A stretch of DNA of 64,000 nt from Chlorokybus atmophyticus (taxonomy: Eukaryota; Plantae; Mesostigma and Chlorokybus algae): NCBI GenBank assembly GCA_009103225.1, contig RHPI01001517.1, positions 136,505 through 200,504 on the forward strand, in the 5' to 3' direction. This document shows, in pieces, positions 1 through 64,000 of this stretch (position 1 is the stretch's first letter; each line of letters starts with the position of its first letter). The notes under the pieces are model-generated. The model did no database searches. It was not told the DNA's origin and worked only from the letters and a program-made list of their open reading frames with translations. The position numbers were made by a program, and so were the translations under genes.

Positions 1-843
1 AGACATGCTTAATCTTGGTGACGTTCTCAGACCGGACCTGCGTAGCTTTCTTCAAGGCAACACTTCAGTGAAAGGGGCACTCTTTGGGAGTCCAGTACAC
101 CTCATAGAATTTGGCCGCATCGGCCTCGTTGTCATGGTCGAAGCCAACTACCTGTCACGGGCAGGTTGGTCAGTGTCACGGTGCAGTGCGGTCATGAAGC
201 ATTCACTGCACCTGACACATGACGATACGAATAGTGTCCTCCTTGGGATCAACGTGGCTCTCTACCCAGTGGCCGTTTATGATTTCAATGACGGCATCTC
301 GCAAATGCTGTCCACAGAAGAACAATCCGTTACACACATACACACAGTGTCACAGTGTCACACAGTGCTTATCTCGTTGCCAATCTGCCACTTGCTTGAG
401 GAAGGGTTGCTGACGGCCGAGGTTGCCATGTCACTTCCAAATGCGTTTGAGTTGGGGGTTCCAATCGACCCTCCGCAAGCACAACCACATGAGTCATGCT
501 ACCAGCCATGAAAGATGCAACCCTCACAGTTGCGAAAGAAGAACAACGTGCACAGTGTATCCAGAACGCATGCAGTGAGTCACTGTGCTAGTCATGAAAG
601 AAGCAAGCATCCAAGTTAGAAGTTGAGCAAGAAGCAACGTGCACAGTGCATCAAGAACGCATGCAGTTTAGCTTGCCCTTGCCACTGCGGTGTCAGGTGG
701 AGTTGTTGTGATGTGCTGGGCGTTAGCGCGGGGTCTTGCTGTGATTGGTTGACGACGATTGCCTGGTTGAACCCGGGGGGCAATGTGGACAACTGGCGCC
801 GACCTCCACGACGAGGTGCACCTACGGATGGACCACGAGGCAT
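1..843 (-). pseudogene. Degraded multi-exon gene of unknown function, running off the left edge; probably transposon cargo
   Basis: Removing a 60-bp GT-AG intron (152-211, with a CTGAC branch-like site) joins HLRDAVIEIINGHWVESHVDPKEDTIRIVMCQ to VVGFDHDNEADAAKFYEVYWTPKECPFH*SVALKKATQVRSENVTKIKHV. There is an in-frame TGA at 65-67. The putative first exon starts at ATG 843; intermediate exons are unresolved. Confidence 0.45.
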
Positions 844-982
844 CTCTTCAACTGATAGTCGAGTGCCGCATGTTTAGCTGATAGTGGCACTGCCGCCTCA
901 AACGCTGCCGCCGCCGGTTGGCCCGCCCGCATGTACGAGGCGCGAAAACGAAAATGAGGCGGTTTTGAACATCTAGTGTCCC

Positions 983-1654
983 TGTAACAGTCAAGGCCAA
1001 ATTCTGTGATTTTCATGGCCGTTTTAGGCCTTATTTGTAAGGTACATGTTTTTAATGACTTGTGGCGGATATCGGCGAGTTATGAGTCTGCCGCGGATAT
1101 CGACCGGGGCCCCAAGACCAGTCCGGAAGGTGCCAGAAAACGGAGGGCCAGTCGAGAAGGGCTCGACCAGATTTCTGGAAGGGCCTGGCGCCAAGTAGTA
1201 TAACTTGACCATATGAGCAGCAAATTAGGAGATCTTTGGTGCGTTGGAAAGGTCTAGAAGTGTACTACAAGATTCTGCAAGAATATCTTAGCTTCTAGTT
1301 CCGTCTAGCGCTAGAATCGTCTAGACAGTAGCATGTGCAGACTGGTAGGTATAAAAGTGACATTCTACAATTTGCAATACAACCTTTAGCTCCCTAGTTT
1401 CTGGTGTGCAAGCTTGGTGGTGGTTAGCAGGGGTTGCTAGCGTGTGGCCACTGGTGTGTGCTTGCTTGTGTGACGATCCAAGGCGCTACACAAGTCGGTG
1501 TGTAGCTTCGAGCGCATGCGCGTGCGTACGCGAGTGGCGGGGCGCGCGTGTGTGCTTGGCAGAGGGGGCAAGGTTCCGGTGTGAATACCGTGTCTTGGTG
1601 AGAGGGTTGTGGATTGGACCAACTCACAGGTAGCAAGGCACGAGCACCGCCACA
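983..1654 (+). repeat. 5' LTR
   Basis: Direct repeat of 6361-7032; I found 2 differences by eye, both C/T (1509, 1650). TATAAAA at 1350-1356. Confidence 0.97.
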
Positions 1655-1656
1655 GC

Positions 1657-1668
1657 TGGTATCGGAGC
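1657..1668 (+). promoter_or_regulatory. Primer binding site, initiator tRNA-Met type
   Basis: TGGTATCGGAGC 2 nt after the LTR; one base from the common plant iMet PBS TGGTATCAGAGC. Confidence 0.85.
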
Positions 1669-1748
1669 ACGGTTTACGAAGGTGAGAGAGGAAGTGTGTG
1701 GGCGTTTACACTTTTCATTCGGAAGCGGAGTGTAGTGTGTTAGTGGAG

Positions 1749-2777
1749 ATGGAGGATGCTCGCATGGAAGAGCTTCAAGCTGCCATCTTGGCACTGAGGG
1801 AAGAGCTTCATCACACTCAAGCGGCGGCACAAGCACAACGCGAGGCGTATGAGCATGCGATGGCGCGTGTACAAATTCCCATGGCATCAAGCTCGCGCGT
1901 GCATGTGAAGGTGCCAAAGCCCAAGCCATTCAAGGGTCAACGTGATGGAGATGCAGTGGATGAATGGATTTTTCAAGTATCGTCTTGGTTGAAGCTCACG
2001 GAGGTGCCCACGCATCTGCACGTGGAGGTTGCAGCGACATTGCTTGAAGGTGCAGCACTTGTGTGGTGGAGGCATTGATGTACGCGTGTTGCAAACGGGT
2101 TGGCGCTACCATTGACCACCATGGAAGAGTTGACACTGGAGGTCAGGCATCAATTTGTTCCCGTTGAGAGCGTGAAGGCCGCACGCGACAAACTTGCAGC
2201 CCTTGTGCAAATGGGGTCGGTGATGGCGTACACGGCCGCGTTTCAGCGATTGGTGATGTCCATACCCAATATGACCGAGGAGGAGCAGTTGGACAGGTAT
2301 ACACGTGGTTTAAAACCTTTGGGGCGTAAAGAAGTGGAGCTACGGGACCCGAAGACACTCGCGGAGGCTATACGCATCGCGGAGCGTCTCGACGCGTTGT
2401 ACTTGAAGTCCACCACAAGAAACATTGACTGGAGGCAAAGGCATGGTTATCAGCCCCAGGGAGGCGTTCAACATGCGTGGAGACGAGGAGATCCAAGTTT
2501 AGCACTTGCCAATGGAGGTGGAGCTGACTCTGGGCCTGCACCAATGGAGGTGGGTGCCATACACACGCATGGAAGTGAGGCGAAGCACGGCGGACGTGGT
2601 GAAAGAGGTAAAGGTGTGCGCAAGTGTTATGCGTGTGGGTCGACGGAGCATTTGGCGTACGGATGCCCCAAACGAAGCACGCAAAGGCCAACACTGGATG
2701 GCAACCCTCGCCGTGATCGTCGCGTCAACACCATGAAGCAAAATGGCGTGGAGCAGGAAAACGACTTCCCCCAGTAG
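1749..2777 (+). pseudogene. gag: gag with CCHC zinc knuckle, interrupted by an in-frame TGA
   Basis: ORFs 1698-2078 and 2100-2777 share a frame; TGA at 2076-2078 (WWRH*CTRV); retrotransposon-gag-like core and CYACGSTEHLAYGC knuckle. Confidence 0.92.
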
Positions 2778-5700
2778 GTGAGGAGGCTACTGCTGGGGAT
2801 AGGAAGGAGCCTCATGCACGGACGGATGCTGTGACATTTCCATTAAAGAAGCAAGAAGAGATGGCTTTGAACGCGCCAATGGTGGTGAGTTATGCAAACG
2901 AGGAGACAACAAAGTACTTCGGGCTTCGAGCACACATTTGCGATGACCAAGGACGATGGAGAGAGTGTAAGCTCATGATTGATAGCGGTGCCAACAGCAA
3001 CTTCATGAGTATTGATATCGCGCGGCGTTACGGTTGGCTTTCGTCATTACGAGGAGGTGAAGTGAAGCTCGCTGATGGAGAGCCACCCTCTGGAGGTGAT
3101 GGCGCTGCGTTTATGACCAAAGAGTTGTGCGTTTGCATTGGGAAGATGAAGGAGAGCATGCGGTTTTGCTGCATCACCCTACGGAACGGGTTTGATGGGA
3201 TTTTGGGACTACCGTGGCTATGGCAACATAATCCAGCCATCAATTGGAGGAAGCGCGTGCTCACCATCGAGCGAAACGGTGGAGAGTCCATTCAAGCTGC
3301 ATCGGACGTCATCGAGGCGCGGCACGCACAATTAGGTGGTACGACAATTGCCCAGATCTCTTATGTGCAATTGAGGAAGTTATTGTCTCCACGGAAGGCA
3401 AAGGCTGCATGGTTGTGCGTGGTGCGCGAAAACACTGCAAAGTCAGCACCCGGAGCTGAGTGACGATGTTCAGACGGCTACTATGGACCCCGAGGTGTGT
3501 AAACTTGTTAAAGAATACCAAGATATCATGGTGGACGGACTTCCATCTGGTCTACCACCTCCACGGAGCGTAGACCACCGTGTGGAGCTGATTGAGGGCG
3601 TGCACAAGCCACCGTATCGACCCGTATACAAGTTGTCACCTTTGGAACTGGAAGAGGCCGAGAGGCAGGTGGCGGACTTGCTGAAAAGAGGCTACATCAG
3701 GCCTAGTAAGTCCCCCTATGGTGCACCTATTTTGTTTGTACGAAAGAAGAACGGGAGCTTGCGCATGTGCGTCGACTACCGAGCTCTCAACAACATCACG
3801 AAGAGGAATTGCTTTCCACTCCCACGTATCGACGAGTTGCTGGAGCAATTGCAAGGTGCGCAGTACTTCACAACACTTGATCTTGCTGGAGGTTATCACC
3901 AAATTCGCATCGCGCCCGAGGATGTGGAGAAAACAGCTTTTAACACACGTTATGGGCACTACGAGTGGTTGGTCATGTCCTTCGGACTTACGAACGCACC
4001 GGCAACATTTCAAACGCTTATGAACAGCGTTTTTGCTGACTTGATTGGTAAGGGAGTCCTCGTGTACCTCGACGACATTTTGGTGTACGCGACAACAAAG
4101 GAGGAGCACGTGGCACTTCTACGGCGCGTGTTGCAGCGTTTGCGCGAACACAAGTTGTACGCCCAGCTACAAAAGTGCAAATTCTTGCTTCGAGAGGTGG
4201 AGTACCTAGGCCACATTGTGTCGCATGAAGGCATCAAGCCGGACCCCAACAAAGTGCAGGTGGTGCGCGAGTGGGCTGCCCCGACCAATGTAAAGGAGGT
4301 GATGTCCTTTTTAGGCCTTGCGGGGTATTATCGCAAGTTTATCATGGGGTTTTCGCGCATAGCTGCTCCCTTGACTACCCTACTCAAGAAGGGAAAGCAT
4401 TGGAGCTGGTCAGCAACAGAGGAACATGCATTTGCTGCGTTGAAGAAGGCGCTGACGGAGGCACCAGTCCTGGCTCACCCCAACATGGAAAAGACATTTA
4501 TTTTGGCTTGCGACGCGTCCGACACAGCCGTAGGAGCTGTTTTGCAGCAAGACCATGGCAACGGCCTTCAACCAGTAGCATTCTTCAGCAAGAAGATGAG
4601 TGGTGCGGAGCTGAATTACCCCGTGCACGAGAAGGAACTTTTAGCGCAAGTCATGGCGCTACAACAATGGCGTTGTTTTTTGGAAGGCAAAAAGTTCGTG
4701 CTTGAGACGGATCACTCTCCACTGAGGTACTTACAAACACAACCTCATCTGAGTCGCAGACAAGCTCGATGGCTTGAGTTCTTTCAACTTTTTAACTTCG
4801 ATATCAAGTACAAGCCCGGTACGTCAAATGGTGTTGCTGACGCGCTGAGCCGGCTTAATGCAATTGAGGCACTCGCTCAAGTGCAGCCCGAGTGGACCGA
4901 CCAGATTCGGCAAGTGCTTCGTGAAGACACGGAGGGTATGAAAGTGTTGCAAGAGCTGAAAAATACAGCTACGGACACAAGTGGGCACTGGTCAATGCGC
5001 GACGGGCTGCTGTGGCACCATGGGCGCTTGTACATCCCCTACGTCGCGCATATCCGTGTGAAGTTGCTGAAGGAAGTTCATGATGTGCCCATTGCTGGTC
5101 ACCAAGGGTTGGAAAGGACTTTGGCAAGCTTAAAACAGCGTTTTTACTGGCGAGAGATGCATCGCGATGTGCGCGACTACGTAACGTTGTGCGACGCATG
5201 CCAAAAGGTGAAGGCAAGCAACCAAAAGCCAGGTGGGTTGCTGCAACCTCTCCCTGTGCCGTTGTCCAAGTGGGAGCAAGTTACCATGGACTTTATCACG
5301 GGGCTACCAAAGACAAAAGAAGGGTACGACGCTATACTTGTGTTCGTCGATAAAACCAGCAAAATGGTACGCTTGGCACCGTGTAGTGAGTCTTGCACGG
5401 CACCGGAGGCAGCACGCTTGTTCGTGAAGCATATATTTCGTTCTCATGGATTACCACGAAGCATTGTGAGTGATCGCGACCCGCGCTTTACAAGTAAGTT
5501 TTGGGAGGCGCTGCATAGTGCACTGGGTACCACACTGAAGTTTAGCACGGCATTCCACCCGCAAACTGATGGGCAAACGGAGCGGGCCAACCGTGTGATC
5601 GAGGACATGCTGCGTTGCTACGTTAACGCGCGACAAGACAATTGGGAGGAGCTGCTTGAGTTGGTTGAGTTTGCGATCAACAACCACCACAATGCAAGCA

Positions 5701-6365
5701 CAGGTGTCACTCCCTTCCTTATGAACTACGGGCAACATCCATTGACACCGTTGACGGCATGGACACCGCGACGACATGACGTGCGTGTGGAGGCAGCTAA
5801 TGACTTCCTTACAATGTGCGCGGACATTAACCAGGCAGCTAGGGATGCGTTATTGGTGGCACAAAATCGGCAGAAGCAGTACGCGGACGCGCATCGCCGA
5901 CACCTCACGTTTCAGGAAGGCGACATTGTGTTACTCTCCGCGAAGCACGTCCAGGTGCGTACGGGAGTTCGCAAGCTGAATGAACGCTGGTTGGGACCAT
6001 TTAAGGTCAGCAAAGTTATCTCGGACGTGGCGTACAAGTTGGAGCTACCCGACACCATGCGTGTGCACCCCGTTTTTCACGTCTCCCTTCTGAAAGCATA
6101 TTGAGGACAACCGCCAGAAAGGCCACCCCCCGAAGTTGGCACGGACGGTGAACCCGAGTGGGAGGTAGAAGACATCCTTGGAGAGAAGTTTGTGCATGGC
6201 GTACGCAAGTTCTTAGTGAAATGGAAGGGCTATCCGCTGCATGAAGCATCCTGGGAGCCAGAGGCACACTTGTCTAATGCTCAAGACGTTGTGCGTGCCT
6301 ATCTTGCTCGACGACACCCTCGCGAGCTTCGAGGACGAAGCTCACCTGGGGGGGGAGGAGTGTAA
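2759..6365 (+). pseudogene. pol: pol: aspartic protease, RT, RNase H, integrase, chromodomain; one frameshift and one in-frame stop
   Basis: Overlaps the gag end in the -1 frame at G GAA AAC (~2756-2762). Motifs: LMIDSGA, YLDD, HHCC/DDE integrase, GPF. Frame change at the A-run ~3429-3432; TGA at 6102-6104 is followed in frame by EWEVEDIL...FLVKWKGYPLHEASWEP to TAA 6363-6365. Confidence 0.93.
6348..6360 (+). promoter_or_regulatory. Polypurine tract
   Basis: GGGGGGGGAGGAG abutting the 3' LTR. Confidence 0.9.
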
Positions 6366-7032
6366 CAGTCAAGGCCAAATTCTGTGATTTTCATGGCCGT
6401 TTTAGGCCTTATTTGTAAGGTACATGTTTTTAATGACTTGTGGCGGATATCGGCGAGTTATGAGTCTGCCGCGGATATCGACCGGGGCCCCAAGACCAGT
6501 CCGGAAGGTGCCAGAAAACGGAGGGCCAGTCGAGAAGGGCTCGACCAGATTTCTGGAAGGGCCTGGCGCCAAGTAGTATAACTTGACCATATGAGCAGCA
6601 AATTAGGAGATCTTTGGTGCGTTGGAAAGGTCTAGAAGTGTACTACAAGATTCTGCAAGAATATCTTAGCTTCTAGTTCCGTCTAGCGCTAGAATCGTCT
6701 AGACAGTAGCATGTGCAGACTGGTAGGTATAAAAGTGACATTCTACAATTTGCAATACAACCTTTAGCTCCCTAGTTTCTGGTGTGCAAGCTTGGTGGTG
6801 GTTAGCAGGGGTTGCTAGCGTGTGGCCACTGGTGTGTGCTTGCTTGTGTGACGATCCAAGGCGCTACACAAGTCGGTGTGTAGCTTTGAGCGCATGCGCG
6901 TGCGTACGCGAGTGGCGGGGCGCGCGTGTGTGCTTGGCAGAGGGGGCAAGGTTCCGGTGTGAATACCGTGTCTTGGTGAGAGGGTTGTGGATTGGACCAA
7001 CTCACAGGTAGCAAGGCACGAGCACCGTCACA
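6361..7032 (+). repeat. 3' LTR
   Basis: Direct repeat of 983-1654, followed by TSD GTCCC. Confidence 0.97.
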
Positions 7033-7079
7033 GTCCCGCACTAGAGTCGCACTTGTAGTGCGTCCTTGCTCCTGTGGTT

Positions 7080-7260
7080 GATGGTACGACTTATGCATTC
7101 GTGCCATCCACTTCGTACAACCATTGGTAACAATGGTTGTACGAAGCATGGATTGTGTCGTAACATTTATGGTACGACAAAGGCATCTCTCGTCCAACCC
7201 CAGCCATTGCCGTACAATGGCTCTGTCGTACCATTCATGGTACGACAGAGGCATTGCTCG
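7080..7260. repeat. Cluster of short inverted repeats built on GTACGA
   Basis: CTTCGTACAACCATTG-gtaa-CAATGGTTGTACGAAG (16 bp), CTCTGTCGTACCAT-tc-ATGGTACGACAGAG (14 bp), AGCCATTG-ccgta-CAATGGCT. Confidence 0.85.
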
Positions 7261-9098
7261 ATCAGCCCTAATGAGAGTTAGCGTGCACTCACCCAAACAC
7301 GCTTCATTGATGGCCGGATGATGGCACGCAGGGGCACTAGGTCGATAACGGGTCGAATGTCAGACATAGTGGGCCTGGATTCGATCAAGAGGCGGAGGAC
7401 CAGGAGTCGGAGGCGGCGGCGGCGGCGGCGGCGGCGTGGCACATCTTGCGAGAAGTTGTGGTCGTAAGAGTTCAAGCAGCGAAGCCAGCTACTACCGGGC
7501 GCCACGTCATGGATCATGGCAGGCGTCAGCAATGGGCTTGTCCAACATGCATCACCAACATTGGACAAACCAGCAGGCAAGCCATTAAGGACCATCTTCA
7601 CACAGAGAGCTGCTTGGTGGCTCGCTTTCTGCAACAAGGAGTGGATCACGAGCTGCAGTCCTTGGAGCCCCTTGTCAGAACCATGTGGGACCAATTGCGG
7701 CTGTGGGAACAAGCACAAAGGAATGCAGAGGTACGCTCAACAGTCACATGCATTTCCTTGCAAGAGCAATTTGTTTTTTAGCACAGTCCATGTGATACAT
7801 GTAGCGTGGCTGCAGGCCTCCACTATTCACCCATACCCACCCTACAGTCAAGCCGACATAGCGGAAGCCAGAGCAAATAGACAGAGCTGGGCGGCGGTAT
7901 GTTGTTGCCAATCTCGCTGTGCATGTTGACTGCATGCACCTCCAATGCATGCCTACCTTTGCATGCTAGGATGTGCGTGAGCGTGCGAAGTCGCGCGCGC
8001 GTGCCGAACGAAGTAGGCTGGGCTTAAGCACAAGAGCGCGTGGCCATTTGTCCGGCATTCAACCAATAGTGCATCAACCAGCAATGACGCAGTCCATGCA
8101 ATCACTCGTGCATCAACCAGCAATGCCGCAAGTGACTGTTTAAAGCAACCAACTGATGATGGTGTGACGCAGTTGACTATTGCAATTGCAGTGTCGCAAG
8201 CATGCAGCTAACCCACATGTGATTGGTTGACAGCACCACAGTGCACTAGGTCTTGTTGGAGCTCCTATGCAAGCCTGGATTCAATCCCATCAACTGGTCC
8301 TTCAATCCCACTTGCTGATGGGCGCGGCGGCAATGCGGCATGAGTATAACATGCATGTTGGCCTGTTGAATCCCGACATGTCCATTGAGGCAGTGGCGCA
8401 TGATGTGCCCATCGCTCACGAGCTCCCTGACGAGTCTGCGATTAAGGGTGGCGGGGAGAGTGCACCCAATACCACCTTGTCAACCCTCATGGCTTCCCCT
8501 GCTCCATGCAACCCACGGGCCATTGAGGTAAGTCGTTGTCTTTTATGCTTGTGCCTTGGTAACAATGCGTCAGGCACTGCATAAGCTTATATTCGTCCTT
8601 TGCAACATTGTGAGCCATCTTATCCTGGGTTCTGTATACAGCCCCCCTTGCTGCATGCACAAGTGGTCTCACCTGCCGCTCCTGCTCCCCTCGCAGCCAG
8701 AGCGCAACCACCTTCCGTGGCACCAGTCCTTCATGCACTGCCATCTCCTCCACGAGCAGCACCGGTGATTGCGGGGAACAATCCTTCTTACCGCCACCGG
8801 CAAGACCACAGCACAATGCAACAGCCGATGTGGCTTCTGCACCTACCTTACCCCACCCGCTGCAAGTTGAAGCCGGCAGTCTGCCCCAAACTCAGGTACT
8901 TTATCAATCGCTGTGACTCTTGCCGTCCACAGTTGGACACACCATTTTAGTGCTGTATGCGCATGCAGCAGGGGTCACCATCTGCCAGCGAGTCATCAGA
9001 GGAGCTGGCCGCAACCCGCATACGGCCATCAGTCACGCTAGGTGGTCAGCTCGCCTCATGGGACCACTTCAATGCGCCAACACACGGCTTGACGTTGA

Positions 9099-10889
9099 AG
9101 GACCATGCATAGTCCGTACCCCGCGGGCCAGGACTGCCTGGTCCGCGGGGGACGGACCGTTCCTGGTCCGTTCGGGGCCCCGCGGCCCGTGAATGGCTGG
9201 CGCGGCGACGCGCACCACGCATGGTCCGTGCCGCACCATCCATGGTGCGGCACGAACCTGTACTGTACGCTGGCCCTTGAATGCGGACCAGGTGCGGTCC
9301 CGCAGTCCTGTGGCCCTATTAGCATGCACCGTACATGGTGCCGCACGGTCCGCACCGAACTATGTACGGGGCAGCACGGACCAGTGACCGCGGCCCTGCC
9401 ACTATCATGAGTAGGTAGCAGCAACCTACGTAAGGTACAATATATTGCCTAACTGCCTGATTGCACAAGTGCACTTAACGTGTTAATTGACGGCGTGTAT
9501 AGCCGACAGCCGCACCGACTGTCGGCTATACACCGTGGACAGCCGCAAGTGGATAGCCGCAAATGGTCGGCGGCTGATTGACAGCCGGCCGGCTGTCAAC
9601 TAAGCTGTAAGGGGCTGTCTATGCAATTAACATACTTGATACTACCGTACGTGTATTTGCAAAAATCTGTGAACATGCACCATTAACATGTTCTATGCGT
9701 TTATCTAAGTATCTACGTATATATGAACATTAAATATATATCATATAATACATATATATGAATGTTAGCGTGTGCACAAATGGATCCAAAGCTTATACGC
9801 ATTTTAAATGGCTATATCAGCCGTATTATGGGGTGAGCCGTGTACAAGGTATGTCTCATGTGAACATACGTATAACAAGTATTCATAAGTCACGTCACTT
9901 ATTAAATAGCCTCTTATGAGACCGCAGAATGATTAAAAGCCCCGACCAAACATTATGTCAATCAGCCATTAGATACCTACATTAGTGCCGCAATGCTCGT
10001 CGTTTCGTATTTATATCATGTAAACGTGTATAAATATATATAAGAATGTTTACATATGCACACATGTAGCTGTGTGTATGCGCACGCAAGCAGGATATCG
10101 ACAACCCCAAACAAGGTTACATACTCATGAGCAGCCCCCAACAAAGCATTGCAGTTTACACACCTTGGCAGCCGCCGAGTTGCGGCTGCATGTGTCATCA
10201 ATAATGACGTAAAATAATGTGATACCGTGGATTAATACTGGTACAGCCTATGCACATTGATAGCGCATGCACTGCCTATGGGCCTGTCAATTCACAACGC
10301 CGACTTCCTGTGCAATTTCCGCCGCCGACAGTCGCCAAGCGGCCGTCGGTACAGTCTATTATGCAAGTACTGCACCGTCCCTATCGGTACGTGCACATGT
10401 AGCTTAGTGGTTAGGGTGTCGTGTTTGTATTCCAAAGGTCTTGGGTTCGACTCTTGGTGGGTGCATGCGTTCTTCACTAATCATTTCTAAGACGCCGCGG
10501 CCTCGTGCGCCTGCAGCCTGCGGCCCCGCAGGTCGGGCGTGGCCGGTGCTGCCGGCTCAAGATAGAGCACTTTTCCGTCATTTGCATTACATCTGATGCC
10601 ATTGAATAAGTATTGCGGTCAATGGTCCGCTGGCCGGACCAGTAATGATTTCTGAATCTAATGGTTTTTGTTGAGTCCCTGGTCCGCTGACTGGCTCTTA
10701 CCTGGTCCTGACGCGACCGTAAACAGGCCGGACCAGACATGGTGCGACCCCAAAAAACATGGGACCGTTCACGTGAGTTTTGGACCATGCATGGTCGGAC
10801 TGTCAATGACAGTCCGACCAGACATGGTCCACGGAATTCACTTAGCAGGGGAAAATCCCGGTTCGAGGGTACGGACCATTTGTGGTCCT
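9099..10889. mobile_element. 1.8-kb non-autonomous TIR element (MULE-like by TSD length) inserted in the OTU exon
   Basis: Imperfect TIRs AGGACCAtgcATaGTCCGTACCC / AGGACCAcaaATgGTCCGTACCC; flanks TTGACGTTGA (9089-9098) and TTGACGTCAA (10890-10899); TGGTCC/GGACCA subterminal arrays at both ends; excision restores the frame. Confidence 0.85.
10393..10465 (+). pseudogene. tRNA-derived pseudogene, Thr(TGT)-like
   Basis: 73 nt with box A TAGCTTAGTGG, box B GGTTCGACTC and TGT at the anticodon position; acceptor and anticodon stems are broken. Confidence 0.7.
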
Positions 10890-13223
10890 TTGACGTCAAT
10901 CGGTGTGCAACGGGTGGTAATTGCTTCTACCATTGTGTATTTTGCGCCAGGCCATTCATAGCGCAAAGTGTCCTGGATGATGACAAGTGCCCCAGCTCGA
11001 GCAGATTTTGGGCCATGCTGGACACCATGGACGACGGCAGGGGGGACACTCTCCGCAAAATCACCGCCAAGGCTGTCGATGCAGGCGTGGCGAGCAGAAG
11101 CCTAGACTTCTGCAGAGCCACTATTGCCGCGAGAGAGTTGGCGCAGTATTACGACAAACTGCCTGCGATAATGTTGGCTGATGTCAATTGCAACATTGAC
11201 CTAGCCATGGCCAAAGTGCGACAGATCTTGCGGAGAAAACATGTGTACGTTGAGCACCTGCAGATGACCATGTTTGCCAACAAGCTGGGCTTGTTAATTG
11301 GCTGCGTGACCGTTCAGCGCGAGCATGGGGAGTGGGTGCCACGGCCCGGCAGCGCAGTTTGGGTTGGAAATAAAGAAGCCCCCAACTCAGTCCTGGTGGT
11401 GGGCAACACTGCTCCTGATGAGCCAGAAGCACACTTTTGGCTCCTCAAGCCTGCAAGCACCGAACAGNAAGCATTGAACAGTGGTCGTGGTGCCAAGTGC
11501 CACCAGAGGTAACACATCTGATCGGAGAGTGGCGGAATGGCGTTGCCAATTCCCCGCTACCACCGGCTGTGACCCACAGTGCTGCGCCAACGCCTCAGGC
11601 CTCACCTTCGTGTGCTGACAGGACGAAAAAAGGAAAGATGAGGCATCTTTACAACGTTAGAAGAAGCACATCGCCTTGAAACCTCATTGGCTGACTGTGT
11701 GTCCTGAGTAGGCACAGGCGGGTTTACAGCGTCAAGTGGCTGCTCAGCATCGTTCAGAGAGACAGCCGGTGCGGCACGAGCTGTCTAAGCTAAAAGCACC
11801 GACGCGCAGACGTTTTGAGGGGCTAACTCGTAGTGCAAAGAAGTTGATCGCCCTACAGCACGCCCGAGACGCGCTGCATCTCCGCATGCGGCATGCCTCG
11901 AGGTGGGTGACGAAAGTATGCAATAAATGGGAGCAAACGCGGAGAGTGCGGTCTAAACAGACCTTTGGAATTTGGCCGTGGTTGGAACCCATACACAATA
12001 TGGCCATCCGTAATACGTTGTTGCCCCTCGCCGTCCTCGATATGATGGTGTTGTTGCTGCCGCAGCAACCACGCAATGTGCAAGAGCTATCCGCGGAGCA
12101 GAACTTCGACCTGCTGCAGCAGACGTACCAGTTGATGTCGACTGATGCGGGTCGAGATGTGTGCCGCTACCTGAGCAAACAAACTGGGTGGCAAGTAAAA
12201 CCATTCGAGCTGTACTTGGCATGCTATAGCTGGCAGTGGCTGTATGTCATACGGCACGTCGAGCTGATTCTGTGGAAGCTCGAAGCAAATGGCGATGCGG
12301 GGGAGTCACGAGTGACGACAGCCATGTCAAGGGCCTGGATGAACGCATGCTGGACGAGACCAGCAGGTGGTGTATGGCGGCAGATGGGCAACAGGTGATC
12401 GAGCAGGCAGTGGAGCGTTGTGCTGCGCCATTCAGATGGGAGTCGCTACGCCTGCAACGCGATAACAGAGTTTGGTGGCAGATGCAGTTTGCACACCCGC
12501 GTGCACCATGTGTGCTGATTTGTCGCAATGAAGAGCCCCCCCCCCCCCCCCCCAGTGGATGGGAAAACGCCCTGTTGCAAGAAAGCGATGTGCCATGTCT
12601 GCATCATAGCACATCAGCAGACCGTGGCAAATAAATTGAAGAATCTACAAGCATGTCCCTTCTGCAAGCAACCTCACCCATTTTGGTCGCCACGCCTGAT
12701 GCACGACGCCAACGTATCGGCGGTGATTTGGCCCCCGCCTTGATGGCAATTGTGCATGTATTGTGGTTTTGTGTTGGCTTCCTGTGAACCATGTAGGTAT
12801 ATGTATAGTGCAGCATGGTGCATGGTGCACCCGAGATCTGCTGTTGTTAGAAGCATTGGCTGTACATGTGTATGATGCCCGGCGCATGAGTCAGTGCATG
12901 GCTTGCATACCTCGCTGGTTCAGAGCGTGGTTAACAGCAACAAACTTGGACACACTGCTCTGGGTTCCATGCATTGACATCACAGTATTGCTCTACAATC
13001 GTGGTAGTATGCGAGTATCCTTGTACTATAGTACCATTAACAGATGGAGTACCATTCATTTTGATGTAGTACCATGCATGAGTTTGCAATAGCGTCCATG
13101 GTACAGTCGTGCTTCACTTGAAGTTTGACCCATTTAGGGTTCGTAAGCTGGCAACCCTACATTGATGCCCATACCCTAAAGTCTCGCTCAGTTTGTGGGC
13201 AGCCGTGTCGATTTCTATTTTGC

Positions 13224-14980
13224 ATGATGTCGGCGGCAGCAGTTGAATCTCCCTCACCTAGGAGACCATGCTTGGTGTGCCCACAATGCAATGCGTACGT
13301 ATGTGCCAATGGCCGTAGACAGCAAATGCGAGCACACTTGACCGAATGCCAGCGAGTGCAGATAGTGTGCCACAGTTTTACTGCTGCTTGCTGGCATCAC
13401 ACCACACACAATGTCGACGTGTTTGGTTGCCGCCTCGGCCAAGTGCTATGCAAGGAACCCGAGTTTTTCCATTGCGTACAGTGCGTGTGCGAATCTTGCT
13501 CGCGCTCATGCTTCGAGTGGCGAGGGGAACCCATGCGCTTCTCCACATAGACAACACCAGGACATGTGGTTAGTAAACATGTGGTAGATGCTGTGGAGGT
13601 AATTCGGCAGAGTGGACCGCAAGGTATCACTGCATGTTATGCATGTTGAAGCTGTTGTCGCATTCAGAGCAGTCTTCCACAGTGTGGGCGTGGGCAGTTA
13701 CATCCCCTGGCCGCTGTAAAGGAGGCAGACCATCGACCATTGGACAGCGCACTGCATCGGCTGCGGAACGCAGTTAGGTTGGGATGCGAGGAGCTGATCG
13801 GTGTGAGTGTCATGGTACATTGGCCGCTGGATGGGGAATGGTATGCGGGCGTTGTGGAATCATTCAAGCAAGTGTCAGGTCAGCATCGCTTCGTGGCGTG
13901 TGAGATTGAGGACGCATCATATATGCATGGTGCAATGGAAAATGTCTTTGCAAGGCAGCACCGTATAGTATTCGATAACGGTAATCGACCACAAACCATC
14001 GACTTCAAAGGGCACAACGTATTCGCGTACACATCAGTTGACGGGGCACGCCATGTTCTGCGCACCGGAGGGGAGAACGTCAGTTGCAAAGTAAGCCCGG
14101 ACGGCATCATTGTTGGTCTCTGGCCCGCACCACGGCCAGCCTTGACCACATACACGCCGTTTGCCAACAAGCTTGGACACACACGCAGACCAAGGGCACT
14201 CGACCTATTCTGCGGCGGTGGCGGTGCCAGTGTCGGTATATACCACGCAGGCTTTGACGTGACCGGCATGGACATTAGTCCTTCCTATGAGTACCCCCTG
14301 CCCTTCATACACCGCGATGTATGCACCTTGAGTGCAGGAGAGCTGAGCGAGTACGAGCTCATTTGGGCCAGTCGACCATGCTAGGCCTATTCAGGTGCTA
14401 TCCCGGCACCTCAACGGGCGGCACATGGCACATTCTGGAGACACCAGGTTATGATACCGCTCGTTTGACGTCTGCTGCTTGCAAGCCATGCCAAGTTTGT
14501 GATTGAGAATGTGCCAGGAGCAGCTTCCTCATTCAGACCCAATCTGTCCCTTTGTGGCACGATGTTTGGCCTATCAACTTTCCGACACCGTCTGTTTGAG
14601 ACACAGCAAGTGGTAGCTACCCCACCAGCACGCTGCGCACACGCGGGCAAGGCAATTGGACTGCTGCGCCGCACCTATCCGCTAGCGCAAAGAAGACAAT
14701 CGTGACATCAAATGCGCCACAGCAAATGTACCCGGTCTATGGCCTTCCAAGCACCAGGGGCGGCATTGCTGCGTGGCAAACAGCGCTGGGAGTGCCATGG
14801 ATGACCTCGGCCGTTTTCATAGCGAATGCAGTTCCTCCCACAATGGCGGAGTGCATAGGGCGTCTCATGCTTGAAACGATAATATGCGTTGTGACTACCC
14901 TCCTGTGTCATGGACATATGGAAACTCGATTGTGGTGCACTGTATTGATGCTTAATGCCACACGGCGGACTGATTGTTGA
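13224..14980 (+). pseudogene. Cargo gene: zinc finger, Tudor-like domain, short phage-type DNA (cytosine-5) methyltransferase
   Basis: CPQC...MRAHLTEC; LIGVSVMVHWPLDGEWYAGVVESF...HRIVFDNG; RALDLFCGGGG (motif I, ~14193), MDI, WASRPC (14370-14381), FVIENVPG (~14505), LCGTMFGL-RHRLFE, WMT...NAVPPTMAECIG. Stops at 14382-14384 and 14466-14468, frameshift near 14700. Confidence 0.85.
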
Positions 14981-15353
14981 ATGTTGCATGGCACATTCGA
15001 TTGTGGTGACAGTTGTGCAGTGACAGCTGCCCGGTATTGTACACGTCCACATACAAAAGTCTTAGCATACGATTAGCAATGCCTAACTGACTGTTTTGCT
15101 CCAAACTCAGAGTAGTGAGACAAGTACATGTGTCACGTGGAAGTGCAGTGAACGTTCACTCAATACTTGCCCTCTTGTACACGGGCGCTGTCCTTGTCAA
15201 ACATTAGGAGCAGCTGGACAATGCCTTTTACTGCTCCTGAGTCACGACATCGAGATGTGGACCCCCTCGACGCTTTTCCCATTCCAGAGCGATGCACTTT
15301 GTGTCGCCCGTCACATCCAGCTTCGTGTACTAGCGGACAAACACGACCTCTTT

Positions 15354-18300
15354 TCACACGCGCTCGCCGCTACCACCCCACCCCACTACGCGCAAAAAAA
15401 GGAGTGCCTGAGCCCACCACGTCACGTTCACACCGTCCTCATCACCTTCCAAGTCAAGTGTACAGAACCAAGGCCGCCCATGGAACATCCCAGTTGCACG
15501 CGCCATGCTGACTCCTAATGTCATGTACACCGCTGCGCCTCCGTTCACCACGCGAACAGCACGCCACCCGTCGGCCAACTCCAGTTGTTCCCTCCTCAAC
15601 CAGCTGTCCAGGGTGGCAGTCAGCTTGTCGGCGAATGGAGTCTTCATGGCAACTTGGCGGCTACGCGTAGATCTGCTCCAGTACGAGCTAGATTTCCTCC
15701 TTGTCAGCGTATCCATCCGTAGCAACTTGTCCGTCTTCTCCATTACAGTACAGCACTGCTGCCGCGCCTGCGCCATGGCCGAGCGCATCTTGTGATCCAC
15801 GACCATGCCATCCTCGCTCACATATTGCGCACAGCTCCATGCCTTCAGAATACGTGCCTGGTAGTCCCGGTTATTGCCACCAGCCGCCCACCATTTGGTA
15901 TTTTGGGCGTGCGTCTGCTCCATGCGGTTGGCGCTGAACCAATCTAGGTGTCCACTGCTGACAATTGCTGGCCCAAAATGAGTGAGCTGATGCACCTTCT
16001 CAATCTTCCAACCTGACTTCTGTGCAGAATATGCCGACAGTAGCGGATGCAACACTGCAGCTTTAAAGGCAGCCAGCTCGTTGTCGGATGTGGTCAGGGT
16101 CTCTCTTGTGTGTTCATGCGCCTTGAGCTTCTTGTTCCACTGGGCAAGCGATGCGGCAGCAATGGTGAAGAAATCGTTGCCCTCACTGTCGAGCAGCAAA
16201 GCGTCTGCAAGGACCGGCAGCAGATGCAGCACCGCCACTTTCTCCACCACCAAAAAGGAGTGGTCGGACATGAAAGAATCTACTGTGCTTGTGGGTGCCT
16301 TGAAGTGCGAAACCCGTAGGGTCGCCTTGAATGCATATAAGGCTTGTGCACATCTGCTTGTGAGCAAGTGTCGTTGGCTTTTGTATTCAATACAAAAGCA
16401 ACACCCAAATGTGCCTGGCCTGCAGAATCTGTCTCGTGGATGGACGCATTCGCTCTTCGCAGCGTCGTACACAGCAACAAGCAGGTGGTTAATGATGCCT
16501 CCCAGCACATGCATTGCGTCAGGGGCAAGACGAGAGTAGCAGTCAGCTTCCGGCACTCGCGACTGTCGCCAACCTCACAGTGCATTCTGTTGCCAAACCG
16601 CATTGCCTGGTTTCACGGAAAGCCATTCATCCTAACAAATGCCGGTAATTTGACCATTACCTCCTCGACATGCATGGAGTGCTGCTCTTTGAAAGCCTTG
16701 GCTGTCTGGCGTGCAATCCTAACACCGCTATGCAAGTCCGCCCGCAGCTGACGTATTGCTGGTGTGTAGAAGGCCTCAGTTCTCAATTCCCCAATCCTCC
16801 ATCTCCAACAAATCTGATTTGGTGACGAGACAAACATCGCAAGGATGTCGTGTTTGGTTGCCCGACATAGTGCGTGCGAGTGTGGCAGTCTCCTACAACA
16901 CGACAAACTCAAATGCTCTACTGACAACATCTTCCATGCACTGTTTGCTGGCAGGCTGCATCCGGCTACAACCATGCATGCCCACTACCTGCAAGTCGCA
17001 AATGTAGTTGGCAAGCGCGGGAAACACACGATGCTCGATGCCATTCGGGTCGATGAGCTGCAAACCTTCCCAACTCGCCCGCTTCACATCCCCTAGCACT
17101 ACATTCAAAGCGTCATGAAAAATCTCACGTTTTCGAATGGAGAAAGATTCCTTGCCCTGCGCGCAGGTGGGATGCCCGACCACTGCGTGAACCACCGGCA
17201 TAAGAGCTATCATAACAACCCCCATGTTGCTAGCATACATGTCCCAACTATAGTTGGCAAGCGATGCCATCAGAGAGTAGCTAGAGCGCTTGCCCGCGCT
17301 GTCCAGCGTGGTCTTGTCACTGTACAGAATGGCAGGCGCCAAGTAGGACGCTTCCCCCACCTCTCTCCTCAAATCCACCTCCACATTCTTCCACAAATTG
17401 CCCGTGGAAGGATGGCCAAAGCTGTGCTCGTCACCACTGTACTGGAGATTGAAGCCATTGGCGGCATGTGGATTGCCATACAACCGCGCGAGCCATACCT
17501 GCTCCGACCAAGAGCATTAACAGGCATGCTGGCCTCGGAATAGATATTGCATCGATACTGCATTAGGTACTGCATTTTACAGATCTTGGCAAGTATATGT
17601 GACGCTGATGTCCTGATCCTCAGGGTTTCAAGGCTTGCGCACATCAGCTGTCACGTAGTTTTGATACAGCAGCACACTCGCATGTGCATATGTGACATGG
17701 CTCTAATGGTTGAAGCACATGCACCGCACACCGTGAACACACCTAAGACTTAGAGAAAGCAATTGTGGTCTGGAGGTAGCTGGCCACATGCACACCGGTC
17801 TCCCACTGGAGCTCTTCCATCCGGAAGTGTGCATTTCGGATGCAATTGATGATCCGCCCCATGTCGGAGGCCGACAGGCCTTGGCTGTTGCTGCACTGCA
17901 CGAATGCCACTGCAAGAGCATGCTCCGAGCCGTACCACCTGGATTCCGACGCATGCGAAGGGACGCCTCCACTTCCATGTTGGCGTGCCACAGGTTTCTC
18001 AGGCACACGCACACATCGAAAGCCCTCGTTCACTTCCTCCTCTTCCTGTTGTTGCTGTGCGTGTGTCTCCAGGAGGAATCCTTCAGCATCAAGCATGTGC
18101 GCATGCTGGATCGAACTCCTCGGTTCAACATGACCCGCATCGTACTGTAATGGGCGCTGGCCGACATACAGCTTGATTTGCTTGCACACGCTGCTGCTAA
18201 TAATGTGCATGTAGACCGAGCTGCGTGTGGCGAAGCGCATGTGGCAATACGGACAAAGGACTCCCATATCTCACTACTAACGTCGACACAGGTGTCGCCA

Positions 18301-18384
18301 ATGTAACCTGCTGCTAATAATGTGCATGTAGACCGAGCTATGTGTGGCGAAGCGCATGTGGCAATACGGACAAAGGACTCCCAT
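15354..18384 (-). pseudogene. Plavaka-type (CACTA/CMC-related) transposase, multi-exon, degraded
   Basis: N-terminal CPYC...HIISSSVC finger; LAPAILYSDKTTLDSAGKRSSYSLMASLAN; FHDALNVVL...PNGIEHRVFPALANYICD; PDAMH; WKIEKVHQLTHFGPAIVSSGHLDWFSANRMEQTH. Short GT-AG introns and several stops near 17550-17620. Confidence 0.85.
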
Positions 18385-18428
18385 ATCTCACTACTAATGT
18401 CGACACAGGTGTCGCCAATGTAACCTGC
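18191..18428. repeat. 117-bp tandem duplication covering the transposase start and zinc-finger codons
   Basis: Units start at 18191 and 18308 and differ at 3 positions, all C/T or G/A transitions. Confidence 0.95.
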
Positions 18429-18699
18429 ATCATATCCAGCAACACGCACACCCTCCGCCACCGCCACCGCTACCCTAGCATGCCAAAGGCGGGAAACTTG
18501 GCCGCCATTTACTGGCTCCATGAGTCCGACAGCTCGACTCCATGTTATAGGGTAGTTTTATGCGCAAGTCGGCTGCTCAGTTGCAAATGGACATGCTCTC
18601 ACCACTGCCGATACATTGTATATATTGTGGGCTTATAGGTGCAAGACCAAACAATCAGTCCAAGGTTTGTACAAGCTGCATGGGATGCTAGTGTTGGCT

Positions 18700-18950
18700 T
18701 ACGGCAAGAATTGCCAACTTTTGTCAAACGGCAAGGGTCACATATTAACAGCAGTGTAACGGCAAAGAAACTGCCGGCTATTGCTGTCAGCTTTCCGAAA
18801 CTACCGGCTAACGGCCGTCTGTGCACATCGACCAAAGGGTAACTGGTTGACAACTCTCGGCCGGTTAGTGCCACTGACAACCACTTTCGGCCCGCGGCCG
18901 TCTGCGTCAGTCCACTCAAGCCAACGGCAAACCCAACAGTTCAAAAGTAA
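18700..18950. repeat. Iterated short motifs (AACGGC, CCGGCTA), putative subterminal repeats
   Basis: Several AACGGC/CGGCTA/CGGCCG copies between the transposase start and the abrupt switch to Ty3 protease sequence. Confidence 0.5.
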
Positions 18951-18989
18951 CATTTTAGGCAGCGACAGGTAGGCTCATGCAGGCTCAGG

Positions 18990-21900
18990 CACCAGTCAAT
19001 CCCTCAGTCCTTAGTCAGTCCGTGTAACCGTGTAAAATTTGCGACGCTGTTGTGGACGTTCAGTGGCACAATGCAGGGAATAACCTGTTCGTTCTTGATT
19101 GATACTTGTGCAACACACAACTTTATTGAGGAACAATGGGTTGTGCGCAATATTATAGCGTGTAAACCCTCAGCATTTTCAGCTGCCGGTGCTGGGGTAT
19201 GTTGCCAGTGAAGGGAGAAGTAAAAATGAAGGTAAAGAATTGTAGCTATCATGCCAACCTCACCTTCATAGTGGTGTCCATCAACATAGCTGGTGTTGAT
19301 GTGGTACTCGGACAGGAATGGCAGGAAAGTGTCAACATGACATTGGATACTGGTGCACGATTGTGCACAGTGAAAGAGGGGTGGTAAGCGAGTGACGCTG
19401 TCTGTGAGAGGGTCCCATAGCTTGGTACATAAGCAAACTGACCCCGCGCTTCTCACCGCACTGCAGTGAAGTGAAGCGTGCGTTGCGTAAAAACACACCG
19501 GCTTTCCTTGTGCACTTAACGTCGTCTGATGACTTTGTGCTTGGCAGTACGGAAGGTATTGCAGACGTCATTGAGAAATACCAGGATATATTCTCAGATG
19601 CGTTGCCAGGCTTACCCCTTGATCGAGGTGTCGGGCACACAATACCATTACTTCCTGATAGAGAACCTCCGTTCCGGCCTATAAATGGGCTCAACCCCAA
19701 TGAGAGGGGAAATGGAAACTCAAATCAAGGAGTTGTTGGAGAAGGGATTGATTGAACCAAGTTCTTCACCCTTTTGCGCACCCATTTTGTTTGTTATGAG
19801 AAAGAATGGGAACTTGCGCATGTGTGTAGATTATTGTGCTTAGAAAAAGATCACGGTAAAGAATCGATACCTGTTACCACAGATTGATGATGTGTTTGAT
19901 AAGCTGTTGGGGAATGCGTATTTTAGTACGCTAGACTTGACAAGCGATTATCATCAAATCCGTATTCACCCTTCTGATGTTTACAAGACAGCATTCAGAA
20001 CACCTTCAGGTTATGATCAGTACAAAGTGTTACCTTTTGGACTGACAAATGCACTTGCGGTGTTTAAGAAAAAAATGAATAAAATCTTTGGTAATATGCT
20101 GGGCAAGCATGTTATGGTTTACTTGGATGACATTATTGTCTGCAGTAAAACAAAAGAAGAGCACAAAAGGCACCAAGAAGCGGTGTTCGCTTTACTGCGA
20201 GCACATCGCTTGTTTGCCAACTTGTCAAAGTGTGACTTTTGCAAGACAGAGTTGCCATTCTTAGGGCATATTGTGAGTGGTGCGGGTGTAAAACCTGACC
20301 CTCGCAAAGTGCAAGTGGTAAAAGATTGGCCTCAACCTAAGAATATCCATCAGTTGCGATCATTCTTGGGGTTGGCAAACTACTTTCGCAAGTTTATGAT
20401 GGGATGCTCTACAGTTGTGGTGCCTTTTACAAAACTGTTGCGTAAGGATGCCCCATTCTCTTGAACAGCAGCACAAGAAGCTGCTATGCAACAAGTGAAG
20501 CTGGCTTTGACTTCGGCACAAGTATTGGCATTGCCAAATTGGGATAAACACTTCACTGTGATTAGCGATGCCTCCACCCTTGGATGTGGTGCAGTATTGC
20601 TACAGGATGGCTAACCATGTGCTTATGAGAGCAGGAAATTCATCCCAGCAGAGATGAACTACACTACCACTGAGCAGGAATTGCTTGGTATTGTGCATGC
20701 TCTTAAAACATGGCGATGTTACTTGAAGGGAGTTTAGTTCACAGTGGTGACTGATCACAACCCGTTGATGTACTTCTCAACACAGCTAAACTTGTCGCGT
20801 AGGCAAGCTCCCTGGAATGAGTTCCTGTCGCGGTTTACCTTTGAATGGGTATACCGGCCGGGCAGGACCAACGTGGCAGACTCTGAGTCGCTGTCTGTCA
20901 TTGTTGGCAGTTATGCGTGCGCAGTTGCTTGCAATGCAGGGTACATTGCCTCCTGATGATGAGTTTGTGCAAGCTGTTTTACAGGGGTATGCATTAGACC
21001 TATGGTTCTCTATACAAGAGAATGTACAAAAGCTTGACAAAAGAGACTACTTGTATTATATGGGCGCCAGCTTGGTGATACCTGACCATGCTGGGTTGCG
21101 CATGAAATGCATAGCTGAAGTACACGATCCACACCGTATGCTGGGCACTTTGGAAGTCGCAAGACTACAAAGGCAGCGCAACATTTGTATTGGTGGCCAT
21201 CGTTGCCTGTTGACGTGAAGCATTATGTCGACACGTGTGACAAATGTCAGCGTGACAAGCCGTTACTTTCAAAACCCGCTGGGTTGCTGCGACCTTTGCC
21301 TGTTCTTGATGGCAAGTGGGAAAGTGTGAGTATGGACTTAATTACTGAGCTCCCGGAGACAGCATTAGGGCACACTGTGGTTGCAGTTTTGTGGACCGTT
21401 TGACAAACACAGTTCACATTGTCCCTTGCCGCACGGAAATAGGCTCCCGCGAGTTAGCGATGGTTTTTGTCGCCTCTGTGTTTAAGTTACATGGCTTGCC
21501 TCGTAACTTCGTGTCTGATTGCGTTCCGCGATTTGTAGCTCAGTTATAGAAGTCGCTATGCAGCTTCTTACATATTCAACAGAACATGAGCACAGCTTAC
21601 CATCCACAGACGGATGGTCAAACAGAGCGCGCTAATTAAGTGATTGAGGAAACCATCCGGCATTATGTGAGTCCGAACTAATCTGATTGGGATGTTTATC
21701 TCCCAATGGCTAAGTTCACGATTAACAATGCATGGCAAAAGACTGAAACTCCGTTTTTCTCGAATTATGGAGTGCAACCACTGAGTCCTGCAAACATTGA
21801 ATTGCCCGCTACCGACATAACTCGCGTACCTGCAGCCCGTGAAATGGCTTCGGCCATGCACGGTAGGTTAGCATTGGCAAAGGACTGTTTGCGCGCAGCG

Positions 21901-22765
21901 CAAGACAGACAAAAAGCCCATGCTGATGCGCATCGTAGAGAGGCCAACTACGATGTGGGCTGTTCGGTACTTCTCAGCACCAAAAACATATCCATCAAGG
22001 GTGTGGGTACCCGCAAGTTTTTCCCTCGCTGGATAGACCCTTTTAAGGTGATTGATCAGGTCGGCACTCACGCGTACCGTTTGGACTTGCCAAAATCGAT
22101 ACGCATTCATAATGTGTTTCGTGTGAGTGTACTGAAACCATACCGTTCTGACGGTTGGGTTCAACCTCCTCCACCCCCAATTGCAGTGGATGCGACGATA
22201 CTTTTGAGTATGAGGTGGAAGCAATCTTGAGTCATCGTTAGCCTCGACGCGGACGCGCGCCGTCTTACTTGGTGAAATGGAAAGGGTATGGCGTTGAGCA
22301 CAATACATGGGAGCCCGAAAGGAATCTTACCAACTGCCAGGACATTCTTCAGGGGTACTGGAGTACTGTGTCCACATGCGGACGGTGAAAGGGTGCTGGC
22401 AGACATCTTTACCGCTTTGGCCCTGATTCTCTTACTACTTTCGTTTCTTTACTCGTCGTGGGGCTTTGCTAAACCTTCAATGAGGACATTGAAACCTAAG
22501 TGGGGGGAATGTAACGGTGTGCTATTTCCATAGAGGTTCCCCGCCCTTATTTAGGATTAAGTAAGGGTCCCAACGGGATTATACAGCCTAGTAAGCCATA
22601 TTAGGGCCGTTAACCTATGTTAAGGCCCTAATGTAGTGTTACTTATTATTAACACTGATATCGACATGAGACATGAGTCTCATGTCGATATCAGCCGCAT
22701 GGCGGCGCTGCTAACGCAGCGGCCGCCATAGCCAGGGGATCTTCTGCTTCGGCAGTTGCCCTGGC
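18990..22765 (+). mobile_element. Older, heavily mutated chromovirus Ty3/Gypsy relic (pol, PPT, start of 3' LTR); gag and 5' LTR missing
   Basis: FLIDTCATHNF protease, VYLDD RT, RNase H, integrase, chromodomain YEVEAIL...YLVKWKGYGVEHNTWEP (~22207-22360), many stops and frameshifts; PPT AAGTGGGGGGAA then TGTAACGG at 22510. The LTR end is not defined. Confidence 0.92.
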
Positions 22766-22848
22766 GGCGGCGGCGGTAGCGGCGTCGTGGCGAGTGGCGG
22801 TGTTGGGGTAGGGGATTAAAGGGAGGAGGGAGCACCCCCCCCCCCCTT

Positions 22849-22851
<3 letters not shown>

Positions 22852-22882
<31 letters not shown>
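22852..22882. repeat. (CT)n microsatellite
   Basis: Direct reading. Confidence 0.95.
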
Positions 22883-22890
<8 letters not shown>

Positions 22891-24105
22891 AATCTTTTCC
22901 TCACCCGGGCTCTTCCCTTTGGTTGCTTCCAACATGTGTGCGCTTGTACGAGGCATATGGTGTCATCAATGCATGTATTTGCGGTGCGTTGAAAAAAATA
23001 TGAGTGCATGTGTTGGGCCTTCATTAACAAATTGCATCGCAACAACTAGTAGATGCACATAGGTAGGTTGAAGAGTGTGTTACTCAAATGGATTGTGCAT
23101 GTATCCAACAAGCTGCATGTGCACACGCACATGTGCACATGTTTGCACCGTGTTTTGTTTTCTTAAATACAACCCCCTTGAGTTGTAACAGCTGTTACAA
23201 CACCCCCCATTAATTGAAGGGGGGGGGGGNNNNNNNNNNNNNNNNNNNNNNNNNNNNNNNNNNNNNNNNNNNNNNNNNNNNNNNNNNNNNNNGGGGGGGG
23301 GGGGGGGGGGCTTGCACGGGGGTCTTATTAAATTAAACCACGGTATATGCATGCATTCATGAGTGTGCTTATGTCTCTGCGCGTGTATGTGCATGTACAG
23401 TCCGTGAGCAAGGCCATGTGTAAGATGTGCATAGACATGTGTGCATACCATACGTGATGTATGGTACAATGTGAATATGTGTGCATATATAGCAATACGA
23501 ATGAGTATACATATATGTATTTAATACATGTATATTATCATGCACTTACCTGTCGACTGCGCAACGCATCGGTTATGAAGGCTTTTTGAGGTATGTTTCA
23601 TGAGTTCTAGCAAAGTTACGGTCAGCACATCAAGGTGTAGTTTAATTATGCTGGTAGGACTCACATGTGACTGATAATCGCTGGTTGTGACCGGTTTGGG
23701 AGTTGTATGGTAGTTGTGGCAGCTAAAGTGGTTAAAACGGTTGTAGAGGTGTGGTAGGAGGGTATGTAAGTGTCCTTGACTTGTGTTGCAGCTGGTTGAG
23801 CGCAAGTCCCTTGTTCTATTGGAAGCATAAATCTACTTGGAAAGGCTTCAAGACTTGGTTGGTCGTGACCTTGGTCATGTGCTTGCCTTGAGTGTGCACA
23901 TGCTTAGATATGCTTGTGTGTATGAGCGTGTACTACACCTTGTGAACGGACCACACCTTGGCCTCATTTCCCCGTGCATCACATGCCAATTGCAAATGTA
24001 GAAGCCCGTGCTGGTGTCTAGGTTGGCTAAGACAAGCGCTTGTTACTTGCGCTCAACTCATTCGCATAAAGGTGTGCGGGTGTTTGTGGTTGTGGTGGAC
24101 GTGGA

Positions 24106-26700
24106 ATGCCCGTGGCAACAAGGTCAGAAGCTGGTCTGAAGGAGCTTGAAGTTCCCTTGGAAGAGAGAGAAGTGTTGCCCGAGAAAGAAGTGCCCACTTC
24201 CTCGAGCGAAGGAGAGACTTCGAGGACGAGCCAGCGGGTGACAAGGAAGATCACGAGGATGTTGAGGAGGTTGAAGAGGAGGAGCCAGATCTGATGGACA
24301 CTTTGTAGAAGACGGAGATGGAGGGTGCGCGCACGCGTTTCAACCCCTGGCACATTAGAGCTACAAGACTTCAAGGACAGGTTTAGGGTCGCATGATCAG
24401 CTGATCGGCATCTGACAAGTCATGGAATGAGCACAAAGCATTCAAGATGATGCCCAGATTCTTGGAGGACGAAGCTTTGGGCACGTGGAGGGAGTGCAAG
24501 AGGAAGTTGAAGGCACGGAAAGAGGTGTGTAGAGCTGATCATGGAGCTGAGTTTGAGAAGGAGTGGGCGAAGATGCAGCCCGTGAAGAAGTTTATGGTGG
24601 TGTTGACGTCGATGTTTTCACAATAAACACCGGCTAAGATGATGGAGCTGATGTACTTTAAGCGCAAGGATTGCGAGACCCCACGCATGATGTACACGAG
24701 GATGGTGAAGTTGTTGGAGGACACGGAGCATGAGGTTGTGTCAAACAAGATGGCCGCGGTGTTGTACTTGCGTGCGTTGAAGAATGGCTTAAGTGAGGCC
24801 GTGCAAATTTGTTTAAACCGTGTTGAGATGAGCACATCAAGGCGCAAGCTACACGATTCATAACGACTTCGTGGCAGACGGGAACGCCCAATGGCAGCAA
24901 GAGTATGAGAAGAGCATTGGTTCAGTGGCGGAGGACATGGCGACGCAGCTGTCGGGAGCTATCAAGCGCACCGATGCTGGTCGGCGCGATGGAGGGCAAG
25001 CTACAGTCACCAAGTCAGCCCCGCGGCCGGTGAGGAGTGTGGAGGTTGCAAACGGTGTTGCCATGAGTGCACGGCATGAGGAGCAGCAAACGAGAGTGTG
25101 TTGGAGGTGTGGAGAGGCCGGCCACATAGCCAAGTATTGTGCAAAGAGGCAAGGCCTTGTGTGTTCGTATTGTGGGAAGGCGGGCCATGAAGACAATGCG
25201 TGTTGGAGGAAGCATCTGCACTTACGTGCTGAGGTGCTGAGCGGCAAGCACATTCAAGCGGGAAGCTCACAAAGCCATGCGGAGCTGGCGCGTGCAAGCA
25301 AGGTGTCCGCGCTCGTTGCCGAGGTGGCGGAGTTGAAAGCGGCGCTAGCGAGGCTGCGCACGCCGGAAGGCGACCCAATTGGCGTCCGACAGGAGAAGAT
25401 GACGATGATGGAGGTGCGTACGCGTATTTGGCATACAGTGCGGCGTGGTGCAGTCTAATGACGGTTACGGCAGCTACGAGGACTGCGCGCGCTGCACCAG
25501 CACCTACGGTGGCGGTATCGCCCTGCATGCGTGGCAATGGGGTCCGCATTGCAGCCTTGAAGGTTTGTAAAGTTGCTGGGTAATGAGGAACTGTTTGCAC
25601 CAGCAGGTGCGCGTTCACGTGCGGTATCGGCTCCGTTGACGGCGACGGCGGGAGGCCATGCGCCTGCGCCAGTTCGGGAGGTCGGCGTTGTCAATGCCTT
25701 TGGTGAGGAGGTTTGTGAGTGTGGAGCAGCATGAAGGCATGCATATCGATGTGAAAAACGATGTGGATGAGGGCAAGATGCCGTCCATGAAGGGTTTGGC
25801 ATCTTTGTTGGAGACGGCAAGTGCGCAAGTTAGCTCGGCATGTGCGCGCGTCATGAAGGTGCCAACGGCGGCGCATGCAAATGCAAGTGCATGTCCATGA
25901 GCTCGCGGGAATGCTTCTCCATCAGCACATGTTGCCACTGAAGGATGTCGAATGTACTTTAGAGCATTGGGGGTGCGTGTTGGGGCACATGTTGAAGCCC
26001 GCGACAGCCGACGCAGCTACGCAAGTCGCTTTCGATTGTGAGGTAGATACAAAGAGTGAGAAGGAGTTTGGGGCGGTCGGCTATGAGGAAGATGAGCTTC
26101 ATGGAGTGACGGACGGTGAGCAAGAGCTGGAGGTGGAGGTGCCTATGGTGGATGTGACGAACGGCATGCGCACGGAAGTGGTGGAAGAGCTGGTGCAGCT
26201 GGACTTGTCGGCGGCATTGTCGAGACCAACGGTGAGGCTTCATGTTGTTGCAACGGTGGCAACAGTGGACAACACACATGGTCATGTGCTGAATGGGTAC
26301 ACACCGGAGCGCGTGCTCGTGGATACATGTGCGCAACCGGTAATACTTGGAGCATGAGCGGCAGAACGGATGGGGTTGCAGCAAAAGAATTGGGGGCCAT
26401 GTCCGTGTCATCTTAAAACAGCTAGAGGAGGGGTTGAGGCCGTGTTTGCAGTGACTCACTGTGACATTGAAGCTCGTGCAGATCCAGCTGACTGCGCATG
26501 GTGGAGGGCAAACCACTCTTGGTGTTCATTGCCTTATCGACGAGGGGGGGAGCTATGATGTACTGTTGGGGCAGGAGTTCTTGTATTTGGTGGGAGGGGG
26601 AGTGGATAACTGGTTGGAGCATGGCTTTTTTAGACCGGGATGAGAGCATGATTATGGTGAGAAGACGTTCTTCCCGTTGCGAGTGAGAGAGGTTGAGGAG
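24106..26700 (+). mobile_element. Degraded gag-protease region of an LTR retrotransposon, cut by an assembly gap
   Basis: Two CCHC knuckles (CWRCGEAGHIAKYC, CSYCGKAGHEDNAC); VLVDTCAQPVILG and YDVLLGQ retropepsin-like motifs; many stops. Confidence 0.8.
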
Positions 26701-27329
26701 GCTCAAAGCGAGGGGGGGGGGGGGGGGGGGGNNNNNNNNNNNNNNNNNNNNNNNNNNNNNNNNNNNNNNNNNNNNNNNNNNNNNNNNNNNNNNNNNNNNN
26801 NNNNNNNNNNNNNNNNNNNNNNNNNNNNNNNNNNNNNNNNNNNNNNNNNNNNNNNNNNNNNNNNNNNNNNNNNNNNNNNNNNNNNNNNNNNNNNNNNNNN
26901 NNNNNNNNNNNNNNNNNNNNNNNNNNNNNNNNNNNNNNNNNNNNNNNNNNNNNNNNNNNNNNNNNNNNNNNNNNNNNNNNNNNNNNNNNNNNNNNNNNNN
27001 NNNNNNNNNNNNNNNNNNNNNNNNNNNNNNNNNNNNNNNNNNNNNNNNNNNNGGGGGGGGGGGGGGGGGGGGAGGGCGGATGCGATGATGCGTGTGGGTG
27101 AAGGCGAGTGAGGAGGTCAGTTGGCATTCTCGGAACGTGAACACCAGCTGAAGGGTGTGTGATGCGCGCTTGTTGTGTACAAATATGGGGCAGCTTCAGA
27201 AGAAACCCTAGCTAGCATACATGCTTAGAGGCAGCTACAGCATGCGAAGGTGGAGAAGGTGCAGCATGATGCGGCCATGACGAGCCTGTGGACGACATCC
27301 TCGAGCGACGACAAGAGATGCCATAATAA

Positions 27330-27535
27330 TATACATGCACGTGTGTATATATGCATATATATGTGTGTATATATACACATATGTGTATATAAGCATATAC
27401 ACATATGTGTATATAAGCACATTTACACAATTTATATATATGTAAATATATACAAGTATAAGTGTATACATATATGTAGATATATACATATGTATATATT
27501 TATATATATCTACACATATATGTACATTGATAAAT
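27330..27535. repeat. AT-rich (TA/TG/CA) simple repeat
   Basis: Degenerate ATATATGTGT-type run. Confidence 0.9.
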
Positions 27536-27889
27536 AAAATCAAGTATTTAATGTGAGTGACATTGCATGCTCGCCACATGTATGATGCAACATGTCTTTA
27601 CTTCACGAGGAGTTAAATCAATAGTCTTAATAAAAACCATTGAATTATATCGTACATTATGCAGCATTGCAGCTCAGCGCTGCGACAAAAAGAGCAAGAT
27701 CAATCACTATAAGAATGGTCCACGATTAATAGTGACGGATTGTGGTGGTGCATACACATGTTTGCGTAATGTTGGTATGTAAGTTTCATCGTGGAAGAGC
27801 ATAAGCACAACCCTTCGAGTATGCTGGCTAGCAAGTTTAACTAGCCTGTTTGCATGCGACCCAACATTCTCGTATTGTCACGCATGCTT

Positions 27890-28425
27890 GCTTAACCCAA
27901 CGTCAATATTTTAGCATCACACGCACTCATTGTGCATGGTGTGTGCAAGCTGCATGCTTTCTATGTACTTGCTTATATGTGTACGTGCGCAACCCAACGT
28001 CGTTGTTTATGCAGCCTGCACTCATTGTGCATGATGTGTGCAAGCTGCGTGTTTTCTATGTACTTGCTTGTATGTGTACGAGTGCTTGCTCAACCTAACG
28101 TCATTTCAAAATCTTGCACTCTTTGTGCATGGTGTGTGCATGCTTGCTTAACCCAACGTCTTTGTTCAGCAACCTGCACTCATTGTGCATGGTGTGTACA
28201 AGCTGCATGTTGTCTATGTAGTTGCGTTGGAGAGTGTGACTATAAGTGGGGTGTTGGTGAGTGGCCTCCGGAAAGAGGCTCACAGAAATTGGATTAGGCT
28301 GAACTCATTGGGCATGGTGTGTGCAAGCTGCATGTTTTTAAAGTAGTTGCGTCGGAGAGTGTGACTATAAGTGTGGTATTGGTGAGTGGCCTCCGGAAGG
28401 AGGCTCACAAAAATTGGATTAGGCT
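27890..28425. repeat. Degenerate tandem repeats (~60-130 bp units)
   Basis: Five copies of the CACTCATTGTGCATGGTGTGTGCA core; the last two units also share GAGAGTGTGACTATAAG...TTAGGCTG. Confidence 0.85.
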
Positions 28426-28909
28426 GCGGTGTGTAGATAACCCACGGTATTCTTTAGTAAAAGGCGAAAGAATAGTACGCCAGATGAGTCAACTACGCAG
28501 CGGATACTGTTTCCGGTATTTCTGTCTGTTTATGTAAGGCCGTTGCATGCTAGCTTGTCGCGCAGTGAACGCTGGCACATTAGCAGCGTCGTGTAAGCCG
28601 TCGGTTAGGCGTCGGCGCATCGACGGCGTACGCACGTCTCTGCCACAACTGTGAAGGAGTTTTCTCAGTCATACGATGGCCGAAAGCTGCACATCGACGG
28701 CGTTAACCGCAGCTGCGTGCCCAGCGTTCCGTGCCGGTAGAGGACGACGGCGGGGGTTTATGTTATGACTGTTTCCGCATTCCAGTTATCAGCTGCGTAG
28801 TTGACTCATCTGGCGTATTATTCTTTCGCCTTTTACTAAAGAATACCGTGGGTTATCTACACACCGCAGCCTATTCCAATTTTTGTGAGCCTCTATCCGG
28901 AGGCCACTC
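28384..28909. repeat. 118-bp inverted repeat around a 290-bp spacer (foldback/MITE-like)
   Basis: Arms 28384-28501 and 28792-28909 with 4 mismatches by eye; no TSD found. Confidence 0.92.
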
Positions 28910-29314
28910 CCAACCCCCATCCCCACACGCACATACTACGTCATTACGTACAAATACATACATACCCACTCATCCACCCACTCACTCACAGTCTACGCAC
29001 ACACACCTCTGCGTACACACACGCACATACAGCCTCCTGCCCCCTTATTCACTCTACACATGCGCACGCGCGTATCATTATGAGTAGTTAGCCTGCACAC
29101 ATAGGCCTCAGCCATAGCCGCAGCTTATAGCATGCATGTCTGCAAACGTGCCAGTAATACTTGTCACGAAGGAAACGATTATGTCAACAACTCTCATGCA
29201 TATCAATAAAACAACTGTACGTGCCCAAGTGCAGGCACCCTGCCCATTGTGCATGAATACGTGTTGAGTTACCACACGCTAGCCTACTCACTAGCAACAA
29301 AGGCTCACATGCTG

Positions 29315-30778
29315 TTAGACACCCGTCCAAAGCATGTATAGCAGTATCACAGCGGCCGGGAACACTGTCGACACAAAGGCGGGCCCAACATAGGATGCAT
29401 GGTTGGCGGGTGGCGTGCAACCTGTCAGTACAGTTGCCACTTGAGTTGCTTCACTAGCATGTCAAGTTACATGCATACGAGCATGTGAGCAGATGCGCGC
29501 AATCAGGTATGCACGAGTGTGCATCTGTGTGTACATGCGTGCATGCTTACACGTGTGCACAAATCCATGCACATATGTGTGCGTGCGCGCGCGCGTGTGC
29601 GTGCATGCATGCCCTGCCCGTGTGCATGTGTACACGGTGTCTGCGTGCATACTGTGCATGTACACACTGTGTCTGCGTGCATACACGTGCGCGTGCACAC
29701 ACGTGCGCGTGCACCAGTGCGTTTGCCTACATGTTTAAAAGCACCCCAACACAAACCGCACCTTCGCAGTCAAAGCAGCCCGCAGCCCGCGACATGCGGT
29801 ACCAGTCTTGCGCGGATCCCAACTCGAACGGCACATACGACACCAAGTCCTGCTCACACACAACCACACCATCACCACCAAACCACACCCAACACCACCA
29901 ACTCCTGTCACCCAACACCAACAATCCCTCACCCCCGCAGGCAGCGAGCAGTTGAATCGCATCTCCCAACATCCCTCTCGTCCCAACGCAGTGTACGCGG
30001 TGTTGAGGGCGCGCGAGCACTCCGGCGCGCAACCTCTCAGTGCCAACGAAGAAGGTGGGGATGTGGTTGTGAGGGTTGTGGCAGCCATCTGAATCAAAGC
30101 GGCTTGGAAGGCGCACTGGGGAGAGGGGGACAAGGGAGGGGTGAGTACATACACGCATACAGCGAAAATGTAGTTGTGTGTGCGCACGCGCGCGCGCATG
30201 CATGTGCACAGGTCAGTGTACAATTACTAACTAAACTTGTGGCGTGACTGTCTTTGTTGTCTGACATCGACTACACATTCGCTGAAGGCCAATCACGTAA
30301 TGATGACACTGCTACTGCTGTGTCATTCTTGCTGTGTCATAAGACTGATGCCACGTGTTACTGTTGTTCTCTGCGTGTTTTCTGATGATCACGAACAATT
30401 ATCGAGGTAGCTGCAAGAGTCCAGTCCACTGAACAAGAAGCTTATGACGCTGAACTGGCGTCTGATTTGAAGGCGAAGTCTGCCTACACTATAATGCACA
30501 GTCATGTTGTACACAACAACTCTTCCTCCTTCTCTCTCTCTCTCTCTCGCATGCTCTTAGAGGAAATCACCCACCCACCCACCCACACCCACACATCCAC
30601 CCACCTCATACACCAAGTTTTGGCATGCGGCTGCCCCACACCGCTCCATCCTGGCCTGCTCTTCGTTGTCGTGATTGCTATCCGCCTTCACTCCCAGCAC
30701 CGCCGTAGCGACCGCCACCACAAGCACCAGCGCAACCTGACATCGTACTGATGGGGTCGCCCTCCTTCGTAACGCCAT
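29315..30778 (-). CDS. Small secreted Cys-rich protein with hydrophobic C-terminus (GPI-anchor or TM candidate), 4 exons
   Basis: Signal-like MALRRR...VALVLVVAVATAVLGVKA; phase-consistent GT-AG splicing gives CGAAACQNLVYE / MAATT...GCAPEC...GCWEMRFNCSLPAG / DLVSY...GCFDCE / GCTPP...AVILLYMLWTGV*. Confidence 0.65.
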
Positions 30779-32608
30779 GCCGCCGCTGGCACAGGAGGAA
30801 GAGGCGGCGGCGGTTGCGGTGGAGGAGAAGGAGGAGGAGAAGGAGAAGGAGAAGGAGGACAGAAGTGGCTTCTGGTGTAACTGGCACCGGAAGCCAGCCT
30901 TCCTGTCGGTTGGTTGTGAGCGAGTTTGTTAGCGAGGAATGTGGCTGTGAAAGGCATGACCGTTCTGGTTGCGAGATTTTCAGATAGCGATTGTGGCACT
31001 GCTTATCTACTGAGGGTTAGCGACTTTCGCAGGTCACGTGATGGTCGACACACAGTTGAGCGCACAGCATTGTGCCAATGAGCATGGGCTGTGCACACTC
31101 ATATATTATCAGTTACATGGCCAATTTGCACTCAGTCAAAACTTGCAGTTTAAAGCTGGTGGCCAATGGCATCCGGTATTGGTACACACTATTCAGCCCT
31201 TCATTGTACAGGCCGGTCATGAGCTAATGTGCGTTGAGGTGACAGAGCAAATGACGAAGGATATAATGAATAAAGTAAAACATCAAAGTAGGCAGTCTGT
31301 TGCCGTTGAACAACATATGATGTTTACGGGTTCATATCCGCTGTACTGTTGATTATGTAATGAACACGATGCGTCCATTCATGTGTGGTATCCAAGAGCA
31401 TCAAGTCAAATAACGTCCATGCTAATTGAAACCTTATGAGGTTCAGCGTCAACGCTTGAGAAATATGTTAATTGTGTTCAAACTTTGCATAAGGCCACGT
31501 TTATGTTTCCCACCACCATTGTATCATTAATCGAGGTCGTGTGTACAAACTTCAACGGTGAAAGTTAATGCGGCATTGAATTGCGTCATCAACATGCCGC
31601 GCACATAATTGACTATAAGGTTGCAATAAGCGTTAGAGAGCAATGCAACACATACACATGGAGCATATAAGAGCTACGCTAGACACGCTCACAAAAAGTG
31701 CAAGATGCAAATACACTCAAGAAAAAAACGCAACAGAGCAAATAAGTAGAATGGAGACCAAGCCAGTGCTTTATACAACACCTAAAGTAAGGACACACCC
31801 CTAGGACCCTATTAAAACTCTACACCCTTAAGCCGTCACAAGAGCACCATGTTGTTGTTGCATACGATGAGTGTAACCACCTGCAGAGCGCACAGACGCT
31901 CACGGACATATGTAACGCACACCGTATGCATCCCCTGACAGGTTTGAAGGATTGATGTTGAGCAAGAATCAGACTCATATCCATTCGTGATAGCGCTGCC
32001 CACCGCACAACGCTTACATGCTTGTACGACAAACGGGAACGGTGAGTAGAGTAGCAAGGTGGGTAGCATAGCCCAGTGGTGGATCATGTAAGATGCAGTG
32101 CATGTGCTTGTCATGAATGACACCCCATGCTTTGTTGAATCACACCCTATGCATGCAGCATAAGTGGCATACGATCTCTTGTACAGTGTAAGGGTTCAAG
32201 TGTTCCTGGCTTTGATTGGCTCGGCATCATATGCACGCACGGACACACAGCACACAAACAGCCACAGGACATAGCACACACACGCAGCATGTACAACACG
32301 CTGACTCACATACACGGCATGCAGCACACATAATTGCAAGCAACACCGTCACACGCAGCACACAGCGCACACGCAAACACAACACACCTACTCCCACCCA
32401 ACCACTACACTTACACTACAACAACTCTACCTTAAGCATTTGCACTATCACAAGCTCACAACTTATTAAATCAAAGGGCTTACATAAAGTGGAAAGCCTC
32501 TCTATTCCACAACGAGGAACTGTACATTCATGTGGAAAACACCCGCAACACACTCGCATTCACGTCCACACACCCCCACCCATATCTGCTTTCCCAACTC
32601 AACACCCC

Positions 32609-35426
32609 TCAATGCCCATTGGCCACCCCATTCGACAACACCCCGTTCGACTCCGCCACCTGCTTCTTCCTGTTCCCGACCCACAACGCGGACTGAGGCG
32701 GTGGCGCGGGAGACGTGCCTGACGCGGCTGAGGGATCATCCGCATCCCGTGTCAAGAGCTCGGATATGCGCTTGGCAGCCTACACGGACATTGCATGTGT
32801 TATACACATGTCCACACGAATACATGGATACACATATACCAGCACGTCATGCATGCTGCCTTTACACTTGCATCCGTGCGCGTGATGACTTCTGCGCGTA
32901 TGTTGCATGCCGTGACAGCTGGACAGCCTATAGACTTGGACCGCATGTTCGTGCGTGCGTGTGCACGATTGTGTAGTGCTCATAGTGTGCCCACATAGGT
33001 TGTTCCAACACACAATTTTCACCTCGTTGAGGCTCACCTCTGGCTCTTTGACCCACGTGTGGTAGAACTTGAGTGGGCACGCGGCGAGACCGCCCGGCTC
33101 GGAGGTGTACCCGCGGTGCGTGAGGTTGTAGAGGTGGTTCTCGGCGGTCCAGTTGCGACGCGCATCGCGCAACGCCGTCAAGCTCAAGGTGGCATACCTA
33201 GGAGGAAACATGTGTTATGTTGGGACAGTATCTCATGCAGTCACACGCACACACGCACATCCACTGTTGCACAAGCACACTGACACACAAAGATACATGC
33301 GCGCGCACGCACACGCACGCTACTTAGCCCTGCGCACACGTACACGTGCGCGCATGCACAGAGACACGCAATCGTGTAGCCATACACGTACACCATCCGC
33401 TTGCACCCATAATGCACGCACCCACGCGCACACATACTTGCACACGCACGCGAATTCACAAGCATTCTGTTTCACAAAGACATACATACATCACACTTAC
33501 GTGCACGCATTCTCGTCCGAGCCAGCTTCAGCAAGCACGCTCCCGTCGAAGTCCACGATGTTGCTGTGTCCAAAGTACGAGTACGCCAGGTCGGACCCCG
33601 TCATGTTGGCCACCGCGAAATAACACGTGTTCTCCCAGGCGCGGACGCGGGAGATGAGGCGCTGCTGCTCCACGGAGGGGTACATGTAGCCCTGAGTGGG
33701 GGGTGAGTATGGAGGTGTGAGTGGAGTGGAGATGCATTGACACAAATCTACTCTTCCTTACTTGGATGCGGACGATGAGCTCTGCGCCTTGCATGGCGAT
33801 GTCGCGGACGAGTTCGGGCATGTTGCAGTCGTAACAGATGGTCCCGCCTGCGCACACGTGCGCGCTTGTGTGTGCGTGTGTGTGTGCGCGCGCGAGAGCG
33901 CGCGCATGTAAGTTTATGCTTGTGCACGTTCATGTAATTACGTATGTAAATGCGTGTGTACTTGTTTGTACGCGTGCACTGGGCTGCTTGTTCAACTGGT
34001 AGTGTACGACCCAACATACACACCAGTCGCATGTGTATATGGGTCCTGCATGCTTTCAGACTGTGCGCTTGCTTGCTTACCTATGATGATTCCCTTTGGT
34101 CCCTCGCACACGCTTGTGCTGTTGCCTGCAGTCCAGGGCTCCTTAGGCACCCACGGAAACACCTTGCGGTATCTGGATGTGCGCAGGTGGTTCATAGCAT
34201 GATCAAGATTAAATATTGAAACACAAAACTGTATGCGCGTGTGTGTGCGCAGGTACGCAAGTCCGCACACATGCACGCGCGCACGCACCATTTTGCACGC
34301 GCACACATGCACACGGACAAGCATACGGCCAAGCCTGCGCACACAGGCCGCACATACACACATGCACGTACACGCGACAATTAAAAACCGACACTGCGAT
34401 ACAGACATTGACTCACGTGTACACGTGTTCGCCCTTGTCGTCGATCATCACCAGCGTGTTGTACGGGTTCTTGCCTTCCGGGTGCGCTTCACCAGTGAGG
34501 CTGAATATGCCCCAGACCTGACCACACACAGGTGCTGTTCACCCCACTCACGCACACGCACACGCACACGCACGCATACAGATTCTCAACATGCCCTGTA
34601 CCTTGTTGTCTGCGCATGCCTGGCTGAAGATGCGCATCTCCTGGCCGTCGAGTGTTGTGGTGAAGTCCGCCCATTTGAACGGGTGGAAGCCCTGACAAAC
34701 ACTTATCAGCAGCTGTGTTGGGTGTATGATCAACTTCAGAAGTCGGGCTGCACACACGCATGCGCACACGCAATGTGCACATAACACACATGCTCATGCA
34801 CGCGCACACGTACACAGTCACTCAGTTGTACGCATACGCACACTCGCAAATTGCGCGCCCACAAGCACACGCAGACACTTACGGGTCCACCCGTATATGC
34901 ACTGGTCCGCATGTGCGCACGCAAGCTGCGTCACTCACCTGCGTGGAGTACTCTGGGAAGATGATGAGGTCCAAGCCAGGATAGGCACGCTTCGCGCACG
35001 CCACCTGTTTGGGAGGGTGAGGTTGTTGTTCCAATGAGCCTCGCACACATCTTGTACGCGATGCAATGTGCACACTGTCTTGGTAATACCACCATCATCC
35101 GATACCATGCATGCATGGCTGCTCCACTTAACAAGGTAAGAACATCAATTAAACACTCGGCCTGAGTCGGGCACTCGCCTCACCTTGCTGGCAATGCTGT
35201 GGCAATTGGCTATCACATCCTCTTTGGACTCGCACACAGGCACTTTGTAGTTCACCTGCATGCAAATAATGCACACACAGAGGTCACTGACTCACTCACT
35301 CACTCACCCACATCAAGCGCATAAGACAGGTTTCAGCACACTTGGTCTGATGAGTCACAGCTTGCGCTCTCTTACCACGGCGACGCCGACGGCGTCCGCT
35401 GAGGAGGAGATGGACCCGATCGGCAT
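32609..35426 (-). CDS. Aliphatic amidase / formamidase (nitrilase superfamily, AmiE-like), 10 exons, ~359 aa
   Basis: Exons 35376-35426, 35184-35255, 34939-35004, 34602-34691, 34417-34517, 34081-34172, 33762-33847, 33501-33691, 33038-33197, 32609-32779, all in phase. E-K-C triad (FPEY, YRK, ICYD); VGVAVVNYKVP, QGYMYP, YSYFGHS. Confidence 0.93.
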
Positions 35427-36003
35427 GGAGGACAAGGACGATGACCAGGACAACGACTACGAAGACGGCGGCGGCGAGGACGGTGAGGACGGCGAGGATG
35501 CTGACGGCAGGAACGGCAGTGACAAACACTTCAAGGCAGGAGCTTGTTGAAGCTTACGTTGTTCTACTAACGTGCTCTGAAGGATACTACCGTAATTATT
35601 AGACCATCCAGCAAGCAGAGGCGACGTACGTTAGCTTGCAGAAACGTGATAAAGGTTTTATTACGAGTATTGCGAGCTCGAAAGGGCACAGTGCTGTTGT
35701 CGTCTGCGCAGTCTGGGCAAACACACAAGGCACCTCGTAGAGTAGAACGACTCTACTCAGACGCAAGGACTTCAAGTCGGGTTTCAGCGTGCACAAGCCT
35801 CGGCGTTGGCGGCTTCCACCCACAGCGTTAGAAGATGTGGCTTCACGGTAGTGATGATGAGCTGTGTACCGTGCGGTGATAGTCGAGTCGATATGCTTTT
35901 TGTGTAACACTAATGACTTTTACTTCACTTTGAGCTCTGGCGAGCTAATCCGTCGTCGCAATCCAGTCTTGCTGTGCATTAATTCATGTCGGATGTCTGT
36001 TGA

Positions 36004-36005
<2 letters not shown>

Positions 36006-36057
<52 letters not shown>

Positions 36058-36058
36058 N

Positions 36059-36090
<32 letters not shown>
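36006..36090. repeat. (GA)n microsatellite
   Basis: Direct reading. Confidence 0.95.
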
Positions 36091-36094
<4 letters not shown>

Positions 36095-36186
36095 CTCCCA
36101 CTTCCCACACATGCACCCCAACCTCCACAACTTTTACTCCAAACACGCCCCACCATCCCTCTCACAATATCTCAAGCGTCCTAGAC

Positions 36187-42451
<6,265 letters not shown>

Positions 42452-42976
42452 CCCCTGCGACGCTAGCGCGAGGGAGGGGCGTTTGGGGCCGGTGATCAAA
42501 GGGGCGTCGCGGCGCTGGACGACCAGTGATGACAATGAAGCCATTGTTGGGGAGTCTGAATAGATCAGATTGCAATAGGGGTATGGCTGGTGGTGGTGTG
42601 GCTAGGGGATCTGACTAGAGATCAGTGTGTTGGTCTAACTCGTGATGTGCTCCAGGCGTAGTCAGTCAGTGAAGGAGTCTTGGGGATAGCCGCTTGTAGC
42701 AACGCTACGGCGCAGGAGTCAAGTGAAGTGTTTTCTTTCTGTCTGTTTTATCTCTTTTGATATCGCGTCGACAAGGTATAGATCAGCAGCACATACTACC
42801 TGTGCTGCTGATCTGTGCGTTATCAGTGCATTCTAACCACACTACTGACTAGTACATTGGTAGGTCTGATTGTGAGCACGCACAACAACACACAGCGCTG
42901 CGTCTATCTAGCCGTGGGTGACGTGGCCTAGTTCGGACGGACTCCCCAGTCTGGCCTACTCTAGGCCTGATCCCAT

Positions 42977-43006
42977 GCCTGGCCTGGCCTGGCCTGGCCT
43001 GGCCTC
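42977..43006. repeat. (GCCTG)n pentamer repeat in a divergent intergenic region
   Basis: GCCTGGCCTGGCCTGGCCTGGCCTGGCCTC. Confidence 0.85.
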
Positions 43007-43665
43007 GTATGATATCAGCAACTCGCACAGTACTACTTGCCGTTTTAGGTCAGATGCTGCCAAGCAAGGCTGAATCACGTGACTGTGAACACTCGTCCCA
43101 AGTCGCCGCATACCAGTTTCCGACTACGGCAGTATATGCGGCAGCCCGGGGTGCTTCGCCATGCACATGTCGTTGGCAGCGGCGGGTGACGGCGACGGCG
43201 ACGGCGGCGTAGGCGATATTGGATTACCAAGTAGCCTAAAGAGCTGTTTGTGATGTCGAATGGAAAGCGCCGGTCCGCATGTTGTCCTGCTGCTGATAAG
43301 GTGTGAGCGATAGTCTTTCTGTTGTGCACAGGTGTGTATGATTCCATGCTTGCTGCAATCTGCATGGTAGTCATGTCTGACATGTAATTTTTCTACCAGT
43401 TCAAGCCTCTCATGCTGGGGTTTTTTTTCCCAAGTGCACGGGCATGACACAACAACAGGTGCACTTGAGCTGTTCGCTTTGACCTGCCAAGATTTTCTCA
43501 TGCGCTGTGCAGCACACATGCACTTTGGGGAAGGTAGTAAATGTTCTTACAAGCAATTCACATTTCTCCCCCTGTGCAGGAGAGGAGCAGAAAGCATTGT
43601 GACTGACATAAGCAAGGGATTGAGAGAGTGTTGATACGACAGCAACACAACAGCAATAACAAACA

Positions 43666-45304
43666 ATGCACCACAACAAACAAAAAGCTCACTCGCGCAC
43701 CCTTTCCCTTTACAAGCACTGGCCTGCTCTTATAGCCCTGGCAGGCGCATTTACTCTTGGCTTCATACTTGGCGGTGGCACGATATCCACACCATCTAGC
43801 GCTCTATCTCTATCCTCCCTCCCTCCTCCTACACACGGCAGAACTATCATTGATGACAGCGCCACCGCCGATATCACCGACCCGGCACTGGCCCATGCCT
43901 TGGAAAAATATGCATCAGATGGCAGGGAGATTATGTTGGCTTTGGCTGACGGGGTGATGTTGTGTCGGAACGCCACGTTGTGTTGGTGGAACGGAGGCAA
44001 TATATTAGCCACGTGGGTCGAGGAGGTGAAGAGGGTGGGTGTGGGGAATTATGTTGTCGCGGTGTTGGATGATGAGACAGAGAGGTATTGCAAACAAGAA
44101 GGGGTAAATTATTTTAGAGCGAAGGTGGAGATACCCGCCTCGCAGAAGGGAACGCACCCAGCTAATAGAGTGTCTACGGTGAAGTATTCGCTCCTGACTC
44201 AGGTATATATGCTTGTTGAATGCACCAGTCATCTGTGAAGTAGGTGCGTGTGCATGCATGTGCGTGTCCACGCTTGCGTGCTGAACAGTCTCAAGCCTCT
44301 ATGTACATGTGTGTGCGTATGTGTGTGCGTGTGCGCGCGCGTATGCGGGTGGGTGGGCGGGCGTTTTTCGTTTTCTTGTTAACATGTTTGCGTGCAGATG
44401 CTGCAACTTGGGTACTCTGTCCTGTTGGTGGACATGGACCTGGTCTTCTTCAAGGTACTCTCTCAAATCATGTAGTTGGCAATATTACTCTCGGTGCCGA
44501 TGTTGTTGTTGTTGCTACTGTTGCAGAATCCGTTTGAGTACCTGCATCGAGATGCGGACGTGGAGGTGCAGACGGACGGTTTTGACGGCGTGGCGTATGG
44601 TGCTGTGGATGGCATCACCGATAAGACAATGGGATGGGGAGGTGGCGGCCTCTTCATCAAGACCTTCACGTAAGCAGTGCACGTTGTAGTTAACATCATC
44701 GTTGTCATGTTGTCATTTCGTCATCATCATCATCAGCAGCAGCAGCCAACCTAGTAATGGTTGGTTGTCTCAGGGTCAATGTTGGTTGCATGTTTGTGCG
44801 ACCCACTGCGCCGGCGCTCTCACTTGTCCAAAGAGTAGCAAAGCGCCTGTCTGAGCGCCCTGCTTGGGACCAACAGGTGAACCGTGATCTAGATTGCATC
44901 ATGTTCAATGCTTTGTTATCAATGCACTTTCTCTTCATAGGTGTTCAATGAGATCCTTATGTTTCCCTCCCATGGCGAGTACGCCTCCCCCGGTGCTAGT
45001 CTTCGAGTACTTGACTACATGCTGTTCATGAACTCAAAGATCTATTTTCGCACTCTTCGCGGGCGTTTTCTTCCTGCAGCCACCGCTCCCGAAACCCAAC
45101 CACCTGTCATGGTAAGTAGTGACGACTATGAAGGTGTTCGATGGTCGCTTTGTTGTGTTGATGATGTGTATGTGTGCTTAGGTGCATATGAACTACCATC
45201 CCGACAAGCACAAGAGGATGTTGTGTCTCATAGATAGGTACGTGCATGGCAAAGTAGATGCCTGCGACAACTTTCCGGGAGGGTCAGAGCCCGGGACGCG
45301 ATAG
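43666..45304 (+). CDS. RRA: GT77 nucleotide-diphospho-sugar transferase, RRA-type arabinosyltransferase, 6 exons
   Basis: Type II membrane anchor; VAVLDD; [34 protein letters not shown] (DxD); WDQQVFNE; MNSK; VHMNYHPDK...FPGGSE. Confidence 0.88.
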
Positions 45305-47499
45305 TGATAATACAAGTCATGAAATGGAGTGACACGTGTATGTTTCGTTTTGCATGTGTTGCAAATGGTTTTACAAATAAGAACTCGTTGTGTGTGTATT
45401 GCATCATTTGTCAGTATTAAAACTTTGAATAGTGTTTGAATTGCTACCCAATGGTCCTTGCAGCATGCGCGTTCCTGTACAATTGTTCACAATATACATT
45501 CAACAGCATAGTGCATGCAAAGTAGATAAAGAGTATGCAAATTAGCATGGCAAGTTCTACAATTTGGTTGGGGGGTGCAGCTGTCAACTTCTTAAACATA
45601 ACTCAAGCTACTTAACCCACCACTACACTATGTGTGCACGCATATGCGTGCAGTAGTGGAAGCAAGGTGAGGCTAAGGACATGGACAAGTGGACCACTTG
45701 CAGCGTTGGAGGCAGCGCGCGTGAGTCCCACTGCTGCTTGGCGCCCCCCCCNNNNNNNNNNNNNNNNNNNNNNNNNNNNNNNNNNNNNNNNNNNNNNNNN
45801 NNNNNNNNNNNNNNNNNNNNNNNNNNNNNNNNNNNNNNNNNNNNNNNNNNNNNNNNNNNNNNNNNNNNNNNNNNNNNNNNNNNNNNNNNNNNNNNNNNNN
45901 NNNNNNNNNNNNNNNNNNNNNNNNNNNNNNNNNNNNNNNNNNNNNNNNNNNNNNNNNNNNNNNNNNNNNNNNNNNNNNNNNNNNNNNNNNNNNNNNNNNN
46001 NNNNNNNNNNNNNNNNNNNNNNNNNNNNNNNNNNNNNNNNNNNNNNNNNNNNNNNNNNNNNNNNNNNNNNNCCCAACAAACACACTGACCCCCGTCGCCG
46101 TTACCAACCTCTGACACAATACGATTACGCTGCCCCACATAGGGTATCGTCGGCATTAGGGCTACATATTGATATAAAGCGATGGCTATTGAAAGTTTAT
46201 TGCTTGCGAAATGATATCAATCAAGGCTAGCCCATTGTGGTATTGCGGTTGTTGATGTTGTTTAATAATCATCATAATAATCAACAATGTTGCTCACATT
46301 TAATCGTGTACATGTATAATGTATGACTCACATTTATATTGCAAGGTGATCTCGCAGTTGCAACATTCGATGTCAACAAGTACATATACAGCACATATAC
46401 ATTGTTATAGCTCAACATTAAACGCATGACCTTTATACAACAACAACAACACATTGAACCAAGTGCAATTTCAACCAAGTAATATCTCACGCAGCTTTTG
46501 TACAATGGCCCATATCATCGGCCCTACAAACCTCGAATCATAGTATGACTACCGTAGTCATAAAATGGTTGCACAGCTCGGCAAGCTATGCATCGAGTAC
46601 AAACCTTGTGTTTCTCGTGATACAAGCACTTACACTTTTTCATGTTGTGAGTTTCGCGAAAACAAAAACTGTTGTTCGCATGAGATGACATTCACTCACA
46701 TGTATAAGCTATAAAGGAATAAATCTTGCGTTGAAACAGTTGTGCTTTTTATCAAACACCAATTGCTTTTATACATGTATATGTGAGGCTTTAGCAATAA
46801 ACATGTTTGATTGGTTTGAGTACATGCATGCAGCACAGTTTAAAGGGACATTTTTTGCAAATGGCTTGGGCCTCCGAGAGTTATTTTAACATGCTGTGGA
46901 AAAGATCAAGATATCTATATCCATAAAATCATAAGCATCAGCCTTACAGCATGATATTACCCTTAATATACACTTTTCATATTTCGTGGTCTAATCATTG
47001 CGTGCCAACATAGCGACACTGTTGGCATGTAATGCAATTGTCGCAAGGGAAATACTTGAAGCAAATCCGCGTGAACACCTATCACTCTTGAACACCACAT
47101 ATTATTTATAATAACATGTGTTGACGTGGTACATTTTCAATTATTGAGCTGAACAAAGGTGATGTGCTGTAAGCCCCAGTAAAGTTCCCACATTTTGACC
47201 ATTATGCAGGTAGCTTATGTGGTGTCACCCTAGTCTCATAACTCTGTTGTTCATGCACTTAACATGTAGTTTATGATATACAGGCAGCTTGAATGATCGT
47301 TGCATATACTGTAGATTTGTGCCTTACACAAACTCAACCTACCATATGTATGAATCTCGTTCGCTCGATGTACATGTATTCAGCCTTGTTATTTGCATGA
47401 TAAGAAAACTACCATGCCCCATGAATTGCCACATAGTGTACATATGGTGTAGTAACGCAACCGGAACGCAAGTATAACACGTGAAGATAAAAGTTAATT

Positions 47500-50030
47500 T
47501 GGGGACATATAAGGTTTTAACTTGGGTCCACAATAAAAGTTGGGGCTTGAAAAACGTTGAGGTAAATTCTTTAATACTGATATGCAAATTACAATTCCCA
47601 TGTTTTATAATAATACTACTATGCTTATTTGCCGCCCCACAAGTTTCCCCTCGTTTCCCCACCAAAAACTGCCTGAAATGAATGCATAATTCAGCAAAGT
47701 TATCTGTTCACTATCTGCCAGGTCGGTCATCATCCGTAAAAACCGGTGTAACTTATGGTCACCAAAGGTGTTGTGATTATTGATGTTGATTGTCTGTGAC
47801 CAACGTTTCGTTTGTAGCTTGCACACTGTGCAAGCTAGGGTACCATCTTGTGCAAATTGTACTTCATTATATATACATCTCGAGGATTATTACATCAAAA
47901 CTATCCCTCCGGATTGAACGATACGCATATAAATGTTGGCATTTAATGATAGAATGAAGTGCTTTTCTATAATACTTGCCATCCATGACGTTGTTAAGCT
48001 TGGAGCTATCATACCTTCAAATGGTCGGCATATAGTGCCATTACTGCCGCTCTTAATTACTTTACATGAATCTTTCATGCATGTTATCAATACATATACA
48101 AGTTGACTTTCGACAAATGCAGCAATAGTACTTCATGGAAAGTGCATCGGCGACGAGCAGGACCATGTCGTTTTTGCAGGGACCACATCACGCTTGGCCG
48201 TTTCGCATATTGCACATAGTCTTTCTTTGAATCAACGGTTAAAGCTCCTCTGTGGGTTTTAAAAACCCAACCGACGGGATGACCCCTAAAACATTTATGT
48301 TAAAGATTGTATAGGTCGTACGCATCTCAAAGCACAAGCGCGCTATTGGTGGGAATGCAGGTTGGATGCTGTGGTTTGTCCCTCCGCATACAAAATAAGC
48401 GACACATCCGCACAAGGTGATGTTCAATAAAGTGCGTAAGTGGCTGAGTTAAGTTGATCCAAAACCACGTGAAATTATCCACGTTAAGCGCAACACGCCG
48501 CATCACCAATGCCATCCAAGTACTGCGAGGTTTAAGCCTAGCTTCGAGGCCTAAACCTCGCAGTACTTTGGTGCGGCCCCTGGTTTGCGAGCAAACCTCA
48601 TGTGAGACTTTACGATAAATGACATGCATATGTCATGGTGTTTGTTGCATATACCAACAACGCCCACATCTACCTGTGCAGAGTTCGCATCAAGCCGCGG
48701 TTTTTGGTTTACCTCGCCATATGCATCAAATAGAACACGCAGCGCCTCGTCAACATGCGCGTCGGGGGATGGGAGGGATAAAAGCCCTTTTATAGCTAGC
48801 GGCTTGTTGTTTGAAAACCCATTAAAACATTGATTGCGTTAATGGGACGTGTCGTGCATCGCGTGTGCGGCAATTTCGTGAGGATATCCTCAAGGCACAA
48901 GCTGAGGGGGGAGGGGGCGCTATGGAAGGCGGCTTGTCGCTTTAAACACTTTGTAACATCAAAATCACGTGACTTTGCATCTCAACATTAAGACGTTAGC
49001 CTCATGCAAACTTATATGCATACTCAAGCGCCTTCAGCGATGGGAACTTTAGCTCTTCAGCCCATCAACAATTATCAAATATTAACAAACTCGACATTAT
49101 ACAATTGGGACACGCTCTGGGTGGCGACAACTCGCGCATTTGGTTACCTGCAGCTGCTTGCGACATAAAAACATTAAAACTATGCTCATATCCCAACGAC
49201 TTGAAGACGCTGCCATAGGAGCAATCATGTCCCATATCCCCCCCCCCCCCCCCCCCCCNATAATGATGTGTTATACATGACATTTTAAGGATGAGGTTAA
49301 TATTCTAGCTTACGTGTGTATATACTATGTCCATGTGTATTTTTTGTGTGGTCCATTTTGTAATGTTGATGTTGATGCGCCCACAGCTTAGCTAGTTAGC
49401 TTTGCCATACGTTGCATTAGATCGTAAAGATAAGAAGCTTGGTCGCAACAATCAAGCTTCTTGTGTTTGGGACGTAATGCTGAACTCGTTTACATATGTC
49501 ATAACGCTTGTTTAATGATGAAATAATGTAACATGCAATGGTCACACAGACAGTGCTTATGGTTACTGTGAGCAACACGTCTGTAAGTTATCACAACAGT
49601 TTACTTGCAGTGCAACTTATTCCATCGGTAGCTGAGCATTAATTGGAGATACAGGTAGGCACAAACACGTATGCGCTGAGCAATGGTAGCTACATGGCGG
49701 TTATTTTTATAAGCCTACATCATAGGAACCACTTGCCAAGGGAAACGCCGAGCTTGTAAGTAACCACCCGGTGCCATCACGTCCTTACTCCTTCAGGCGT
49801 GACCACGGTTTTCGCTGTTGACAACGGCAAACACCATAAAAGCTCTTTCGCGATAGCCGCGTTGCTGATACCGTTGATACCGTACAATTGCGGCAGGGCA
49901 ATGTTGAGTTCAACGTGAGACTCAACATGATTAATGGAGCAGCGGCGGATAAGTTTGATGAGGTCCTTGGCCCTGTTGGCGTCCACACGAACACGCAAAA
50001 CATTATGCCTTAAGCTTGTATGCATCTGCA
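47500..50030 (-). pseudogene. Scattered degraded coding-like segments in an AT-rich block, possibly an old DNA transposon
   Basis: Coding-looking stretches (RHNVLRVRVDANRAKDLIKLIRRC...; FSNNKPLAIKGLLSLPSPDAHVDEALRVLFDAYGE; NINVLGVIP...LVADA) broken by stops; no coherent model. Confidence 0.3.
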
Positions 50031-51348
50031 CTGCACCGTAACGATAAGAAGCTTGATCGCTGCGACCAAGCTATTTACCTTTGTCCATTACAACGCATCA
50101 AATTACATAGAAAATGTACTTTATTAAGACGATGATACTTGTTGTGATATGTGTACTACAAGGCATAGTATGTTGCTGCGGGTAATAAGCGGGTCAGCCT
50201 GCAAAAGGCCTTGTGTGCGGATGCAGACGATGGGCTTTACAGTTGTATGCGATTTAATACATATGTTTTACACGAGCTTCTCTCGCTTTTCAACTTTGCA
50301 AACGAGTCGCAAAAAGAGATTCGCTTGCAAGCGCATGCACATACACAGCAATACTCCCGCCAATTGTGCATATGCAGCATTTGAGGTGATGAGGTGGAGG
50401 GCGCACTCTGTCGCTTTGTTACGTTGGCCCGAATTGCATATGAAATCTCGAAAGATTTAATTCGTCCGACCTCGTGCTCAACAACACGTACCTCAACATG
50501 TATGTAGCCTTGTGAGATGTTGCAAATTGTATATCATGTATTCATTACATGATGTGTGACTTGCATAATTATGATGCGCCTTGCAAACAATAATGACAAA
50601 AATGACGTAAAAGGGATGACGCAAGGAGGAACGGGTAATGCACTATTTTTATGTTCCCTTATCTGTTGCAGATATATGTGATTGAATTTTATAGTTTATA
50701 TTTTATATATGCAACGAATACTGGATTTGTTGTTCATTCTTTGCACATCGTTCATCATCGTATACTAAGACTCAACAATTGGTAATAACTAGTTCCTTTC
50801 TTATTGAATGCACAATAGCGCTGGCAGTGATTGTGTGTTATTCAGTGTTTTATACAGTAATGTAGTGCACGTTGTAAAGACTTTTATATCATGGTCATCA
50901 TTGTAATAGAACAAATATATCTGTTGTGTATTACATCAAGAACCTTAGACTCTGCTAGAGTAAATGTCTCTAATCTTACCTAAATGAGGCAGTAGGCTTG
51001 TAAAGTATTTTCTTATCGATTTTTTTTTGCGATCATGTACACAACAATATTGTGTACCGGATGTAAGCTACACGCCCATCATTTTTTACACTTTTTTTAC
51101 ACCCATAGCGTTAGATATGACGCTACAAAGTAGCGTGTGTGTGAGGGATTGGCAAAAATGGCATGTACCGTAATTTTGGCCGACGCCAACCACTGCCAAA
51201 GGCTGTGGTTGGCGTCGGCGTGGGTGAGGGTAGCATTGCTGGCGGCTGCAGGCAGCGACGGTGTAACATATACAACATATACAACATACAACATATATGG
51301 TGTGGGACATAAATGAGGCATGTGGCTCCCCCTATGGCAGCGACTTTT

Positions 51349-51390
51349 GCTGCTGTAGCCTAGTGGTTAAGGCGCCAATGTTATAAGCGG
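51349..51390 (+). other. 5' half of a tRNA-like sequence
   Basis: GCTGCTGTAGCCTAGTGGTTAAGGCG with a box A and GCC/GGC D-stem; no box B follows. Confidence 0.35.
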
Positions 51391-51667
51391 TGTGTGGGGG
51401 GTGGGGGGGTGGGGGGAAGGGGGGCGGGAGGGCCACAGTGTGTGTTGCATGCATGCAAGTAGGCAAGCATATTGCATGGTGTACAAGGGTTTTCCTACGC
51501 TATAACTAGGCGCCTACTTGTGGCTTCTTGCGCTTGCGTGTCTCCACACGTAGGTGACGGAGTGGAGGGAGGGAGTCCACATTCATGTGCAACTTCAGCC
51601 AAACATATGCAACCTGTCTCTACCGCGTGCAGAGCTTGTTGCACCTTCAATAACATTTGCTTGCGTT

Positions 51668-52114
51668 TGTCACAGCCCACTCGACCATAAAAGACTTGGT
51701 GCTTTTATGGTCGATTTGTGGTTGTAGTTTAATGTACCTTCCCGTTACATCCCCCCCACTTAAGAACGCTGACGTCCTCGGCAGCTGGCTCCCATCAGCT
51801 GGGGAATCATCCCAGAGGTCTGATTAGGGTCGGTCACTGGCCCCACCGCCTAAGGACCGGCTAGTTTAGTCCTGCCGCGCCGACTGAACGCCGGCGCGAC
51901 TACCATTAGGCAAGTCGCGACCCCTCGATGATGGCACTTATGACCATTTACGACGTTACTGGATTGCGAAACAACGACCGCGGAATTCGTGTGCAAGGCA
52001 GGAATTGAACCCGGGTCTCAAGTTCCGATGACTAATGTCACAGCCCACTCGACCATAAAAGACTTGGTGCTTTTATAGTCGATTTGTGGTAATTTAATGT
52101 ACCTTCCCGTTACA
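51668..52114 (-). mobile_element. Complete TRIM (447 bp, non-autonomous LTR element)
   Basis: TG...CA LTRs 52036-52114 (79 bp) and 51668-51749 (82 bp), TSD GCGTT (51663-51667, 52115-52119), PPT AAGTGGGGGGGA (51750-51761), 286-bp non-coding interior. Confidence 0.95.
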
Positions 52115-53121
52115 GCGTTGTTGCTCGCTGATGTAGGGGCCCCTCTTGTACTTGCTTGCCCAAGCCTTCTCCAGATGATGCACACTCTTGTTGGTGACAC
52201 GCGTGGCGCCTGATGGTGCTGTGCGTCTCACTTGAGCTAGGATGCAGCATGGCAGCAATAGCAATCTCCCCCAACACGGGAGACAACCACACCCAACAAT
52301 GAGCCCACCGTACTAGATAGTTGTACTTGCAAGTAGACACCATCACCAGTGTACGAGAGCCACCACAACTCATTTACAATACACTCCTTGGCCCTGCAAT
52401 GCTTGTCCGCACGCCTACACTCACCGTCACACCGTCACCCACACCCACACCCACACTCACACCCACATCCTACTCTAGCACTTGTGCATACTAACACAAG
52501 CTCACAGCATGCTACTAAGGCTGCTGCAACAACCCACGCCCGCCCAAACAACCCCGCAATGTTAAACTACACCGTCCCACGTTAGTGCAAAGCTTACGCG
52601 TTAAGCATAAAGGGGTGGCAACCTAACTTACGTTGAACTTGGGTTGAATCTTTGCATAAGTCTATCACTGTGTGAAAGTTTGATAGAAGTTGCATCTACT
52701 CATACATACAACCGTTGAAAGACCGCATGCCAAACAAGTAAGTAGTTAGAAAGTTATTAGATGTTTTTTAGAAAACAAGGCGCCTGAACGGAGCCATTCA
52801 AATCATGCAGGCAGCGCACTACTGCGCCAAATCGCGCAGTTTTTTAAAAAGTTACAAAGCAACGCGTCCGTCTAGGCGCGCTCTACAAGCTGACCAGTTT
52901 CTGGCGCCATCCCAGCTCGGATGACGGAGATATCAACGAAAAACTAACTGTGGCCGAAATAAGGGACGTTTACCCTAGCAACTTGACGCCCAACTTAGAT
53001 TTGCAAAATACGAAAGATCCGCCGAGGTTTTCATCGCTCCATGCTTACATCCAGGTAAGAGCACAATCAATCTCTGCTTGCATACTACGCACATCTACAC
53101 TTTCCTGCATTGCCAGCAACA

Positions 53122-54988
53122 ATGGCGGCGGCGGCGGCAGCGGTGGTGTTGGCAGTTAGGCCGTTGTCGGTGCCAGCGGCCTGCAAGACCGCTAGGCCTA
53201 CCGTGAGACAGTCTGGCACCGGCGCTCGTGCTGTTCCACAGAGGCTCAGGCGGCCAGCATCAGGCGCATTGTTGGCGAGTGGCAGGAGGAGAAGAGGCAG
53301 GCAGCACCAGACTGGGGTCTCCGCCGCCACCTCTGCCTCCTCAGCCTGGTCTGATGACTATTATGGTACGCTTGGCGTGCAACGTGCCGCAGACAAGGCT
53401 GAGCTCAAGGCGGCCTTCAGGTACACACAACTCAACTTCTCTGCCTACACAACTCACCACTTGCTTTGTGTCTAGGTATATCTCTCACACTTGCATGGCT
53501 TGCATTGCATCCTGTTTGGTATCATAAGGTTACGGTCGTAGCGTCCAGGGCCTTGTAGTTCTTTAACAGGGGTTGCTGTAACACAAAGCCAGCAAAAGGT
53601 CCACACACGCACCTTGCATGTGACATGCATATTTTGATTACAAGAAGCCAACAATCCATGTCAACCTGTTGTATACATGTAAGCTCTATGGTCTCATTGC
53701 AACCATTACTGTGCATACTCGGATGCATGTAAACCGAAAGCGTACACACGTTGTAAAATGCGTTGTGTGTGTGGTATGTGCAGGCGTTTGGCACTGCAGT
53801 GGCACCCTGACGTGAGCAACGCACCCGCCGCAGAGGAGCGCTTCAAAGAGATCAGCAATGCTTATGAGGTTTGTGTGTAAGAGTATTTGTGATCATGGCG
53901 TGTGATGTTAGCCGCCTTTTGTTGCAATTCTCAACAAGAAAGCCAAGTCTCTGTTGCCTTGACAACAGGTGTGATTCAGGTCTTGTATGACGAGGACAAG
54001 CGGCGGCTTTACGACCAATTTGGCGTTGCTGGCATAGACAAGAGTCAAGTTGCTGGACGCACAGCTGCAGATGAAGCTTGGGATGAGTTCAAACCTTACG
54101 TGCGCAAGTAAGCTCCACATGGATGATGCATTATGTGCCATGCAACTCGCTTGAGATCTGTGCATGTTGGATGGGGTGGATGGCATTGAGATCTTCTCTC
54201 TCTTGCACAGGAACCGAAAGACAACTGCACGCGATGCGGCGGCTGGTTCAGGCAATGAAGATGCTGATGCCGCTGATGATAGCTTGCCTAAGGCGGGTGA
54301 TGTCGTAGAGTACAAGCTGTCAGAGTTGGCTCAACGCAAGCACAACGATGGAAGGCTGAGAGGTTGACATTTGCGCCTGACAACACACATTGGTGCTGGT
54401 GGTTGAACACAGTTGTTGGCACGAGGCTCACATGTCGCTCCTGCTGGCAGGTGTGGCCTTCCTGGTTGGCCGGAATATGGGTGGGTTCATGTGTCAACAC
54501 TTGTGGTCGTGTGAGCTGGTTGTTGGTAGAACTTTGGTTGGCTGATTGCTCATGCAATTGCGCGCAGATCGCGGTGACCGGGACAAGCTGCCTCCTGAGG
54601 TGAGGGAAAATGGCAGCCTGATACAATGTTGTGCAATGCATGGTGTTGTTGCTGCTGTCGGTAGTACGGCATTTGCAGCTAATATGACTATGTGGTCAGA
54701 ACCTGGACCTTTGTGAGTTGGAGCCGCTGTGGCAGAGTGAGGACGATGACGGTTTGTGGTCGGTTGACCCACTGGAGAATGCTGCGTTCGCACGCCTTAC
54801 AGACTTGCGCGTTGTACCCTCGGTGCGTCCACCTTTCTCATACTCGATATGCACAGATGCGTGTGTTGGTGCCAACATTGATTTATGCAATGCAGCGGTA
54901 CAACCGCAGTACGGACACATGGGAGCTTCTCGACGAGTTGTCCGAGTCGTGCGGCGGCCCAACCTATGCAGAGGAGGTGATTGTGTAA
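53122..54988 (+). CDS. J-domain (DnaJ) protein with plastid-like transit peptide, 8 exons
   Basis: Ala/Arg/Ser-rich N-terminus; DYYGTLGV...LKAAFR / RLALQWHPD...FKEISNAYE / [15 protein letters not shown]; phase-consistent downstream exons to TAA at 54988. Confidence 0.88.
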
Positions 54989-55675
54989 CTGCCGTGTGCA
55001 GAAGGCCTATCGTTCTGCGCCATTGCGCCAAGTAGCTTGTGTTATTGATTGTGCCACTTGCGTGTTCAGCACCGGTTACTGTGATTTGATAAGCTAGCTG
55101 TTCAGTGCAAGTATATCCAGAGCCACAAGGCAAGGCTGCATTTGGTGAGCTTGCGGTCCATATTTGTCAGGCCGCATTCCACCTAAGTTCAGTTGAGGTT
55201 GCTCTGAGTATCATATGTTGCAACTCACTGGAGGGTGGGCACACTACCATCAGCTAGGAGAACTCTTGCAGTAGTGACTGAGGTGTAGCACGACCTGGCC
55301 AATCAGTTGCAACAGTTGCATGTGAGCAGCTGTGGTTGCATGTGTGATCCACGACAAGAGTGTCCAAGCAGCTCAAGGCTATTGATCAGTGTCAGCTCAA
55401 GTAAAGCAAGCAGAGCCAAGTCTGCAATAGTGCAAGTGCAAGCAGCACCAAAAACTGGATGAAACAACTTCACATCAATTGAGACTAACAAAACCAAAAC
55501 ACCAACAACTATGTACCAACGAGCAAAAGCGTCGCTTGACACAGCCAAGGCAACTAGCTTATCTCATGAGCGAACCACTGCAAAATCACCAATCAACCGG
55601 CTTGCAGTTGCCGGCAAAGCCAAAGTCAACCCTTGCCCTCCTAGTGCGTGCAATCCAATCAGCTGTGTGCTGTGT

Positions 55676-56423
55676 CTACAAGCCCCCTCCATTGTACCAC
55701 TGGTCTGATTGTTCCGGCGGGGGTGGGGGTGGGGGAGGAGGTGCGTTGAAACCCATAGCAGCTTCCGTTGGGAAGAACGAGGAGCCGAACTCCGGGGGTG
55801 GGGGAGGAGGGGGAGGGGGGGCAGTGAACTGTGGCGCCGCGTCCTCTGTAAGCTCCCTTCTTACTTGCGTTGAAAATCTGTTTGCAGGTAACACCAGTCA
55901 GGGGCAGCACTACGACTGTAGCAAGCATCAAAGCTGCAGTGCAACTGCCAGGCTGTAGCACTGCCACAACAGACGGCAACTAGGTAGTGCCTAAGCGTGA
56001 CACGGTCGTGCGTGCAAGCTGACCCGAGCTGTGCTATGCAGTCGCCACACTGCATGCAAGTGGACAACCAACACAACCAAGGCATACCCCCAACTGCACT
56101 GGTCCAGGGCATGCAGGCTACTGGTGCACAAACTATGGTTGCACACAACTCAAGGTGATAAGCACAGTGCCCAGTGGCACTGTCAGCGGGACGGACCTGT
56201 TACGCAGGGTGTTGAAGCGGCTGTCGGCTTGCTCCTGTTCGCTCAAATGCTGCTTCAGCACGCCCAGCGCTTGCGTTCGCCCAGCCGCCTTGTTCACCAG
56301 CACGACCCCGTCCATCGGCACGAGAGTCACATCCGATCGACTGCTCATGAACCACCCTCCCAGCAGCCCGGCAACAAACAGGCTCACCACCAGACCAGTC
56401 TTGAGAGCAACGCGGTTCGCCAT
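55676..56423 (-). CDS. Small membrane-anchored or secreted proline-rich protein, ~140 aa, 2 exons
   Basis: Hydrophobic N-terminus GLVVSLFVAGLLGGWF; AAC AG|GT ... CAG|A splice joins to an exon with two Pro8 blocks ending WYNGGGL*. Confidence 0.6.
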
Positions 56424-59400
56424 GGCTGAAAGGGAAGCTCAGCCGTCAGCTCCGTCCGCAACAGGCGACCGCACCAATGTGGAAGACCAAACACCAGGCC
56501 GGACCAGAACCAGGAGCAGAACCACCCTTGACCCGCTCCGAAGCACCCGACCTAACTAGCCCTTAGCAAGCAGCCCAACCAGCGCCTGCCAGCCGAATGC
56601 ACCTCACGCAGGCTCCACCTCGCCACTCCTTGGCCTCAGCCCGTCGACGCTGGCGGCAGCGACAGCGGTGGCGACGCCGGTGCCAGCGGCGACAGCGGCG
56701 GTGGCGGCGGCGGCAACAAGTACTCTTCTGCAGAGCCCGCTGCAATGTTGCGCAGTAGAGCGAAGCACACAGGTCACATGCAGAGCAGCTAACGTTAGCG
56801 TGGCCCTGACTAATTCGCCCATATTCGCGGGAAGTGACACGTTATGTTTGTGACGGTTTGGCTCACGTTGCCTCCTACTCTATAATCCATCGACAGCCTC
56901 ACGCGCAACGTGGCCACCGTTGAACGCACGTCATAAACGAACACACGGGGACACTGGCTTTACCGCCAGCTCTGAAATTTGGCACAGTGACTGCTGCGGG
57001 ACGCGCCAGGGGGAAGAGGACGACGACGGACGGCGGATCTGACAACGCAAACGCTTGCAATGGCTCGCGAAAGTGGCATGTGACAAGTTGGGCGCCGTCC
57101 GATTGGGCCCGCCGCCTTCGTGCTCGTTGGGATCGCACCCTAACCAGCGACCCGTCCGGTGAGCAATAGGGACCGAAGCACGACCGGGCGTAACTGGGTG
57201 TCCGTGTCGCACTTCGTGTGTGACGGAGGGCCGTGCATGTCTCGCATCGCGCCCGCTCACGAAATCAATGCACAACGCGGAAATCCTTGTACCAGGATTT
57301 AGAGGTTGGGGGCAATCTGGTGGGGCCAGCTCACTTGCACGGGCTATACCGGTAATCTTTACCCGATATTCCAGCTAAACAGCTCTCTCCGAAGTCCAGA
57401 GGCCTGGTTGTTCCGGTTTTTCCCCGCCCGCATGCCTGCTGCATGAAGGCAGGCATGCAGGCGGGGAGTTTGGCTGCTACTGTAGTTGCCACCCCTATGT
57501 CACCGTCATCATCAACCCATCATCGTAGCGCAGTTACGCGGGGAATCCCGTATCCAGGTGACCGTTTTTCCCGCGGAGTACCGTTAGGCAATGTGACAAT
57601 GGTGCATTGCCGCAGTGGTGGGGATCGAGATCTGACAGCCGCAGCGCGATCGCGACCACCGTGGCAACCCCTGCCCGGTCGCCTGCCCGCCACTAGCGCT
57701 TTATCCACAACATGTAGGCCTACTCTTGCTCATCATAAAAGGTCCTTGCATGAGCCATTCATGCATGGGGCTTGAGTCAAGCCGCTTGACCACATGCATG
57801 AACGGCTCATGACGACTCCCTATGATGACATTGCAGTTTCTGGACACTGCCCGAGGCACTGCTTGCAAATGTGGCGTTCAAAATGCCTATGCTATGTGCC
57901 GGACATCTGCCGGCGGCGTGTGCTGGTCGCCCTCTCATACGATGTAAGGCGCACGGCCTGTCCTACGCCTTGACCCCATGCCAACACCAATAAGGTGACT
58001 TTACCATGCATGGTAACTTGCGGCCATGCATGCGCCGTACCTAACAGGGTGTCAGACCCGGCAGCAGCCAGAGGATCGAGGCGCGAGGCGCTCATCATGC
58101 GTAAATTGAAACTGAAAGTCACGTGGCAATTTCGTCGCGGCTGTCATGCTTGCCGGCAACAAGGGAAGATGCGCGCTGACATGTGGGGCGCAAAACGTTG
58201 GCAGTTGGGGCCCTACTGCCGTATCAACCAACGTACCAATTGTCACAAACGCTCTCTTTGTGCTGTGTCCATGCACAGCGTTGCGGATGGATACAGCTTC
58301 ACACGCAGTGACTCACATCAACCGTCACTGACTACACTATAATTGCGATGGTTGCTGCGAGGAGGGCCGTTGTCGTTTTTGCTTACCAAACGGAGTAACT
58401 AACTAGCACAACAAAATGACCGCTTACTTGAACATTCAAGTTTCATAAGTTGAGAGTAACTTTGTTAAGCCATCAACGCAAACATGCAATTTGTGTTGGT
58501 GGTAATTGCGTTGATTTTAGATATGTGTTGCTTGTGTGAGTGATTTTGTGTGATAATTTACATCGGTTGATTCAAGTTGTAATTACATGTTAAATGCTGC
58601 TTGAAAGATAATTGTGGGATCAATTGTTATTGTGCATTAATGACTACTATCTCGCAACTTGTTTGTGTTTAAGTCAACAATGCAACTTGCAAGATAAAAT
58701 TCTAATGTATTGATTATGCCGATAATAAAGCACGCATTGTGCCACAAAGTCGTGTCAAATGTTATGTTGCTTTTAGGCGCACAACAAAAGCGTCAATGCA
58801 TTATGCAACCCGTAAACTACACACGACTCAATGTGCAAGTATCATTGTACATAATAACATTAAATCTGCATGCACTTCAAGTGCTAAGCTTGGTGCTAGC
58901 CAGCATTAAAGCTTACATTTTGAGAAACACATGTAGAGCAATGAAACAACATGATAGTCATGTTAATATATGTTGAAATTGTGTTGTGTACAACAATTTT
59001 TATGTTATTACAATGCGTGCATGGCACACATTTTTTATTGTACAGTACAATTGAAAATCTATGAAGCCCCTGCATGTCCCTCAAAGTCTTTTAATCTTGC
59101 AACTTACCTCAAAGGTAAGTAGGAGAGGTAAACATGACGTTACATACGATGCACTGCATCCGCCTGCAGCCTTTATCGTTCCAGGGGTACAAGATGAGAT
59201 GCTGCGGCTGTGAAGGCGCGGGGCCGTAGCGGAAATATCGGCATTGTCAGCATCATGCCTTTGCTAGTTGTGCTAACCTCTGCCTCTGCTTCTCCCACTC
59301 CCTGCGCCTACACTGCTCTCTCCAAGTATACTTGGGGGCTGATCCTAGCCTACCTCAACCCCGTTCACCTTGCATAGCACATAGCCCCTAGCCTAAGTTG

Positions 59401-61915
59401 TTAGCGGATTGCTTGCCGTCACTTGAGTCTTAGTTGTTAATCTATTATTTTGGTATTGTCTACTTGTGGCACAATTTTGTGCTTTTTATATCCGTATTGT
59501 ATGTATAATGCACATGTGGGTCACGTCGGCTTTATATGTACACCATTGAGATTGCCATGTATTTTACCCATGGGTGGGGTGTCGTGCAAGCAAGCCTCGA
59601 CTGCGGGGTGTGTCTCGTAGAGGGAGTGTGTACATTGGGGTGTACAAGCGTGAGGAATAAGTACTGCTGCAGCTCAGCTTGCGAGGTAGTAAGTGAAGAG
59701 TTTCGGAGCTACGGTACTTGTAGTGATGAGGTGGTACTACCTAGTAGGTGTAGGGGACAGTGGTAAGGGAAAAACGAATTGGGTAGTCCCCCAAGCTTGG
59801 TATGAGGCTGTAATCGCTCAACAAGCTCCTTAACTAAGAATGCATGTGGACAAGGGTACAGCAGTCATGCACGTGTGTTCACGTGTGGTTTAAGTTTGCT
59901 ACGTAATGCCAATTTACGCACTGCAAACACTCACTTAATAGCAAGCTAATGGATGCCAACAACCGAGATTGTGGTTGTGCAAGGCATGCAAAGCACCGTG
60001 TTAGGCAGGAGGTGATGCAGTCCGCAGGCAACGGGGCGGTGGGCACGCCAAGAGGTTAACAAAAATGCACGAGCAGTCAGAGCACCTAAGGGCAAGACAG
60101 CAGGGATAAGGTGTACATTAAAGGAATTAGGGCAACAGCTCTCATAAGTTCAACTCTTACATGAAGGCAGCGTGCATGCACGCGGTTCACCTAGACTGAT
60201 GGTAACTTTCATAAGTCTAATAAGGAACGCCGCCGCTTTCGCGCTAGTTCGCTTAATTACAACCCCCATATTTTAGGGTTTGCTTAAGGAAGCTATGAAT
60301 GTCAGCCGCCGCCACCACTCCCGCTTCGCATTTGTTGACACCTAAGGAGGTGTCGATGGGTTTTGTCACGGTGTTCAACATTTGGTGAACCGGTATGACC
60401 GATCCTGATACTGGTGGGAGCGCACAAGGGGTGCAAGGGGGAAGTGCGTGCTGAGGGTCATCGCCGTGACATGGGCAAGATATATGATATTAGTATGATA
60501 GCTTTGCTGCAAAAAGTTGGCGGTAATGAAATGAAGGTACCTTGAATGTCTTATATGTTGTTATTTTGCGCATTACTGAAAGCCTTTCTGATTGTTCATG
60601 ACAAGTACATATACACATATCGTCCAAGCATCCTTAATTTATACATACATTTCTTCATAATGCACTTGCATGTAATATCTGATGTATACACTTTAAGTTC
60701 AAAGACATTGATAATGTGCAAATGCATGATTTTTTGCGTTGATCATTCATTTTAATGTGTATGGTGTAATCACTTGTAGTTATGTAATTAACATTGATAT
60801 GTTTGCAAACTTGATGCAAAACTTGTCTTTTCATTATCACTTTTCATTAGCAAATTATATAAACATGATAACTTTTGAAACAGAAAACAATAATGGTAAT
60901 TATGCAGCTTCAAGCTAAAACTATTGTTGCGTATATAATGAGAGTTAACCATGATGGTATATAAAGTAAACACATGCATGTTGACGTCTTATCACATGTG
61001 TACAATCTGCACACTTATGTGGTATCATACATTGTAGTGGGTGAGCTAAATAATAATTGTTTAAAGTCATAATCCGAATGTTGATAGTTGATGTCATGTC
61101 CATTGACATCAACAACAATTAACAATTAATGTTTTGTGTGGGTTGGCCAATTTATTGTCCGGTAGTCATTGCACACGAGATGGCATAAAAAGCAACGTTC
61201 AACGTTGTGTTCATTTGAGCGATATGATCACATGTACATTGCATCAATCAGCAAATTGTTGCTCAAATGTGGTACATAATCAATGTTAATGGATGCATAT
61301 GGTTGCTCAAATGCAGAACATAATTGATATTAATGAATGCCAACTATGTACAACTTCAGGCCCTTACGGCTATTTTGTAAGCATGTTACACATGACAAAC
61401 AAGAAGCAAAATGTAGACGCATAGAGCGCCACAATTAGCAAAAATATAGGTTGAGGGCTAAGAAACCATGTGGTGCAAAGTCAAGTACCGGTGGTACTAA
61501 CATGCATAACCCATTCTGATTTTAATGATGCCACATCCATGCTTATGAACTGCCTGCGTTTGTCCTTTAAGACCTTTATAGAATTGGCATGATGCACGGC
61601 AGGTATTTGAACCAATCTCTGCTAATATGAAGCTTAATGTAGCTATGTGTAGAAACTCTGATAAGCATAACCTGTGCCATCATTGTTATGGCTTATGTTT
61701 GTTGATGCCCACACCCGTGTACAAACCCAGCCCTCCATGTGCTGCTAGCACTCTATACAGTCTGCACTGCAGCAGCAACTCCACAACGCATCTACCAACG
61801 CTACTACCAACGCACTCATCAACCGCAACGCTGCCAGCGTGGCAATTTGCCCGCACAACAACAACAACAACAGCGTGGCCAACGTCATAACCCAACTTCA
61901 AGTCACTTTGGGTCA

Positions 61916-64000
61916 ATGTCCTCGTTGGCGACGTCGGCGGCGTCGTCGTGGGGGGCGGCGGCGGCGGTGTCACTGCCTGCAGCGGACACAGCTGTATGGT
62001 GCATTCCGAGGCGCTGCCAAGTGGTTAGGCGTCATTTGGTCAGCAATGTGCGTCTTCTGGAGCTTGCTCTACAGATATGCATAGCGCCGCGCATGTAATG
62101 CAATGCTGGTGACGAGTTGGCATGACGTGGACTGTTGTGGCATGTTTCATTGACATAATGACGTCATTCTTTGTTAGATGCTTGCACACATTTCTCTGTG
62201 TGCCAACGCTGCACTACAAGCACACAAGATGACAATGCTGCTGGTGGAACAGCAGCTGCGGTCACGTGCATACATGTAGCCTGTCGAACACTTGAAGAAC
62301 GCATTGTGCTGTTAACCCCAAAACCAGCTAGTCTTAAGCCAACAGTATTGGTTGTACTGCTACTGTAGAGTACACATTGTAAAACATCACATGTCGCTCA
62401 AATGCATGCATTGCAAGCAGCGGCAGTCAGTGGTTGCAAAGGGCCTTTGGAGGCCGAACAGAGGCAGAGCGTTGCCGCTGTTGTTGCGTTCTCCACACAC
62501 AAGGACAGCAACTATGGCATGCATACCACCGCCTACAGGTACTGTGTGCAGAAGTTCAAGGTTTAAAATTAAAGTGTGCACACAAACAACCAGGGGAGCA
62601 TGCTGCACACGTACACATGTGCCCCCCCTCCCCCCACCCCANNNNNNNNNNNNNNNNNNNNNNNNNNNNNNNNNNNNNCCCTCCCTCGAGCACACACATG
62701 CGTGTGCACGCGCACGCGCGCACACGCATGCAATCACACTTGCTTGCATACACTCACCCACCTACACATGCACAAATGCAACACTGCACAATGAGACACA
62801 ACTCTTCATCGCATTGCATTGCGTTGCAGGCGGAGCTGCTCCTCCATCAATCGTTGCGCCAATGATGGACCCAATGGCTCCGCCAGTGCCGGACCCGACC
62901 ATGGTGAGGACACATTACCTAAATGTGTGTGTGCATGTGTGTGTGTGCTGTGTGTGCATATCTATACACCCAACATCTTCCAGATGGGTGCGGAGCCCCC
63001 TCCTGACTTAGCGCATCGGCTTCTGAGCGGCGTCGCCAGCTGGATGGACGAGCGCAGGCATACGCCTCTCATCTCAGGCTATCGCAACCTATTCCCAAAG
63101 CCCATTCGCAGGCAGGGAGTCGTGATGTTAGTGTGCATGTGTGATTCTAAATACTTCCTGGTTGGTGTATTGACACCCACATGTGCAGGTTGATGGATGA
63201 GTACGGTGTGTCGGATGGACGCATTGTCACGGAGATTACCTTGTTGCTTGGCGTTTATGTCGTGTGGTTTGTGGTGCCGAAGGTGCTAAGGCAAGGAAGC
63301 TACGATATGCAACTTGCGTGCACACGCGCACACACACGCATGCACGCGCACACATATAGACACGTGTGTACGCGTGCATGCACACATGTCCACATCCACG
63401 CACAAGCATGCACGTGCCCTTTGTTCAACATGCTTCTTATATCACAGGAGGTTGCACAAGTGGAAGAGCGCGTTGATTGAGGCCCGCATAGCCATGGACG
63501 CCAACAACGGCAACGCGGATAAGAGTGGTATTCAGGCGCCTTTCCCGTACGAGAACACCAAATGGTGGGCTGCGGACGCCCCGCTGCGCGTATTCGCCCT
63601 CGCCTTCTACCTCTCCCACATGTGCGTGTGTAGTTGGGGTGCAGTCGGGCACAAGCATACATGCACACGCACACACACATGCACGTGAACACATGCACAC
63701 ATGCACATGTGTGCAGGCGTGTTTGCATACACCAGCACACGCGCTCTTGGACACAAGTATGCACGCGCACATGCACGCGTATGTGCGTGTACATACTTGC
63801 TTACATGTGGGACGCGTGCACACATTCTCTGCGACACTCTCCCGCATGCACACGCACACCCACACATCTCTCACTTGGGTCATTTGCTTAGTGCGTACAC
63901 GGTGATCCCTCCGCTGCGGCTGGGCGTGACAACGTACAACATCGCGCAGTTCTTCCTGATGACGACCGTCTTCGCCGCCGCCTGGTTCGCGTTCCGCTGG
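61916..64000 (+). CDS. MSL1: MscS-like mechanosensitive channel, MSL1-like, 5' part only; start uncertain
   Basis: Spliced exons give PFPYENTKWWAADAPLRVFALAFY...AAAWFAFRW, resembling the MSL1 N-terminal TM region (YEKS-W-AL-DP, WF-xRWK). The pore domain lies beyond the window. Confidence 0.65.

Follow-up and report, generated by a model that had tools for sequence, protein, structure and literature searches.

A dead copy of a multi-copy Plavaka transposon family that probably carried Tudor–cytosine methyltransferase and OTU-like genes

The locus described here raises the question of whether a Plavaka transposase and two neighboring genes for predicted chromatin-acting proteins form one mobile element or lie together for some other reason. 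In the window (the whole stretch of DNA analyzed, 64,000 nucleotides), the block at 7–19 kb contains, in order, a zinc finger/OTU-like/RING-like gene (+), a zinc finger/Tudor/short C5 methyltransferase gene (+) and a Plavaka transposase gene (−), with coding sequence that is mostly continuous. The transposase gene and the Tudor-methylase pseudogene are arranged tail to tail, and the layout is that of the original prediction, in which a minus-strand Plavaka transposase converges with two plus-strand genes. The predicted decay of all three genes was likewise found, in the form of stops in the transposase, stops and a frameshift in the methylase, and frameshifts in the first cargo gene. We consider it probable that the interval from approximately 7039 to approximately 19024–19046 represents a single dead member of a multi-copy Plavaka family in which the two accessory genes moved with the transposase.

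A Pfam match to PF18759 (Plavaka) at 16893–17483 (−), with an E value of 1.8e-19 and a score of 70.6 bits where the cut-off is 26.3, substantiates the predicted minus-strand Plavaka transposase; Plavaka elements are CMC/EnSpm-related DDE cut-and-paste DNA transposons. The core and C-terminal region occupy a single frame (17498 to 15354, −) that includes the Plavaka domain and is interrupted by six in-frame stops (16895, 16778, 16730, 16721, 16634 and 16577). An N-terminal exon with a C2H2-like zinc finger lies at 17743–18267 (−), and a 117-nt tandem duplication at 18191–18424 repeats the start of this exon. A word-indexed homologue search with the C-terminal ORF found no relatives. In live copies, the transposase would be expected to excise and reinsert the whole three-gene unit.

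Contigs from three public sequencing runs, belonging to two studies, were used for comparison with other copies; among the runs searched, none of RNA contained the stretch. These contigs wholly cover 10908–16791 at 90–99% likeness, with depths of 87–134 versus 3–6 for contigs with private variants, and 133 contigs (X1) and 306 contigs (X3) match at 80–99% likeness, as expected for a dispersed multi-copy family. Single contigs span 12263–13574, joining the RING-like region to the zinc finger of the methylase gene, and 13609–16091, joining the methylase to the transposase. Because deep contigs bridge both gene junctions, the block represents a single repeat present in many copies rather than a group of single-copy host genes. 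Single-copy genes syntenic with host genes, which the original prediction had named as the finding that would speak against it, are thus ruled out. The idea that an old Plavaka insertion happens to lie beside two decayed host genes of single copy number, the methylase and the OTU-like gene, would fit the plant host type of the Tudor domain and surroundings that are crowded with nested transposons, but it is contradicted by the 133 and 306 contigs that fall on the same 6 kb, by contigs that span both cargo genes, and by depths 20–40 times those of the private-variant contigs, and we regard it as extremely improbable. The other copies lack 9081–10907 and have an undisrupted ORF over 11736–12743; at a deletion point in the window copy (11614–11616), loose contig ends show that they contain at least 466 nt more.

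The Tudor-methylase gene starts with a zinc-finger exon (13215–13550, +; CPQC...H...C), followed by a Tudor domain of the plant PTM/DIR17/PDS5 type (13740–14180, +; core 13785–13913) and a short phage-type C5 DNA methyltransferase (14181–14905, +). In the latter, motif I is found at approximately 14200, motif IV (ASRPC) is cut by a stop at 14382 where the Q of PCQ is expected, motif VI (ENVPG) follows at approximately 14505, and the AxPP motif (ANAVPP) is found at approximately 14830, downstream of a frameshift near 14700; a second stop lies at 14466. The four motifs are colinear with those of phage-type short C5 methylases of about 220 amino acids. The broken pieces gave no direct Pfam score, and the prediction of a plus-strand C5 methyltransferase is borne out by the ordered motifs together with homology to PF00145-bearing proteins (E 7.6e-14) and to PHROG 363 (E 1.1e-13). 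Relatives of the methylase are encoded on at least 529 phage-size contigs in IMG/VR.

A phmmer search against 1.84e9 representative proteins aligned ORF residues 16–58 with Tudor repeats of P0033 (Tetracentron; E 2.1e-13) and P0120 (E 8e-11), with a pairwise E value of 8e-8. These repeats are PF21743 by Pfam (E 5.6e-13 on P0033), and the Tudor itself, for which there was no direct Pfam match, is linked to that family transitively through P0033 and P0120. The same residues also match a PDS5-like protein, and the Atlas neighbors all belong to the Tudor clan (0.79–0.88). The matches to Pfam-defined PTM/DIR17 repeats support the predicted Tudor domain at 13785–13913. Searches of the 1.84e9 representative proteins, of IMG/VR and of the JGI metagenomes recovered no relatives of the Tudor-methylase fusion, and single-protein scans of IMG/VR and the JGI metagenomes yielded no close relatives of the Tudor-methylase piece. 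Two top representative matches with two matched stretches each, P0020 and P0021, were considered as Tudor fusions and rejected, as they are tandem double methylases.

The first cargo gene opens with an exon (7446–7781, +) that features a zinc-finger-like motif (CPxC...H...C) with no Pfam match. A Pro/Ala-rich low-complexity middle (7782–9080, +) ends in ...LASWDHFNAP right before a nested insertion, and an OTU-like cysteine-protease domain follows at 10910–11467 (+). The interval between these two parts had been included in the OTU gene by the original prediction, and it is neither intron nor coding: 9081–10907 is a nested, non-autonomous transposon of 1,827 bp with inverted ends of about 41 nt (CACACGG..CCGTGTG-like, CACAC..GTGTG) and a 3-bp target-site duplication, CAA (9078–9080 and 10908–10910). 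It interrupts the OTU exon, and the loose end of a contig before 10908 corresponds to window positions 9048–9077. The 3′ part of the gene (11736–12743, +) encodes a domain of unknown function and a Cys-rich RING-like finger (12573–12665). This part is broken by the loss of 1 nt at 12306 and by seven extra C at approximately 12539, and forms one ORF once the indels of other copies are applied.

We assign 10910–11467 as a probable OTU-like deubiquitinase domain on the basis of language-model similarity to OTU clusters (Atlas 0.93, 186 shared features) and the motifs GGNCFYHC and AHFWLL, which are 172 residues apart. The domain has no Pfam, PDB or PHROG match, a word-indexed homologue search found no relatives of this piece, single-protein scans of IMG/VR and the JGI metagenomes found no close ones, and two single-sequence AlphaFold models have pLDDT values of 39 and 38. 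The RING identity of the finger is borderline. The only match, over its second half, is to the TRIM30 RING (2ecw; E 0.0087), Atlas scores are only 0.75–0.80 and spread over mixed families, there is no Pfam match, and in this decayed copy Lys occupies the His ligand position and the first pair reads C-x3-C. The plus-strand ZnF-OTU-RING gene of the original prediction is a putative identification, with an OTU-like Atlas score and Cys/His motifs and with no Pfam match to OTU or RING. The three N-terminal zinc fingers of the block were also compared as a possible homologous, shared self-targeting module, which was not supported by the BLASTP E values of 0.09, 11 and 2.5.

Palindromes recur near the cargo genes. 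The core ACCATGCATGGT occurs seven times versus 0.49 expected, and four palindromes of this type lie in the nested element. A cluster of the form TGTCGTACCAT-NN-ATGGTACGACA is found at 7081–7247, and GTACCAT-type half-palindromes are found upstream of the methylase gene at 13027–13085, where other copies read AGTACCATGCATGGTAC. The presence of GTACCAT..ATGGTAC palindromes upstream of both cargo genes suggests that the two are regulated in common.

Where does the element end? On the right, a subterminal region (18640–19046) includes four ACGGCAA repeats (18701–18930), and two candidate termini are GTCAGTCCGTGTA at 19014–19026, which resembles the end of the nested element, and TTGCGACG at 19039–19046. 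On the left, the stretch that precedes the first cargo gene (7039–7445, +) starts with CACTAG at 7039 and may be the left subterminal region. A young Ty3/gypsy insertion occupies 983–7032, and 7039 lies 2 nt past its target-site duplication; an exact look-up of the Pol ORF of this gypsy element found no record. The predicted bounds of 7039–18970 would need adjustment on the right, where the end probably lies closer to 19024–19046, and coincide on the left with a position next to the gypsy duplication. Comparison of the two ends of the window copy revealed neither terminal inverted repeats nor a target duplication, and a search of 1–977 and 7038–7600 found neither the proposed left end CGTCGCAA nor the right end in inverted form. 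Minus-strand ORF pieces at 68–322 had been read as AP2-like, and this reading was rejected for want of Pfam support. The claim of one large element accordingly holds for the three genes, which the bridging contigs place in one repeat unit, but not for the Plavaka ends, for which neither TIR nor TSD could be defined. As the left end is either at approximately 7039 or lost past the gypsy insertion, we infer transposition as one unit from the repeat structure only.

With no ends definable in the window copy, the repeat unit could be real and yet not be a single Plavaka transposon. The Tudor-methylase gene, alone or together with the OTU-like gene, would then be a separate mobile or duplicated module that often adjoins transposases or belongs to a larger repeat, for example an insertion of viral origin, and the transposase would not be its mover. 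The abundance of the methylase family on phage contigs and the giant-virus clusters among the Atlas neighbors of the OTU-like domain are in keeping with such an origin. We nevertheless consider it unlikely, since the deep contigs extend without a break from the first cargo gene across the methylase and into the transposase, intergenic DNA included, with uniform depth and likeness. Moreover, the right side has subterminal repeats and an end that resembles that of the nested CACAC..GTGTG element with its 3-bp TSD, and no virus hallmark genes were seen within 7–19 kb.

A single Plavaka element with two cargo genes, the reading we prefer, can be set beside several known systems. VANC, from the Mutator-like VANDAL transposons, is an anti-silencing protein that causes loss of methylation and is without methylase, Tudor or ubiquitin domains; like the window element, VANDAL is a DNA transposon with an accessory gene whose product is proposed to act on the element's own epigenetic state. 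The giant Plavaka elements of the red algae Bostrychia moritziana and Chondrus crispus carry the accessory genes PAG1–3, of which PAG2 combines an N6-methylase (PF01555) with SET (PF00856) and PAG3 a ParB-like domain with a 2OG oxygenase (bioRxiv 10.1101/2025.02.11.637652). Features in common are the Plavaka/EnSpm-type transposase, a multi-gene organization over 10–19 kb with many degenerate copies, accessory genes with predicted roles in DNA or chromatin modification, and repeats beside these genes to which proteins of the element itself may bind. The cargo differs, being N6-adenine methylase with SET and ParB with 2OG-oxygenase in red algae and Tudor with C5-cytosine methylase and OTU-like/RING-like here, and the host of the window copy looks like a streptophyte alga rather than a red alga. 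Among the ORFs scanned in 7–19 kb there was no match to PF01555, to PF00856 or to the families of PAG3.

In fungi, PlavakaB and KDZ transposons carry TET/JBP dioxygenases (Iyer et al. 2014; PMC12730594), with termini of CATCA..TGATG or TGT..ACA and a TSD of 2–3 bp, and CA..TG in the wider clade (PMC12730594). Here too a Plavaka transposase travels with an enzyme acting on the state of cytosine methylation, although the fungal cargo removes or oxidizes 5mC and the cargo in the window is a predicted 5mC writer. Capture of a DNMT has been described for KnitGypsy-Dnmt3 of Klebsormidium and for Symbiodinium retrotransposons (de Mendoza et al. 2018, PMC5890265), which likewise encode their own C5 DNA methyltransferase. 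In these retrotransposons, a eukaryotic Dnmt3 forms part of the Pol polyprotein, whereas the element in the window is a DNA transposon in which a stand-alone gene encodes a plant-type Tudor joined to a short, phage-type methylase. Chromatin-modifying Plavaka cargo (bioRxiv 10.1101/2025.02.11.637652; PMC12730594) and DNMT capture (PMC5890265) being already published, the novelty originally claimed narrows to one point: relative to known giant Plavaka elements, only the combination of cargo is new.

A mechanism can be proposed in which the Tudor docks the fused methylase on nucleosomes bearing a methyl-lysine mark and the methylase then deposits 5mC locally, within the element or in its surroundings, while the OTU-like/RING-like protein would edit ubiquitin that is attached either to chromatin or to proteins of the element itself. 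The nearest relatives of the element's Tudor, plant PDS5-type Tudors, read H3K4me1. A Tudor reader, a RING ligase, a deubiquitinase and a C5 methylase are also the parts from which the UHRF1-DNMT1-USP7 axis is built, and it is conceivable, though we think it quite improbable, that the element encodes a self-contained methylation module of the same kinds of parts, in which a PDS5-type Tudor, of the kind that reads H3K4me1 in relatives, aims the phage-derived methylase at transcribed gene bodies. Unusual gene-body CG methylation is reportedly found in Klebsormidium; if such a module exists, a transposon-borne enzyme could add to this methylation or have seeded it, or alternatively the element could evade silencing by passing for a gene body. 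Transposons are normally targets of DNA methylation, and a family with its own chromatin-guided cytosine methylase would extend this picture. It would also add a 5mC writer to the 5mC oxidases and N6-methylase/SET proteins of fungal and red-algal Plavaka cargo and widen DNMT capture from retrotransposons to cut-and-paste elements, and a plant-type Tudor fused with a minimal methylase of phage type would represent a natural reader–writer design.

The window copy is dead, as a result of nonsense mutations, frameshifts, the nested element and the loss of at least 0.47 kb at 11615, and therefore cannot show activity; it serves instead as a dated fossil that records gene order, the mode of decay and later insertions. 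Differences from the contigs are mostly A for G and T for C in the window copy, and each of the eight premature stop codons reads TAG or TGA. CpG-specific deamination was rejected as the mode of decay, because only four of the 19 transition sites listed fall within a CpG, and the decay is thus better described as a general GC-to-AT bias with mild CpG depletion. The observed/expected ratio of CpG is 0.68–0.81, versus 0.92–1.05 in younger insertions.

Logan contigs from three sequencing runs in two studies, aligned on 10800-16799 at ≥80% likeness, revealed that the transposase and its two cargo genes form one repeated unit. The region recruited 133 contigs from run X1 and 306 from run X3, with likeness ranging from ≥99% to <90%, and contig coverage is unbroken over both intergenic regions. 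Single contigs span 12263-13574, linking the RING-like region of the first cargo gene to the methylase gene at its zinc-finger exon, and others span 13609-16091, from the methylase to the transposase. The original prediction had proposed, as its check, that other copies should have the genes together and in the same order, and the bridging contigs show this. The unit is multi-copy with conserved gene order, which excludes single-copy host genes and provides independent support for linkage of the cargo to the transposase. Word depth is 87-134 in the long master contigs versus 3-6 in contigs with private variants; the master-contig depth, which does not equal copy number, would fit tens of near-identical copies. 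The transposon family is real, of an ordinary kind with unusual cargo, and its copy here is a fossil.

Remnants of three genes survive in this copy, ordered and oriented as originally claimed. Pfam analysis identified a Plavaka transposase domain in the minus-strand ORF 16893-17483 (E 1.8e-19), and the transposase frame, followed from 17498 to its natural stop at 15354-15356 (minus strand), contains six premature in-frame stops, TAG four times and TGA twice. A C2H2-like zinc-finger ORF (17743-18267, minus strand) lies upstream of the transposase core, and a 117-nt tandem duplication (18191-18424) has produced a second copy of its start. The N-terminal zinc fingers of the three genes have just a CPxC..H..C pattern in common, with no detectable homology among them.

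The plus-strand methylase ORF (13740-14384) closes with motifs I (DLFCGGGGAS) and IV (WASRPC); a TAG stop at 14382 occupies the exact place of the Q in PCQ. Beyond a second stop at 14466 the same frame continues with motif VI (IENVPGA), and the C-terminal block G..AW..ALGVPWMT..ANAVPP lies past a frameshift near 14700. The pieces align over the full length of short C5 methyltransferases of ~220 aa, and match PF00145-carrying proteins (E 7.6e-14) and PHROG 363, annotated as 'DNA methyltransferase' (E 1.1e-13); no close solved structure or NCBIfam family was found. Relatives of the catalytic part occur on at least 529 phage-size IMG/VR contigs, and none of these relatives reaches the Tudor part. 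Two metagenomic proteins of ~450 aa matched by the Tudor-methylase ORF, P0020 and P0021, are each made up of a tandem pair of short C5 methylase domains.

The Tudor domain received no direct Pfam score. A search of 1.84 billion proteins matched ORF residues 16-58 to internal repeats of P0033, a 'Tudor domain-containing protein' of Tetracentron (E 2.1e-13), and also to the C-terminus of P0120, a PDS5-like plant protein. Since Pfam assigns the matched segments of both proteins to PF21743, the PTM/DIR17-like Tudor, and the Atlas neighbours of the domain are Tudor-clan families throughout, we accept the claimed Tudor domain as plant-type. PDS5C Tudors are reported to bind H3K4me1 (bioRxiv 10.1101/2022.05.28.493846), and the Tudor of the element might bind the same mark.

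The OTU and RING identities are candidate calls. The OTU-like region has no match in Pfam, PDB or PHROG; in the Atlas it resembles OTU-bearing clusters (feature score 0.93, 186 shared features). Its Cys/His pair (GGNCFYHC...AHFWLL) is suitably spaced, and low-confidence single-sequence AlphaFold models, which lend weak support, place the Cys at the start of a helix and the His within a strand. The RING-like finger matched a single PDB entry at borderline level, the TRIM30 RING (E 0.0087), and its Atlas neighbours are mixed; the window copy carries Lys at the His-ligand position.

At 66-75 sites the window copy has A in place of the master contigs' G, and at 51-60 sites T in place of their C, versus 13-26 reverse changes. 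This is ordinary GC-to-AT-biased decay, with four of 19 listed sites in CpG context and mild CpG depletion. Contigs of all three runs join 9048-9077 straight to 10908, thus indicating that this copy alone acquired 9081-10907, as a later insertion. This nested element of 1,827 bp is non-autonomous (CACAC..GTGTG), with ~41-nt inverted ends starting CACAC and a 3-bp target-site duplication, CAA, and it interrupts the OTU-like exon just ahead of the catalytic Cys. At 11615 the master copies are longer than the window copy by at least 466 nt. An otherwise single ORF (11736-12743) is disrupted by loss of 1 nt at 12306 and by seven additional C in a homopolymer at ~12539. A single N lies at 11468, inside the OTU-like ORF; it and the C-homopolymer may partly be assembly errors. 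Assembly gaps, as N runs flanked by poly-G, occur at 23230-23300 and 26732-27050.

Ahead of the first cargo gene, 7081-7247 holds a cluster of TGTCGTACCAT-NN-ATGGTACGACA palindromes. The methylase gene is preceded by related half-sites at 13027-13075, where master copies have AGTACCATGCATGGTAC. The nested element holds four ACCATGCATGGT-type palindromes (also written as GGACCATGCATGGTCC); allowing ≤1 mismatch, the ACCATGCATGGT core occurs seven times in the window versus 0.49 expected, with four of the seven inside this element. An element-encoded protein may bind these palindromes.

Plavaka elements are on record from both green and streptophyte algae. One third of the Bostrychia genome consists of giant Plavaka elements (17-19 kb), which are found across red seaweeds; their three accessory genes encode an N6-methylase with SET, a ParB with 2OG oxygenase, and a protein of unknown function (bioRxiv 10.1101/2025.02.11.637652). 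In fungi, Plavaka and KDZ elements have TET/JBP genes as cargo (PMC12730594), and a gypsy retrotransposon of Klebsormidium nitens has captured a DNMT (PMC5890265). C5 methylase, Tudor or OTU cargo is not described in the Plavaka literature searched.

Both apparent edges of the copy abut Ty3/gypsy elements. On the left, a young, apparently intact chromodomain element (983-7032; 873-aa Pol ORF at 3483-6104; 672-bp TG..CA LTRs, 99.7% identical) inserted right at the edge, flanked by the 5-bp duplication GTCCC at 978-982 and 7033-7037; position 7039 (CACTAG...) is 2 nt past the latter. The left end could lie at about 7039-7047, or the copy could run on into window 1-977 and past the window start; no left-end motif was found on the ~7039 side or in 1-977. 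With the end at ~7039-7047, and after correction for the nested insertion and the deletion, the copy would measure at least 10.6 kb. Two short minus-strand ORF pieces at 68-322 (..INGHWVESHVDPKEDTIRIV.. and ..VGFDHDNEADAAKFYEVYW..) look AP2-like by eye, with no Pfam support for AP2, and may derive from a host gene or from the Plavaka element's left part.

On the right, four ACGGCAA repeats (18701-18930) are followed by GTCAGTCCGTGTA at 19014-19026 and by TTGCGACG at 19039-19046, the reverse complement of the proposed end CGTCGCAA. A different gypsy lies beyond these motifs. The right end, first placed at 18970, is moved to about 19024-19046. GTCAGTCCGTGTA is alike at 12 of 13 positions to the end of the nested element, which, given this likeness, may share its transposase with the big element or use a related one. 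The second gypsy (19047-22400; Pol ~50% amino-acid identical to that of the first) is truncated by ~2 kb at its start, with 5' LTR and gag missing, exactly at the end of the Plavaka copy, and the missing part is absent from window 1-977. Further along, an (AG)n microsatellite of ~900 bp at 38253-39150 accounts for that kilobase's extreme skew in GC and AT.
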